DNA from: an uncultured bacterium
GTDB lineage: Bacteria > Verrucomicrobiota > Verrucomicrobiia > Verrucomicrobiales > V1-33
NCBI GenBank assembly: GCA_903954065.1
Contig: CAJBME010000343.1
Coordinates: 5,876-69,875 of the forward strand
Direction: 5' to 3'
Length of the DNA stretch: 64,000 bases
The translations under genes were made by a program, and so were the position numbers. Below the pieces are notes generated by a model. That model did no database searches and had not been told where the DNA came from. It was given only the letters and a program-made list of their open reading frames with translations. Shown here piece after piece: positions 1-64,000 of the stretch. How positions within the stretch are numbered: the first letter of the stretch is position 1; every line of letters starts with the position of its first letter.

Positions 1-38
1 AGGACGACGATGACGATTCCCCAGCTCTAGGGACTTGA
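1..38 (+). CDS. Possible 3' end of an upstream gene (acidic tail DDDDDSPALGT*)
   Basis: Open frame from the window edge to TGA at 36-38; too short to identify. Confidence 0.3.
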   Translation, partial: DDDDDSPALGT

Positions 39-83
39 CGATTTTGCTTCCGTATCTCTCGAATTTTGTTCAAACTCCCGCTC

Positions 84-311
84 ATGGCCGATAACAGCAA
101 CCGCTGGCAACGCATTGCCGACAATCCAGAAGGAAAACAGGTCTTCACCGCCCGTCAGACCACCGATGCCTTTCGACGCCCCGCCGGTGAACCCGCACGG
201 AAAGCACGGCGTCGCTCCCAGTCCCCAAGCGCCAAAATCTGGTGGAGAATCGGGATCGCCCTGCTCTCGATCCTCGTCTGCCTCCTCGTCTGGCAGTTAT
301 TCTTTAGCTGA
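84..311 (+). CDS. Small hypothetical membrane protein with a C-terminal TM helix
   Basis: ATG at 84; basic N-region, then hydrophobic WWRIGIALLSILVCLLVWQLFF. Confidence 0.6.
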   Translation: MADNSNRWQRIADNPEGKQVFTARQTTDAFRRPAGEPARKARRRSQSPSAKIWWRIGIALLSILVCLLVWQLFFS

Positions 312-419
312 ATCAGCGTCCGCTCAGCGGACCAGTCGCTCGGTTTTAAAGCCCTCTCGAGACCGCTCCCAAGCGAACCAAAACACGCGCCCAGCACAGG
401 CTCCACGCCCAGCGAGAGA

Positions 420-1088
420 TTATCCCCGCAACGCCCGTACGGCCGCTGCCATGTCCGGCGCGCCAAAAGCCGCCGTGCCCGCCACCAGTACATTCGCCCC
501 GTGATCGCGCGCGATCACAGCCGTTTCTGGATAAATCCCGCCATCCACTTCGATGTGGAAGCTCAGCCCTCGGGCCTCCCGGTATTTTTTGGCGGCTGCT
601 ACACTGGCCATCGTTTCGAGCATAAATTTCTGACCACCAAAGCCCGGCACCACGGTCATGACGAGTAGGAGATCGATCTGATCGAGATACGGCTCGACGA
701 GGGAAAAGTCCGTCTCCGGCCGCAACGAGAGTCCAGCCTTCACCCCCGCCGCGCGAATGCGTCGCAGCGATTCCGCCACATCGTGATCCGCTTCCACATG
801 AACGGTGAGGTTGTCAGCTCCTGCTTTGATAAAACGGTCCAGATAATGGTCCGGCCGCTCGATCATCAAATGCACGTCATAAAAGAAGTCATTCGTACTC
901 GTCAGCGTCTGCACAAACTGCGGGCCAAACGAAATATTATCCACGAAATGGCCGTCCATGACGTCGAGGTGCAGCCAGTCAGCTCCGCCGCGAATGGCCC
1001 GCGCCACTTCTTCCGCGAGGCGGCTCCAGTCGGCAGCAAGGATGCTCGGGGCAATGATGATTTCCTCAGGGTCGTCAAACTTTCTCAT
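420..1088 (-). CDS. rpe: Ribulose-phosphate 3-epimerase
   Basis: APSILAAD, HLDVMDGHFV, DVHLM, MTVVPGFGGQKF and EVDGGI motifs; start trimmed to ATG 1088. Confidence 0.96.
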   Translation of the reverse strand: MRKFDDPEEIIIAPSILAADWSRLAEEVARAIRGGADWLHLDVMDGHFVDNISFGPQFVQTLTSTNDFFYDVHLMIERPDHYLDRFIKAGADNLTVHVEADHDVAESLRRIRAAGVKAGLSLRPETDFSLVEPYLDQIDLLLVMTVVPGFGGQKFMLETMASVAAAKKYREARGLSFHIEVDGGIYPETAVIARDHGANVLVAGTAAFGAPDMAAAVRALRG

Positions 1089-1269
1089 GGCAGTGTACCA
1101 TGCGGCAACCCGCGCCGAGGTCAATACGCGGGCGGCACGGCCCATGCGAAGTGACGAGCGGCGCGGACCAGCCGTTCACCGAGGTCGAACCGGGGGATTT
1201 TCCGGCCAAGCCTGTCATCTTCCGGGAGGTGGTGGTTGCCAAGCCCCGGTGTCGCTGGCATATAGGGAC

Positions 1270-2076
1270 ATGCTGGAAAACCGCCTTGATCAGACCTTTG
1301 CCCGTCTCCGCGAGGAGAAAAAAGCTGCCTTTGTTGCTTACTTGGCCGCGGGAGACCCCACGCTGGACGCCACTCTTGGACTGGTGTTAGCGCTGGCTGG
1401 GGTCGGGGTGGACGTCATTGAACTCGGACTGCCATTCTCGGATCCACTGGCTGACGGCATTGTGAATCAGTTGGCGGCGCAGCGCGCGCTCGAGAGCGGC
1501 ACCACCACGGCCGGGGTCATCGAGCTGATCAGACGCATTCGCGAGCATTCATCGATTCCCCTCGTACTCTTCACCTATCTCAACCCGGTCTACACCTATG
1601 GTTTTGAGAAATTTCATGCGGATGCGGCCGCCGCCGGAGCCGATGGGGTGTTGCTGCTGGATCTGCCTCCGGACGAAGCCGCGGCCAACAGTGAATTGAC
1701 CGGCACCCATGGATTGCGGCAGATCCGTTTGATTGCGCCGACCACGCCCCCCGCACGCATGCGCGACATCGGCTCCCAAGGCGAAGGATTCATTTATTAT
1801 GTCTCACGCGAAGGAGTGACGGGCGAACAATCAGAACTGGCCACCAACATCGCTGAAAATGTGGCCATCATCAAAAGCGGCTCCGGTGTTCCCGTCTGCG
1901 TCGGCTTCGGCATTTCCACGCCCGATCAAGCCGCGGCCGTCGCCCGGTCCGCCGATGGCGTGGTCGTCGGCAGCGCTATCGTCAAAACAATCGCCGCCCA
2001 CGGATCCTCACCCGACCTAGCGTCGCTGGTCGCCGACTTCGTACGCCCGCTCGTCGAGGCCACCAAATCAGTGTAA
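1270..2076 (+). CDS. trpA: Tryptophan synthase alpha chain
   Basis: YLAAGDP, ELGLPFSDPLADG, YYVSREGVTG and VGFGIS motifs; start ATG 1270. Confidence 0.96.
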   Translation: MLENRLDQTFARLREEKKAAFVAYLAAGDPTLDATLGLVLALAGVGVDVIELGLPFSDPLADGIVNQLAAQRALESGTTTAGVIELIRRIREHSSIPLVLFTYLNPVYTYGFEKFHADAAAAGADGVLLLDLPPDEAAANSELTGTHGLRQIRLIAPTTPPARMRDIGSQGEGFIYYVSREGVTGEQSELATNIAENVAIIKSGSGVPVCVGFGISTPDQAAAVARSADGVVVGSAIVKTIAAHGSSPDLASLVADFVRPLVEATKSV

Positions 2077-2205
2077 TCCCCCGGCCGCTTCCGGCCAGCC
2101 GGCGGCCCCGAACGCCGCCCGGAATCACCCGAAAAAACCAGCCGCTCCGCACCCAACCGGACCGCGACGACTCTTTCAATTTCCACACTTTCATTTCACA
2201 TCCCG

Positions 2206-3021
2206 ATGACCCTGAACTTCACAAAAATGAACGGCGCCGGCAATGATTTCGTGCTGGTCGACAACCGCACCCAAGCCGTGGCGCTCACCAGAGAGCAGAT
2301 CGCCCGCCTGTGCGATCGTCACCGCGGCATCGGCGCCGATGGGCTGCTGGCCGTAGAACCGGCGCAACAGGGAGCCGATTTCCGGATGCGCTATTACAAT
2401 GCCGATGGCGGCGAGGCCGAAATGTGCGGCAATGGCGCCCGGTGCTTCGCGCGGTATGTCAATCGTCTCCACGATTTCACCCTGCCATCGGTACGCTTCG
2501 AAACCATGGCCGGCATCATCGGCGCCGAATTTCAAGGCGACCGCGTACAACTCCGCATGAGCGAACCCCACTCGCTCGCACTTCATGAAAAACTCTCCGT
2601 CCAAGGACGAGACTTGACCGTCCACGCGCTGAATACCGGTGTCCCCCACGCCGTCGTTTTCGTCGATGACTTATCCCACGTAGACGTCACCGGCGATGGC
2701 GCCGCCCTACGCTATCACGAATACTTCGCTCCCAAGGGAACAAATGCCAACTTCGTCGGCATCACCGCCCCCGGCCACATCGCCATCCGCACCTACGAAC
2801 GGGGAGTCGAAGATGAAACCCTCGCCTGCGGCACCGGCACGGTGGCCTGCGCTATCATCCATCATCTGCTGCACGACACACCCTCACCCATTCAAGTGCA
2901 GGTCCGCGGCGGGGACACCCTCACCATCGGATTCACCCGTCAACCAGACGGAACATTCGTCGACGTCACCCTGACCGGACCCGGCGACTTCGTCTTCGAT
3001 GGCACCATCGAGGTCGCCTAA
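2206..3021 (+). CDS. dapF: Diaminopimelate epimerase
   Basis: KMNGAGNDF, NADGGEAEMCGNG and ERGVEDETLACGTG motifs. Confidence 0.97.
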   Translation: MTLNFTKMNGAGNDFVLVDNRTQAVALTREQIARLCDRHRGIGADGLLAVEPAQQGADFRMRYYNADGGEAEMCGNGARCFARYVNRLHDFTLPSVRFETMAGIIGAEFQGDRVQLRMSEPHSLALHEKLSVQGRDLTVHALNTGVPHAVVFVDDLSHVDVTGDGAALRYHEYFAPKGTNANFVGITAPGHIAIRTYERGVEDETLACGTGTVACAIIHHLLHDTPSPIQVQVRGGDTLTIGFTRQPDGTFVDVTLTGPGDFVFDGTIEVA

Positions 3022-3297
3022 CCGCCAGATCAGCCAGCCTCAGCGCGGCCGCTCAGCCTGCTCAGGGTGCCAACACCCGTTCGACCGCCGAAGCCACGCG
3101 CCACGCCAGACCTCGCCGCCCCCATTAGCGGCGCTGCCCTGCCGCGGCACGAATCATCCCTTCACACCGAGGTGTGGCGGGCCACGAGACCCAAAGGATA
3201 GAGAGAGGCGACGAACCACGCCTTCCCAGTCCCAACGGGTCGTCCTGTGAAAGCCCCGGACGTCGCTCTAGGCCTAAACCCAAGGAAACGGGTATAC

Positions 3298-3330
3298 AAA
3301 AAAAGGGACATTAGCCTGAGCCAATGTCCG
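3298..3330 (-). terminator. Intrinsic terminator of the atp operon
   Basis: Stem GGACATT/AATGTCC with 10-nt loop, followed on the minus strand by T7, ~55 nt past the atpC stop. Confidence 0.8.
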
Positions 3331-3385
3331 TTGAGAGAATTCCTCATGCCATGCCCGAGGGGCTGCAGGAGCTGGCGACAACCGC

Positions 3386-3799
3386 CTAGATCGTTTTGCG
3401 GCGACGTTTGACCTTCAACTGAGCCAGCGAGTGGAGAATACTCGCTTCAGTGGCGGCGATTTCTTCGGCGGTCAGATTAGCCGTGTCCTTGAGGCGGGCC
3501 TGTGCACGATCCAAAGCAGCCTGCACGGCACCTTCATCGATGGCATCCTCGCCAATGGCTGCATCTGTTAAAATGCGAGCGCTGGAACCAGTGACCTCCA
3601 CGAGCCCCTCACCCACCGCCATGAAGTGGGTTTTGCCACCTTTGACGATGCGCAATTCACCAGCGCTGAGCAGTGTCACGAGCGGGGCATGGTGAGGAAG
3701 AACCCCCATTTCCCCCTCGCAACCAGGAAGCACTACGGTGTCCACCTCGTCAGCATAAATGCTGGCCTCGGGGGTGACGATTTCAAGCTGAAGTGGCAT
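3386..3799 (-). CDS. atpC: F1Fo ATP synthase epsilon subunit
   Basis: LEIVTPE, GEMGVLPHHAPL; position in operon. Confidence 0.96.
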   Translation of the reverse strand: MPLQLEIVTPEASIYADEVDTVVLPGCEGEMGVLPHHAPLVTLLSAGELRIVKGGKTHFMAVGEGLVEVTGSSARILTDAAIGEDAIDEGAVQAALDRAQARLKDTANLTAEEIAATEASILHSLAQLKVKRRRKTI

Positions 3800-3818
3800 G
3801 GCGTAGAGATGCGGATAC

Positions 3819-5351
<1,533 letters not shown>

Positions 5352-5390
5352 TCATCCGGTGGCCCCGGGAAAACCGCGCCACCGTCAAGA

Positions 5391-6284
5391 TTACTCAAGC
5401 GCCATCTTGGCGGTGGTGATTTCGAGGAGTTCGTTGGTGATGGAAGCCTGACGCAATTTGTTGTACTCAAGGCTCAAATCTTTGAGCATTTGCTTCGCAT
5501 TATCCGTGGCATTTTTCATGGCCACCATCCGGCTTGAATGCTCGGAAGCCCGGGCTTCTAGCAGCATTTGGAAAAGCGTGAGATTGACGTATTGCGGAAG
5601 AGTGCGCTCAAAAACCACGGCCGGACCGGGCTCAAAAGCATATTCTACCGTGGGTGCAGCCGTTTCAGCCACTTCCAAAGCGGATCCCATTCCTTCAAAG
5701 GATTTTTTCCCGCCTAGCTTGACTGCATTAACGGGCAGCAACTGCTCGATCGTCGGGACTTGCGTCACGGTATTCACGAAATTATTGAAGGCGACCAAGA
5801 CGTCCTTGTACTCGCCTGTGAGAAAGCGCTCCTGTACATAGCGACCGACCGTGCGCATCTCAATAAACTTGGCCGGATCTTTGATAGTGAAATCAGCAAC
5901 CAAGTTTTTCTTCAAACGAGCCAGTCCCTGCGAAGCCTTTCGGCCGACAGTGACAAAATCATAGTCGCCATCCGGCAGCGACTGGTTGATCTTTTTCAAC
6001 AAGTTGGTGTTCAACGCGCCGCAGAGACCTTTGTCCGTCGCAATAACAACCACGAGGGTCTTGCTGCCTTGGCCAGCCTCGAAAAACGGATGCGATGATT
6101 CCTCAGCGCGGCCTTTCAAACTAACCAAAACCTGATTCAAGAGGTCGGCATAAGGACGGCCGCTGGTGGCCACGTCCTGCGCCTTCTTCATCTTGGCGGC
6201 AGCCACCAGCTGCATCGCCTTGGTGATTTGCGACGTGTTCTTGACCGACTTAATGCGTCGGCGGATGTCACGAGTTGAGGGCAT
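5391..6284 (-). CDS. atpG: F1Fo ATP synthase gamma subunit
   Basis: IKSVKNTSQITKAMQLVAAAK, DKGLCG, RQASITNELLEI. Confidence 0.98.
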   Translation of the reverse strand: MPSTRDIRRRIKSVKNTSQITKAMQLVAAAKMKKAQDVATSGRPYADLLNQVLVSLKGRAEESSHPFFEAGQGSKTLVVVIATDKGLCGALNTNLLKKINQSLPDGDYDFVTVGRKASQGLARLKKNLVADFTIKDPAKFIEMRTVGRYVQERFLTGEYKDVLVAFNNFVNTVTQVPTIEQLLPVNAVKLGGKKSFEGMGSALEVAETAAPTVEYAFEPGPAVVFERTLPQYVNLTLFQMLLEARASEHSSRMVAMKNATDNAKQMLKDLSLEYNKLRQASITNELLEITTAKMALE

Positions 6285-6392
6285 GTCAGACAGGATTCAG
6301 GTTGCGGTCGTGAAAGATGACTTTCAGATGAGCCCGCTCAAAGCGGAAAATTGCCTCATGAACTGAAAATCGACCAATGCTCGCCATGGGGA

Positions 6393-7922
6393 TTATTTCC
6401 AAGTCGTCTTGAAATCGCTGAGGGCGGCCTTCAAGTTTTCTTCAGCGTTGTCGAGTGACTGATCGTTGGCGATAGTGTCGAGAAGCGATTCTTTACGAGT
6501 CGTCAAAAACTCCTCCAGTTGCGCCTGACACTCGCGAATGCGGTCGACCGCTACATCGTCGAAATACCCTTTTTGCATGGCATACAAGGAGGCCACCATG
6601 ATGGGCAGGCTCTTCGGCAAATATTGCTGCTGCTTGAAGAGTTCAACAATCCGCGCGCCGCGATCGAGTTTAGCCTTAGTGGCCGCATCAAGATCGGAGC
6701 CGAATTGAGCGAAGGCCGCCAATTCGCGGAACTGGGCCAAATCCAGCTTGGTCGTGCCAGAAACTTTCTTGATGGCTTTCGTCTGCGCGGCGGATCCGAC
6801 GCGGGAGACAGACAGACCGACTGAGATAGCCGGACGAATCCCCTGGTAGAACAGGTCGGTTTCCAGGAAGATCTGACCGTCGGTGATCGAAATCACGTTT
6901 GTAGGGATGTACGCCGAGACGTCACCCGCCTGTGTTTCAATGATTGGGAGCGCGGTCAGGGAACCGCCACCGTAGTTTTCATTGACCCGCGCGGAACGCT
7001 CGAGCAACCGGCTGTGTAGGTAAAACACATCGCCAGGATACGCTTCACGTCCGGAAGGGCGCTTTAGAATCAGGGAAACCTGACGATAGGCAACCGCTTG
7101 CTTGGAAAGATCGTCAAACACAATCAAGGCGTCTTGACCTTGATCCATGAACCATTCACCAATGGCCGCACCCGCGTACGGAGCCAAGTATTGGTTGACC
7201 GCCGAATCGGAAGCGGAAGCGCTGACAATGACCGTGTATTCCATGGCACCAGCATCCTCGAGCGTCTTGACCACGCGGGCCACGTTCGACTGCTTCTGCC
7301 CGATGGCGACATAAATACAATAAACAGGCTTGTGACCTTTCAGCTTGCCCTGCTCCGCAGCCTTGTTCTGCTTGGCCTGCGAAATAATAGTGTCCACGGC
7401 AATCGTGGTCTTACCCGTCGAACGGTCGCCAATGATCAACTCGCGCTGCCCGCGGCCAATCGGAATCATGGCGTCAATGGCCATGATGCCAGTCTGCACC
7501 GGTACAGACACCGATTTACGGGTAATGATGCCCGGCGCCAGCTTTTCGACAGGATATTGAGCTTCACCCACGACTGGTCCCTTGCCATCGATCGGCTCGC
7601 CAAGGGTGTTGACCACGCGACCGAGAAGGCTTTTGCCGACTGGCACAGACAACAACCGACCGGTAGCTTTGACTTCGCTGCCGGCCTTAATGTGTTCGCC
7701 CGCTCCGAGCAGCACCACGCCGACCTCGGTTTCTTCCAAGTTGAGGGCCAGACCGAAGAGGCCCCCGCCAAAGTCGATCATTTCATTGAGCATGACCTGG
7801 GAGAGGCCTTCCACTTTGGCGGCGCCGTCACCGATTTCACGGACCACGCCGATGTTGGAGGTGGAGACCGACGACTTGAGGCCGGCGATGCTGCTTTCGA
7901 GTTCTTGCAGGATGTTGCTCAT
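6393..7922 (-). CDS. atpA: F1Fo ATP synthase alpha subunit
   Basis: [27 protein letters not shown]. Confidence 0.99.
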
Positions 7923-7970
7923 GACAGGGAAAACGTAAAAAGTAGGGTGTAAGAAGCGTAAAGGTGGCGA

Positions 7971-8369
7971 TTAGACGCCGAAGGCGGTTCGCAGGGATTC
8001 GAGGCGGGTCCGGATGCTGCCATCCCAGATGGTAGAACCAAGTTTGATGCGCAGTCCCCCGACGAGATCAGGATTCAGTTTAAATTCGGATGTCAGATCG
8101 GCACCGAATTTGGAAGTCAGTTCAGAGAGCACACGGGCCCGCGCCGCGTCATCCAGCGGCGTGGCGCTTTCGATGACAGCGTGGCGTTTGTCGAGCTCAA
8201 GGCGCAGCAACCGACGATACGACTCAAGAATTTGCAGAGAATGCCGGGGCTTTTCGGCCACAATGCGGCGGGTCAATTCCGAGGCGCGCGCGGTGTCGAC
8301 ACGCCCACCAGGCATGGACGCCTTGAGCAGCAGCCGGGCGGCGCGAAGGGCTTCCTTTTTGACTTTCAT
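7971..8369 (-). CDS. atpH: F1Fo ATP synthase delta subunit (short form)
   Basis: Operon position; C-terminal NPDLVGGLRIKLGSTIWDGSIR OSCP/delta motif. Confidence 0.88.
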   Translation of the reverse strand: MKVKKEALRAARLLLKASMPGGRVDTARASELTRRIVAEKPRHSLQILESYRRLLRLELDKRHAVIESATPLDDAARARVLSELTSKFGADLTSEFKLNPDLVGGLRIKLGSTIWDGSIRTRLESLRTAFGV

Positions 8370-8401
8370 CAGTGGGTGCGGGTCGGTAGCGGTCCGAAGA
8401 C

Positions 8402-8902
8402 CTAGCGGGAAATTTGGGTGACCGCCTCTTGATTGATGCGGGCATGATCCTCTGGGCTCAGCACCTTACCAGTGACTTTGCCAGTGGTTTCGACCACCAG
8501 TCGGCCGAAGTCACGTTTCAACGTGGCGAAAACTTGGTCGCGCTCGATCACTGTCGCTTCGCGACCTTTGGTGATGATCGATGCCGCTTCGGCAATCGCC
8601 TCTTGGCGCTTCTTCTCGGCGGTGGCGGCCGCCACTTCAGTCGCTTCTTTGATCATGCTGGCGGCTTTGGCGTTGGCCGCATCGACAACCTCGCGGGCTT
8701 GACCTTCCGCATTAGCCAGATTGGCCTTGCTCTGCGCGAAATTAGCTTCTGCATCCTCAATGCGCTGGCGACGCTCCAACAGGAGCTGCATCACCGGCCC
8801 GAACGCAAACTTATTCAGCACCGCGAAAACAACCAAGAGAATCACGCACTGGGCGATGAAGCTCGGTCCTTCGATTTTGAATTTGTCGAGAATGTCGGCC
8901 AT
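8402..8902 (-). CDS. atpF: F1Fo ATP synthase b subunit
   Basis: N-terminal TM (LNKFAFGPV) plus Ala/Glu-rich coiled coil; operon position. Confidence 0.93.
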   Translation of the reverse strand: MADILDKFKIEGPSFIAQCVILLVVFAVLNKFAFGPVMQLLLERRQRIEDAEANFAQSKANLANAEGQAREVVDAANAKAASMIKEATEVAAATAEKKRQEAIAEAASIITKGREATVIERDQVFATLKRDFGRLVVETTGKVTGKVLSPEDHARINQEAVTQISR

Positions 8903-8936
8903 GGTGGCGGTGGTAAAAAGCGGTTAAATGAGGACG

Positions 8937-8988
8937 AAAAGAAAAAGGTGGGGCCGGGAGATAGCCGGAGGGGTCAACCCCCGGCCCC
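8937..8988 (-). terminator. Terminator-like or stabilising hairpin between atpE and atpF
   Basis: Perfect 9-bp stem GGGGCCGGG (8950-8958)/CCCGGCCCC (8980-8988), then ACC-TTTTTCTTTT on the minus strand. Confidence 0.55.
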
Positions 8989-9013
8989 ATGATGAAAAAC
9001 GCCGGATCCGGGA

Positions 9014-9286
9014 TTAACGGCCTTGAGCGAAGGCGAGCACCAAGGCGTAAATGGCGATAGCTTCCGCCAGCGCCATTCCGATGATCGAGATGGTCAGGAT
9101 GTTGCCGAAAGCGCCGGGGTTGCGGCCGACCGCCTGAGCGGCGGCAAATCCGATCAATCCGATGCCGATGCCAGCGCCGGCGCCGGCCACACCCAAGGTG
9201 AACGAGCCGTTCAGGCTGCTCGCCTGAGCGATTTCAACGGAAGGGGCGGCGGCGGCTTGCAGGGTGGTGAGTAGTTCGGTAATCAT
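9014..9286 (-). CDS. atpE: F1Fo ATP synthase c subunit (H+-type)
   Basis: Gly-rich helix GAGAGIGIG, GRNP loop, ALAEA carboxylate. Confidence 0.95.
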   Translation of the reverse strand: MITELLTTLQAAAAPSVEIAQASSLNGSFTLGVAGAGAGIGIGLIGFAAAQAVGRNPGAFGNILTISIIGMALAEAIAIYALVLAFAQGR

Positions 9287-9374
9287 GGAATAGTAGTCGT
9301 TAGTACTTGCTGGTTTTTTTGGTGTGACAATCGCCGCCCGCAGTCAGGCCACGGTCCCGGCGACAAAATTAATA

Positions 9375-10418
9375 CTAATGCGAAACAGGGTGACCATCCG
9401 GGCCGGTTTCATCATGATGCGCCTCGCCATGGTCTTCATGCGTCGTGGAAAGCTGGATATACACCGCACACAACAAGGTGAAAACAGTCGCCTGCAAAAT
9501 ACCGACCAGCAACTCAAGGAAATAAAAGGGTAGAGGCAGCAAAATCTTACCCACAAAATCTAGCCAATTCGGCGCCCCCAAACTCCCCAACAAAGCCCCC
9601 ATGGCATGCAACAGCGTCTCGCCCGCAAAAATATTGCCGAACAATCGAAGCGAAAGAGACACCGGGCGGAAAGCAATCGAAACCAACTCAATCAAGCCCA
9701 CAAAAAAGAAAATCGGCACCAACGCATACTTCATGAATCCCGTCAGACCGCCCTTCGGTCCGAAGGTGTGAAGCACAAATCCCCAAACCCCTAACTCCCG
9801 AATGGTCAGGAACATCCACAAAATCATAAACACAAACGCCAGCGCCAGCGTGAAATTCAAATCCGCTGAGCCGGGACGAAACCATGGCGTCAAATGCGAT
9901 TCATGCGACTCGTCTTCCACTGCCGCCGCGGTTTTGCCATGCGCCGCGTGCTCACCGTGGCCGGTCTGCGCCGCGTGCTCACCGAGATCTGCGTGCTCAG
10001 CGTGGCCGGAATCACCCGTGGCCACATGAGCCGCCACCGCGTGCTCACCGTGGTGCTCCGCGTTCCAACCGATAGTGCCCACTCCGGGCAACAAACCGAA
10101 ATAGTTGTTCACGAGCACAAACACGAAAATCGTCGCCAGCAGCGGGAAAGCGCGAGGCGCGACTTTTTTGCCTACAATGGCTTCTGTCTGGTTAAACAAA
10201 AATTCGACGACCAACTCGACGAAATTCTGACGACCGTCCGGAACCAACTGCGGGCTCTTCATGGCCCCTCGAACAAACCAAATGATGACCGCACACACGA
10301 TGACGGCCATGACAATCGAGTTGGACACTGGTCCGAAAACGGGCTCAGCCGTCAGCGAAACGGCACCTAACAATGGTGACGGCACGGAAAATGCGGCGGC
10401 TGAAGTGATGGAAAGCAT
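9375..10418 (-). CDS. atpB: F1Fo ATP synthase a subunit with His-rich insertion
   Basis: RPVSLSLRLFGNIFAGE, LELLVGILQATVFTLL. Confidence 0.96.
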   Translation of the reverse strand: MLSITSAAAFSVPSPLLGAVSLTAEPVFGPVSNSIVMAVIVCAVIIWFVRGAMKSPQLVPDGRQNFVELVVEFLFNQTEAIVGKKVAPRAFPLLATIFVFVLVNNYFGLLPGVGTIGWNAEHHGEHAVAAHVATGDSGHAEHADLGEHAAQTGHGEHAAHGKTAAAVEDESHESHLTPWFRPGSADLNFTLALAFVFMILWMFLTIRELGVWGFVLHTFGPKGGLTGFMKYALVPIFFFVGLIELVSIAFRPVSLSLRLFGNIFAGETLLHAMGALLGSLGAPNWLDFVGKILLPLPFYFLELLVGILQATVFTLLCAVYIQLSTTHEDHGEAHHDETGPDGHPVSH

Positions 10419-10535
10419 TGCAGCAAAAAAAGAGGAGTCGAAACCCGGCCGAAAGTAGAACTTTCAGCATGCACCGACAGGCCGTCGGCGGGAAGACAAT
10501 TGTTAGCGAACAGCGAATTTCCCTGCAAGGGGAAT

Positions 10536-10553
10536 TTGTGAAAAATTTCACAA
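10536..10553. promoter_or_regulatory. Palindromic operator TTGTGAA-AAAT-TTCACAA (Rex-type; also fits CRP-family TGTGA-N6-TCACA)
   Basis: Exact 7-4-7 palindrome ~120 nt upstream of atpB in an AT-rich divergent intergenic region. Confidence 0.7.
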
Positions 10554-10691
10554 GCGCAGCCCCTCCCTACCTCAAATCATAAATAACAACTTGATCATTA
10601 ATGTATTGTGCATTTTACCACCCGTTTTACGCCCCACATCCGCGTCCCCACCACAGTGTGGTTTTTCTACCTGCCGCCAAAGCGTATGGCT

Positions 10692-10818
10692 GATTACGCC
10701 GCCCCAGAGCCGGCCGTCCTAGGCCGCCCAACGCCACCGCCCGCCCGTCCAGTCCACAACCAGTTAAAACAACGATCAGCGAACGGGCAGTTGCCGGAGA
10801 TGGCTGGGCGGCGTAATC
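10692..10818. repeat. Long imperfect inverted repeat upstream of the CbiX-like gene
   Basis: GATTACGCCGCCC (10692-10704) pairs with GGGCGGCGTAATC (10806-10818); inner GCCCGT/ACGGGC. Confidence 0.55.
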
Positions 10819-10824
10819 GATCGC

Positions 10825-11670
10825 ATGGCTGATTCATCTGTTTCTTCATCGACCTGGCGCGATGCCGCGCTTGTCATCCTGGGGCATGGTTCCACGCAAA
10901 ATCCTGATTCGTCGACCCCGACGTGGCAACATGCGGACGAGTTGCGACGCCGGGGGCTTTTCCGCGAGGTGCAGTGCGCATTCTGGAAAGAGGAGCCTGG
11001 CTTCCGCGAAGTGATGCACATGATTGACTCGGACCACGTTTTTGTGGTCCCGAATTTTATCAGCGAAGGGTATTTTACGCGGGATGTGCTGCCCCGGGAG
11101 TTGGAATTGCAGGGGCCTGTCACTCATGCGGGTGGTCGCACCATCCGTTATTGTGACCCGGTGGGCATTCATCCTTCCATGACCCGGCTGCTGCTCAAAC
11201 GCGCGGCGGAAATTGCCCCAGGCGTCCCGCCTTCCGAGATTTCCCTCGTCATCGTGGGCCATGGCACCAGCTTGAACGAAAACTCCACCGCAGCCATCAA
11301 GTCGCAAGTTGAACTGATCCGCGCCAGCGGTGCTGGATTTGGAGAAGTCGTTGATGCTTATATGGAAGAAGAACCTCTTGTCGCGCGCTGGGACGAACTC
11401 ACGACCGCCCCAAATGTGGTTGTGGTGCCGTTTTTTATTGCCGACGGCCTGCACAGTTACGAGGACATTCCCGTCCTGCTCGGCCTCACGGAAAACAGTC
11501 CGGGAGCGATCAGCGCCAATCAAGGCGAGGTCTTTCGGCGCAACCCCTACGCCTTGCGCGGCCGCCAACTGTTCTATTCCGCCGCCATCGGAACCGACGA
11601 ATTGATGGCCGATGTCATCATGGACCAAGTCGCGGCCGCTCCACAAGAATCAACCTCCCCCGCCGCCTAA
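10825..11670 (+). CDS. CbiX/SirB-family type II chelatase-like protein
   Basis: Two GHG motifs (GHGSTQNP, GHGTSLNE), FWKEEP, PFFIADGLH. Confidence 0.8.
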   Translation: MADSSVSSSTWRDAALVILGHGSTQNPDSSTPTWQHADELRRRGLFREVQCAFWKEEPGFREVMHMIDSDHVFVVPNFISEGYFTRDVLPRELELQGPVTHAGGRTIRYCDPVGIHPSMTRLLLKRAAEIAPGVPPSEISLVIVGHGTSLNENSTAAIKSQVELIRASGAGFGEVVDAYMEEEPLVARWDELTTAPNVVVVPFFIADGLHSYEDIPVLLGLTENSPGAISANQGEVFRRNPYALRGRQLFYSAAIGTDELMADVIMDQVAAAPQESTSPAA

Positions 11671-11675
11671 TCCCC

Positions 11676-12329
11676 ATGACTCTTCACACCAAATCACTGA
11701 CCGAAGAACTGGCCGACTGGCTCGCCCAAGGCGGACGCCGCATCGGCGAAATCGTCATCCTGCCGTCCGCAGAAGGATGGGAGGTCCGGCACGTCGACGA
11801 TGCCGAATCCCCCGCCACCAGCTTGACGGCTCACAAAACCCCAGAAGCCGCCCGCGAAATCTCCAAATACGACGCCGCCGGTCAATACCGCCCGCTCAAA
11901 GGAGCCCCCAATCTCGTCCACGGATGGCGCCTCATCCTCGACACCACCGCCTCCCTTCGCGACGCTCTGGATTTCTTTTACCCCGCCGCCCTCGGCAACT
12001 GGGTCGCCTTCACCCAAGGTCGAGCCACCCCCTCCCCCATCCGCGAAACCTTCGCGCGCCAGACCGGCATGTACCGGATTACCGGCCTGCTCGATGAAGA
12101 CGATTGCCGCGCCGTCGTCGCCGACAACTGCGCCTACGCCACCAATTGCCGACGCCGCATCGCTTGGCCCGTCGCCGCCGGCGTGCCCTTCGACAACCTG
12201 CCACCAGAAAAAACCAACCTCGAGCCAGCCCCCGACGAAATGCCGGTCCTCTGCCTGCACGCCTGCAGCTTGCTGGTCGCCTCCGCCCGCACCTACATCA
12301 AAAAGAAACGAGCCGCCGCCGGCCAGTAA
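11676..12329 (+). CDS. DR2241-family protein with probable 4Fe-4S Cys cluster
   Basis: YRPLKGAPNL..GW, NC..ATNCRRRIAW and CLHACS motifs; follows the CbiX-like gene. Confidence 0.65.
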   Translation: MTLHTKSLTEELADWLAQGGRRIGEIVILPSAEGWEVRHVDDAESPATSLTAHKTPEAAREISKYDAAGQYRPLKGAPNLVHGWRLILDTTASLRDALDFFYPAALGNWVAFTQGRATPSPIRETFARQTGMYRITGLLDEDDCRAVVADNCAYATNCRRRIAWPVAAGVPFDNLPPEKTNLEPAPDEMPVLCLHACSLLVASARTYIKKKRAAAGQ

Positions 12330-12592
12330 TCTTCCTGACCCCCTCTATCGCGTGTGGAGCTACCAGCTCGATAGAGACTCAAGAAACAGCAACGAGATCA
12401 TCCACTCAGGATAAGCAGCGCGGTGAGTCAGATCAAGAGACTGCCGATTTCGACATGCTTTACAGGTGGCAAAACCTGTCACGACAGGAATATGCCAAAG
12501 CGGCAAGCCTTCTGTTTGCAAAAGGGGAAGCAAACCCTCAAAATGCCAAATTCGCCCATCCAGCCATGGGCTCTCTCCGCGGCCCTATACCC

Positions 12593-14851
12593 ATGAATCA
12601 GATTCCGAGGCCCCATACTGCTTATACCACGGCTGAAATCAGGGCACTTACCAGAAATCTCTTGAGAGGGTGCCGGTGCATTTTTACGGCAGCAACACTG
12701 CTCACCGTTGCTGTCGAATCCAAAGGGGCTGGTGCGGCTGGAGCATCTGGCCCAGAGGACTGGCCCTATAGCAGACCGGTGGATGCCCCGCCACCGGAGG
12801 TGAAATCGGCAGACCGGGTGGTCAATCCCCTCGACGCCTTTGTTTTACAAAAGCTGGAGGCGACCGGGTTGACACTCGCGCCGGAAGCTGATCGACGCAC
12901 TCTCGTACGTCGACTTTACTTTGACCTCATCGGCCTGCCTCCGACGCCGGAGCAGGTGGAGGCATTCGTGAACAATACGGCCCAAAATGCCTATGGGGAG
13001 CTGGTCGACTCCCTGCTCGCCGATCCGCGCTACGGCGAGCGCTGGGCGAAGTTCTGGCTCGATCTCGCCCGGTATGCGGACACAGCCGGCTACGAGGGCG
13101 ATCCAGACCTCCCTCACGCCTGGCGCTACCGCGACTACGTCATCGATTCATTAAATCGCGACAAACCCTACGACGAGTTCATCAGAGAGCAGATCGCCGG
13201 GGACGAGTTCGAGGAAATCATGGGGGCAGGTGAACTGCCATCAGCAAAGCCCGAGCAGGCCGTCGCGCTCACCTTTTTGCGTCTGGCACCATTCACCGAG
13301 CCGCGAGGCGATGAGACTCGACACGAAATGCTCAGTGAGATGACTTCGACGGTCAGCTCCGTCTTCCTCGGCCTGACCGTGGGATGCGCGAAGTGTCACG
13401 ACCACAAGTATGACAAGATCCCGATGAAGGATTTTTATCGGATGCAGGCGTTCTTCAATACCGTGCAAATCGCCCCTCCGGAGCGCGGGGACATATTCCA
13501 GATCGGAGGTCCGATGCCAGCTGATTTTTACCGAGAAGGCGAGAAGGAGTGGGCCGAAAACAAGCGCCAAGAACTCCATGGAATTCAGGGGCAGCTCGAC
13601 ACCCTGCGGGCTGATTTTGGAAAGCGCGCGGGCAGCGCCCTTCCGGACGAAAAGCAGCTGCCGGACGCGAAGCAACGCGCCGACCAGCTGGACGATTGGA
13701 TCAGCAATCCTGCCAACGAGGCCATCACGGCGGCGGAACGAAAGCCATTCCTTGAACTGAAAGAGAAGCTTCCATTTGTGAAGCAGCATCTCAAGAGGCT
13801 GCAACCCGTGGCGATGACGCTTCGCCACTCGTTCGGACCTCCTTACGAGCCAGGCGTGCCAGTGACCCGTGTCATGCTGCGCGGCGAATATGACAAGCCG
13901 GGCGATCCAGTGGAAGCCGGGTTCCTCAGCTGTATCACCGGGAACTCCGAGCCTGCCAAAATCCGACTCGATCCATTTAAACGCTGGCCGACACGAAGCC
14001 GGCGCATGACTCTGGCCCAGTGGATCGCCAGTCCGGAAAATCCTCTGACCGCCCGCGTCATGGTCAACCGACTGTGGGCCCAGCACTTCGGCCGCGGCAT
14101 CGTCCCCACCCTCAGCGATTTTGGCAAACTCAGCGGCGGGCCATCGCACCCGGAATTGCTCGACTGGCTCGCTCACCGTTTTGTCGAGAACAATTGGAGC
14201 CTCAAGGCGATGCACCGACTGATGGTCAGCTCCGGCACCTATCGGCAGTCCTCCGTGGCCGCCAGCGACCGGGCCGCGCGCGCGGATCCTGACAACTCCC
14301 TGCTCTCCCGCTCCAAGCGTCGCCGGATCGAGGCCGAAGCTGTGCGGGATGCCGTGCTGGCCGTCAGCGGTCGTCTCAATCCGGAGGTTTTCGGTCTCCC
14401 GATCTTCCCTCCCCTGCCTGAAGACATCGCGCAGCGGGTAAAGTATGACCAGAGCAAGTGGGCGACCGACAACGGCCCCGAAGGGCGCAAGCGCAGCCTC
14501 TACATCTACCAGCAACGCACTCTGACCATGCCCTTCATGCAGTCGTTCGACGGGCTCGTGTGCGAGGATTCCGTGCCGGAGCGGAGGTTGTCCGTGACAC
14601 CACTCCAGGCGCTCGAGATGTACACTGGCGATCTTGTGAATGAAGAGGTCAAACATTTCGCGGCCCGCATCATCAAGGACGCGGGTGACGACCCACAACG
14701 GCGAATCGAACGCGCGTTCGCCATCGCCTTCGGCCGCGCTCCAACCACCGCAGAAATCACGGAACTGAGGGACGAGGCCGCCAGTGAGGAGAAACTCACC
14801 GGTCTCTGCCGCATTCTTTTTAACGCCAGCGAATTTGTATATGTGGACTGA
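12593..14851 (+). CDS. DUF1549/DUF1553 (PSD1-type) PVC protein
   Basis: RRLYFDLIGLPPT, GERWAKFWLDLARYADT, CAKCHDHKYD, NPLTARVMVNRLW, HPELLDWLA; start uncertain. Confidence 0.9.
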   Translation: MNQIPRPHTAYTTAEIRALTRNLLRGCRCIFTAATLLTVAVESKGAGAAGASGPEDWPYSRPVDAPPPEVKSADRVVNPLDAFVLQKLEATGLTLAPEADRRTLVRRLYFDLIGLPPTPEQVEAFVNNTAQNAYGELVDSLLADPRYGERWAKFWLDLARYADTAGYEGDPDLPHAWRYRDYVIDSLNRDKPYDEFIREQIAGDEFEEIMGAGELPSAKPEQAVALTFLRLAPFTEPRGDETRHEMLSEMTSTVSSVFLGLTVGCAKCHDHKYDKIPMKDFYRMQAFFNTVQIAPPERGDIFQIGGPMPADFYREGEKEWAENKRQELHGIQGQLDTLRADFGKRAGSALPDEKQLPDAKQRADQLDDWISNPANEAITAAERKPFLELKEKLPFVKQHLKRLQPVAMTLRHSFGPPYEPGVPVTRVMLRGEYDKPGDPVEAGFLSCITGNSEPAKIRLDPFKRWPTRSRRMTLAQWIASPENPLTARVMVNRLWAQHFGRGIVPTLSDFGKLSGGPSHPELLDWLAHRFVENNWSLKAMHRLMVSSGTYRQSSVAASDRAARADPDNSLLSRSKRRRIEAEAVRDAVLAVSGRLNPEVFGLPIFPPLPEDIAQRVKYDQSKWATDNGPEGRKRSLYIYQQRTLTMPFMQSFDGLVCEDSVPERRLSVTPLQALEMYTGDLVNEEVKHFAARIIKDAGDDPQRRIERAFAIAFGRAPTTAEITELRDEAASEEKLTGLCRILFNASEFVYVD

Positions 14852-16316
14852 TCCCTCCATTCACCACCCCTTCCAGAGCCGACGGGATTTCCTCCACCGG
14901 ACATGGAATGGCATTGGCGCACTCGGGCTCGGCGGGCTGCTGGCCGATGACTTGCGCGGAAATGATCTGCTGGCTGAGGTTCCACCGGTGCCGGGCGACC
15001 CCCTTCGGGAGCGGTTCCAGATGCATGGTCGCAAAGCAAAACACTGCATCTTCCTCTTCATGCAGGGGGGCGTTTCGCAGATGGATTCGTTCGAATACAA
15101 ACCGCGTCTGCGCGATCTCCACGGCCAACGCATGCCGGACACCGGCGTCTCCGGCGAGTTGCAGGGACGACTGACGTTCCCTCACGAATGCGTAGGCAGC
15201 CCGTTTGAGTTCGCGCAACACGGCCAGAGTGGCCGCTGGATGTCCTCGCTGTTTCCCCATCTAGCGAAAAAAGTAGACGATCTCGCCTTCATTCATGGCA
15301 TCAAGACGGACAACCAAAATCACGGCCCGTCCACCTACCATGTGACCACCGGCAGCCAGTTTCCCGGGCATCCCTCCGTCGGCTCATGGATTCAGTACGG
15401 CCTCGGCACCGCCAACCAGAACATGCCCGGCTACATGGTCATTCAAGACCCTCGCGGGGCGCCCGTCAACGGAGCGGCCGTCTGGGCGAATGGCTACCTG
15501 CCCGCCGCCTATCAGGGAACTTTACTGCGTGACAAAGGCGTGCCCATTCTCAACTTGTCCCGCCCGCATTCGCTGACCGAAGCCGAACAGCGCCGAGAGT
15601 TCGACAAAATCAAACGCCTCAACGAACTCCACCTCGCCACACGCCCGGGAGCGTCGGAACTCGAGGCCCGCATCAGCGCCTACGAACTCGCCTTCCGCAT
15701 GCAGACCGCCGCCCCCGCCATTGTCGATATCTCCGGTGAGCCGGAGTCCATCCAGAAACTGTATGGTCTCGACAACGACAAAATCGCTGGTTTCGGCCGC
15801 CAGTGCCTCCTCGCCCGTCGCCTCGTGGAGCAAGGTGTTCGATACACAATGGTTATTAACGGTGTCCAGATTGGAGGCGACAGCTGGGACCACCACGGCA
15901 AGGTCCAAGACGGCATGATCAAGAAGTCAGCCGAAGTCGATCAGCCCGTCGCCGCGCTCATCGAGGACCTCAAACAACGCGGCCTACTCGAGGAAACTCT
16001 CGTCGTCTGGGCCTCGGAAATGGGACGCACCCCCTTCGTGAACGGGTCAGCCGGCGGCACTCCGGGACGTGAACACAATTCCTACGCCCTCTGCATGTGG
16101 ATGGCCGGCGGAAACGTCAGAGGCGGTGCCACCGCGGGTCAGACCGACGACTACAGCCTGCGCTCACTCGGCGAGCCCATCCACGTCCGCGATGTCCACG
16201 CCACCATCCTCGACCTCATGGGACTGAATGATGAAAAACTAAACTATCTCCACGCTGGCCGCATTCGGAGGCTGACCGATATCGGCGGTCACGTCATTTC
16301 AGAGATCATAAGTTAA
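14841..16316 (+). CDS. DUF1501 family protein
   Basis: Tat-like RRDFL, FLFMQGGVSQMDSFEYKP, WDHH, SEMGRTP; overlaps the upstream stop. Confidence 0.92.
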   Translation: MWTDPSIHHPFQSRRDFLHRTWNGIGALGLGGLLADDLRGNDLLAEVPPVPGDPLRERFQMHGRKAKHCIFLFMQGGVSQMDSFEYKPRLRDLHGQRMPDTGVSGELQGRLTFPHECVGSPFEFAQHGQSGRWMSSLFPHLAKKVDDLAFIHGIKTDNQNHGPSTYHVTTGSQFPGHPSVGSWIQYGLGTANQNMPGYMVIQDPRGAPVNGAAVWANGYLPAAYQGTLLRDKGVPILNLSRPHSLTEAEQRREFDKIKRLNELHLATRPGASELEARISAYELAFRMQTAAPAIVDISGEPESIQKLYGLDNDKIAGFGRQCLLARRLVEQGVRYTMVINGVQIGGDSWDHHGKVQDGMIKKSAEVDQPVAALIEDLKQRGLLEETLVVWASEMGRTPFVNGSAGGTPGREHNSYALCMWMAGGNVRGGATAGQTDDYSLRSLGEPIHVRDVHATILDLMGLNDEKLNYLHAGRIRRLTDIGGHVISEIIS

Positions 16317-16433
16317 CACCGCACGACCATGCCCCACACCCGATAGGCCCTGACACGCCCTACATAGGCGTCGCCGCTTCAGCTCAAACCGCTTCCGGCG
16401 AACTTTCCACAACATCTTACTCACCCGATTGAC

Positions 16434-16613
16434 ATGCCAGGTTTTACACTCCGCAATCCACTCCTCCTCGTCGTCTGGAGCATCGGGTTTTCTGTGCCAA
16501 GGCTCACGGCAGAAGAGCCGGCCGATTTCTTCGAAAACAAGGTACGGCCACTGCTGGTGGAGCATTGCTAAAGCTGCCATTCGGCAGAAACGGAGGCCAA
16601 GGGAAAGCTCAAG
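16434..16613 (+). pseudogene. Remnant of a planctomycete cytochrome c (PSCyt1-type) protein
   Basis: Signal peptide + DFFENKVRPLLVEHC*SCH; TAA at 16569-16571 inside CxxCH; similarity lost after KGKLK. Confidence 0.75.
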
Positions 16614-16733
16614 GAGCTGGCGGGCAAATGCAGGCCTGGGCCGACCGTGTCGGTGTGCAGCCCTTGCCGCTCAATCGTCGCCCTCATTAAAACTTATCAA
16701 CACATCCTTCGAGCACTCCACCACAGTCGCCTC

Positions 16734-18623
16734 ATGATCATGAGAACCACCCCAAACACCCTGTTTTGCCTTTTGGCCATATTCGCTACAGCGTTCGCTG
16801 CGAAGTCCGCCCCGGAAGGCGACCTCAAACCATTCCTCGGCGAGGCACGATTTGAGCAGCAGCAAGTCTTTGCCGGCAATCGTTTTCCCAACGTGGTCGT
16901 CGCCAAGGATGGCTCGGTGCTGGCGGTCTGGAACGGTGTGACGGCGCGGCGCAGCGAGGATGGTGGCGCGACCTGGGGGCCTGAAATCGTGATCGGCCCG
17001 GGTTTCATGGGCGGTGGCGTGACTGTGAACGAAGCCAACGGCGACATCTTCGCGTTTGTGAGCGAGGGCCATCCGCCGAGCACCGAGACAGTCTATCGCA
17101 GCCAGGATCATGGCCAGTCGTGGTCGGTCATGGACGCGGTGATCAAGCCGGACAGCAAAGGCAACAAGCCCGAGATGCACATGAACGATCACGGCATCAC
17201 CCTGATGCGCGGCGCCCACAAAGGCCGAATGATTCGACCCTCCCGCTTTTACGGCAAGGCCAACGCCGGAAGTGAGTGGCCCCACCATTACACAAACGCC
17301 ATCTACAGCGATGACGGCGGCAAGACCTGGCTCACCAGCGAACCCTTTCCCGCCAACGGCACCGGCGAAGCCGCGATTGCCGAGCTGTCGGACGGGCGAA
17401 TCTACTACAACTCACGCCGGCACTGGGTCCCCGAGGGTGAGGACAATTCCACCCGCTGGACCGCCATGAGCGACGACGGCGGGGTCACCTGGAAGGATCT
17501 GACCATGTGCAAGGATCTGCCCGATGGTCCGCGCGATACTGGCTATGGCCTGATGGGTGGGCTCGGGAGATTGCCGGTCAAGGACAAGGACATTCTCATC
17601 TTTAGCAACGTCGAGAGCCACGCAGACCGTCGCAATGGCACGGTCTGGGCCAGCTTCGACGGCGGCAAGTCCTGGCCGCTGAAGCGCCTCGTTACCGAAG
17701 GCGCCTTTGCCTACTCATCCCTCGAGGTGGGCCGTCCAGGCACGAAGAGTGAAGGCTGGATTTACCTGTTCTCCGAGGGTGCCGGCGGGGAAATGTGGCG
17801 GTTCAACCTGAGCTGGCTCCTCGCCGGAACCCTCACTGGTAACGGAGAAGTACCAAAGTGGGTTGGGGAAATTCCTGCTGCCAGGCCAACTGCTCAAGCG
17901 GAGCCCGCTGCGGACGCCAGACATGAGTCGCTGGTTCCCGCTCCCCGCCTTGAAAAGTGGTGGTTTGCTCTCCACGCGGAAAAGATCGGGGATATGGCGG
18001 AGAAGGATATCGACCTGCTGATGATCGGGGACTCCATCACCCACGGGTTCGACTCCGTGGGTGCCAAGTACTGGAAGGAAGTCTTTGAGCCGAAAAAAGC
18101 CATCAACCTCGGGTTCGGCGGCGACCGCACCCAGCATGTCCTCTGGCGTCTGGAGCATTTGCCCAAACCCAAAAAGGACCCGAAAGGCGCCGTCCTCCTC
18201 ATCGGCACCAATAACATCGGCTGGGGCAGTGATACTCCGAAACAGGCCGCCGATGGAATCCAGACCATCGTGCACAAACTGCAGCAGCTCTATCCCACGA
18301 CCAAAATTCTCGTCCTGGCCGTCTTTCCCAGAAGAGCCGAGCCCGACCACAGGTTCCGCAAACAAATCAACGAGATCAACTCCCTGCTCCCCGACCTGCT
18401 CAAGGACCTGAAAAACGTCAGCCTGCTGGACATCGGTTCAAAGTTTCTCGATGAAAAGGGCGTCCTGTCGAAAGAGATCGCGCCGGACTCAACCCATCTG
18501 AGCGAAAAAGGTTTCGAAATCTGGACCAGGGCACTCGAACCGGAACTGAAGAAACTGCTGGGGGAAGATGGAGCCGGAAAACTGGGGCGAGATCACGTTC
18601 GCACAATAGTTCTTGGTTCCTAG
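16734..18623 (+). CDS. Secreted sialidase-like (GH33-type, BNR repeats) fused to an SGNH/GDSL esterase
   Basis: Five Asp-boxes (SEDGGATW, SQDHGQSW, SDDGGKTW, SDDGGVTW, SFDGGKSW), AYSSL; GDSITHG, GFGGDRTQH, GTNN, DSTH. Confidence 0.85.
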   Translation: MIMRTTPNTLFCLLAIFATAFAAKSAPEGDLKPFLGEARFEQQQVFAGNRFPNVVVAKDGSVLAVWNGVTARRSEDGGATWGPEIVIGPGFMGGGVTVNEANGDIFAFVSEGHPPSTETVYRSQDHGQSWSVMDAVIKPDSKGNKPEMHMNDHGITLMRGAHKGRMIRPSRFYGKANAGSEWPHHYTNAIYSDDGGKTWLTSEPFPANGTGEAAIAELSDGRIYYNSRRHWVPEGEDNSTRWTAMSDDGGVTWKDLTMCKDLPDGPRDTGYGLMGGLGRLPVKDKDILIFSNVESHADRRNGTVWASFDGGKSWPLKRLVTEGAFAYSSLEVGRPGTKSEGWIYLFSEGAGGEMWRFNLSWLLAGTLTGNGEVPKWVGEIPAARPTAQAEPAADARHESLVPAPRLEKWWFALHAEKIGDMAEKDIDLLMIGDSITHGFDSVGAKYWKEVFEPKKAINLGFGGDRTQHVLWRLEHLPKPKKDPKGAVLLIGTNNIGWGSDTPKQAADGIQTIVHKLQQLYPTTKILVLAVFPRRAEPDHRFRKQINEINSLLPDLLKDLKNVSLLDIGSKFLDEKGVLSKEIAPDSTHLSEKGFEIWTRALEPELKKLLGEDGAGKLGRDHVRTIVLGS

Positions 18624-18693
18624 TTCTCGCGCGGCTAATTGGGAACGAAGAACCAAGAACCAAGATTCTCGTTCAATCACACGCGCAGCGACG

Positions 18694-18850
18694 ATGTCCC
18701 AACTTCGAAATATCCCCCATCCTGCTGCTCGCATCCCTGGCACCCGTCGCCCGCTCAGGAGAGCAGAGTCCGCTCAAAGACAAGACCCTCGTCGTTTGGG
18801 TCGCGCCAGCGAATCTGACGCAACACGGAGGCGGTGCGCTGACCATTGAG
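18694..18850 (+). pseudogene. N-terminal remnant of a secreted LamG/GH32-type protein
   Basis: Frameshifted signal peptide, then LKDKTLVVWVAPANLTQHGGGALTIE, then unrelated sequence. Confidence 0.5.
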
Positions 18851-18887
18851 AGACCGCGACAGAGAGGCCACAGCGCCTCCCCGCCGG

Positions 18888-20327
18888 TTAGGCGATCAGA
18901 TCATCCACAATACTAGCCCCTTCGAGTCCGGTCAGGCGGAAATCGAGCCCAGCATAATTATAGGTGAACTGCTCGTGGTCGAACCCGAGTAATTTGAGAA
19001 TCGTGGCGTGCAAGTCATGCGGGTGCACCGGTTTCTCGACCGCTTTGAAGCCGAACTCGTCGGTGGCACCATGAATATATCCTTTGCGCACTCCGCCGCC
19101 CGCCATCCACATGGTGAACCCATAATGGTTGTGATCGCGGCCGTTGATTTTACCGGCATTTGACCCTGGAGTTGGCAGTTCCACGGTCGGAGTCCGGCCG
19201 AATTCACCGCCCCACAGGACCAGTGTTTCCTCGAGCAGGCCTCGTTGTTTCAAGTCGGTCAGCAGCGCTCCGATCCCTTGATCACAGTCCTGAGCCAGCT
19301 TGCGATGATTCACCTCGAGGTCATCGTGATTGTCCCATGGCTGACCGGCTCCGGTCCACACCTGCACGTAGCGCACGCCCCGCTCGACCAGCCGACGCGC
19401 GATGAGCAGCTGCCGGGCCTGCGTGCCCTCTCCATACATCTGGCGGATCGCCTCGGGCTCGCGCATGATATCAAAAGCATCCGTGGCCTCCATCTGCATC
19501 CGGTACGCCAACTCAAAACTCTGCACCCTCGCCTCCAGCTGCGCATCATGCTGACGGCGCTCCGAATGACGGCGGTTCATCTCCTGCAACAAATCAATCT
19601 GCCTCCGCTGCGCGACCCGGCTTTGGTTTTTATTCGTGATATTCTCAATCAGCTTCTCCACCGCCACATGCTGAGTATCAATATATGTCCCCTGAAATAC
19701 CCCAGGTAAAAACCCACTCTGCCAGTTTTGTGACTCCTGAATCGGATACCCGCCGGGACACATCGCAATGAACCCGGGTAAATTTTGGTTTTCCGAGCCG
19801 AGTCCATACGTAATCCACGACCCAACGCTCGGGCGCACGAGCCGTGACTCCCCACAATTCATCATGAGCAGTGAGGGCTCATGATTGGGCACATCGGCGT
19901 GCATCGAGCGGATGACCGTCATTTCATCCACGTGCCGGGCCACGTGCGGAAAGATATCACTGACTTCGATGCCGCTCTGACCGTGGGGGGCGAAGGTATA
20001 GGGTGATTTCCACGCTCCTCCGGTCGGCCGCTCGGTACCGAGGTGACTCGGGATTTTCTGGCCATGCCACCGGGTCAGCGCCGGTTTCGGGTCAAAGGTA
20101 TCGACATGCGACGGCCCGCCATTGGCGAAGATGTGGATGACCCGTTTGGCTTTGGGCGCAAATTGCGGCTGGCGCGGCGAGAGAGGATTCAGGTTTTCCG
20201 CTCCAAGAGCTTCTTGCATCAGGCTGCCAAATCCCAGCGCCCCCATGCCCAGCGTGCATTTGGTGAGAAAGTCGCGACGGGTCAAAAAGTGCGAGCGCGG
20301 ATCAACCGGATGATGGCTCTTGGTCAT
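18888..20327 (-). CDS. DUF1501 family protein
   Basis: RRDFL, GGPSHVDTFDPKP, WDNH, GGEFGRTP, GRDHNHYGF. Confidence 0.93.
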   Translation of the reverse strand: MTKSHHPVDPRSHFLTRRDFLTKCTLGMGALGFGSLMQEALGAENLNPLSPRQPQFAPKAKRVIHIFANGGPSHVDTFDPKPALTRWHGQKIPSHLGTERPTGGAWKSPYTFAPHGQSGIEVSDIFPHVARHVDEMTVIRSMHADVPNHEPSLLMMNCGESRLVRPSVGSWITYGLGSENQNLPGFIAMCPGGYPIQESQNWQSGFLPGVFQGTYIDTQHVAVEKLIENITNKNQSRVAQRRQIDLLQEMNRRHSERRQHDAQLEARVQSFELAYRMQMEATDAFDIMREPEAIRQMYGEGTQARQLLIARRLVERGVRYVQVWTGAGQPWDNHDDLEVNHRKLAQDCDQGIGALLTDLKQRGLLEETLVLWGGEFGRTPTVELPTPGSNAGKINGRDHNHYGFTMWMAGGGVRKGYIHGATDEFGFKAVEKPVHPHDLHATILKLLGFDHEQFTYNYAGLDFRLTGLEGASIVDDLIA

Positions 20328-20401
20328 GGGTTAAGCTTTCGATGATCCAGAAAATTGCAACCCTAGAGCAGGGGCGGGTGGGCCCTTGGAGGTGGACCGG
20401 C

Positions 20402-21280
20402 TCATCCGGCCAGCCCCTGCCACGTCCATAGATGAGGACCATATTCCCGGGCCAGATCCTCCCGCAAGCCAGTGGCCGGGCCGTCCTCACGCAACACGGC
20501 AAACAACGTACTGCCCGACCCGGACATCAAAGCCGCTGACACCTCAGGTCTAGCCCGCAACCACATCTTCAAGTCGGGCAACAGCAGATGTTTGGCAAAA
20601 ACCGGACGCTCCAAATCATTGACCAGTACCACCTCCGTTCCATCCGCCGCCACCAGCGTCTGCGGATCATAGTCGACACCCGGCAAACAGGGAGCCCCCT
20701 GCCACTGCTGATACGCCCACGGAGTAGGCACCGGAAAGGGCGGCTTGATCAGCAACACCGGCCACCCCAGCCGCCAGCCCGGCCTCGGCTCAATCAACTC
20801 GCCCCGGCCTCGACACCACGCCGCCCCCCGATGCAAAAAAAACGGCACATCCGAACCCACCCGGGCCGCCACCGCCGCCCAGACCTCATCCGGATACGTC
20901 AACCCCAACAGCTCGCGCACCCCACACAACGCCGCCGCCGCATCACTGCTGCCCCCACCCAGCCCAGCCCCGTGAGGAATACGCTTCTCCAAATGTATCT
21001 TCAACGCCGGTAACGGCCCGCATTCACGCGCCAAAAACATAAGCGCCCGCATGACAAGATTCGTGTCGTCCGCCGGCACCCCACTCTCAGAACAGGAAAA
21101 TTCAATCTCCCCATCGCGCCCACCCATTCTTTCCATCGTCAAAGAATCCGCCAGCCCCAACGGCACCATCAATGTCTCGAGTTCATGAAATCCATCCTCC
21201 CGCCGACGCAAAATACGCAGCGAGAGATTGATTTTGGCGGGAGCGGAAACAGTAAGCGTCATCTGCGGGTCTTTCATCAT
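20402..21280 (-). CDS. ispE: 4-diphosphocytidyl-2-C-methyl-D-erythritol kinase
   Basis: APAKINLSL, KRIPHGAGLGGGSSDAA, GSDVPFF, MSGSGS. Confidence 0.96.
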   Translation of the reverse strand: MMKDPQMTLTVSAPAKINLSLRILRRREDGFHELETLMVPLGLADSLTMERMGGRDGEIEFSCSESGVPADDTNLVMRALMFLARECGPLPALKIHLEKRIPHGAGLGGGSSDAAAALCGVRELLGLTYPDEVWAAVAARVGSDVPFFLHRGAAWCRGRGELIEPRPGWRLGWPVLLIKPPFPVPTPWAYQQWQGAPCLPGVDYDPQTLVAADGTEVVLVNDLERPVFAKHLLLPDLKMWLRARPEVSAALMSGSGSTLFAVLREDGPATGLREDLAREYGPHLWTWQGLAG

Positions 21281-21385
21281 GCGGCCAGTCCCTCCCCTCT
21301 ACCGCCAATTGCCCGCGAGTGAACGCAAATCTTTTGACCGCACTTCACTTCACCCTCACCCCACCTCACCCCCGCAGCCCGCACC

Positions 21386-22066
21386 CTACTCGGCTACCAT
21401 CCCCAGCACCGCACACATCCGCCCCGTCCGACCACGCTCCGCCCGATACGAATAAAATCGTCCCAGATCACTGGCCGTACACGTCCCATCATCGTGAATC
21501 TGCCCAGCCGGCACCCCACAGTCGCGCGCATCCCGTCGAATCATCGCCGCAAAATCAACTTCGTACCACGGCGGACGTATACACGGGCTGAGCTGCACCA
21601 CCAAATCCGCCGGCCGACTGCCACACCGCCTGACCAACTCGTCAATCCCACGCCGCACAATCCCCCCATCACTGCCGCGCCGACCCGAATGCAACAAGGC
21701 CACCGCCCGACACCGCGGATCCACCACATACACCGCACAACAGTCAGCCACATAAATCCCCAATCCACACCCCACCCGCGCCGACACTAACCCGTCCACC
21801 CCACCCATCAGCGCGCCCACACCATCCACACCGTCCACCCACGCCACCTCCACACCGTGAACCTGCTCCGCCCACACCAGCTGGTCAGAAGAAAACCCCA
21901 GACCGCCAGCCGCCGCCACATGGCCGCCACGCAATCGAGACACCGCCTCGTCCCGGTCAACCGCCACGTCCACCCCAGGAACCCGTAACGTCAATCCATG
22001 CCGCAACCAGCCACCCAGCTCACTCAAAGCCGGAAAAAACATCATCGGGTATCCCTCGCACTCCAT
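21386..22066 (-). CDS. YfiH/PgeF family (laccase-domain) protein
   Basis: QVHG, ADCCAV, HSGRRG, FYSYR motifs. Confidence 0.85.
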   Translation of the reverse strand: MECEGYPMMFFPALSELGGWLRHGLTLRVPGVDVAVDRDEAVSRLRGGHVAAAGGLGFSSDQLVWAEQVHGVEVAWVDGVDGVGALMGGVDGLVSARVGCGLGIYVADCCAVYVVDPRCRAVALLHSGRRGSDGGIVRRGIDELVRRCGSRPADLVVQLSPCIRPPWYEVDFAAMIRRDARDCGVPAGQIHDDGTCTASDLGRFYSYRAERGRTGRMCAVLGMVAE

Positions 22067-22295
22067 ACCAACCTACCGTCCCCCCAAAAACAAACCCCTT
22101 CAAGCCCAGACCCGATCCCCACCACGCTTCGCTCCGCCACACCCCACCCCCAACAGCTTTACGGATCGGCTTTTTATGATCCATCTTTGTGAAAATCCTA
22201 ATTTTTGCGATTATTACGATTATATTGAATTTCTTGTTGTCATATTTCATAATTATCAGAATATCCAGCCAACTACGTTTTTTGTTTTTGCTGGC

Positions 22296-24380
22296 ATGTT
22301 CACTTTTTCCCCTTCTTTTCTGATCTTGAGACCCGGCCGCGGGTGGCGTTGCCGGTCGGCAGCGGTCTGTCTGGTGGCTCTGCTGGGGGCGGGCTCACTG
22401 TGGAGTCAGGAGGTTTTGCAATCCTCACCGGCGTATGAGGAGGTGGCGGGGCGGTTGCGGAGCGGCAAGGAGCAGCATTATTCTTTCACGCGGGCGCTGC
22501 TTCGCGATGTGTTGCGGTTTTTGGCGGAGGATGCGGGGATCAACTACATGGCGTTGCCCGAGCAGGAAGGCGACAAGGACACGTTGATCACGCTCAACAT
22601 GGTGACCAGTCCGTTTATTGCTTTGGAGACGGTGGCCAACACCTATGGAGTGGCCTTGCTGCTCGACAATGGCATCTGGCACATGCGGCCGCTGGACGAC
22701 AAGCAGCTGATTGGGCGGACGTATCATTTGAAGTACAGTTCTCAGGAGCAAGTGACGACCGTTTCCAGCAGTTCGGGTGACGCGTTTGGCCCGATTGGTC
22801 GGGAGGCATTTTCGTCCAATTTGAATGGCGGAGGGGGCGGTGGCGGCATGGCGGGGGCCGGTCTGAATGCGGGAGCAAGCGGCGGCAGCCAGCAAGGTAT
22901 CAACCTTCAAGGGGGTGCGATCTCTCATCTGGCCGCCAATGCTGACCAACTCGTCAATGATGTGGAAAAAATCCTCGGTATCCCAACGCGGGGGTTTGAT
23001 GCGCTGGGCAGCCGCGAGGCGGTGACGGTGGATGATTTTGGCAAAGACCCGATGCGCACTCCGCAGCGACTGTACAACACAGCGGAGGAACAAGGCGACT
23101 CAAGTGCCCCACTGGACGAAAAGGCCGCCGTTTTCTGGAACAGCGACACCAACAACCTCTTTATTGTCGGCACCCGCCAGCAACACCAACTCGTGGAACA
23201 ATACCTGGCCGGGGTCGATCGCCCGCAGCCATTGATCGCCGTCGAAGTCAAATTCTTCGAAACCACCTCCGATCCGCGCAAACAATTCGGGATTGATTGG
23301 TCGCAAACCCTGGATGGCGGACTACCCGTGAATTTCCAGCCGGTCACGCCCGAGGGCGTGGATGCCCCGGCCGCCCCAGGAGCTTTCTCAGCCTTTGTCG
23401 ATTGGAATGACCCGTCCCAAAGCCTCTACCCACAAGGGGCTATCCTTTCATCGCGCTCGGCCTCGGTCAAAATTCAAGCCTTGTTGGCCGACCGCCAGAC
23501 GACGAGCACCAGCTATCCGCGGGTCCTGACCCGCAACAATCGGGAGGTCGTCATCCGCAACGTCGTCAACAAACCGGTCTTGGCCGCCAGTTCGTCCACG
23601 ACTCCCGGCGTCGGCGGCACCACCACCGCCTCCATCCAATACCTGCCCATCGGCACCACCATCAACATCCTGCCAAAGGTCAAGTCCGATGGCACCGTGG
23701 AAATGACCGTCAGCCTGCAGTTATCGAATATCATTGGCAGTGAAATCATCGGCGGCAACCCCTACCCCGTCGCCAGCTCGCGTTTGTACACCGCACCACT
23801 CAAAGTGGAATCCGGCTATACCGTAGCCATCGCCGGTCTCGACGAAGCCTTCGATTCCAAATCCGGCACCGGGGTGCCCGGCCTCAGCAAGATCCCGCTC
23901 ATTGGCAACGCCTTCAAAAACACCCAGCGGGAACGGTCAAAAAAATCCCTCTTGATGTTCATCACCCCGACCGTGCTCGATTCACATACCGCCGGCGTCA
24001 GCGAGAATCCGGCCTCGACCCTGCCCGTGCGACGCGAAGACCCGGCCATCCCCGCTCCTCGAATTTATGCCGACGGCACTCTCGTCGGCGGCGTGGCCAA
24101 ACTGCCCCAAGCCATTCAGTGGACGGACCGCCAACAAAGGATGATCAGTCGCCTGATTGCCGAACAACGGGGATCCGCCACCACCCCGCAGGACATCGCC
24201 GTTCTCCGGCGCGTCGTCACCACCCTGCAACACTACATCGACAACATGGAAAGGGCCCAGCCGAAACTGGCGGCCTCGCTGGCCGACCACCGGAACGCCC
24301 TGGCCACCGTCAAAACGCGCACGTGGCAGCTCCCCTTGGAAGAACGCAAAAACAACTACAGTGAGTTTCTCGGCCATTGA
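22296..24380 (+). CDS. Secretin (GspD/PilQ-like outer-membrane channel)
   Basis: Signal peptide; LRDVLRFLA N-domain; C-domain GVPGLSKIPLIGNAFK..LLMFITPTVL; start ATG 22296. Confidence 0.85.
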   Translation: MFTFSPSFLILRPGRGWRCRSAAVCLVALLGAGSLWSQEVLQSSPAYEEVAGRLRSGKEQHYSFTRALLRDVLRFLAEDAGINYMALPEQEGDKDTLITLNMVTSPFIALETVANTYGVALLLDNGIWHMRPLDDKQLIGRTYHLKYSSQEQVTTVSSSSGDAFGPIGREAFSSNLNGGGGGGGMAGAGLNAGASGGSQQGINLQGGAISHLAANADQLVNDVEKILGIPTRGFDALGSREAVTVDDFGKDPMRTPQRLYNTAEEQGDSSAPLDEKAAVFWNSDTNNLFIVGTRQQHQLVEQYLAGVDRPQPLIAVEVKFFETTSDPRKQFGIDWSQTLDGGLPVNFQPVTPEGVDAPAAPGAFSAFVDWNDPSQSLYPQGAILSSRSASVKIQALLADRQTTSTSYPRVLTRNNREVVIRNVVNKPVLAASSSTTPGVGGTTTASIQYLPIGTTINILPKVKSDGTVEMTVSLQLSNIIGSEIIGGNPYPVASSRLYTAPLKVESGYTVAIAGLDEAFDSKSGTGVPGLSKIPLIGNAFKNTQRERSKKSLLMFITPTVLDSHTAGVSENPASTLPVRREDPAIPAPRIYADGTLVGGVAKLPQAIQWTDRQQRMISRLIAEQRGSATTPQDIAVLRRVVTTLQHYIDNMERAQPKLAASLADHRNALATVKTRTWQLPLEERKNNYSEFLGH

Positions 24381-24464
24381 TGGCCGAGGGCCCACGAAGC
24401 GCCCCATTCCAGCCGTCTCTCCATTTGCATCCCTCCCGGAGCGCGGCCACTCTGCAGGGGTCGA

Positions 24465-26270
24465 ATGAATGTTGCTGCTGCGCTCCGCTCCAGTGCCCGT
24501 GCCGCGAGGGGCCTGTTGCTTGAAAGCTCGCTGGAACTCCTTCCCGCGCGACGGGTGTGGCGCCATTATTCATGGTCCAAGCTCCATCATGACATGGCCG
24601 CCGGGCTCAACGTGGCGCTCTTGGCCGTCGCGCAGGGACTGGCCTTCGCCGCCATGGCCGGTGTCCCCATCTCCCATGGCCTGACCTGCGCCGCCATCGC
24701 CTCGCTGGTCGGACCGCTGCTTTCCAGCTCGCGGCACACCATTCTCGGCCCCACGAACGCCACCGCCTTTCTCGTTTTCAGCGGCTTGTCGTTTCTTCCC
24801 GCCTCCGAGCGCGATGACATGTTGCCCGTGCTCATTTTCCTCGCCGGCACCCTCCTCGTCATCGCCGCTTACTGCCGCCTCGCCGACCTCCTGCAATACG
24901 TCAGCCGCTCGGTCATCGTCGGCTATCTGGCCGGATGCGCCCTGCTCATCATCGCCAATCAACTCGCCCCCGCCCTCGGGGTCAGCCCCGCCGCCGGCGC
25001 CACCACCTTCGCCGGCCTGATCGCCGGATTGATCGCCAGTCTGCCGTCCGTCCAGTGGCCAGCACTCGCGCTCTCCGCCCTCACCCTCGGCACCCACCTC
25101 CTCCTCCGCCGACGCTGGCCGCGTCTGCCAACCTTCGCCCTCGCCCTGGCCGCCGGCGCCCTCGCCGGCGCCGGCCTCAAGGCGCTGGACCTGCCCATCG
25201 ACACCCTACCCGCCTTCACCACCCGCGACCTCGTCCCCGCCATCCCCAACCTCTCAGATCCGGCGGTCTGGTCACGGCTGAGCCCGCTCGTCGGCCTAGC
25301 CTTCGCCATCGCTTTCGTCTCGGCCCTCGAAGGAACCATGATGGCCAAATCCCTCGCCAGCCGAACCGGCGACCGCGTCGACCTGAATCAGGAAATCCTC
25401 AGCGTCGGAGCCGCCAATCTAGCCACTTCGTTTCTCAGCGGCCTGCCGGCTAGTGGCTCCCTCACCCGCAGCTCGCTCAACTACGCCAGCGGAGCCGTCA
25501 GCCAAGCCAGCAGTCTGGTGGCCGGCCTCCTCTGCGCCACCGCCGCCATCGGCCTCGGCAGCGCCGTCGGCCACCTGCCGCGCGCCGCGCTCGCCACCCT
25601 CGTCATTGGCGTCGCCACCACCCTAGTCAATCACCGCCAACTCCGCCTCTGCCTGCGCGCCACCCGCTCCGATGCCGCGACCCTGATCGTCACGCTGCTG
25701 GCCACCCTCCTGCTGCCACTCCAAGTTGCGATTTTTGTCGGTGTCGGCCTTTCCATCATGCTTTATCTCCGGAAAGCCGCCCGCCCGGAATTGGTCGAAT
25801 ACGCGTTCACTCAACAAGGAGAACTCGCCGCCGCCGGCACCGCCGCCCCACGCCAACACCCAGCCATCTCCATCGTCCACGTCGAAGGCGAACTCTTCTT
25901 CGGCGCCGCCGAATTGTTTCGCACACAAATCCAGCGACTAGCCAGCGATACCCGCCTGCGCGTCATCATCCTCCGCATGCGCAATGCCCGCCACCTCGAC
26001 GCCACCAGCGTCATGGCCTTGGAAGAATTGGTTCATTTCATGCAGGCCAAAAACCGCTTTCTCCTGCTCAGCGGGATTTCCAAAGACGTCTACCGCGTGC
26101 TCAAAAATGCCGGCATGATCGAGGTCCTCGGTCGCGAAAATGTCTTTCCAGGGTCCGTCAAAAACCCCAATCTCGCCACCCGCAACGCCCTCCAACGCGC
26201 CCAAACCCTCCTCGGAACACGCGAGGCCGACATCCAAATCATGTACGACCCATCCAAACCGAGAGAATAA
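24465..26270 (+). CDS. SulP/SLC26 anion transporter with STAS domain
   Basis: AGLNVALLAVAQGLAFA, GPTNA, NQEILSVGAAN, GSLTRS, GELFFGAA, LDATS. Confidence 0.93.
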   Translation: MNVAAALRSSARAARGLLLESSLELLPARRVWRHYSWSKLHHDMAAGLNVALLAVAQGLAFAAMAGVPISHGLTCAAIASLVGPLLSSSRHTILGPTNATAFLVFSGLSFLPASERDDMLPVLIFLAGTLLVIAAYCRLADLLQYVSRSVIVGYLAGCALLIIANQLAPALGVSPAAGATTFAGLIAGLIASLPSVQWPALALSALTLGTHLLLRRRWPRLPTFALALAAGALAGAGLKALDLPIDTLPAFTTRDLVPAIPNLSDPAVWSRLSPLVGLAFAIAFVSALEGTMMAKSLASRTGDRVDLNQEILSVGAANLATSFLSGLPASGSLTRSSLNYASGAVSQASSLVAGLLCATAAIGLGSAVGHLPRAALATLVIGVATTLVNHRQLRLCLRATRSDAATLIVTLLATLLLPLQVAIFVGVGLSIMLYLRKAARPELVEYAFTQQGELAAAGTAAPRQHPAISIVHVEGELFFGAAELFRTQIQRLASDTRLRVIILRMRNARHLDATSVMALEELVHFMQAKNRFLLLSGISKDVYRVLKNAGMIEVLGRENVFPGSVKNPNLATRNALQRAQTLLGTREADIQIMYDPSKPRE

Positions 26271-26338
26271 CCGCCCACTAGAAAAAAAGCCCCCCTCCGA
26301 ACGCCCAGCCCGCCCGTGGAGCTCACCTCAATGCAGGC

Positions 26339-26418
26339 TCACGCGGAGGCGCAGAGCACGCGGAGAAAAAGAAATCTTCTGCTTCTGAATCTCTCCGCGT
26401 CTCCGCGCCTCCGCGTGA
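26339..26418. repeat. REP-like palindromic element
   Basis: Arms TCACGCGGAGGCGCAGAGCACGCGGAGA (26339-26366) and TCTCCGCGTCTCCGCGCCTCCGCGTGA (26392-26418); 1 mismatch + 1 indel. Confidence 0.75.
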
Positions 26419-26433
26419 ATAGCAGCCCTTACC

Positions 26434-26517
26434 AACTTCGCTACACGTTTGCCTGCACCCCAGTCCGCACTGGCGCAGGAAACATTGAAGGATCCCTACC
26501 TCTTCGACTTCCTAGGC
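26434..26517 (+). pseudogene. Internal fragment of a YhcG/DUF1016 PD-(D/E)XK nuclease gene
   Basis: Translates to NFATRLPAPQSALAQETLKDPYLFDFLG, the characteristic KDPY.FDFL block; no flanking homology. Confidence 0.7.
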
Positions 26518-26627
26518 CCCGCCGTAAAACTCCTGATCGCACCGAGGAAATCTTCCGCCACCCATCACGACGCCCCTTTCCCGGATCCAAAATCACCGCT
26601 CGGACAAATGCGATCAGTGGTCAGTGG

Positions 26628-27239
26628 TCAGACCGTGTGATCACCCCGGCCTGGAAACGGCCCCAGCGCACACGCGGCCGGACGCGCCCAGCGATGGCGG
26701 CGCTTCGCCACCCAGTCGTATCCAGCATCAGCCAGTGGACGCGGAATTAGCGCCAGCAAACCGCCCAAACGCCAAGGACACGGCAGCCGAGCCGCCACCG
26801 CCGCCACCGCCCGGGCTTTAACAAAGATTTCAGCCCCGGGTCGCCCAAACCCAGCTACCAGCACCATCGTCGACACCCCGCTCCCGCCATCCTGCCCGTC
26901 CGTCAAACCAGTGCCCGCCAGACACCGCGCCGCCAACGCCCCCTGCAACGGAGCAAACGTCAGATAACCGTCGCGATCGCGCCGCTGGAGCCAGCGCACT
27001 CGAGTCTGGCAAAAAAGACACTCCCCATCAAAAAATAAGACATCAGAACCGACCGCCGGATCACTCTTCTCAGAAGCCTCACCCGCGGTCACAGGCTCCA
27101 CAGGGGCATCTTCAGAAACCGAAGACCAAGCCGAAACCGAACGAAACGCAGCATCAGCCCCCGACCCCAGAACAACCGGAGCAGGGGCCAACTCCGGCGA
27201 CCGGGGCGAATGATCGGTCACGATCACGCTAGTTTCCAC
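26628..27239 (-). CDS. DCC1-like (DUF393) thiol-disulfide oxidoreductase
   Basis: FFDGECLFC (DxxCxxC), FAPLQG, YDWVAKRR; start uncertain. Confidence 0.8.
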   Translation of the reverse strand: METSVIVTDHSPRSPELAPAPVVLGSGADAAFRSVSAWSSVSEDAPVEPVTAGEASEKSDPAVGSDVLFFDGECLFCQTRVRWLQRRDRDGYLTFAPLQGALAARCLAGTGLTDGQDGGSGVSTMVLVAGFGRPGAEIFVKARAVAAVAARLPCPWRLGGLLALIPRPLADAGYDWVAKRRHRWARPAACALGPFPGRGDHTV

Positions 27240-28546
27240 GGACCGCGGTACTCGCGTCCCAGATGTTTAGACGCGTCTTCATCACCGATGATTTCTTCCC
27301 GGGCCGCATCCCACTTCAGAGTACGATTGACCTTCAGCGCAATGAGCGACAAATGCCCGGGGATAGCGCTGTGGTGGGCGGTTTCCACCGGTGTCACCGT
27401 TGGTTTGCGCGACTTCACACAGTCCAGGAAATTCCGGAAGTGGCCGGGCGTCGTGTACAGAGGTGTCTTATATTCAATGGCCCGGCGCTTCTTCGGATCA
27501 TTCCACTCCGAATTCGACGCCTCAAAACCACCGCGGTCCACCCAGACCCAGCCATCGGTGCCAATCCACTTCGTGCCGCCACGAATATCATCGTGTCCGC
27601 CAGCAATCGTCATTTTCACCCCGCCCGGATATGTCAGCTCGGTGCGGTACTTGGTGGCTGTATTCCACACCGCCGTCGACTCGGGGAAATCCACCTGCAC
27701 CGGTTTGATCTCGCTCGGGCCGCCGTTGTCCATGTCCATGCCCCAATGCGCAATATCACAATGGTGGCCGATCCAATCGAGGAGCTGCCCGCCGCCAATG
27801 TTGTAGTTCCAACGCCAGTTTTTGTGCACCCGCCCTTCAATATAATCTTCCATCTGCGCTGGCCCAATCCACATTTCGTAGTCCAACTGCGCGGGCGGCG
27901 CCGTCACCTGCGTCTTCGATCCCGTGCCCGCAAAATCGCTGTGGCCCGCGGGCAGCCCGACGTGCACCTCTTTCAACGTGCCAATCATGCCGCTGCGGAC
28001 AATCTGAGCCGCCAGCCGGAAATCATCCACCGAGCGCTGCCATGATCCCGTTTGCCAGATCCGCCCGTTCTTTTGAACCGCCTTCACAATCGCCTGCTGC
28101 TCGCGGATCGTGCGCGCCAATGGTTTTTCCCCAAAAATGTCCTTCTTCGTATTCGCCGCTTCCACCGAGACCAACCCGTGCCAGTTGTCGGGCAGAGCCA
28201 GCATAACCGCATCAATATCAGTGCGGGCCATCATCTCGCGATAATCATGATAACCCTTCGCGTCCTGGTTGCCATACCGGCCGTTGATGGCGTCCGTCGC
28301 CTGCTTGAGATGCTCTTTGTCCACATCACAGAACGCCACCACTTGGCAGTCGTCCTCATTCATAAAATTGCCCATATTCCCCGGCCCCTGCATCCCCCAC
28401 CCCGCACCCGCCATCGTGATCTTGTTCGACGGAGCCGTTTGCCCGTTCAGCCCGAGCACCGAGCCAGGAATCACCAGAGGAGCCGCCAGCACGGCAGACG
28501 ATTTGAGAAAGGAACGACGAGAAACGGACGAACCGGATGTTTTCAT
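27224..28546 (-). CDS. Tat-exported Gfo/Idh/MocA oxidoreductase
   Basis: SRRSFLK Tat signal, DIFGEKPLA, QTGSWQRS, DWIGHHCDIAHW. Confidence 0.92.
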   Translation of the reverse strand: MKTSGSSVSRRSFLKSSAVLAAPLVIPGSVLGLNGQTAPSNKITMAGAGWGMQGPGNMGNFMNEDDCQVVAFCDVDKEHLKQATDAINGRYGNQDAKGYHDYREMMARTDIDAVMLALPDNWHGLVSVEAANTKKDIFGEKPLARTIREQQAIVKAVQKNGRIWQTGSWQRSVDDFRLAAQIVRSGMIGTLKEVHVGLPAGHSDFAGTGSKTQVTAPPAQLDYEMWIGPAQMEDYIEGRVHKNWRWNYNIGGGQLLDWIGHHCDIAHWGMDMDNGGPSEIKPVQVDFPESTAVWNTATKYRTELTYPGGVKMTIAGGHDDIRGGTKWIGTDGWVWVDRGGFEASNSEWNDPKKRRAIEYKTPLYTTPGHFRNFLDCVKSRKPTVTPVETAHHSAIPGHLSLIALKVNRTLKWDAAREEIIGDEDASKHLGREYRGPWKLA

Positions 28547-28693
28547 GACTTTTTAGGGAATCAGAGATGGATCGAATAACGACGGCATTAGACCGCTGCC
28601 AAACACAGGCAGAAATTCATCATCGCGCAAGCCGGGAGTTTTCCCCGGTTGATCGCGACCGCGGACCGGGCCATACTCATCGTTTTACGCTCC

Positions 28694-30418
28694 ATGCTCC
28701 GCGACCCATCTACAAAATATCGCGCGTTTCCTCAGGTGCCATTGGTCAACCGCCAGTGGCCCGCACGCACCCTCAGTCAGCCACCCATCTGGTGCAGCGT
28801 GGACCTGCGCGACGGCAATCAAGCACTAGCCGTGCCCATGAACGTCTCGCAAAAATTAGAGCTGTTCGATGCCCTCGTCCGCTGCGGCTTTAAAGAAATC
28901 GAGATCGGCTTCCCCTCAGCCTCCAATACCGAGTTTGCCTTCAACCGCCGCCTCATCGACGACGGTCGGATCCCAGATCACGTCACCATCCAGTGCCTCG
29001 TGCAAGCACGAGAAGACTTGATCGAACGCACGTTCGAATCGCTCGTCGGCGCCAAAAACGTCATCGTTCATTTATACAATTCCGTCTCGCCCGCCCAACG
29101 CCGCGTGGTCTTCGGCTTAGAAAAACCGGAAATCATCAAACTCGCCGTGCGCGGCGCCACGTGGGTCCAGCAACGAGTCGCCGCCCTCGAGGCCGGAGGC
29201 ACTCGCGTCACCCTCCAATACTCGCCCGAAAGCTTCTCCCTCACCGAACTCGAGTTCTCCCGCGAAATCAGCGAAGCCGTCATGGACGTTTGGCAGCCAA
29301 CCCCCGAACGGAAAATGATCCTCAATCTGCCCGACACCGTGCAAATTGCCGGTCCCAACGTCTACGCAGATCAAATCGAGTGGATGGTCACCCACCTCAA
29401 AAATCGCGAGTCGCTCGTCATTTCCCTCCACACCCATAACGATCGCGGCACCGGCACCGCCGCCACCGAACTGGGATTGATGGCCGGCGCAGACCGAGTC
29501 GAAGGCACTTTGTTTGGCAATGGCGAACGAACCGGCAATCTCGACATCGTCAATGTGGCCATGAATTTATACATGCAGGGTATCGACCCCCGGCTCGACT
29601 TCTCCGACCTCAACGCCCTCCGCGAGGTCTATGAACGCTGCACCGGAATGAGCGTGCCACCACGCCAGCCGTACGCCGGCGAACTAGTCTTCACCGCCTT
29701 CAGCGGCAGCCACCAAGACGCCATCAAAAAAGGCCTGAATGAATGGGAAAAAGGCGGACGCAGCCACTGGGACGTGCCCTACCTGACCATCGACCCCGCG
29801 GACCTCGGACGCGAATATCGCGAGGTCATTCGCGTCAATAGCCAAAGCGGCAAAGGAGGCGTCGCCTACTTGCTCGAAAGTGAATTTGGCATCGAACTGC
29901 CCAAAGAACTCCAACGCGAATTCGGCCCGCTCGCCAATGACGAGGTCGACCGTCTCGGCCGCGAGGTCAGCGCCGCCGAACTTCAGGCCATGTTCTGGAA
30001 AGAATACATCGATCGCACCAGCCCGTGCGAATTGCACCACTTTCACGTCGATGGCGTGGACGGCGTGTTCCGCTGCCGCGCCAGCGTGCTCATGGAAGGA
30101 AAAGAGGTCAAAATCGAAGGCGATGGCAACGGCCCCATTGCCGCATTTGTCACTGCCCTCGTCCACCATGCCCGCGTGCCCGCCTTCACCGTGGCCACCT
30201 TCAAACAACAATCGCTCAGCGCCGGCACCGAAGCGAGCGCCCTCGCCTTCATTCAAATTAAAACCAACGATGAAAGGCACATCTGGGGAGCAGGCGTCGA
30301 CACCAATATCGAGCTGGCCTCCATCAAAGCCGTCATCAGCGCAGTCAATCGGGCCGCTACCCGCCCGACCAGCCCAGCCGGCGCACCGCCCCCCACAACA
30401 GCCCCCCTGCCGACATGA
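28694..30418 (+). CDS. leuA: 2-isopropylmalate synthase
   Basis: DLRDGNQAL, HTHNDRG, GNGERTGN, AFSGSHQDAIKKG, RVNSQSGKGG. Confidence 0.96.
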   Translation: MLRDPSTKYRAFPQVPLVNRQWPARTLSQPPIWCSVDLRDGNQALAVPMNVSQKLELFDALVRCGFKEIEIGFPSASNTEFAFNRRLIDDGRIPDHVTIQCLVQAREDLIERTFESLVGAKNVIVHLYNSVSPAQRRVVFGLEKPEIIKLAVRGATWVQQRVAALEAGGTRVTLQYSPESFSLTELEFSREISEAVMDVWQPTPERKMILNLPDTVQIAGPNVYADQIEWMVTHLKNRESLVISLHTHNDRGTGTAATELGLMAGADRVEGTLFGNGERTGNLDIVNVAMNLYMQGIDPRLDFSDLNALREVYERCTGMSVPPRQPYAGELVFTAFSGSHQDAIKKGLNEWEKGGRSHWDVPYLTIDPADLGREYREVIRVNSQSGKGGVAYLLESEFGIELPKELQREFGPLANDEVDRLGREVSAAELQAMFWKEYIDRTSPCELHHFHVDGVDGVFRCRASVLMEGKEVKIEGDGNGPIAAFVTALVHHARVPAFTVATFKQQSLSAGTEASALAFIQIKTNDERHIWGAGVDTNIELASIKAVISAVNRAATRPTSPAGAPPPTTAPLPT

Positions 30419-31551
30419 TGAGTGACCTCAAACCGATGGAAGCCGTGGCCGCCTTGTACGCAGAAGGCCGCCAAGACGAGGCCCGCGCCATCATCGCCAG
30501 TCTCGCCCGGGCCGTCTTCGAAGGACCACATCAGTCCCCGGCCGGCCCCGCCCAACGGCTCATGGCCCGCGCGAGCCACCGACTACTCCAATGGACCACC
30601 CGCCGCCACGAGAGCGCAGCCCCCGATCAACCCGCCGCCGGATTTCGCAATCGCTTGCTCGAGCGCTCAGGTCACCCGTACGCCAGCTCCCTGCTCGCCT
30701 CGTCCCATCAGGACGTCGAATCACTCGTCGAAGGCGGCGATCCCATGAACGGCCCCTACATGATGATCGCCCCGGAAATCCGCGGGGCTGGCAGTCGATG
30801 GGACCGCCTGTTCTTCAACTCCGTGCAAGGCCGTGATGTGCAGCTGCGATTCATCTGGGAAACACGAGCCACGTATGAAGCCGCCTGCCATCGCCTCGAT
30901 CAAGGCCGACCCGTGCGAATCAAGGCGCTCGCCGCCGGCACCGGACTCAGCCTGATTCTGGCCTATACCCAGTTGCTGCAAAACGGCTACAACCCCGACA
31001 TGATCTCGGTCAGCATCACCGACCGAGACGCGTCTAACACCAGCAAAACCGGGCGCCTGCTCGCCAAACTGGAATCCACCCGCTCCCGCATCATCAGCCA
31101 CGAAGGCGCCGCCGGTATCGCCGCCATCACCGAAGACTTATTCGAAGCCGGAACCACCGGCGACCCGTACGACGTGGTCACGGCCGTCGGCATCCTCGAA
31201 TACTTTCCAGGCTTCACCTGCGAGACAACCGAACAACGCCTACGCCTACCGCAGCCAGCCGAGACAGCCACCGCCCTCCACCTCGCGGCCAAAATCGGTG
31301 AGATCACAGCCCCGTCCGCTTCGTTAATCACCAATACATACCGCCCACACGCGAGCACCCGGATCCTCGAGGTCTTTGGCAAACGCTTCGACTACCGCGA
31401 AAGAACTCACGTCGCAGCCCTGCTCGCCACCGCCAATTTCCAGCCCGCACGTCTGGTCGGATCAGGCGCCATCTACGACGTCGAAGTCCACGAAAAAAGT
31501 GACGACAAAACTTCCACCCCCCTCATCCTCCCGCCCGGTCACCTCGCCTAA
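30415..31551 (+). CDS. Class I SAM-dependent methyltransferase-like protein
   Basis: KALAAGTG motif I, DVVTAVGILEYF; ATGA overlap with leuA. Confidence 0.6.
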   Translation: MMSDLKPMEAVAALYAEGRQDEARAIIASLARAVFEGPHQSPAGPAQRLMARASHRLLQWTTRRHESAAPDQPAAGFRNRLLERSGHPYASSLLASSHQDVESLVEGGDPMNGPYMMIAPEIRGAGSRWDRLFFNSVQGRDVQLRFIWETRATYEAACHRLDQGRPVRIKALAAGTGLSLILAYTQLLQNGYNPDMISVSITDRDASNTSKTGRLLAKLESTRSRIISHEGAAGIAAITEDLFEAGTTGDPYDVVTAVGILEYFPGFTCETTEQRLRLPQPAETATALHLAAKIGEITAPSASLITNTYRPHASTRILEVFGKRFDYRERTHVAALLATANFQPARLVGSGAIYDVEVHEKSDDKTSTPLILPPGHLA

Positions 31552-31594
31552 TCCCACGCTACCACCGGTCACCCAGTCCCTTGTTTTCCATTTT

Positions 31595-33253
31595 ATGCAC
31601 GTCCTCACGAGTTTCCGATGCGCCTTGCTGGGCCTCACGCTGGCTCTGGCCGGGTGCAGCAAATACTCTTCCGTTAGCACCCAGCAACTAACCTACGGCG
31701 CCACCACCCCGGCCGGCGTCCGTATCTCCGCGGCCCTTCGACACCCTGATAAAGAACCGCTGCGCCAAATCGGTGGGTATCTCGATGCCGCGGCCATCGC
31801 CGGCCAAGCGCTCAAAACACAACCCGACGACACCCAGGCCCGAACCGATTATAATTTTGCCCTCAGCCGCATCATGGAGGTCATCCATGAGGCCGGCTTC
31901 AAACCATGGATCACCCCACTACAATGCCCCGGAGAAGAAGGCCCATGGATCGTCCGTTACGAAACCGTGGGTCCCAAATCCCCGTATGATCCAGCTTTTT
32001 TCCGCGTCCTGCCAGCGGACCGCTACGAGTTTAAAGGACGTCTCGTCACCGAACGCACCATCAAACCCGGTCTCGGCGCTCCCTTGGTCATCAACAACCA
32101 AGGATTCGACGCCACCACCATCGACCCCTTCGCCCAAGGCCGTAGCCTCTACTACGGTCTGACCGCCATCGCCCAGTTCAACAACCGACAGGTCACCCTG
32201 ACCACCCTCGACCCACTGGCTCGCGAAACCGTCGATTTCAACAACCGGTCCTACCCGCTCGCCGCAGACTTCACCGCGCCCATCGGCCTCGCCCTCGCCG
32301 AATTAAAACCGCGCAAAATGGAAGTCGCCCGGATGTTCAAACCGGACAAATTCAAGGCCACCACCCGCTTGGCCCGGCTTCAGCCATACGATCCAGAAAA
32401 AATTCCCGTGCTTCTCATCCACGGACTGGGCGACTCCCAAGCCACCTGGGCCCCGATGATCGAGTCGCTGCGCGGCGACGCCACCATCCGGAAAAACTAC
32501 CAATTCTGGTTCTTCAGCTACCCCACCGGTTACCCGTACCCGCTGATGGCCTCCGTCCTGCGCGAGCAACTCAAAGCCATGAAAGCCACCTACCCCGATC
32601 ATAAAAAAATGGTCGTCGTCGGTCACAGCATGGGTGGAATGATCGCCCGCTCACTCATCACCGACAGCGGATTAAATTTGTGGAACGCCTACTTCGACAC
32701 TCCTCCAGATCAAACCAATCTGCCGGAAGAAACCCTCCAGATCATGAAAGGCGCCCTTGTCTTCCAGCCCCACCCAGACATCTCCCGCGTCATTTTTGCC
32801 TCCGCTTCCCTGCGCGGAAGTGACATGGCCACTAACATCATCGGTCGGCTCGGCTCCAAACTGATCGGCAGCCCGTCCGTCCTGCTCGACGGCGGACAAG
32901 AGGCACTGCGCCTCGCCAAACCCTCCGATGTCACCGGCAATCCAATCACCCGCATGCCCAACAGCGTGGATGCACTCGATCCCGAAAATAGGTTTCTCCT
33001 CACCATCAACGCCCTACCCCTCGCCCCCGGCATCCCGTACCACTCCATCATCGGCGACCGCGGCAAAGGCGGTAACTTAAACCGAGTCAAACCCGTCAGT
33101 ACCGACGGCATCGTCCCGTACTGGAGCAGCCACCTCGACGGAGCCCAAAGCGAGCTCATCGTCCCCAGTGACCACTGGTCCAATCAAAACCCCCAAGCCA
33201 TTGCCGAAGTGAACCGCATTCTCAAGCAACACTTGGGAGCCGCCGCCCGCTAA
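31595..33253 (+). CDS. Alpha/beta-hydrolase lipoprotein (lipase/esterase-like)
   Basis: Lipobox LAGC, LLIHGLG, GHSMGG, DGIVPY, late His. Confidence 0.85.
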   Translation: MHVLTSFRCALLGLTLALAGCSKYSSVSTQQLTYGATTPAGVRISAALRHPDKEPLRQIGGYLDAAAIAGQALKTQPDDTQARTDYNFALSRIMEVIHEAGFKPWITPLQCPGEEGPWIVRYETVGPKSPYDPAFFRVLPADRYEFKGRLVTERTIKPGLGAPLVINNQGFDATTIDPFAQGRSLYYGLTAIAQFNNRQVTLTTLDPLARETVDFNNRSYPLAADFTAPIGLALAELKPRKMEVARMFKPDKFKATTRLARLQPYDPEKIPVLLIHGLGDSQATWAPMIESLRGDATIRKNYQFWFFSYPTGYPYPLMASVLREQLKAMKATYPDHKKMVVVGHSMGGMIARSLITDSGLNLWNAYFDTPPDQTNLPEETLQIMKGALVFQPHPDISRVIFASASLRGSDMATNIIGRLGSKLIGSPSVLLDGGQEALRLAKPSDVTGNPITRMPNSVDALDPENRFLLTINALPLAPGIPYHSIIGDRGKGGNLNRVKPVSTDGIVPYWSSHLDGAQSELIVPSDHWSNQNPQAIAEVNRILKQHLGAAAR

Positions 33254-33367
33254 CCCGCCCCCGCCGCGCCATCCGCGCCCCGAAATTTGCCCCACCCACC
33301 AGGCCCGGGTATCATCACTCTTCAGGCGGCCCATCGCGTCCCCTGCCGGTGATCCGCGCCGCCCACC

Positions 33368-34138
33368 ATGAAACTCCATCGCCCGCTCCTGACTCTGTGC
33401 TCCCTCCTCTGCCTACTCTCCCTCGGCACCACCAAAGCCGATGAATCCATCGACTCCCTCGTTCAACAGGCCGCGGTCTTTGATCAAAACCTCCAAGCCG
33501 CTGAGGCCCTCGCGTGCTACCTGCCAGCTGAAAAGGCCGATCCCAAGAACGTGACCGTCCTGCTGGGCATCGCGAGGCAATACCGCCACCTCATGGCCGA
33601 CGCGAGCGATCCAGAAGAAAAAATCCGCCTCGGAAAACTCGGCCATGGCTACGCCCTGCGAGCCGTCAGCCTCGCCCCCAATGAGGCCGAAACCCACCTC
33701 TCCGTCGCCATCAGCCACGCCAAAATGTCTCCACTCCTCGACAACAAAGAGAAAATGGAGGCCTCCAGCCAAATCAAAATCTTCGTCGATCGGTCAATCG
33801 CCCTCGACCCAAGCAAAGATCTCGCCTGGCACGTCCTCGGCTGCTGGCATCAACGACTCGCCGACCTCGGAGTCGTCAAAAGAACTCTCGCCCGCATCGT
33901 CTACGGAAAACTCCCCGATGCCTCCAACGAAGAAGCCGTTCAATGCTTCAAAAAAGCCATCGAACTGGACCCGAACCGCCTCATCCATCACATCGAACTC
34001 GGTCGCACTTACGCCCAAATGGGCATGGTCCCAGAAGCGAAAGAATACCTGAAAAAAGGCCTCTCCATGCCCAATACAGGTAAAGACGATCCCGAAATGA
34101 AAAAACGAGGTTTAGAAACTCTGGCTGGCTTGGAATAA
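33368..34138 (+). CDS. Secreted TPR protein resembling RMDN (regulator of microtubule dynamics) family
   Basis: Signal peptide; helical repeats; WHVLGCWH...RIVYGKLPDASNEEAVQCFKKAIELDP resembles RMDN1-type TPR. Confidence 0.65.
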   Translation: MKLHRPLLTLCSLLCLLSLGTTKADESIDSLVQQAAVFDQNLQAAEALACYLPAEKADPKNVTVLLGIARQYRHLMADASDPEEKIRLGKLGHGYALRAVSLAPNEAETHLSVAISHAKMSPLLDNKEKMEASSQIKIFVDRSIALDPSKDLAWHVLGCWHQRLADLGVVKRTLARIVYGKLPDASNEEAVQCFKKAIELDPNRLIHHIELGRTYAQMGMVPEAKEYLKKGLSMPNTGKDDPEMKKRGLETLAGLE

Positions 34139-34342
34139 ACCTATTTCGTATGGAAAATGAGTGATCCTAGTTTTTGATGCGTCGCGCACCACCCGCACAT
34201 CAGGCCAAGCGCTCCTCCACCTTCCCCAAAATACTCACGCTCCCCCCAAAATGGGGAGGAATATCCACATGCGTGGAACAATGGCTTGCCACCGGTTGAA
34301 TTGACACAACTATCTGAGCCCGCCCTGCAAGGCGCCACTCGT

Positions 34343-37300
34343 ATGCATAAAGAAGCCATCGCAATCATCGGAGTCGGATGCCGCTTTCCCGGCGGAGTCA
34401 ATGACACAGAGTCATTTTGGAAAATGCTGGCGGACGGGCTGGATGTTGTCTCGGAAGTTCCTTCTGATCGCTGGAACGTCGACCGGTTCTACGATGCGGA
34501 GCCCGGGCTGGCCGGCAAGACGATTGCCAAACGAGGCGGATTTCTCGACAACATCGATCAATTTGACCCTCAATTTTTCGGGATTTCTCCTCGCGAAGCG
34601 CCTTACATCGACCCCCAACAGCGCCTACTGCTGGAAACCGCCTGGGAGGCGATCGAAGACGCTGGCGTCGTTTTGGATTTTGAACGTGGCACGGATATCG
34701 GGGTGTTCATGGGAGTTTCCCATAACGACTACCAGAACATTCAAGGCGGTTCTGCCGACCGTTCCGGGATCAGCGCCCACTCGCCCACGGGAAGCGCCCA
34801 CAGTATTGCCGCCAACCGGATTTCTTACTGCCTCAACCTTCTGGGGCCCAGCATGTCGATGGACACGGCCTGCTCCTCCGCCCTGACCGCAGTGCACATC
34901 GCCTGCGAACAAATCAGGACAGGCCGGTGTCGCATGGCCATGGCCGGAGGTGTGACTGTCATGATCACACCCGATGGATTCATCGGTTTCTCGCAGGCCG
35001 GCATGCTCTCGCCCGACGGGCGATGCGCCGCCTTCGACGCCTCAGCCAACGGATTCGTGCGCGGTGAGGGAGCAGGCATCGTCCTGCTCAAATCTCTCAG
35101 TCAGGCTCTGGCCGACGGCGACCCGATCCGCGGCGTCATTCTTGGCTCAGCCCTGAATCAAGACGGTCATACCAATGGCATCTCCCTGCCCAGCCCGGAA
35201 GCCCAAGCCCAGTTAGTGCTGGACGCCTGCGCCGACGCCGGCATCAACCCGTCCGAGGTCGGATTCGTCGAGGCCCATGGTACCGGCACCGCCGTCGGTG
35301 ACCCCATCGAAGCCACCGCCCTCGCCAACGCCCTCTGCCCCAACCGCCCGACCACGCAGCCACTGCCCATCGGCTCGGTCAAAACCAATCTCGGCCACCT
35401 CGAAACCGCCGCGGGCATCGTCGGCTTGATCAAAGGCCTGCTCGTCCTCAAACACCGTCAGATCCCAGCCAGTCTGCACTTCACCACCCCGAACGAACAT
35501 ATCGATCTCGCGGCGCTGAAACTCAGGATTCCCACACGTCTGGAAGCATTTCCTGAACTTTCTGGAGACAACAGCCGCCGCATCGTCGGCGTTAATTCTT
35601 TCGGATTCGGCGGAGCCAATGCCCACGTCATCCTAACCGAACCACCAGTCGCCACGCCAGCACCCGCCACCACCATGTCCCAAGAACGGGCATGGCCAGC
35701 CGTTCTCTCCGCACGGTCCGAGTCCGCTCTGCAGGCCGCCGCCACTCGCTTGGGCGCTTGGGTGACCAAACATGAACAAGGCAACGGTCACTCGCCTCTA
35801 CTGCCCGCCCTCACCTATACCCTCGGCGCGCGCCGCAACCACCACGCCCACCGCCTCACTCTAGTCGCCCGGTCGTCCGAAGAACTGGCCCGCGAATTGC
35901 ACGACTTCGCCGCCGGCACCGCCGGCCATCAAGCGCGCACCTCGTTCTCGCCACGACGCGAAGCCGCCCCACGCATCGGATTCATCATGAGCGGACAAGG
36001 CCCCCAATGGTGGGGCATGGGTCGCGAGTTGATGAAAAATGAGCCTGTCTTCCGCCAGACCATGGAAGCCTGCGCTCACGCCATGCAGCCGCATGCCCGC
36101 TTCTCGCTGCTCGAAGAACTGGCCCGCGATGAAGCCAGCTCCAAGCTCCAGCAAACGGAAATCGCCCAGCCCGCCATCTTCGCCATGCAGCTATCGCTGG
36201 CCGAGCTCTGGAAATCGATCGGCGTCACCCCGTCCGCCATCGCCGGCCACAGCGTCGGCGAAATCGCCGCCGCCTGCGCCGCCGGTATCCTCAGCCTCGA
36301 GGAAGGCTGTAAAGTCATCGTCCTGCGCGCCCGCCTCATGCACGAATGCGCGCGCGGCGACGGCACCATGCTCGCCGTCGGCCTCTCGGAAGAGGAAGCC
36401 GTCACCCTGCTCAACGACTTCGATGGCAGTGTCACCATCGCCGCTTTCAATGGCCCCAAATCCCTGACCCTCTCCGGCCCACGATCCACCCTTGAAGTCA
36501 TCCTCGCCACCCTGGAATCCCGGGCCGTCTTCGCCCGCTTCGTCCGCGTGGACCACCCGTTCCATCACGCCCTGATGCAACCGGCCGCCGACGCCCTCAC
36601 CGAGGCGCTCGCCACCCTCAGCCCCAGACCTGAAACCACCCCGTTCTTCAGCACCGTCACCGGCCAACGCTGCGGCGGTTCAGACTGTACCGCCGCCCAT
36701 TGGGGACGCGGTATTAGACAACCGGTCCAGTTTGTTCCCGCCGTCTATGCCCTCGCCGACTTCGGCATCGACGTCTGGCTGGAAATCAGCTCACACCCAG
36801 CCCTCTCGCTGTCGATTCAAGAATGCCTCAGCGCCCGCAACCTGAAAGCATCCGTCACCGCTTCCACTCGCCGGGAACGCGAACACGAATGTTTCCTCGA
36901 AGCTGCGCTCGATCTGCACCGCGCCGGGGTCGCCCTCGACTTCGCGGCCATGACGCCGTCCCGGGAATTCCTTCCTCTGCCCGCCTACCCGTGGGATAAA
37001 AGCAAATGGTGGCACGAATCCAGTGAGCTGCGCGACGGCCGGTTATCGCCCGGTGGCAAAGGCCTGCTGGACTCGCGCTTACCGCGGGCCACCCCCACAT
37101 GGACCACGCGTCTCGACGGTCGGCACATGGCCTTTCTGAAAGACCACAAGGTCGATACTCACATCATTTTTCCAGCCGCAGGATTCGTGGAAATGGTCCT
37201 CGAAGCCGGCGTGCAATTGTTCGAAGGCCGGCCGTTCGCCATCGAGGACTTTGAGATCCGCAAACCTCTCCTGCTGCCAGACCCGCCGTCAGGATTGGTC

Positions 37301-40300
37301 ATGGAACTCACGTACGAGCCAGGCGAACGCACGTTCACCATTCAAAGCAAATTCGAACAAGCCGCCACCTGGTCGGTCCACGTCGTCGGCTCCATGCGCG
37401 CCGAACGCACCGAATCATCGTTCGGCGTTTCCTCATGGCAGCCTCCGGCCAGCGACATGAATACCGAAGGCGTCGGCCAGTTTTATGGCTACATGAGCGA
37501 CCTCGGCCTGCGCTACGGCGACGAATTCCGGCCCATCCGTGAATTGGCCGCCGGCCACGGCCAGTCCACCGGACGCGTCTCGCTGTCCCCAGCCATTGAA
37601 CGCCGCGCCTCCGAATACGCCCTGCACCCGGTCCTGCTCGACGGCGCACTCCAAGTCTTCTCAGCCGGCGCCCGGACGGTGGAAGAACGGCGCTCGAAAA
37701 TGAAGCTGCCCGTCCGCTTCGCCCGCATCCTCTTCCTGCGATCACCCGGCGCTTCCAGCCGCGTTAATGCCCGCGTCCTCCACTTCAACGAAGAACTCAT
37801 CGAGGGAAGGATCTCCCTCTATGACGAAACCGGGCGCCCCTGCGTGCTTGTCGACGGATTCCGTGCCATCAGCATGACCGCCGCCCGCCGGCCAGGCGCT
37901 TCCGGTGGCGGCCGCGACCTGTTGTACCATGTGGATTGGGAACGGTTCACCACCACCGCCGCCCCGGCCCCGCTCGCTCCAGTTCCTCTGGCCCGGCTCC
38001 ACGAGGTGGCCACCCGCACCCTCAACGACATCATCAGCATTCGGGGACGCGAAGAATTGGAATCGGTGATGGCCGCGGAAGATACCCTCGCCGCTGCCCA
38101 ACTCGCCCACGGACTGCATCAGACCGGCGCCAACTTGCACGCCGGCTTCAACGCCAGCTCGCTGGGGGTCGCCCCAGCCATGCACACCGTCTTCACACGG
38201 CTCATGAATAGCCTCGTCGGCCGAGGCCTGCTCGCCGCCACCCCAGACGGATTCATTCCATCGCCAGCATTCGACGCCGCCGCCGCTTCCGCCTCCGACG
38301 CCCTGCGCGATTTCATCCTCGAACATCCCGGCCACCTCCCGGAAGGCCTGCTCTGCGCATCCACCTGCGCCGAACTCGGCCCGATTCTGCGCGGCGAAAA
38401 AGACGCCGTGCAAATCCTCTTCAGCGGCCCCGGCGCCGAACTGCTCGATCAATTCTACGGAGACGGCCTGTTCGCCAGTCACTGGATGGCCAGCATCACC
38501 AGCGCCGTCCAAGAAGCCGCACGCCAGCTGCCCGAAGGCCGGGGCTTGCGCCTCCTCGAAATCGGAGCCGGTACCGCCGGTCTCGCCGCCCAAATGCTGC
38601 CGCTGCTCGACCGCGGCCTGCATTCCTACGTCTTCACCGACGTCTCGGCTGGATTTTTCCCCAGCGCCAATCAAAAATTGGCCGCCTTCCCAGAGGTCGA
38701 ATACAAAGTCTTCGATCTGGAAAAACCTTCTGAAGATCAAGGGTTTACCAACAACTCGTACGATTTCATCGTCGGCACCAACGTCCTGCACGCCGTGGCT
38801 GACGTGCGCGCCACCCTCAAGACATTGCATGGATTGCTCGCCCCAGGCGGCACGTTGATGTTCATGGACGTGGCCACCCCCCAACTGTGGACCGAATCAG
38901 TCTTCGGCCTGACCAGCGGATGGTGGCATCTGACCGATCGCGACCTACGGCCCGAACAGCCACTGCTCCAGCGCGCCCAATGGGAAGCCGCCCTCAAAGA
39001 AGCCGGCTTCGCCGAAACCATCTCGCTCCCCGGCCTGCACGGACCTCACGGTGAAGGACAAATCGCCGTGCTGGCCCGCAAAACAACTGCGGCCGCCGAC
39101 GCCAATAGCGGCGCAGCTGACGCCCACGCTGGCGCCGAGGCGCAGGAAACCGCCCTCGAGCCGTCATGGCTCGTCTTCGCGGACGATGCCGGCCTCGGCG
39201 ACGCCTTAGCCGCCCGGGCCGTGGCCGCGGGTTCACGATGCAGGGTCGTCCACCGCGGCCCAGCTTTCAGCCACCCCGCCGCCGACGCCTTCACGCTGCG
39301 CCCCGGCGAAGCCGCTGACTGGAAACAACTTTTCGCCGCCCTCGGCGCCGAGGACTCACCCCGTCACCTCGTCTATTTGTGGACACTCGATGAACGTCCA
39401 GGTAACGGACCCGAAGATGCCCTGATGGGCATCGACGCCCTGCTCCACCTGACTCACTCGCTAGAAGAAACCATGTCCGTCGCAAAATTGCGGTTTGACC
39501 TGGTGACGCGCGGCGCTCAGCCCGCCGGCCGTGACATGGGAGCCACCACCATAGCCCAAGCCCCCGCCATTGGCCTCTTCCGAGTCATCCTCAGCGAACA
39601 TCCGCAGTTCTCCTGCCGAAGCATCGACCTGCCACCCGTGACCAACGCGGCAGATTTGGACTCGCTCTGGCATGAAATCCTGCAAGGCGCACCCGAACGG
39701 GAAATCGCCCTGCGCGGTGACGCGCGCTACGCCCAGCGACTAACCCGTGGCCTGCCCGCTCGTGAACAACGGCTCGCCGCAACAACCCCGCTGCGCCTCG
39801 AATCACGCGAACGAGGATTGCTCGACAGCCTGCGGTTCACCCCGTTCATCATGCCCACCTGCGGACCGGATGAGGTCCTGATTAAGGTACGGGCCGCTGG
39901 CATGAACTTCCGCGACGTGCTTAAAGCCCTCGCCCTCTACCCAGCCGAAACCGCAGACGCCCGCATCTTCGGCGATGAAATCGCCGGAGAGGTAGTGGCC
40001 GTGGGTTCCGCCGTCACTCACGTGCAGCCCGGCGACCGCGCCTTCGGCCTCGCCGTCTTCGGCCTCGCCACTCATTCGCTGGCCCGAGGCGCCGACGTGC
40101 GCCCCATGCCCGCCAATCTCACCTACGAGGAAGCCGCCACCCTCCCGGTCGTCTTCATGACCGCATGGCACGCCCTCAAAACCGTCGCCCGCATCAAACA
40201 GGGTGACATGATCCTCGTCCACGCCGGGGCCGGCGGCGTAGGCATGGCCGCCATCCAGATCGCCCACCACCTCGGAGCCACCGTCATCGCCTCCGCTGGC

Positions 40301-42046
40301 AACCCCACCAAACGCGCCCTACTGCACACGCTCGGTGTCAAACACGTCATTGACTCGCGCCGCGGTGACTTTGCCGAGACGGTCATGGAACTGACCCACG
40401 GACGCGGCGTCGACATCGTGCTCAACGCCCTCGCTGCCGAAGCCATCCCCATGGGGCTTTCCTGCTTGGCCGAATTCGGACGCTTCATCGAAATCGGCAA
40501 ACGCGACATCTATCAGAATTCCCGGCTACCGCTCTGGTCGCTGCGCCGCAACGCCTCGTTCCACGTGGTCGCCATGGATGCCGTTTTTGCCGGCGATGCC
40601 GAGCAGACACGCGAATTGATGCTGGAGATTTCCGACCTCGTGGAAGTCGGCGCCCTCCGCCCACTGCCGTACCGCTCGTTCCCCGCCAGCCGCATCGACG
40701 CCGCCTTCCGCCTGATGGCCGGCGGCCGCCACACCGGCAAAGTCATCGTCGCCTTCGCCGACGCGTTCCTCCTGCATCAAGGCGAACCCCCGCTGCCACC
40801 GTTCGACATCAAACCCGACGGCGCCTATCTCATCACCGGCGGACTCGGCGGATTCGGCCGCGTCCTCGCCGAATGGCTCGTCGACTGCGGAGCCCGTCAT
40901 CTCGTCCTCACCAGCCGCAGCGGCGCCTCCACCCCAGAAGCCGCCGACTTCGTCGCTAGCTTGCAGAAACGAGGTATCGACACCCGCGTCGTCCGGGCCG
41001 ACATCGGCGCACCCGAGGACGTGCAACGCCTCATCCAAGGGCTTCAGTCCGAAACCACCCCGCTCAAAGGCGTGTTCCATCTCGCCATGGTCATCGATGA
41101 CGCACCTCTCTCCGCCCTGACCAGCGAACGACTCCGCACCGTCATGGCCCCCAAAGCCCACGGCGCCTGGCTCCTCCACGAAAATACCAAAGACCTCGAG
41201 CTCGATTGCTTCGTCATGTTCTCGTCCGTCTCCAGTATCTTCGGCAATCCCGCCCAAGGCAATTACGCCGCCGCCAACGCCTTCCTCGATTCGCTGGCCC
41301 ACCACCGCCGGTCCCTCGGCCTGCCCGCCCTCGCCATCAACTGGGGAGTTCTCGGCGGCGAAGGATACGTCGCCCGCAATGAACGCGTGGCCGAATTCCT
41401 CGCCCGCCAAGGCACCGCCGCCCTGACCCCGCGGGAAGTCACCACTCTCATGGAATCATTCCTGACCGCCCACGCCACCCAAGTCGCCGCCATCCGCGTC
41501 GATTGGGCCAAATGGCGGCAGTCATTCCGCGGAATGCAGGAAAATCCGCTGGTCGAACGCATCTTCGCCTCCGGCGTCGAACTGCAGGAAACAAGCGGCG
41601 GCAATAGCGACTGGCGTCAACGCATCCAAGCCGCCACCGACGAGGAACGCGACAACGTCATCGGCCAAGCCGTTCGCGAGGTCGTCGGGTCCGTGCTGCG
41701 CGTGAAACCCGAAAGCCTGCGCGATGACCAACCGCTGACCGACCTCGGTCTCGACTCGCTCATGGGCGTGGAAATCGAAAACCTCATCGAAAGTTCCATC
41801 GGCGTGGCCCTTCCTCCCACCAGCCTGATGCGGGCCCGTACCATCGGCCAAATCGCCTCGCTCATCTCCGAACACATCGGAGGTAGCCAGGCCGCCGCCG
41901 CCACCGAAAACACCGCCACCACCACCCAGTCACTGCCCGCCGCCGAAATCGATGTCGACTCCCTCTCGGACGATGACATCGATGCCCTGCTCGGCGGCTC
42001 CTCCGACTCCGAGCCCGCCTCCCCAGGGCTGACCACCCGTTCCTAA
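34343..42046 (+). CDS. Single-module highly reducing type I PKS, KS-AT-DH-cMT-ER-KR-ACP
   Basis: KS DTACSS/HGTGT; AT GHSVG and HPFH; DH HKVDTHIIFP and HPVLLD; cMT EIGAGTAG; ER HAGAGGVG; KR TGGLGGFG, IDD, NY; ACP GLDSL. Confidence 0.95.
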   Translation: MHKEAIAIIGVGCRFPGGVNDTESFWKMLADGLDVVSEVPSDRWNVDRFYDAEPGLAGKTIAKRGGFLDNIDQFDPQFFGISPREAPYIDPQQRLLLETAWEAIEDAGVVLDFERGTDIGVFMGVSHNDYQNIQGGSADRSGISAHSPTGSAHSIAANRISYCLNLLGPSMSMDTACSSALTAVHIACEQIRTGRCRMAMAGGVTVMITPDGFIGFSQAGMLSPDGRCAAFDASANGFVRGEGAGIVLLKSLSQALADGDPIRGVILGSALNQDGHTNGISLPSPEAQAQLVLDACADAGINPSEVGFVEAHGTGTAVGDPIEATALANALCPNRPTTQPLPIGSVKTNLGHLETAAGIVGLIKGLLVLKHRQIPASLHFTTPNEHIDLAALKLRIPTRLEAFPELSGDNSRRIVGVNSFGFGGANAHVILTEPPVATPAPATTMSQERAWPAVLSARSESALQAAATRLGAWVTKHEQGNGHSPLLPALTYTLGARRNHHAHRLTLVARSSEELARELHDFAAGTAGHQARTSFSPRREAAPRIGFIMSGQGPQWWGMGRELMKNEPVFRQTMEACAHAMQPHARFSLLEELARDEASSKLQQTEIAQPAIFAMQLSLAELWKSIGVTPSAIAGHSVGEIAAACAAGILSLEEGCKVIVLRARLMHECARGDGTMLAVGLSEEEAVTLLNDFDGSVTIAAFNGPKSLTLSGPRSTLEVILATLESRAVFARFVRVDHPFHHALMQPAADALTEALATLSPRPETTPFFSTVTGQRCGGSDCTAAHWGRGIRQPVQFVPAVYALADFGIDVWLEISSHPALSLSIQECLSARNLKASVTASTRREREHECFLEAALDLHRAGVALDFAAMTPSREFLPLPAYPWDKSKWWHESSELRDGRLSPGGKGLLDSRLPRATPTWTTRLDGRHMAFLKDHKVDTHIIFPAAGFVEMVLEAGVQLFEGRPFAIEDFEIRKPLLLPDPPSGLVMELTYEPGERTFTIQSKFEQAATWSVHVVGSMRAERTESSFGVSSWQPPASDMNTEGVGQFYGYMSDLGLRYGDEFRPIRELAAGHGQSTGRVSLSPAIERRASEYALHPVLLDGALQVFSAGARTVEERRSKMKLPVRFARILFLRSPGASSRVNARVLHFNEELIEGRISLYDETGRPCVLVDGFRAISMTAARRPGASGGGRDLLYHVDWERFTTTAAPAPLAPVPLARLHEVATRTLNDIISIRGREELESVMAAEDTLAAAQLAHGLHQTGANLHAGFNASSLGVAPAMHTVFTRLMNSLVGRGLLAATPDGFIPSPAFDAAAASASDALRDFILEHPGHLPEGLLCASTCAELGPILRGEKDAVQILFSGPGAELLDQFYGDGLFASHWMASITSAVQEAARQLPEGRGLRLLEIGAGTAGLAAQMLPLLDRGLHSYVFTDVSAGFFPSANQKLAAFPEVEYKVFDLEKPSEDQGFTNNSYDFIVGTNVLHAVADVRATLKTLHGLLAPGGTLMFMDVATPQLWTESVFGLTSGWWHLTDRDLRPEQPLLQRAQWEAALKEAGFAETISLPGLHGPHGEGQIAVLARKTTAAADANSGAADAHAGAEAQETALEPSWLVFADDAGLGDALAARAVAAGSRCRVVHRGPAFSHPAADAFTLRPGEAADWKQLFAALGAEDSPRHLVYLWTLDERPGNGPEDALMGIDALLHLTHSLEETMSVAKLRFDLVTRGAQPAGRDMGATTIAQAPAIGLFRVILSEHPQFSCRSIDLPPVTNAADLDSLWHEILQGAPEREIALRGDARYAQRLTRGLPAREQRLAATTPLRLESRERGLLDSLRFTPFIMPTCGPDEVLIKVRAAGMNFRDVLKALALYPAETADARIFGDEIAGEVVAVGSAVTHVQPGDRAFGLAVFGLATHSLARGADVRPMPANLTYEEAATLPVVFMTAWHALKTVARIKQGDMILVHAGAGGVGMAAIQIAHHLGATVIASAGNPTKRALLHTLGVKHVIDSRRGDFAETVMELTHGRGVDIVLNALAAEAIPMGLSCLAEFGRFIEIGKRDIYQNSRLPLWSLRRNASFHVVAMDAVFAGDAEQTRELMLEISDLVEVGALRPLPYRSFPASRIDAAFRLMAGGRHTGKVIVAFADAFLLHQGEPPLPPFDIKPDGAYLITGGLGGFGRVLAEWLVDCGARHLVLTSRSGASTPEAADFVASLQKRGIDTRVVRADIGAPEDVQRLIQGLQSETTPLKGVFHLAMVIDDAPLSALTSERLRTVMAPKAHGAWLLHENTKDLELDCFVMFSSVSSIFGNPAQGNYAAANAFLDSLAHHRRSLGLPALAINWGVLGGEGYVARNERVAEFLARQGTAALTPREVTTLMESFLTAHATQVAAIRVDWAKWRQSFRGMQENPLVERIFASGVELQETSGGNSDWRQRIQAATDEERDNVIGQAVREVVGSVLRVKPESLRDDQPLTDLGLDSLMGVEIENLIESSIGVALPPTSLMRARTIGQIASLISEHIGGSQAAAATENTATTTQSLPAAEIDVDSLSDDDIDALLGGSSDSEPASPGLTTRS

Positions 42047-42050
42047 GTCC

Positions 42051-43445
42051 ATGGCGGAAGAAGACAACCGCGCCCGCCTTAAGCGGTGGCTGGAAAGCGG
42101 GGAAGCCCGCCTTCACCCGCTCAGTTTCCCCCAGCGCGAGCTGTGGGAAAACTCGCCGGTTCCCGCCGGGGATCCGGCCAACCACATCTGCGCCTCCATC
42201 GAAATCAAAGGCGGCATCACCCGCGAAGAATGCGAGGCCGCCCTGCAAAAAGTGATCGACCGGCATGAGGTCATGCGCCTGTCGGTCTTGCCGGGCAAGG
42301 ACAGGCCGGTGCACATGATCCGCTCCACGGGCACGGCCTCGCTGGGTTTTCGCCAGCTGTCCGCCGCCGAGGCCCAGCCGGCCGCCCTCGAATCCTTGAT
42401 GCAGGATGTATCTGCACGGCCGTTCGATCTCCTGCAAGGCCCGCTCTACCGGGTCGAGATGATGCAGCGAAGCACCTCCGATCACATTCTGGCCTTTTCG
42501 ATTCATCATGCCATCGCCGACGGCTGGTCCCTCGGTGTTTTTGTGCAGGATCTTTCCACCGCCTATGTCATGGGGCTGAATGGGCTGCGACGAGCCGTGG
42601 CCACGGGCGTCATGAAGCTGAACGACTCGCTGCCACCCGTGCCCCAAACCCACAGTGCCTGGGCCGCCGCCGAACGGGCGTTCTGGCAGCCCCCGGAGCT
42701 CGAAAGACGCGCTGGATTTTGGAAATCACAGCTGGATGGCTCCCGGCGGCTCTGGCATCATCATGACGGTTCCGCCCGCGGCACCGGCCCGCTCGCCCGG
42801 TGCGTCTGCTCGCTGCCAGCCAACCTGACCCGCAGCATCAAAGACCTCGCTTTGAAAAATGGCGCCACCTTGTTCAGCACCCTGCTCGCCGCATTTCAGG
42901 TCGCTCTGGAAAAATGGACTGGTCAGGATGATACGGTCGTCGGCACCCCGGTCGCCAACCGCAACAAAGAAGTCGTTCGCCAGACCATGGGCTACTTCGC
43001 CGGCATCGTCCCGCTCCGCGGACAACTCGACCGCCGCATGACGTTTTCCCAACACCTTGCCTCCGTGCACAACCGGGCCGTCGACTGCTTCGCCCACGCC
43101 ATGCCCTTCGCCGAACTCGCCCGCACTCTTGGTGAGGCCAGCGGCCCAAGCCAGCACTCGATCTTTGACGTCCGCTTCGCCCTACAAAACCACCCGGTCC
43201 CGGACGTGGTCCTACCGCGCATCTCAACCCGGTTGCGCATGCGTTCCACCGGCACCGCACGCTTTGACCTCGCCTGCGAAATCACCGAGACCGGAGCGGA
43301 GATGGAGGTTGTCTGGCTGCATCGCGAGGCTATGATCTCGCGTAAGGAGGTGATGGACTTGGACGGATTGTTCCGCTCCGTGCTCGTCCGCATTTCTCAA
43401 AACCCGGAGAGCCGCTTAGACGCCGCCATCGTATCCCATTCATGA
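42051..43445 (+). CDS. Stand-alone NRPS-type condensation domain protein
   Basis: LSFPQRELW, intact HHAIADGW, GTPVANR; no A or T domain. Confidence 0.9.
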   Translation: MAEEDNRARLKRWLESGEARLHPLSFPQRELWENSPVPAGDPANHICASIEIKGGITREECEAALQKVIDRHEVMRLSVLPGKDRPVHMIRSTGTASLGFRQLSAAEAQPAALESLMQDVSARPFDLLQGPLYRVEMMQRSTSDHILAFSIHHAIADGWSLGVFVQDLSTAYVMGLNGLRRAVATGVMKLNDSLPPVPQTHSAWAAAERAFWQPPELERRAGFWKSQLDGSRRLWHHHDGSARGTGPLARCVCSLPANLTRSIKDLALKNGATLFSTLLAAFQVALEKWTGQDDTVVGTPVANRNKEVVRQTMGYFAGIVPLRGQLDRRMTFSQHLASVHNRAVDCFAHAMPFAELARTLGEASGPSQHSIFDVRFALQNHPVPDVVLPRISTRLRMRSTGTARFDLACEITETGAEMEVVWLHREAMISRKEVMDLDGLFRSVLVRISQNPESRLDAAIVSHS

Positions 43446-44494
43446 ATCCGCCGTCTCCTCCCCACCCCACCATCATTTTACCCACGGCTCACAGCGAAAG
43501 CCGGCCCGTCGCTCATGATGACGACGAACACGGCCAGACTCACTGGGTCAGCCGGGCCGCCTTTCCCCTCATTGGCGCCGGCTTGGTGCTTTCCCAGACC
43601 GCCCTCGGATTCGCCCTGTTTTACGGCTGGATCTGGCTGGCCATCCCTTTGGTCATTCTCGTCAGCCACTTCATGCACGGCGCCCTGATCGGGTTTCACG
43701 AAGCCTCGCACGGCATGCTCCGCAAAAACCGCCTGCTCAATGAAGTTGATGGCGTGCTGGCTGGGGTGCTCAGCTTCATGAGCTTCACCCTCTACCGCGC
43801 CGCTCACCAAACTCATCACATGCACCTCGCCACCGAACGCGATGAGGAATTGTGGCCGTTCGTCAATGTGAAGGCCCCACTGTGGAGCCGCCGTCTGGCC
43901 GCCGCCATCGAACTCAATCTAGGCCTGCTCTTCACCCCGTTCCTCTTCTGGCGCATTTTCTTCCGCAAAGATTCACTCATCCGTAGCCGGAAAGTGCGGC
44001 GACGCATCTGGTTGGAATTCTGGATGTTGGTCGGATTCTGGACCGCCGTCCTCACCGCCGTCGCGTGGTCAGGAACGTGGCTGTACTTCACCTGGACCTT
44101 TCTCGTCCCAGGCCTCATCGCCGGAAATCTGCAAAGCTGGCGCAAATACATCGAACACGTCGGCCTCAGCGGCCACACCGCTCGCAGCGCCACCCGTAGC
44201 ATCGTCGCCGATACTTGGTCCGGTCGGCTGCTCTCCCTGACCCTGCTCCATGAACCATTCCACGGCGTGCACCACCTGAAAGCCGGGCTACCCCATTATG
44301 AACTCCCACTCCACGCTCACTCGCTCGAGCCCGCCGCCGAGGGCGAAATGAAGCCGTTTCCCAATTACCGCAGCGCCCTGAAACACTTGCTCCAAAACCT
44401 GTCAGACCCACGCGTCGGCAGCCACTGGCCGGACGCCAGCCCACACGCCGCCCGCCACCCTGTCCCCACCGCCCACCACGTCCCCCAGTCATGA
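43442..44494 (+). CDS. Membrane fatty-acid desaturase family protein
   Basis: His boxes HEASH, HQTHH, HGVHH; TM segments; ATGA overlap with the C-domain gene. Confidence 0.9.
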   Translation: MNPPSPPHPTIILPTAHSESRPVAHDDDEHGQTHWVSRAAFPLIGAGLVLSQTALGFALFYGWIWLAIPLVILVSHFMHGALIGFHEASHGMLRKNRLLNEVDGVLAGVLSFMSFTLYRAAHQTHHMHLATERDEELWPFVNVKAPLWSRRLAAAIELNLGLLFTPFLFWRIFFRKDSLIRSRKVRRRIWLEFWMLVGFWTAVLTAVAWSGTWLYFTWTFLVPGLIAGNLQSWRKYIEHVGLSGHTARSATRSIVADTWSGRLLSLTLLHEPFHGVHHLKAGLPHYELPLHAHSLEPAAEGEMKPFPNYRSALKHLLQNLSDPRVGSHWPDASPHAARHPVPTAHHVPQS

Positions 44495-45198
44495 TTGCAC
44501 CACCCACTTCTCAGACGGGAGACATCGTCTTTGAGGCCCGCCAGCTCGCTAAAGAATTCGACGGCGGTCAGGTCGCCGCCTTGCGCGGGGTGGACTTTCA
44601 AATCCGGGAGCACGAATTCGTCGCCATCGTCGGCCCCAGCGGCTGCGGCAAAAGCACCCTGCTGCAAATGCTCGGTTCGCTCGACCACCCCACTAGCGGC
44701 AGCCTGACCTACCGCGGCGCTTCCATCCCCGGCATGCCCGACCCTTCCGCCTATCGCGCCCATCACATCGGCTTCGTCTTTCAAGCGTTTCACCTACTGC
44801 CGACTTTCAACGTCGTCGAAAACGTGCAAATCCCCATGTTCGAGGGCGGCTTGTCCCGCACCCAACGCCGGGAGCGCGCCGTCGACCTCCTCAAATCTGT
44901 CGGCCTCGACCACCGTCTAGGTCACTTTCCTTCGCAATTGTCCGGAGGCGAACGCCAGCGCGTCGCCATCGCCCGCAGTCTCGCCAACCGGCCGTCCGTG
45001 CTACTGGCCGACGAACCGACCGGCAACCTCGATAGCGAAAATGCCGTGCACGTCATGGAATTGATCCTCAAATTACACCGCGAGTTAGGCATGACCTTGA
45101 TCCTCGTCACTCATGACCCATCCATCGCCGCCCAAGCATCCAGAACGATCCGCATGAAAGACGGCCGCGTCGTGCCCGCCGACAGCCCCCACCCGTAG
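44491..45198 (+). CDS. ABC transporter ATPase (LolD/MacB type)
   Basis: GPSGCGKST, LSGGERQRVAIAR, LADEPTGNLD. Confidence 0.95.
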   Translation: MIAPPTSQTGDIVFEARQLAKEFDGGQVAALRGVDFQIREHEFVAIVGPSGCGKSTLLQMLGSLDHPTSGSLTYRGASIPGMPDPSAYRAHHIGFVFQAFHLLPTFNVVENVQIPMFEGGLSRTQRRERAVDLLKSVGLDHRLGHFPSQLSGGERQRVAIARSLANRPSVLLADEPTGNLDSENAVHVMELILKLHRELGMTLILVTHDPSIAAQASRTIRMKDGRVVPADSPHP

Positions 45199-45211
45199 CC
45201 CGCTCATCCCT

Positions 45212-46327
45212 ATGACATTTTTCACCATCGTGGTCCGCAGCCTGGTGCGGCGCCCCGTCCGCACCGGGTTGACTCTCGTCGGGATCTCCATCGGTATCGC
45301 CGCCGTCGTCGCCCTCGTCGGCATGGCGTGGGGATACGAAAAAAGCATCGTCCGCCAGCTCGACGTCATCGGGATCGACGTCGTCGTCAGTAATATGAGC
45401 GGCGGATTGATGCCGAAGGTCTTCGACGAATCCCTCGAAGAAAAAATCGCCCCGCTACCGAAGGTCGCCGCCACCACCTCCGTTCTCATGCAAATGCTCA
45501 GCATCGAGGACGCCCCCATGATGATGATCTCAGGCCGGGAATGGGGCGGATTCACCTGGGACAAAATCTCCGTCATCGAAGGCCGCCTGCCCCACAACGC
45601 CACCGAACGCGCCGTCGTCATCGGACGACTGGCCGCCGAAGTACTCAAGAAAAAACCCGGCGATACCGTGCAAATCGAGGCCGATGAACTGCCCGTCGTC
45701 GGCATCATCGACGGCCAAGCCGTCGTCGAAAATGGCGCTATTATTCTTTCACTCAATGTTTTACAAGAGATCACTCTGAACGAGGGTAAGGTGAATTTTG
45801 TCGATATCCGCGTCACCCCAGGCACCACCAAACAAGAGGTGACCGCCCTCTGCGATTCCATCAAAGAAATTTTCCCGGAAGGCCGGGCCATGGTCGCCAG
45901 CGAAGTCGTGGGCACCAGTCAAGGGTTTCGCGTGGCGCGCGCCATGAGCTGGAGTACTTCCCTGCTGGCCATCATCGTCGGGGTCCTCGGCGTGATGAAT
46001 ACCATGCTCATGACCGTCTTCGAACGCACTCACGAGATTGGTATTCTGCTCGCCGTCGGCTGGAAACGACGTCGTATCATGTTAATGGTTCTACTGGAAT
46101 CAGCCCTACTCGGCCTACTCGGCGGCGTGCTCGGAGTCGCCCTCGGCGCCCTCGGCTTAAAAATCCTCGAAACAACCCCCGCCATTCGCGGCCTGCTAGA
46201 ACCGGATTTAAGCCCGCGCCTCCTGCTCATCTCCATCGCCATCGCCGTCGTCGTCGGCGTCATCAGCGGTCTCTACCCGGGCTGGCGCAGCTCCCGCCTC
46301 TCCCCCAGCCTCGCCCTCCACGGATAA
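45212..46327 (+). CDS. ABC permease (MacB/FtsX-like, type VII)
   Basis: RTGLTLVGISIGIAAVV, large periplasmic domain, VFERTHEIGIL.AVG. Confidence 0.9.
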   Translation: MTFFTIVVRSLVRRPVRTGLTLVGISIGIAAVVALVGMAWGYEKSIVRQLDVIGIDVVVSNMSGGLMPKVFDESLEEKIAPLPKVAATTSVLMQMLSIEDAPMMMISGREWGGFTWDKISVIEGRLPHNATERAVVIGRLAAEVLKKKPGDTVQIEADELPVVGIIDGQAVVENGAIILSLNVLQEITLNEGKVNFVDIRVTPGTTKQEVTALCDSIKEIFPEGRAMVASEVVGTSQGFRVARAMSWSTSLLAIIVGVLGVMNTMLMTVFERTHEIGILLAVGWKRRRIMLMVLLESALLGLLGGVLGVALGALGLKILETTPAIRGLLEPDLSPRLLLISIAIAVVVGVISGLYPGWRSSRLSPSLALHG

Positions 46328-46360
46328 CGGCCCCACCCCGCCTCCACCCCCGCCACCGAC

Positions 46361-47176
46361 ATGATCACTTCCCGCCTGCGCCCACTCCTGCTCGCCTCCC
46401 TGCTCGGAGCCGCCCTCATCGCCTCCCCCGTCGCCGCTCAGGAATCAACGCCCAGCGCCCGTGAACTCTCCTCCCAACTCGCCGCCGGCATCCAAGACGG
46501 CGCGTCCACTGTGCGCCTGAAAATCGAGTTCCGCGCCGCCGCCACCGCCCCCAACTCCGTCCTCCAACTGGCCGTTAAATCACTGCGAACTGAGGCCACC
46601 ACCAAACTTACCTACCAGGTGCTCTGGCCCAAAGAACGAAAAGGCGAAGGCTTTACCCTGAATCGGTCAGACGACAGCCCCGTCACCGGAGCCGTCTTCA
46701 CCCCGCCCGACTCGCTCCGCCCCCTGCCCCCGCCCCCCGCCGGCTGGCAGGAACCCGTCTTCGGCAGCGACCTCTCGTACGAAGACCTGCTCGACAACTT
46801 CTTCGCCTGGGAGCACCAATCCATCACCGGCACCGAAACGATCGACCGCCTCCCCTGCCTCATTCTCGAATCTAAACCCGGTAAAAATCAGCGGTCCTCC
46901 TACAGCGCAGTCCGCAGCTGGATCGATCCGAAAAAACTCGTTCCCATGCGCATCGAGAAACTCCTCGCTTCCGGTCAGGTGGCGAGACGCATCGTCACTA
47001 CCCGCGTCGCCAAGGACGACACCGGTCGCCCCGTCGCCTCCAGCTTTTCAGTCAGCCGCCCAGGACACGACTCACTCACGGAACTCGAAGGATCCAGCAG
47101 CCGCCATGAAGTCACCCTGAGCGAAGCCGACTTCACCCCAGAAGCCTTGCGCAGTCCAACCGCCAAAACCCGCTAA
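46361..47176 (+). CDS. LolA-like outer-membrane-sorting periplasmic protein
   Basis: Sec signal peptide; FGSDLSYEDL and YS.VRSWID..LVPMRIE motifs. Confidence 0.75.
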   Translation: MITSRLRPLLLASLLGAALIASPVAAQESTPSARELSSQLAAGIQDGASTVRLKIEFRAAATAPNSVLQLAVKSLRTEATTKLTYQVLWPKERKGEGFTLNRSDDSPVTGAVFTPPDSLRPLPPPPAGWQEPVFGSDLSYEDLLDNFFAWEHQSITGTETIDRLPCLILESKPGKNQRSSYSAVRSWIDPKKLVPMRIEKLLASGQVARRIVTTRVAKDDTGRPVASSFSVSRPGHDSLTELEGSSSRHEVTLSEADFTPEALRSPTAKTR

Positions 47177-47345
47177 ACACCCTCGCCCTCACGCTCCAGG
47201 CCACCACCCAACAGCCGCATTACCGCGCTGGAGGTCGCCCTGACCGGTGCGGAAGCAGAAATTAGTCACAAAAAACCCCGCATTTCCCACCGCCGCGCAA
47301 AATCAGTCTTGCGGCGAGATGATGCGGAAGCCACTCTCTCGATCC

Positions 47346-47861
47346 ATGTCGGACAAGACCATCACCCGCCGCCCACGCCTGATTGGGCCGCGTCGAACTT
47401 TCGCCATTGTGGCCAGCACCTTCAATGAAGACTTCGTGCAAGGTCTCATTGACTCGTGCCGCAATGAGATCGTCGCCCTGCTCCCCAACTCCAGCATCCC
47501 CCTTTACCGGGTGCCCGGCGCAGGCGAAATCCCCGTGTGCGCGGAATACGTTCTGAATCACACCGGCGCCGATGTCGTCATAGCTCTGGGTGTCGTCCTC
47601 GAAGGATCCACCGCCCACGCCGACATCATCGCCCGGACCGTAGCCACCCAGCTGGCTGAAATGGCCGTTCGCCATGAACTGCCCGTCATCAATGAGGTCC
47701 TGCTCCTCAAGGACGAGGAACAAGCACGCGAACGATGCTTCGGCTCAGAACTCAATCGTGGGGTGGAAGCCGCTCGCGCCGCCCTCACCATGGCCGAACT
47801 CTTCCAAAAACTACACACCGCCTACCCCGGCGTCCGTGAACGCGATCGCGCCAGCACATGA
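47346..47861 (+). CDS. ribH: 6,7-dimethyl-8-ribityllumazine synthase
   Basis: VPGAGEIP, LGVVLEGSTAH, PVINEVL; linked to nusB. Confidence 0.92.
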   Translation: MSDKTITRRPRLIGPRRTFAIVASTFNEDFVQGLIDSCRNEIVALLPNSSIPLYRVPGAGEIPVCAEYVLNHTGADVVIALGVVLEGSTAHADIIARTVATQLAEMAVRHELPVINEVLLLKDEEQARERCFGSELNRGVEAARAALTMAELFQKLHTAYPGVRERDRAST

Positions 47862-48388
47862 GCAGCCTGCGCCGTGAAGGCCGTGAGGCCGCTGTTCAAT
47901 TCCTCTACAGTCTGGACCAAAATCCCGCCCCCGACGCCTCCGGTCTCGAGCTATTTTGGACCGTCCACCAAGCCGGACCCGGAGCCCGCAAATTCGCCGA
48001 GTCTCTCATCGGCGGCGTCATCGCACGCCGCCGTGAGGTCGATGAGCGTCTCACGCAAGCCCTCTCCAACTGGGCCCTCGACCGCCTCGAGGTCGTCGAT
48101 CGCAACGTCTTGCGACTCGCCATCTACGAAATGTTCTTTTGTCTGGAGACGCCGCCCATCGTCGCCATCAATGAGGCCATCGAGGTCTCACGCCGCCTCG
48201 GCACCCCAGACTCGCCACGCTTCATCAATGGTGTGCTCGACGAATTGAAAAAACAATTGTCTCGCCCGCTGCGGACCCCAGAACCCGGCCCCAGAACAGG
48301 CCGCCCGCAACCGGTGCGGCCGCCCCAGCCTGAAAACGATTCCGCCGTCGAGCCACTTCGAGAACCCGCCGACCAGAGCCCGACTTGA
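47858..48388 (+). CDS. nusB: Transcription antitermination factor NusB
   Basis: REAAVQFLY, VDRNVLRLAIYE, FINGVLD. Confidence 0.95.
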   Translation: MSSLRREGREAAVQFLYSLDQNPAPDASGLELFWTVHQAGPGARKFAESLIGGVIARRREVDERLTQALSNWALDRLEVVDRNVLRLAIYEMFFCLETPPIVAINEAIEVSRRLGTPDSPRFINGVLDELKKQLSRPLRTPEPGPRTGRPQPVRPPQPENDSAVEPLREPADQSPT

Positions 48389-48433
48389 TCCGGTTCCGCC
48401 CGTCCGCCATCTCACCCCTCACGCCTCCATCCT

Positions 48434-49282
48434 GTGGGACTCTTTTCCAAACTTAAATCCCTCTTTGTCCGCCGACCCAGCATTGATTGGGAGGATTTGG
48501 AAGCCCTCTTAATCCAGGCTGACCTCGGACCGGTCTTTACAGACCAGCTTCTGGACTCACTGCGGGCGCGCGGGAGCAGTCTGCGTTTGGAGGAAATTGC
48601 CGCCGCCACCCGCGAGCAAATCACCAAGATCCTGCCAGCACGCGCCGCCCCCCTGCGGCGAGCGACCACCGGGCCCACCGTCATCCTCGTCACCGGCGTC
48701 AACGGCACCGGCAAAACAACCTCCTCGGCCAAATTAGCCCACATGCTGCAAAGTCAGGGCCACCGGGTCCTGCTCGCCGCCGCCGATACGTTCCGCGCCG
48801 CCGCCATTGAACAACTGGAAACATGGGCCTCCCGCCTCAACGTCCCCATCGTCAAAACTCACTACCAAGCCGATCCGGCCGCCGTCTGCTTCGAGGCCCA
48901 TGACCGCGCCCGACGCGAAGGATTCGACTTCCTCATCTGCGATACCGCCGGCCGCCTCCACACACGCCACAATTTGATGGAAGAATTGGGGAAAATCCGG
49001 CGCATCCTCGCCCGCAAAGACCCGGAGGCCCCCCACGAAACCCTGCTCGTCGTCGACGCCACCACCGGCTCCAACGCCCTCAATCAAGCCCGCGAATTTC
49101 AAAAAGCACTAGGGTCACTCACCGGCATCATCGTCACCAAACTCGACGGCTCTGGCAAAGGCGGCATCATCGTCCCCATCCAACAAGAATTAGGCATCCC
49201 CGTTCGCTTCATCGGCACCGGCGAAACAGCGGAAGACTTCGAACCATTCGAAGCCGCTTCGTTTGTGGAGCGAATCGTCTAA
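48434..49282 (+). CDS. ftsY: SRP receptor FtsY
   Basis: [31 protein letters not shown]. Confidence 0.96.
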
Positions 49283-49384
49283 CCCCCCTCCGCCATCCTC
49301 ACGCCCCAGCCTCCCGCCCCCACTCACGGAAACACCGGCCTTTTCGGCTTGCACCATGGGCCAAGCACCTCGTTTTTATCCGGC

Positions 49385-49987
49385 ATGTCCTCCGAAAAGA
49401 TCATCCCCCGCACCGTGGCCCGCGGCCTGCTCGTGGTCATCGCGGCGACACTCGGCGCCTGCACCGCTCCCAAACAAAAGTTGACGCTGACCCCGGAGTC
49501 GATCGCCACCCCCCCACACCGCATGCCCCGGGCCGAATACCCGTTCGATGCCTCAGGGCGCTACATCGATGCCTGGGCCGCCGAAGGCGCCGTCCGCTAC
49601 GGCCGCCGCGTCAATACCGACCGCAGCGAAGATGGACGGAATGAACCCACCGCCCCTCCCGAACGCCGCCCCCTCGTCAGCCCCGTCTCCCAGTCAAGCC
49701 AGCCCACACCCATCACCGCCAGCCGGCCAGCCACCTCGCCTACCAAAAAATCCACCGCCTCGTCAACGCCGCCCCCACCTCGCAAAACCACGGCCAAACC
49801 CACGGCGAAAACCACAGCGAAAACAGCCGCCAAAAACCGCTCCACGTCGCACATCGTGAAACGCGGCGATTCACTTTCCAGCTTGAGCAATCGATACGGT
49901 GTTACGATACAGGCCCTCAAAAAGGCTAATGGCCTAAAATCCAACATGATCCGCGACGGACGAAAACTCGTCATCCCGAGGAAATAA
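49385..49987 (+). CDS. LysM-domain lipoprotein
   Basis: Lipobox LGAC; Thr/Lys/Pro linker; C-terminal HIVKRGDSLSSLSNRYG LysM. Confidence 0.88.
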   Translation: MSSEKIIPRTVARGLLVVIAATLGACTAPKQKLTLTPESIATPPHRMPRAEYPFDASGRYIDAWAAEGAVRYGRRVNTDRSEDGRNEPTAPPERRPLVSPVSQSSQPTPITASRPATSPTKKSTASSTPPPPRKTTAKPTAKTTAKTAAKNRSTSHIVKRGDSLSSLSNRYGVTIQALKKANGLKSNMIRDGRKLVIPRK

Positions 49988-49990
49988 CCC

Positions 49991-50968
49991 ATGTCTCAGG
50001 AGAGGCGAACCCACATCCTCCGCCTCCTTCAAGCCGGAGGCGGCGCCGCCCTGACGCTGACGCTTCTCGGTTTTTTGGGATCGTGGCACTGGTTCCTCGA
50101 TCTCTTTTCCCATTTCCGCGGCCAGTATTTTTTGACTCTGGCCGTTCTTTCCCTCCTGTTCGGCATCAGGCGCCATTGGACAAGTACTATCGTTTTTCTG
50201 GCGGGGGCCGCATTGAATGCTTGGATTCTCCATCCGCTGTGGGCCGGACCGGCCGGCGCGAAGGTTCCGTCAGCCCAGTCCTTCCAGCCGGCGCCACCAC
50301 TGCGCTTAATCACACACAACCTGCTGTATATCAACCATAACCACACTCTCACCATCGACTGGTTACGCCGCGTCCAGGCCGACGCCGTCTTTCTCTCGGA
50401 AGTCACTCCGCCATGGTCGGACGCACTGCGCCTGCTGACCGATACCTATCCCTACCAACATCACAGCCCCCAGCTCGATGCCTTCGGCTGCGCCCTCCTG
50501 TGCCGACACCCGTGGACGCATCTTGAGGAAAAACAGTGGAACCAGGCCGCTGGCCCCTCTCTCGCCGCGGTCATCACATGGCAGGGGCGTGACCTACTGC
50601 TCCTCGGCATGCACCCGCCACCGCCCATGAACGCCTTCCGCAGCGCCCTTCGCAATACCACGCTGGCTCAGGCCGGCGCCTGGCTCGCCGCCCACCGGAT
50701 CACCACCCACATCGTCCTCGGCGACCTCAATGCCACTCCATGGTGCCATCCCATGCGCCGCCTGCTCGAACAAATCCCGTTGCACAATAGCGCCGAAGGC
50801 TACGGCTGGCAGCCGACCTGGAACGTACAGTCGCCGTTTTTCCAAATTCCCATCGATCACATCCTCATCTCCCCCACTCTCCGCACCACCACTTTCCTCG
50901 TCGGCCCCAATCTGCAGTCAGACCATCGCCCAGTCATGGTCGAACTCCAACCCGCTGGATCTCAATAG
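49991..50968 (+). CDS. Endonuclease/exonuclease/phosphatase family membrane protein (YafD-like)
   Basis: N-terminal TMs, LSEVT, LGDLNATPW, PIDHILI, SDHRP. Confidence 0.88.
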   Translation: MSQERRTHILRLLQAGGGAALTLTLLGFLGSWHWFLDLFSHFRGQYFLTLAVLSLLFGIRRHWTSTIVFLAGAALNAWILHPLWAGPAGAKVPSAQSFQPAPPLRLITHNLLYINHNHTLTIDWLRRVQADAVFLSEVTPPWSDALRLLTDTYPYQHHSPQLDAFGCALLCRHPWTHLEEKQWNQAAGPSLAAVITWQGRDLLLLGMHPPPPMNAFRSALRNTTLAQAGAWLAAHRITTHIVLGDLNATPWCHPMRRLLEQIPLHNSAEGYGWQPTWNVQSPFFQIPIDHILISPTLRTTTFLVGPNLQSDHRPVMVELQPAGSQ

Positions 50969-51906
50969 CCCAAAGGCCGCAGAAAGTGAAACCATTCGAG
51001 CAGTGGGAGCCGAGTCGTCAGCAACCACAAGGTCACCCCGCCCGTGGCCAAAGTGGCCGCAATGATCCATTTGTTTTGGAGCAATTGCTCTGGTTCAAGA
51101 TGCGCCCCAACCTCGCTCATCGCGTGTTTGAAATACGCCAGCACCGCCCCCAACAACAATGGGAAAACAAAGACCAAGTTATTCAATCGAGGGTAGGCCG
51201 CCATGGCAACCCCAGTGCAAAAACAAAACAACCCGCTGTAGGTGATCATCGCTAGCAGCAGCTTCGTCTCTGTATACGTGCGAAAACTCCTTCGATACGC
51301 CCCACTCACCTGAGGATCACCAATAAACCGAAATTCGCTGTAGCGCTTACCCGTCATTAACAATCCGCCGAACGCCCACCACGCCAACACAATACTCAAA
51401 GGCGGCACCACCGACAGCCCAGGAACCAAGGCATACCAGCCCAACCACAACCGAATCGGATTGTTAAACGACTCGGCAATCACATCCACAAAAGCCCGGT
51501 CTTTTAACCGCACCGGAGGCACGTTGTACACTAGCCCGCTCAACAACAACAACCCCAACGCCAACGTGTAACCCGCCGGAAAAAAAAGGAGGCTAAGCCC
51601 AAAGCCTGCCACCCCAAAAAGTGCCATCATCGCCCATAACCACCCGACCCGCACCTTACCCGCCGCTACCCCGCGCAAACGCTTGGTCGGATGCAACCGG
51701 TCAAAGGGCGCATCAAGAATTTCATTCAAAATATAGTTAGCCGAGGCAATAAAACACGCCGGCACCAACGAAAATGCCGCCACTCCCATCATTCCCTCAT
51801 CCGCAGACACCGACGGCACCAGAGTCCACGCCACCGCATGGCCGAACACGATAAACACGTTCTTTAACCAATGCTCCGGACGAGCGATTTTCACGTATTC
51901 CCACAC
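50962..51906 (-). CDS. UbiA-family prenyltransferase (decaprenyl-phosphate phosphoribosyltransferase-like)
   Basis: ARPEHWLKN, NYILNEILD..FDRLHPTKR, KRYSE. Confidence 0.85.
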   Translation of the reverse strand: MWEYVKIARPEHWLKNVFIVFGHAVAWTLVPSVSADEGMMGVAAFSLVPACFIASANYILNEILDAPFDRLHPTKRLRGVAAGKVRVGWLWAMMALFGVAGFGLSLLFFPAGYTLALGLLLLSGLVYNVPPVRLKDRAFVDVIAESFNNPIRLWLGWYALVPGLSVVPPLSIVLAWWAFGGLLMTGKRYSEFRFIGDPQVSGAYRRSFRTYTETKLLLAMITYSGLFCFCTGVAMAAYPRLNNLVFVFPLLLGAVLAYFKHAMSEVGAHLEPEQLLQNKWIIAATLATGGVTLWLLTTRLPLLEWFHFLRPLGY

Positions 51907-51971
51907 GCCTAGATATAAAGTCCCCCGCCCACTTTGTCACTACCAGACTGCACCCACAGCATCATAAACCC
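51901..51971. repeat. Direct repeat copy 1 (ubiA 5' leader and first codons)
   Basis: Core 51929-51971 matches 52978-53020 at 39/43 nt. Confidence 0.85.
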
Positions 51972-52051
51972 TGCAGTCACACGCAGACGGTGGCACAAAA
52001 GTAGGTATCTGCCATTTCATTGGGACATGCCCACGGAATCAGAACGCCATC

Positions 52052-52080
52052 GTTCCTGTGCCCCGAAAGGGCACAGGAAC
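52052..52080. terminator. Perfect 12-bp hairpin downstream of the PEP-CTERM gene
   Basis: GTTCCTGTGCCC-CGAAA-GGGCACAGGAAC; no clear U-tract. Confidence 0.55.
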
Positions 52081-52121
52081 ACGACCGCCTTTCATGTGGG
52101 CCAGAGAGAAGCTCTCGGGGG

Positions 52122-52856
52122 CTATGAGGAAGGCGTTGGGAACTTCCGCGAAGTTCCGGCCTGGCCTAGCCGCCGGCGGCGGAGCAGGGTCAGGGTGAGG
52201 GCGGCGAGCAGGGAGGCCGCGGTCGAGGGTTCGGGCACGGCCGGAAATTCGACGATATACCCGCGCGGATTGGTAGCCACGATCGAGATGAGGTCGCTGC
52301 CGCGGTTCGGCAGGTCGTTCCAAGTGGCCGCGCGGTTATCCACACCGACCCCGAAATACTGACCGAACTGCTCGATTCCGTCGACATCATTCGGACGGTT
52401 GATTTCCCAGTTCGCGAACATAAGTGGCTCACCGGTGACCCAGCCCCAGCCGTCCGCGGGTTCGGCTGAACCTGTTGCCTGAAACAGTCCGATCCACGGG
52501 CCGGAGGTCGACTGGTTAGGCGCGGTGCCAATGGACACCCACGCGGTGGCCTCGTCGGCAATCAGACCGTGGACAAACCCGTTCTCGGCCTCGGAATTCA
52601 GGGTAACCAAGTGCCCGCCGCTCGCGGCGGCGGCATCCCGGGCAGCGCTCCACGTGATACCGTCGGGCACCACCACGACCTGATAGCCATGGCCGTTTTC
52701 CGTCCACAGTATTGGCGTGGTCACGCCGGCCCAGGTGGTGGGAGCCGCCGCCAGCACTGCAAGCACCCCGACCATGGCGACTCTAGCGGAAATAACGCCA
52801 ACACGCGGGCGGAACGGGGACGAAGGATTAACGGGGGCACAGGGACCGGTTTTCAT
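52122..52856 (-). CDS. PEP-CTERM protein with a C-type-lectin-like domain
   Basis: Signal peptide; TWSAARDAA..GGHLVTLNSEAEN, WIG, WND; C-terminal VPEPS-TM-RRRR. Confidence 0.85.
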   Translation of the reverse strand: MKTGPCAPVNPSSPFRPRVGVISARVAMVGVLAVLAAAPTTWAGVTTPILWTENGHGYQVVVVPDGITWSAARDAAAASGGHLVTLNSEAENGFVHGLIADEATAWVSIGTAPNQSTSGPWIGLFQATGSAEPADGWGWVTGEPLMFANWEINRPNDVDGIEQFGQYFGVGVDNRAATWNDLPNRGSDLISIVATNPRGYIVEFPAVPEPSTAASLLAALTLTLLRRRRLGQAGTSRKFPTPSS

Positions 52857-52948
52857 GTTTCTGATAGTAATTTACTTGAGGGAACCGGCGTGAGCTCGGG
52901 TGGGCAGGACATGTGATGAGGCGGCGGGAAGGGAGCATTCACATATTC

Positions 52949-53020
52949 CTACACGCCCTAACATAGAGTCGCCCCGACCACTTTGCCACCACCAGAGTGC
53001 ACCCACAGCATTATAAACCC
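52949..53020. repeat. Direct repeat copy 2, with TATAAT on the minus strand
   Basis: Homologous to 51901-51971; TATAAT at 53010-53015 (minus strand). Confidence 0.85.
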
Positions 53021-53061
53021 ACCCACTCAATGGCTGTCCACAAGGTGGTTCCGGCCTGACC

Positions 53062-53473
53062 TCAGACGTTGCCCCACACGTAAAAATCAACGCTGCACAC
53101 TTCCTCAAAGCCGATCTTGACGCAGATCGGGGCAGAAGTTGAGCACCAGCCCGGCTTGCTCGATCATTCTGGAGAAGTCGGCGGCTTCCAATCTGGCGAC
53201 CAGGTTGACTGGCGTGGACGACGGATTGAGCCACCAGCCGACCCTATGACCGCGCTGGCCAAAGAACTCCTGCACCTGCGCGATGACAAAGTCAGCATTC
53301 TCCGTCGTGAGCGTGGAAACACCAACCATGTTACCAAACGGATGCGACACCTCGGGGGTGGCGTGCGCCAGAAGGCCAGGGAAAGTGGGTACGTCCCAAT
53401 GACCCGGCAACGGCGGGAATTCAAAGAGACTGTGCTCAATGGCGTGTAGGATCGATTTCTTGTCTTCGGGCAT
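53062..53473 (-). pseudogene. GNAT acetyltransferase with internal deletion
   Basis: N-terminal ~110 aa joined out of frame near 53140 to a C-terminal TSAPICVKIGFEEVCSVDFYVW*. Confidence 0.65.
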
Positions 53474-53630
53474 GTTCACCTATCGTCGATGGAAGCCATT
53501 ACCCGTCAAGTTTCAGATGATCTTCGACTGAGCCTACCCACCGTCACAATCACCCATAGCTCCTGCTATCAAGGCGCTGCGACAGCGGCTCTTGGTGAAG
53601 GGGGCTCCAAAACTCGGGCCGAGTACTAAA

Positions 53631-54998
53631 CTAACGCCCACCGTCTATGTGTTGGGGTCGCGGGGCAGGTGGGTCGGCGCCGGACAAACTGCGGAGCACG
53701 GATTGCTGCCACCTCTCGAGGTCGGCTTGAAGAGGGGCCACGACTTCAGGGAGCGACGCCGCGAGGTCGATTTGCTCTGCGGGGTCTGCTGGGAGATCAT
53801 ACAATTGATACCGGCCTTTGCCTAATTTGACAAGTTTATAGCGATCATCGGTCCAAGCGGCGGGGCCAGAATCGCTTGTGGGGTGTTCTCCGCCATTGGC
53901 CTGCCAGAAGCCGAGGGGTTGGGGGCGGTGGGGCATTTGGCCGTCGAAGAGGGGGAGCAGGCTGATGCCGTCCAGGGGGCGAGCGGGCAGAGGATCGGGA
54001 GCCTGCATGGCGGCGAGGAGGGTGGGAAAGATATCGACCACGCCAGCGGGTACGGTGCTGATGGCTGGTTGGCGGATGCGGGCGGGCCATTCGATGACGC
54101 GGGGAACGCGCAGGCCGCCTTCCCACATGTCGCCTTTGCGGCCGCGTAGGCCACCGGAGACGCCGTGGGCCTCAGGGTGAGACGGATCGATCCACCCCCC
54201 ATTATCGCTATTGAACCAGAGGAGGGTATTTTCGGCTAGTCCCAGCTCGCGGAGTCGGTCGCGCAAGATCCCGATGCTGCGGTCTACGGCGAGGAGTTCG
54301 CCGAAGTAGCCTGACCCATGAGCGGCTTGGAGGTCAGCAGGAAGGGGGCGGTGCGGGACGTGAGGACTACCGAACCAGATAGCAGCTAGGAAGGGTTGCT
54401 TTTCGGTGGCCTGCTTTTCGATGAATTGGAGGGCTTGGGTCATAATGACCTCGGAGCCGTCGCCTTGGCTGGGTTCGGGGAGGCCGTTGCGGCCGAAGGT
54501 CCAATCGGTTTCGAAATAGTTGCTCACGGAGAAGGATTCCTCGAAACCGCAGTGGCGGGGCGAAAGGGGATCGGACTCTGGGATCACCCGACCGGGACCG
54601 GCGACGCCGTTCAAGTGCCATTTACCGAAGTGGCCGGTGCGGTAACCTTGCTGCTGAGCGACTTGGGCCAGAGTGAGTTCCTCCCGGCGCAGGGGCATGC
54701 CGGGCCAGAAGACGCCCATGCGATTGGGGTGGCGGCCGGTCAGGATGCTCGCGCGGGTAGGGGAGCAGCTTTGCTGGGCGTAGAAGCGGTCCAAGCGCAG
54801 CCCGGAGGCGGCAAGTGCATCGAGCTGCGGAGTTTTGATTTGAGTCAGTCCGTGAAAGCCGACATCGCCCCAGCCTTGATCGTCGGTCATGCAGAGGATG
54901 ATATTGGGGCGCGCACTGTGGGTGGCCGGGGCCGCGACTGCGCGGGCGGCGGTTCCGAGCCCCAGCAGGCAGAAGACGCAGAGGAGTAGCGCACGCAT
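53631..54998 (-). CDS. Secreted sulfatase (Cys-type)
   Basis: DDQGWGD, CSPTR (CxPxR), GKWHL, SDNG, KGDMWEGGLRVP. Confidence 0.93.
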   Translation of the reverse strand: MRALLLCVFCLLGLGTAARAVAAPATHSARPNIILCMTDDQGWGDVGFHGLTQIKTPQLDALAASGLRLDRFYAQQSCSPTRASILTGRHPNRMGVFWPGMPLRREELTLAQVAQQQGYRTGHFGKWHLNGVAGPGRVIPESDPLSPRHCGFEESFSVSNYFETDWTFGRNGLPEPSQGDGSEVIMTQALQFIEKQATEKQPFLAAIWFGSPHVPHRPLPADLQAAHGSGYFGELLAVDRSIGILRDRLRELGLAENTLLWFNSDNGGWIDPSHPEAHGVSGGLRGRKGDMWEGGLRVPRVIEWPARIRQPAISTVPAGVVDIFPTLLAAMQAPDPLPARPLDGISLLPLFDGQMPHRPQPLGFWQANGGEHPTSDSGPAAWTDDRYKLVKLGKGRYQLYDLPADPAEQIDLAASLPEVVAPLQADLERWQQSVLRSLSGADPPAPRPQHIDGGR

Positions 54999-55143
54999 AC
55001 CATAAGATTAGCGAAACCAAACACAACTGTCGACGGGTAACTCTACGGCTCTACGAGTGAATGTGTCGGCTGGGTCGTTTGAAGAGTGGATGGGGAGGAG
55101 GTCTGTGGGTCGTGCGAAGAGTGGATGGGAATTTTTTAGACGC

Positions 55144-55167
55144 GCCGAGCTGGGGCTCAGCGTTCCC
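55144..55167. repeat. Single REP-like hairpin
   Basis: GCCGAGC-TGGG-GCTCAGC followed by GTTCCC, just downstream of the 55192 stop. Confidence 0.4.
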
Positions 55168-55191
55168 GGGAGGGAGGAGCCCGAGCGTCGC

Positions 55192-58100
55192 CTATTCAAT
55201 TTTCAGCACCCCGGGGCCCTTGATGAACTGCGGCGAATTTTTCGCATCGTAGGTTCCCACCGGTTGTTCTGTGCCATTGATGATCAGTTTACCGCCGCGC
55301 AGTTCACCGTTGAAGTTCAGCTCAAGCATCGAACCGACGGAGATCTCGATGGCCGTTTTTTCGTCGAGGCTTTTCACGGAGCTCAGTGCGAGAGTGCCCT
55401 CCAGGACCTTGGTTGCACCACTGAATGTGTTGGATCCGGAAAGTATCCAGGTTCCCTGACCCGATTTGATGACCGATGTTTTTGCCCTGCTTTCGCGGTC
55501 GTGAGGGTCGCGGATACCTCCGGCGATTTCGCCCGTACCTGCGGTGTCGCCCTGCAGGGCGACGGTCTTGTCGGCCCCGTAACCGGAAATCAGGATGTCA
55601 CTGGTGAACTTAAGTAAACCGGTGCCGGATTGATCGAAGATCACGGTGGCATTTTTCCCGGCGAAGTTCAGGACCCGGTTGGTGCTTTCTCCACCGCCTG
55701 TGTAGATCAGCGAGCATTCACCATCCTTACCTTCTTCACCGATGACGATCTCGCCGGCCTCAATGTCCTGCGGTGCACCGAGACTGCTGCTGGCCTTGGC
55801 GCCACCGTAGCTATTAAAAGAGGAAACACTCAATCCACCGCCCTCCAAAACCGTTCGACCGGTGTAGGAATTGTTGCCCGCGAGTTTCATCACCCCTGAT
55901 CCGCATTTTTTCACCAGAAATGATCCGCCGCCTGGCCCCTTGGAATCCGCGATGCTGGCGGAAACGACGACTGAGGCCCTGGCGTTGGCGGTGTCGAGTG
56001 CCAGAAACGAACCGCCCATCAGACCGTTGTCATGAACCGAATTCGTCAACCCGGTGAGCAATGCGTCCAGTTGCTCGCCACTGAACTCGCCCGGACCGCC
56101 GACGCTGAGTCGCAAGGTTGCCGCCTTGTGAATGGTGATGTTTTTCGGAGTCCATTTCGCGGCATCGCCCTTGTAGAGCCCTGTGGCTTTTGTCACCTTC
56201 AGCGTGCCCGGAAAAACGATGGTCGGACCGCTGTAGGAATTCACGCCATCCAAGGTCAGCATGCCACCGGGCACCATGTTGAGATAAGTTCCGTTGGTGC
56301 CGTGCATGATCAAACCGCCGACCCCGCTCATTGCTCCTGAAATCGTACAGTTGGCAATGAAATGAGCGGTGCCATTCAGCGTGACTGGACCGCTCGTATG
56401 GCATTGGAAGAGCATACCGTCATTGATCACCAGCGGATTGGCTAAGGTGTTTTCTGAGGACAAGGAGCCGTAATTGTCCAGAGTCACCACGCCGGTGCCC
56501 AGGCCGTCCGCTTTCCGCACATTGATTTTGCCGCCGCTAATAAGCGTCCCGCCACTGTAGGTATTGCTGTTATTGAGTTGCAAGACTCCATAATGCACAT
56601 CGTGAAAATTGATGCCGGCGACATTCGCGTCGCCCGAGCTATTGAGAATCAGCGCATGCGGTCCGGAGATGGTGCCGTTGAAACTCAAGAAGCAGTTTGG
56701 ATCCTTGTCGATAGCGGTCATCACAGTGAGATCGTCCTCAAGGATCAACGGCATGTCGATGTCAACCCGTTGGCATTTTCCCGGCCGAATGGCCGGCGCT
56801 ATGCTACTGCCGAAACCCTTGACAAAGGTGAGGCCATTTCCGCTGAGGGCCAAACCGCCGCTGCGGTCACTGAAGACGAGTTGGTTCAACCGAAAACCTT
56901 CTTTCAAGTCGTTCTTGACCTTGCCGCCGCCGCCTTGGTCGAAATTCATCACGTAGTCCGACTGGCCATGCATCTCCGGCCTCGCGCCGCCCGACCACCG
57001 AGCCGCCTCGCTCCAGGTGCCGTCGCCGGGATTGCTCCAGGTGAAAGCGTTTGGTTGATCGCTCTTGAGTACCACCACGGTCACCGTCTGAGTAGACTTG
57101 TCTTGGGCCGTGATGGTGTAACTTTGCGGCTTGGTAAAATCCCGGACCGTTCCCGAGGCGGGAAGTGCGGTGGCGAATGGCGACAAGGTGAAGGTGGGGG
57201 CCAGAGCCGTCACATCGGTGACCTTCGGCACGATCACCACCATGCGATTCCTCGAAAGGGCGGTCGACAGCGCATCGGGCACCGTGAAGCCCGCCATGGC
57301 GGCAGCCTTACTGACGGAAGCTCGCACGACCGTCACGAAATAACTTTTCTTGCTGCCGTCCCGACCGGTGACGACGTATTCCTGCCCTTGAGTAAAATCG
57401 CGACTGACACCAGACGCCGGAGTGATGGTGGCTCCGTCCGACACCTTGATAGTCGGCGCCAGCGCCGTTACATCGGTGTCATGGGCCACCGTGAGAGTGA
57501 GTTCTGTCTGGGAAGCATTCACCGGTGGCAGACCGGGAAGTGAGAATTCTTTGATGTTGTTCTCGGCTGGCGCGATAAAGGGATGGTCATCCTTGAGCGA
57601 GAGAAACGGCGGCGCGTCCTTCACCTCGTCGACCGTGCGCGGCAGCTTCGCAGCCTTCACTGGATCGATGTAGTGGGTCAAATCCCGCATCGCGATGCAC
57701 TGGTAGTTGTTGTCCTTGAGGTACTGCATCATCGCCTTGAAGGTCGATGGTTTCAAACTCACTGGCGGATGCTCCATGTCGGGCACGCCGTGAAAGCAAA
57801 AGCAGACAACCCGCCCGTTGCAGGCCTGCTGCGCCTGCTTGATGAAGTTTTCAACCGGAACTCCGTCGTGGACCGAGAACGAAGGAACATCAAACGGATT
57901 GTCCACCGTCGGGCGATAGGGACGCTCATGCCCGCCGCGTCCGAAGGTCTATCCATGCGCGGAGAGCTTCGGACAGTCGTCCCAGTTCACCGCATAAATC
58001 GGCCAGCACAGCGTGGTCATCAGCGGTCCGCCGTGAGCCAGGACTTGATCCTCCATGGCCATGATCGGATCGTAGCCGGAAGCATGCCCTAGGGTGTGGT

Positions 58101-58404
58101 TGCCGATTTCGAGACCATCTGCGTCCATCTCAATCATTTGACGATAAGTTACATACCAATCTTTACGTGTTTTGAAGGAATCAAAATCGCAGACGTAGAT
58201 CGTGCCGCCTAGCCCCAACTCCTTGAGAATCGGGGCGACGACCGTGTAGTGGCTGGCTGGCCCGTCGTCGAAGGTGAGTACGATCAATTTGTCGGGAATC
58301 GGCTTGAGCAGCACGCCATTCGGATCGGGGTCCACCGCCGTTTGTGCGCCAACAAAAGTTGGTAGGCCGAGGGCGGCGAGGATGCTGAGGATGATTTTCA
58401 ACAT
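55192..58404 (-). pseudogene. CE4 polysaccharide deacetylase + two Ig-like repeats + autotransporter-associated beta-strand repeats, split by one in-frame TAG
   Basis: ORFs 57949-58404 and 55192-57906 share a frame (HG*TFGRGGHERPY); TFDDG and NHTLGH precede the stop, CFHG follows it; four N(S/T)(Y/F)(S/T)G.T repeats. Confidence 0.8.
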
Positions 58405-58519
58405 GTGCGCTTTCTGTTAGGAATGATCATTTTCCGGATTCGTCTCACATGAATTTTCGCTCTTTCAAGCCTCGATGTCGAACATCTTGCGAGCCCGCTG
58501 GCTATGGCGACACTGGGGA

Positions 58520-58876
58520 ATGTCAGTTCTCTATGTTTACCAGAAGTGCAGCACCTGTCGGGAAGCAATGCAGTGGCTTGCCAGCCATCGTATTGCTGTC
58601 GAGGTCAAGGCGATCCGCGAGACGCCTCCCAGTTTTGCCGAGTTGAAAGCGGCGCTTGATTTCATGGGTGGGGACATTCGGAAGCTCTTTAATACTTCGG
58701 GGTTGGACTATCGGGCCCTTGGCATGAAAGACCGGCTGCCGACCATGAGTGAGGAGGAGGCTTTGCAGTTACTTTCACAAAACGGCAACCTCATCAAGCG
58801 GCCGTTGCTGATCGGGGAGGGTCGGGCTCTGGCCGGGTTCAAACCTGAAGTGTGGAGCCAATTACTCCTTTCCTGA
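58520..58876 (+). CDS. ArsC/Spx-family protein
   Basis: YQKCSTC, KLFNTSG..YR, NLIKRP. Confidence 0.9.
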   Translation: MSVLYVYQKCSTCREAMQWLASHRIAVEVKAIRETPPSFAELKAALDFMGGDIRKLFNTSGLDYRALGMKDRLPTMSEEEALQLLSQNGNLIKRPLLIGEGRALAGFKPEVWSQLLLS

Positions 58877-58984
58877 CCGGCTGGCCACGAGCGGCATGAT
58901 TTTCCTCTCCCCTGCTCAGGCGGAGGTACTGGTTGTTGCCCATGATGTCATTGACAGTGGGGAGGCCGCCGGAGAGCTTAGCTT

Positions 58985-60043
58985 ATGTTGACTTCATATT
59001 GGCGGGCGATGCTGGCGTACTCCCTGGTGATGGCGGCGGCGCCGAGTTTCATCTTGCGGGCGGCAGACGACTTACCGGAAAATCCGGGAGAAACTGGCGA
59101 TGGCCGTTTCACCATTGGTCCTGAGTACAGTATTGATCCTGATCTCACTGACCGCGGTCAGCCCAAAGGGCGGACATTTCAATTTAGTATGCCGCTGGCG
59201 GAAAGCCGCATCTTTAACGGCACCGACAAGACGCTTGAACCCGGCACAAAACCGGTGCGCGTGGCGCGGACCATCACGGTATATGTACCGGCCGCTTATC
59301 GCGATGGCACCAAGGCTCCGGTATTGGTGATTCATGACGGCCCGGGACCACTCGAACTCATCTCCCACGCGCTGGACAATCTGGCTCTAGCCAAAGATCC
59401 CATGCGCACGCTGCCCGCCTTTATCGCGGTGGCCGTTGAGAATGGCGGGGATGACGGGAAGAGCAGCCAGCGTGGATTGGAATACGACACCCTATCCGAC
59501 CGTCTGGCGCGTTTTATTCATGACGAGGTCCTGCCGGCCGTCCTGAATCAAGCCGAGATCAAAGCGGCCTATCCCCGGATTGCCTTCACCGATAACCCAT
59601 GGGGCCGCGGTGTGATCGGTTGCAGTTCAGGAGGAGCCGCCGCCCTGACCATGGGATGGTTCCGCCCTGAATGGTTTCGACGCATCATGGCCTATTCCGG
59701 CACTTTCGTCGATCAGCAGGATGACGATGCTCCCGAAGAGGCGGCCTATCCACTGGGGGCGTGGGAATATCACTCGGGGATGAAGCTAATCGAGACCAGT
59801 GAAACCAAGCCCTTGCGTATTTTCACTCATGTTTCGCAAAACGACAATCGTGCCAATGATCCGGAAGAAACGTATCACAACTGGGTGATGGCCGGTCTGC
59901 GCACGGAAGCGGCCCTTGAGGCCAAAGGTTATGCCCATCGTTTTGTCTTCAGCGAGGCCACCGGCCACTGTGACCGGCGCGTTTTCGAGCAGACGCTGGC
60001 GGACACGTTGGTCTGGATCTGGCGCGGCTACCGTGCTGAGTGA
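58985..60043 (+). CDS. Secreted alpha/beta-hydrolase (Fes-like esterase)
   Basis: RGLEYD.LSDR, GCSSGG nucleophile elbow, late His. Confidence 0.85.
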   Translation: MLTSYWRAMLAYSLVMAAAPSFILRAADDLPENPGETGDGRFTIGPEYSIDPDLTDRGQPKGRTFQFSMPLAESRIFNGTDKTLEPGTKPVRVARTITVYVPAAYRDGTKAPVLVIHDGPGPLELISHALDNLALAKDPMRTLPAFIAVAVENGGDDGKSSQRGLEYDTLSDRLARFIHDEVLPAVLNQAEIKAAYPRIAFTDNPWGRGVIGCSSGGAAALTMGWFRPEWFRRIMAYSGTFVDQQDDDAPEEAAYPLGAWEYHSGMKLIETSETKPLRIFTHVSQNDNRANDPEETYHNWVMAGLRTEAALEAKGYAHRFVFSEATGHCDRRVFEQTLADTLVWIWRGYRAE

Positions 60044-60105
60044 TTTTCCACCGGCAGGCTGGAGGCTACGGGCTTGCCTGCCGCCCGGCGGCTGCCTTGG
60101 ACGTT

Positions 60106-62454
60106 TCACTGCATGACCTGACCGCGGGCGGGGCACACCAGCCGGACTCCGTCACTGAAGACGACCTCGCGGGGCACGGCCGCCAGATTCCACGCGACGT
60201 GCGTGCGTTGACCGTCCTTAAGAAAGACCGCGGCAAATGGGGTGTCCGCCGAGACAGACCGATCGATCAGGCCAAGATCACGAAAGGCGGCGATCCACGC
60301 ATAGGTGTGGGCCAGCGAGTTGCCGGCCTCCGGCTTGAAATCCGCTGGACGGTTCGTCCACGCCTGCAGGGCCCCGACCGGATCAGCCAACGCCCGGTAC
60401 ATCCACAACACATCAGCCCATTGATCGAAATGACTGCCGTCGCCGACGGAGGAGTCTCGATTTTGACCGACGGCCGCGGCCAGATCAGCCGCTCGATTTT
60501 CCACGAGCAAGGCGGCGTAGTTTTTTCGCACGTAGTCTGGCCAGCGCCCGAGATACAGCGAGCCCCCGGTGATGGGGAGAAAATTAATGCCATGGACGAT
60601 TTCCGGATTGGCGCCGAACCAAGTGTCATTGGACCCTTTACCTCCCCACACCATGGTGACCACGGACGGCGTGTAATCGGGATGATGCAGTTCATCGCGC
60701 ACATCAAACCAATAATCTTCGATGGCCGAAATTTCCGTGGCATAGAGCCACGCGCCCAGATCGCGCAGGGTGCGGTCACCCGTGGCTTCGCCCAGCAGCA
60801 GCAATCCGAACCAGGCATTCACCGCCTCACTGGAGGATTCATTGTTGTTCCCGTCGCCGAACCGGGCGTGGCCACTGGCCCAGGAGTGACCGGCATAGGG
60901 ATCGAAACACCGAAGAAATGGAAACATGGGATCGGCGCGGTCCGCACTAGCGATGTCCCGCACGAGCAGCTTGAGCATGGGCGCCCACTGTTCAGCCCAA
61001 CCGGCATCGCGCCGCGCCAGTTCGCCGGCCGCGCGCAAAAAATACCCGTAATGAAAGTGGTGGTCATTCAGCTGGTCGTCACTCCCATAGCTGGCAGGAT
61101 ACCCGATGAGCGAGCCCCACGCAGGATCATAGGCAAAAACTCCTTTCTCCGCCTGCTTGGGAACGCCAGTCACATCGCGCGCGGTAAGAAAATTTTCCAA
61201 AGCCATTCGGATCCGCCGCGTGCATTCCTCGACTACTGCCAGTTCGCCCGCCTGTTCGGCCACGGGCAGGAGGGTGGCCCATTTACCCAGCTGTTTCCCG
61301 AGCCAGTAGGTATCACCCAGCTGTTGCGGTTCCCCGGCCATGTCGGACGCCAGCAACTCACGCAATTCTGCGCGATCGACGCCCGCCGTCAGCGGCAATG
61401 ATGGCAGCGCTCCTGGCAATGGCACCACGGTAGAAAACCCATTGCCTGCCACCAGTTTGAGCGGTCCCCGCACGGATTGATACACGCCATCGCTAATGCC
61501 CGAGGTGGTGTGTCGCCACTGATGCGGATAGAGGGCGAAAAGCGTTCCTTTTTCCTCCCCTTCTTCGGGCTCGGTCTGAATGGAAAAACGCGTCTCGACA
61601 GCTCCTCGTTTTTCATCGTAGGACCAATCCACGCGCGAATCAGTCACACGCGCATAGGCATGGCGCCGGAACCGCGCCATCGTCTCCGGCGATCCATCCG
61701 GCAGCAAGGCCAGCGTAAAATACCCTTTGCCGCCAGTGCGCGCCACCAGCCGCGACGAGCCAATGCCACTCCAGCTCGATCCCCCAGGCGCGAATAATCC
61801 GTAAAATTTCGCCCCCAATCGCACGCCCAACACGGGCCCGGCCGCCTCGCCACTGAAAATTTCCGCCCCGGCCGCCAGTGACACCGCAGGTTCTCCTCCC
61901 GTATATTGGGCAAAAACAAAGGGCGAACCATGCCCAAATGTCAGGCGCAGGCCCGCCGCTTCATCACCCATCTGCACGGTGACAAACCAGTCGCTCCAGC
62001 CCGCGACACGGGCATCGGCAAAACGTTCCACCATCGAATGACCCAACAGCACATCTTCCCCACCACCGCCCATGATGGCGACTCGCCCCGCCACCAAGGC
62101 CGCCCCTGGATAGGCTACCCGCAACCCGCCCTCCACGGCCTTAACCGCCAAAGGATGTGGAAACATTGTTTCCGAAAGCGGAAGCCACGCCAGTGAACTC
62201 CACCAGTCATTGCTCGGCATCGGCCCATCCGCCTCCTCCGTGCGGTAGATGAGCGCCGGGGGACCTTTGACAGCTGGCGGCAGCCCGTGCCAGTAGGAAC
62301 CTGCCCCCATCGAGCGCACCGCCGCGGGCGGATTCGACGCCAGCACCGCGCCCCCGCTCAGCAGGCACAGCGCTACCAGCAGCCACCCAAAGCCGCCTGA
62401 ACGCCCCAGCACCAGCCACCGGCCGGTCGATTGCTTCATCATAAAAAGTCTCAT
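60106..62454 (-). CDS. Glycoside hydrolase family 81 endo-beta-1,3-glucanase
   Basis: LNDHHFHYGYF, GNNNESSSEA, HGINFLP; signal peptide; start uncertain. Confidence 0.9.
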   Translation of the reverse strand: MRLFMMKQSTGRWLVLGRSGGFGWLLVALCLLSGGAVLASNPPAAVRSMGAGSYWHGLPPAVKGPPALIYRTEEADGPMPSNDWWSSLAWLPLSETMFPHPLAVKAVEGGLRVAYPGAALVAGRVAIMGGGGEDVLLGHSMVERFADARVAGWSDWFVTVQMGDEAAGLRLTFGHGSPFVFAQYTGGEPAVSLAAGAEIFSGEAAGPVLGVRLGAKFYGLFAPGGSSWSGIGSSRLVARTGGKGYFTLALLPDGSPETMARFRRHAYARVTDSRVDWSYDEKRGAVETRFSIQTEPEEGEEKGTLFALYPHQWRHTTSGISDGVYQSVRGPLKLVAGNGFSTVVPLPGALPSLPLTAGVDRAELRELLASDMAGEPQQLGDTYWLGKQLGKWATLLPVAEQAGELAVVEECTRRIRMALENFLTARDVTGVPKQAEKGVFAYDPAWGSLIGYPASYGSDDQLNDHHFHYGYFLRAAGELARRDAGWAEQWAPMLKLLVRDIASADRADPMFPFLRCFDPYAGHSWASGHARFGDGNNNESSSEAVNAWFGLLLLGEATGDRTLRDLGAWLYATEISAIEDYWFDVRDELHHPDYTPSVVTMVWGGKGSNDTWFGANPEIVHGINFLPITGGSLYLGRWPDYVRKNYAALLVENRAADLAAAVGQNRDSSVGDGSHFDQWADVLWMYRALADPVGALQAWTNRPADFKPEAGNSLAHTYAWIAAFRDLGLIDRSVSADTPFAAVFLKDGQRTHVAWNLAAVPREVVFSDGVRLVCPARGQVMQ

Positions 62455-62690
62455 ACGCAATAAATCAGCTCCGGACTGGCCGGAAAAAAACATGACCCAT
62501 GGTCGATTCATCCATCAGCCACCCCCATGAGGAAAAACCACCACCGGAGTGCCTGCACAACAAAAACCACCAGCGCTTTATCCACTCCCCGCCCGGTCCA
62601 CGCAACCAACAACCACACCCACTAATAATTCCATGGCCTGGTTGTGGTGGGGACTTGCCTGACGGTGTTTTTTAGGGCCAGACTGGCAGG

Positions 62691-63770
62691 ATGTTCTCCA
62701 TTGACTTAAAGGCGGCGCCTCAGACTGATCCGACGGCATTGTATCGAGCCCGTGACGGGCTGTATGCGACTGATTTGCTGGTGGCGGCGCTGGTGCATTT
62801 GGATTTTTTTTCGTGGTTGGCGGAGCGAGGAGGAGCGGGGGTGACGGAAGAGGCGGTGGCCGGGCATTTCCAGATTGTCCCGCGCATGGTGGATGTGATG
62901 ACCACGCTTTTCCGGGCGCAGGGACTCTTGCGAACCGCCCCGGACCGGACGCTGCATCTGACCCCGATGGCGGCGGAACATTTAGTAGCGGGTTCGCCAT
63001 GGTGTCTGTCACCGTATTATGCTCCGTTACAAGATCGCGCAGGAGTCATTGATTTATTGCAGGTGATGCGTAGTGGACGCCCGGTGCTCTGGAGCGGGCA
63101 GCAGAAAGACCGGGATGACTGGCACCACGCCATGGAGGACGAAACATTCGCCGGTCGTTTCACCGCCACCATGGATTGCCGCGGCATCCTACTCGGACCA
63201 GCTGCGGCCCGCGGGGTCGACCTCAGCCACCACTCGCGCCTGCTCGATGTCGCTGGAGGATCGGGTATTTACGCCTGCGCTTTTGCCGCCCAGCACCCGC
63301 ATCTGAGCGCCACCGTGCTAGAAAAACCACCCGTGGATGCGATGGCGGCGCAGCTGATCGCTCGCCGTGGGTTCGCTTCGCGCGTTTCGGTTCTGACGGC
63401 CGACATGATGGACGCCCCCCTGCCCGCGGATCATGACGTGCATCTTTGGTCGAATGTCCTCCATGACTGGGACGTGCCGGAAGTATTGATTTTGATTGGC
63501 GCCTCGTGGGCGGCACTTCCGCCTGGCGGGATGTTCATCATGCATGATGCTTTTCTCAACGACGCCAAGGACGGCCCGCTTCATGTCGCCGAGTATTCAG
63601 TCACCTTGGCCCACGCCACACAAGGCCGGTGCTACAGCGTGGGCGAACTGCGCACGTGGCTGACCGCCGCCGGATTCACCGATATCACCCATCACGATAC
63701 GGTTGCTGGCCGCGGCCTGATGACCGCGCGCAAGCCGACCATCGACGACGCCCGCGGAGCGGGGAAATAA
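62691..63770 (+). CDS. SAM-dependent O-methyltransferase (dimerisation + MTase domains)
   Basis: LDVAGGSG, ADMM, SNVLHDW. Confidence 0.9.
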   Translation: MFSIDLKAAPQTDPTALYRARDGLYATDLLVAALVHLDFFSWLAERGGAGVTEEAVAGHFQIVPRMVDVMTTLFRAQGLLRTAPDRTLHLTPMAAEHLVAGSPWCLSPYYAPLQDRAGVIDLLQVMRSGRPVLWSGQQKDRDDWHHAMEDETFAGRFTATMDCRGILLGPAAARGVDLSHHSRLLDVAGGSGIYACAFAAQHPHLSATVLEKPPVDAMAAQLIARRGFASRVSVLTADMMDAPLPADHDVHLWSNVLHDWDVPEVLILIGASWAALPPGGMFIMHDAFLNDAKDGPLHVAEYSVTLAHATQGRCYSVGELRTWLTAAGFTDITHHDTVAGRGLMTARKPTIDDARGAGK

Positions 63771-63923
63771 AAACCGAGGGGAGACCACCCTCCGCGGCCG
63801 GGTTCCCGAGGAGGTGCCGCCGCCCCGGCGGATTTCACGGCCGCACTGGACACCGGAATGGGTCCACGGTAATAGAGGGGTGGTTTTTTTACCAAAATCC
63901 GATCCCCCCCACCCCATCCTCAT

Positions 63924-64000
63924 ATGAAAAATCCACTCCGCTTCATCATTGTGCCCAAGATCGCCCATCCATGGTACGATGATGTCCACCGCGGTGCGCG
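63924..64000 (+). CDS. Partial sugar-binding periplasmic/LacI-type protein (5' end only)
   Basis: MKNPLRFIIVPKIAHPWYDDVHRGA resembles ribose-type binding protein N-terminus; runs off the window. Confidence 0.55.
   Translation, partial: MKNPLRFIIVPKIAHPWYDDVHRGA

Follow-up and report, generated by a model that had tools for sequence, protein, structure and literature searches.

A conserved verrucomicrobial gene block as a candidate pathway for the synthesis and Lol-like export of a polyketide-derived lipid

Introduction

The PDIM and sulfolipid systems of mycobacteria combine a reducing polyketide synthase (PKS; Mas/Pks2), an acyltransferase of the condensation superfamily (PapA5/PapA1/2), an exporter (DrrABC/MmpL7) and a LolA-superfamily protein (LppX), and the locus described here resembles them in possessing a counterpart of each. 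Stand-alone condensation (C) enzymes are familiar from other pathways, in which VibH, enacyloxin Bamb_5915 and zeamine Zmn19 offload a carrier-bound acyl group onto a soluble amine or alcohol. Single-module PKSs have likewise been encountered outside the mycobacteria, as in the case of Sup, for which Fieseler et al. in 2007 reportedly gave the domain set KS-AT-DH-MT-ER-KR-ACP. Sup is a small bacterial type I PKS of one module that has been proposed to produce methyl-branched fatty acids (PMC3908369, PMC4245539), and its clusters, reported only from sponge microbiomes, possess different neighbours, among them the SupE permease (PMC3908369).

With respect to transport, LolA2 and LolB2 have been proposed as flexirubin transporters (PMC11885536), a triad composed of ABC and LolA-like proteins has been proposed independently in Borrelia for the export of non-polar ligands (PMC13078400), and for LolA3 neither a function nor a phenotype is known (PMC13103446, PMC11885536).

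Soil and freshwater harbour abundant Verrucomicrobia, the envelope chemistry of which is almost unknown. The locus presented here ties biosynthetic enzymes to a MacB-like and LolA3-like module, the cargo of which is unidentified in any organism, and full-text literature searches turned up no description of this cluster. On balance, we favour the reading that its genes constitute a dedicated pathway which makes a polyketide-derived lipid and exports it via a Lol-like route.

Organization of the locus

The window, a stretch of 64,000 nucleotides from a freshwater verrucomicrobium, contains a block of nine genes between 30415 and 47176:

hyp378, 30415..31551, + strand: putative class I SAM-methyltransferase fold, no Pfam/NCBIfam family
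abhyd625, 31595..33253, + strand: predicted lipoprotein alpha/beta-hydrolase, PGAP1-like lipase/deacylase fold
TPR256, 33368..34138, + strand: secreted TPR protein; Pfam TPR and RMD1-3
type I PKS, 34343..42046, + strand: KS-AT-DH-cMT-psiKR-ER-KR-ACP, single module
free-standing C enzyme, 42051..43445, + strand: PF00668 at 215 bits
membrane di-iron desaturase/hydroxylase, 43442..44494, + strand: PF00487 at 103 bits
LolD/MacB-type ABC ATPase, 44491..45198, + strand: PF00005
type VII MacB/LolC-like ABC permease, 45212..46327, + strand: MacB_PCD + FtsX
LolA3-type half-barrel protein, secreted and soluble, 46361..47176, + strand: PF17131 at 70 bits

The last six of these (34343-47176) are tightly packed in the list of open reading frames, where the first junction is a gap of 4 nt, each of the next two an ATGA overlap of 4 nt, and the last two are gaps of 13 and 33 nt. 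The original prediction had described six co-oriented genes spaced in this manner, and this arrangement was borne out. Pfam and direct reading of the motifs likewise confirmed which genes and domains it had listed, the order of the domains and the intactness of the motifs. The six-gene extent that it proposed is accurate for the block itself but too short for the system, which reaches upstream to 30415 and takes in the methyltransferase-fold gene, the lipoprotein hydrolase and, probably, the TPR protein.

A genome-wide inventory returned a single PKS, a single C domain and a single PPTase. Outside the PKS, carrier domains occur in this genome only in AcpP and in an unlinked A-T-hexapeptide-FMN_dh protein. 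A FabF of the normal kind is kept. Neither the cluster nor its flanks contains an acyl-AMP ligase or a TE, R, A or T domain recognizable by Pfam.

The polyketide synthase

The PKS, the sole type I enzyme of this class in the genome, begins at an ATG at 34343 that reads MHKEAIAIIGVGCRFPGG, within a longer frame that is open from a TTG at 34286. Its Pfam domains follow the order KS, AT, DH, methyltransferase, ER, KR and ACP, with neither a loading module nor a TE, and both domains and catalytic motifs place it among the fully reducing, C-methylating type I modules. Intact motifs are found in the KS (DTACSS, including the active Cys, HGTGT and NLGH), DH (HKVDTHIIFP and DGALQ), cMT (LEIGAGTAG and NVLHA), ER (HAGAGGVG), KR (GGLGGFG, VIDD and S..Y..N) and ACP (LGLDSL), and all are kept in about eight to nine orthologues, in which the cMT domain is 65-87% identical. 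Across nine relative loci the identity of the whole protein is 62-81%, with approximately 2,550 aa aligned in the eight that are full-length.

The use of malonyl-CoA, which had been proposed from the HPFH motif of the AT, is supported at the level of sequence by the malonyl-type pair GHSVG and HPFH, unchanged in nine orthologues; the alternative arrangement, a methylmalonyl-specific AT (GHSQG / YASH) without a cMT, is not that of this enzyme, the cMT of which is intact. The proposed match to fungal iterative highly reducing PKSs holds for domain order but not for sequence. The order KS-AT-DH-cMT-ER-KR-ACP is a general feature of type I PKS/FAS modules that reduce fully, and in a PDB sequence search the best solved relative was the bacterial mycocerosic acid synthase (1037 bits), fungal LovB reaching 712 bits and being outscored by bacterial modular PKSs as well. 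Among NCBIfam models the best or near-best are PKS_plus_SDR (1346 bits against a cut-off of 1740) and Pks2_ls1_myc (1232 bits against 2400), the cut-offs of which are not reached.

The PKS might act non-iteratively, adding one C2 unit to a fatty acyl primer from type II FAS and so yielding a 2-methyl-branched acyl-ACP to be moved by the C enzyme. In favour of this are the single module, the active Cys of its KS, the lack of a loading domain and the normal FabF that the genome retains. There are precedents for such elongation of fatty acids by non-iterative single-module PKSs, such as Pks13 and olefin synthase. We regard this as possible but less likely, as both the closest solved homologue and the NCBIfam models PKS_plus_SDR and Pks2 belong to the iterative type represented by mycocerosic acid synthase.

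The condensation enzyme and the membrane oxygenase

Immediately downstream of the PKS gene lies that of the C enzyme, which matches the Condensation family PF00668 at 215 bits against a cut-off of 30.6, carries the HHxxxDG motif as HHAIADG, possesses no TM segment in a hydropathy scan and supplies the only C domain in the genome. Its best solved relatives are LCL-type NRPS C domains, those of Txo2 and TycC, at E values between roughly 1e-44 and 1e-41, and PapA5 is absent from the 56 PDB sequences that it matched at E ≤ 1e-3. The parallel drawn earlier with PapA5 therefore survives as a functional analogy but not as a subfamily assignment, the enzyme being NRPS LCL-like. It is also remote in sequence from VibH (E 1e-4) and 6cgo (E 6e-4). 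Because TE, reductase, A and T domains are absent, the C enzyme provides the only plausible release step, and chain release with coupling to a head group is its presumed role. LCL-type C domains normally accept a carrier-bound aminoacyl group; no such acceptor is encoded near the C gene, an observation that we count against the main reading. The unlinked A-T-hexapeptide-FMN_dh protein was considered as a conceivable source of one.

The next gene overlaps those of the C enzyme and the ABC ATPase by 4 nt each, is translationally coupled to them, and encodes a protein matching FA_desaturase (PF00487) at 103 bits, with three His boxes (HEASH, HQTHH and HGVHH) and hydrophobic segments at 41-85 and 152-207 that place it in this superfamily. 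By sequence it is an integral-membrane di-iron oxygenase, either a desaturase or a hydroxylase. NCBIfam matches to the GntB arginine hydroxylase (47 bits), DesA and CrtR fall far below cut-off, a PDB sequence search gave no solved relative, and the gene is present in one copy in the genome.

The ABC transporter and the LolA-like carrier

The ABC ATPase, in which Walker A, signature and Walker B are intact, finds its best NCBIfam match in LolD (TIGR02211) at 242 bits against a cut-off of 307.75. Its partner is a type VII permease in which a hydropathy scan places TM1, a periplasmic domain of ~200 aa and TM2-4; orthologues are 58-85% identical, and a score of 42.7 for lolCE (TIGR02212), against a cut-off of 362.45, sets the protein apart from LolCDE. 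No HlyD-type membrane-fusion protein is encoded among the genes from 28649 to 51906, no TolC-like gene in the operon of the window, and no LolB-like protein or outer-membrane receptor in the cluster. Type VII ABC transporters are not known to flip their substrates, and consequently the arrival of a cytoplasmically made lipid in the outer leaflet is not accounted for by the main reading.

The final gene product, the presumed periplasmic lipid carrier, has a Sec-type signal peptide ending VAA|QE without a lipobox and scores 70.3 bits for PF17131 against a cut-off of 30. In its AF2 model (pLDDT 82) it adopts an open half-barrel that aligns at TM 0.74-0.84 to 4z48, P. gingivalis LolA3 (9tp6), 3bk5 and 3buu, and score, signal peptide and fold together assign it to the LolA_like / LolA3 group. 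The LolA-like nature of the carrier was thus anticipated correctly; the predicted likeness to LppX, with TM of only 0.23-0.30 in the modelled structure, was not upheld.

The best NCBIfam match of the ATPase, the LolA-superfamily fold of the carrier and the nearby gene for the lipoprotein abhyd625 might together be explained by a second Lol pathway for lipoprotein sorting, the genes of which are mere neighbours of an unrelated PKS operon. Several findings make this explanation very improbable. Firstly, linkage of the transport genes to the PKS has outlasted several changes of gene order and extends across orders, and it is kept even where biosynthetic or tailoring genes have been inserted between ATPase and permease. 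Secondly, the ATPase gene shares a 4-nt overlap with that of the desaturase. Additionally, the equivalog cut-offs for LolD and LolCE are missed, and LolA3, the closest solved relative of the carrier, does not pair with LolB (PMC13103446).

Conservation and distribution

In nine relative loci from three families, the genes are complete and co-linear as far as the contigs reach; one locus (L014) is cut by the end of its contig and yields no match to the LolA-like gene. All six genes occur together in every complete relative locus examined, including that of the cultured Chthoniobacter flavus, and the block is also found in two Chthoniobacterales-labelled MAGs and two complete 8-Mb genomes. With its order shuffled, it is kept in at least three families of the host's order, in Chthoniobacterales-labelled genomes and in four families outside the order. 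Linkage of the six genes is far beyond chance, and separation of the transport genes from the PKS, which the original prediction had named as a finding that would speak against it, is not what the relatives display.

Using the C gene as a marker, the cluster was detected in 48 of the 201 genomes of the order (24%) and in 13 of 401 in a class-wide sample. A phylum-wide sample of 300 genomes, mostly Akkermansia-like or non-Verrucomicrobiae and for that reason of little weight, contained no orthologue at E ≤ 1e-80, and a single-protein scan of genome contigs returned two loci only. In metagenomes, more than 1,900 orthologues of the C enzyme were present at E ≤ 1e-100, and metatranscriptome contigs of 95-99% identity span the whole block, with the proviso that metatranscriptomes may contain DNA. 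The trait is accessory and patchy, and is not a core envelope pathway. Such a distribution is as compatible with a metabolite that is accessory or secreted as with an envelope lipid.

Instead of residing in the envelope, the product might be secreted, whether as a lipoamino acid, a lipoamine surfactant, a signal or an antibiotic, with the ABC and LolA-like proteins serving as its export route. Beyond the patchy occurrence in order and class, the presence of two cluster copies in one genome (G467) is in keeping with such a product, as are the habits of related machinery: MacB-type pumps of other bacteria export lipopeptides and glycolipids, and VibH and zeamine exemplify the use of a free amine by a free-standing C enzyme. 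Arguing in the opposite direction, the operon in this window encodes neither membrane-fusion protein nor TolC-like partner, a soluble periplasmic carrier and a lipoprotein hydrolase suit a very hydrophobic, membrane-bound cargo, and the identity of the PKS among relatives is unusually high for an enzyme of secondary metabolism. We consider a secreted metabolite unlikely, if deserving of attention.

Upstream genes and the AsnB-type variant

The cytoplasmic protein hyp378 matches no Pfam or NCBIfam family, and a PDB sequence search gave nothing useful. It contains the motifs KALAAGTGLS, ITDRD and VVTAVGILEYF, among them a glycine-rich motif I and an acidic motif II, and its mediocre AF2 model (pLDDT 61, with a good core) draws Foldseek top matches that are all methyltransferases, including the C-methyltransferases of CurJ and citrinin, at TM 0.3-0.4. 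The gene was found in 24 of the 201 genomes of the order, each of them cluster-positive, and it adjoins the cluster in three different gene orders; it is probably a tailoring enzyme of the system.

The hydrolase abhyd625 (Pfam PGAP1 and Abhydrolase_6; nucleophile elbow GHSMGG) accompanies the cluster together with hyp378 in three gene orders, and its closest orthologues directly adjoin hyp378, while its wider family is multi-copy and occurs in cluster-negative genomes as well. Its real start is placed at ~31595 because the lipobox, LAGC, comes after an internal Met. Because of the same lipobox, a role as cytoplasmic thioesterase for the ACP was rejected. TPR256, with a signal-like segment at its N-terminus, adjoins the cluster in L011, L013, L017, L019, G382 and G394, and is probably part of the system.

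In other genomes an AsnB-type amidotransferase with an intact MCGIAG N-terminus replaces hyp378 or stands alongside it, both being present in six genomes, and all 27 of the genomes that possess it are cluster-positive. It is not a housekeeping asnB, as the orthologue group (at least 67% identity) occurs in cluster-positive genomes only and always beside the PKS; the AsnB paralogues of the present genome are only 33-37% identical. Some versions of the cluster embed accessory genes for enzymes that act on lipids, a patatin-like phospholipase and a PGAP1-like hydrolase, in keeping with a lipid product, and one (G382) carries between the desaturase and LolA-like genes an insert of 1.6 kb in which no domain was recognizable.

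Proposed pathway

In the lipid-export reading that we favour, a cellular acyl thioester would load straight onto the KS of the PKS, which would extend this primer with malonyl-CoA, C-methylate with SAM and reduce fully, probably over several rounds as in mycocerosic acid synthase, and would thereby deliver a saturated, methyl-branched acyl-ACP. The C enzyme would take the chain off the ACP and join it to a nucleophile drawn from general metabolism, for which an amine is the likeliest candidate, carried by a small head group, for instance an amino acid. The membrane di-iron enzyme would desaturate or hydroxylate the product at the inner membrane. The head group might then be tailored by hyp378 here and by the AsnB-type amidotransferase in other genomes. 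One reading is that a free carboxylate is capped as a methyl ester (hyp378) or as an amide (AsnB-type), an idea whose sole basis is the anticorrelated distribution of the two genes in tests uncorrected for phylogeny. Thereafter, the MacB/LolC-type ABC complex, acting without a membrane-fusion partner, would extract the lipid from the inner membrane and load it onto the soluble LolA3-like carrier, which would convey it to the outer membrane or surface, where the lipoprotein alpha/beta-hydrolase may transfer or trim an acyl group. Within this scheme we infer iteration, the type of acceptor, the choice between desaturation and hydroxylation, and the outer-membrane destination.

A further proposal, which we offer tentatively and hold to be somewhat improbable, is that PVC bacteria here possess their first Lol-like route dedicated to non-protein cargo, composed of a type VII ABC extractor and a LolA3-type carrier, the cargo being a new class of methyl-branched polyketide lipid with the carboxylate of its head group capped as methyl ester or amide. 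Once found, the product would define a new bacterial lipid, would provide a function for the LolA3/PF17131 family and for the Pfam-less methyltransferase-like family of hyp378, and would test the recruitment of Lol-type machinery for non-protein lipids outside the pigment loci of Bacteroidota. As a cultured carrier of the cluster, Chthoniobacter flavus, exists, the question is directly testable.

Comparison with known systems

Against the likeness to the PDIM and sulfolipid systems stand several differences. Those systems obtain their methyl groups from methylmalonyl-CoA, whereas here an in-line SAM-dependent cMT is paired with a malonyl-type AT. A FadD-type loader is missing, and the C enzyme resembles NRPS LCL domains rather than PapA proteins. 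Export is assigned to a type VII MacB/LolC-like transporter instead of DrrABC or MmpL, a secreted LolA3-type carrier stands in place of the lipoprotein LppX, and the host is a diderm Gram-negative bacterium. With Sup the locus has in common a mono-modular type I PKS and a proposed methyl-branched product, a likeness drawn from description, but the C enzyme, desaturase and Lol-like module are not described for Sup clusters.

The flexirubin and aryl-polyene loci similarly possess a LolA-superfamily protein of their own, proposed to move pigment to the outer membrane (PMC11885536), yet employ type II PKS/FAS-like enzymes, make aryl polyenes, use other transporters and a LolB-like partner, and contain neither a type I PKS nor a C enzyme. 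In the pathways of VibH, Bamb_5915 and Zmn19 the acceptor is encoded or obviously supplied, which is not so here. Lastly, the ABC and LolA-like genes are akin to the MacB-like ABC plus LolA-like modules of Borrelia (BBJ26-28) and of P. gingivalis and F. johnsoniae (LolA3), 9tp6 being among the best structural matches of the carrier along with 4z48 and 3bk5. No biosynthetic genes are linked to those modules, for which no cargo is known, whereas at the present locus the neighbouring PKS and C genes nominate one.

Organization of the locus

The source genome is a verrucomicrobial metagenome-assembled genome (MAG) from a freshwater lake (377 contigs, 5.2 Mb), in which the locus is flanked by housekeeping genes, leuA upstream and ribH, nusB, and ftsY downstream. 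Six genes on the plus strand (window 34343-47176) are listed below in order, with their Pfam assignments:

Type I polyketide synthase (PKS), 2,567 aa: KS, AT, DH, methyltransferase, ER, KR, and ACP domains
Free-standing Condensation (C) protein, 464 aa
FA_desaturase-family membrane protein, 350 aa
ABC ATPase
Permease, MacB_PCD and FtsX
LolA_like protein

The ORF list places a 4-nt gap, two ATGA overlaps, and gaps of 13 and 33 nt at the junctions, identical to the spacing originally reported, and the existence of the cluster is confirmed. All catalytic motifs, as read from the sequence, are intact. The interpretation first attached to the cluster is supported in part: the PKS domains, intact motifs, and malonyl-type AT stand, while the parallels drawn to PapA5 and to fungal synthases are not borne out at the sequence level.

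The PKS and C enzyme

Among eight orthologous PKSs the catalytic motifs are unchanged or almost so, and identities in the C-methyltransferase domain span 65-87%; therefore no PKS domain appears decayed. The AT motifs GHSVG and HPFH, a malonyl-type pattern, are present in 9/9 PKS sequences; specificity, as conventionally read from these motifs, agrees with the malonyl-type AT of the original prediction. The KR carries VIDD, an LDD-type motif expected upstream of a DH. Pfam finds no loading module, TE, or reductase in the PKS. Of solved proteins, mycocerosic acid synthase is the closest to the PKS (1037 bits), scoring above modular PKSs and above fungal LovB (712 bits), the type of synthase to which the PKS had initially been likened; against the NCBIfam equivalog models of mycobacterial PKSs, the PKS stays below the cut-offs.

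For the C enzyme, the top alignments are to LCL-type NRPS C domains (Txo2, TycC), with VibH and the enacyloxin C enzyme remote in sequence; PapA5, its proposed counterpart, was not detected among PDB sequence matches. No A domain, T domain, or acyl-AMP ligase is encoded in the cluster or its flanks, and the LCL-like C domain has no carrier-bound acceptor there. Genome-wide, there are one type I PKS, one C domain, one PPTase, and three carrier domains, the last belonging to AcpP, the PKS, and an unlinked 1,722-aa protein (L023:2083-7251, contig C230) with AMP-binding, PP-binding, hexapeptide-transferase, and FMN-dependent dehydrogenase domains, which could in principle supply a carrier-bound acceptor. 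The sole detectable PPTase (256 aa; L024:2148-2918, contig C11) adjoins pdxJ and presumably serves AcpP as well as the PKS.

Desaturase, transporter, and LolA-like protein

The desaturase has approximately four transmembrane segments and three His boxes and fits no curated NCBIfam subfamily, its top match being a weak one to the arginine hydroxylase GntB (47 bits). The permease displays the topology typical of MacB/LolC, with four transmembrane segments and a large periplasmic loop. No HlyD-type partner was found among the cluster and flanking genes examined, and no outer-membrane receptor is encoded in the cluster. The LolA-like protein has a Sec signal peptide without a lipobox, and its model (pLDDT 82) superposes on 4z48, Porphyromonas gingivalis LolA3 (9tp6), 3bk5, and 3buu (TM 0.74-0.84); canonical LolA, LolB, LprG, and LppX are weak structural matches. 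LolA3 does not bind LolB, its deletion has no phenotype, and no function has been assigned to it (PMC13103446, PMC11885536).

Conservation and distribution

In nine loci fetched from relatives belonging to three families of the order, the six genes are arranged as in the window as far as each contig reaches, with PKS identities of 62-81% (approximately 2,550 residues aligned in the eight full-length copies). The block is also present in two MAGs labelled Chthoniobacterales, in cultured Chthoniobacter flavus (PKS of 2,556 aa, C enzyme of 452 aa, desaturase, ABC, permease, and a PF17131 protein), and in two complete 8-Mb genomes, where the LolA-like gene precedes the ABC genes. In the latter, the desaturase and LolA-like genes are separated by 1.6 kb containing a 247-aa ORF; a search of this stretch (L028:16800-18400, G382) found no recognisable domain. 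With the C enzyme as marker (E<=1e-80), the system was detected in 48/201 genomes and 14/46 genera of the order, though in none of its small Akkermansia-like genomes; in 13/401 genomes of the class, seven of them from four families outside the order; and in 0/300 genomes of a phylum-wide sample made up mainly of Akkermansia-like and non-Verrucomicrobiae genomes. Together, the conserved block and the marker counts indicate a genuine and old yet accessory system, whose gene order shifts between genomes.

Contigs from an estuary metatranscriptome span all of window 30000-48500 at 95-99% identity, and three further metatranscriptomes match parts of it, the matching samples being estuarine and freshwater. 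As metatranscriptomes may include DNA carry-over, this is weak evidence, which suggests that close relatives express the block in nature.

Accessory genes

Three genes upstream of the PKS belong, or probably belong, to the system. Firstly, hyp378 (30415-31551) matches no Pfam or NCBIfam family; it has methyltransferase motifs, and the top Foldseek matches of its model, which is of modest quality, are exclusively SAM methyltransferases. It occurs in 24/201 genomes, of which 24/24 are cluster-positive (Fisher 4e-18, uncorrected for phylogeny). Next to the cluster it takes three arrangements:

Upstream of the cluster: the window and relative locus L011
After the LolA-like gene (relative loci L018, L019) or the ABC permease (8-Mb genomes G382, G394)
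Between ABC ATPase and permease: the Chthoniobacterales-labelled loci L020, L021

Matches to hyp378 with one in-frame stop each (G365, G347, G419, G436, and G346; genus g15 and one other genome) may reflect decay or assembly error.

Secondly, the constant partner of hyp378 is abhyd625, a PGAP1-like alpha/beta-hydrolase predicted to be a periplasmic lipoprotein because of its lipobox. Its longest ORF, from TTG 31376, shares 176 nt with hyp378; translation likely begins at an internal Met (31595) that precedes the lipobox LAGC. The wider hydrolase family is multi-copy and also found in cluster-negative genomes. In L020, L021, and C. flavus, hyp378 and the hydrolase gene are separated by the gene for a 1,300-aa patatin-like phospholipase; in C. 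flavus (L025/L026) the three form a separate module away from the PKS operon, with genes for a transposase, an ECF sigma factor, and a further methyltransferase as neighbours. Thirdly, the TPR protein (33368-34138) adjoins the PKS in six other genomes.

A fourth accessory gene, missing from the window's genome, encodes an AsnB-type glutamine amidotransferase (N-terminus MCGIAG). It is found in 27 genomes, 27/27 cluster-positive, with 67-82% identity among genomes (71-82% among loci L012, L015, L016, and L017). In the loci read, including these four, G382/L028, and G394/L030, it adjoins and diverges from the PKS; in almost all remaining genomes, it shares a contig with the C gene, at a distance of approximately 10 kb or less. 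In G467, each of two cluster copies (contigs C26 and C8) has its own adjoining AsnB-like gene, and both AsnB matches contain an in-frame stop. Among cluster-positive genomes AsnB and hyp378 are anticorrelated (AsnB only, 21; hyp378 only, 18; both, 6; neither, 3). That methyltransferase-like and carboxylate-amidating enzymes are near-alternatives suggests the hypothesis of a head group bearing a free carboxylate, such as an N-acyl amino acid.

Proposed mechanism and comparison with known systems

In the most likely reading, inferred as a whole, the PKS would build, probably iteratively, a saturated, SAM-methylated acyl chain from malonyl-CoA, and the C enzyme would release it by joining it to a nucleophile from general metabolism. 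The di-iron enzyme of the desaturase family would alter the product at the membrane and hyp378 or AsnB would tailor the head group; a type VII ABC complex would then pull the lipid out and pass it to the LolA3-like carrier, with the lipoprotein hydrolase acting on the lipid in the envelope. A cultured carrier, C. flavus, makes the system testable in culture, and solving the cluster's role would give functions to two orphan protein families.

A full-text literature search found no description of this cluster. For the PKS taken alone, the nearest published concept is the mono-modular Sup PKS of sponge microbiomes, a proposed maker of methyl-branched fatty acids (PMC3908369, PMC4245539). MacB-like and LolA-like proteins are likewise paired in a Borrelia triad predicted to carry a non-polar ligand to the outer membrane (PMC13078400), and LolA2/LolB2 of the flexirubin locus are proposed pigment carriers (PMC11885536). 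On the proposed reading the cluster, undescribed in the literature searched, is a form of a known theme, in which a PKS lipid has its own system for export into the envelope.
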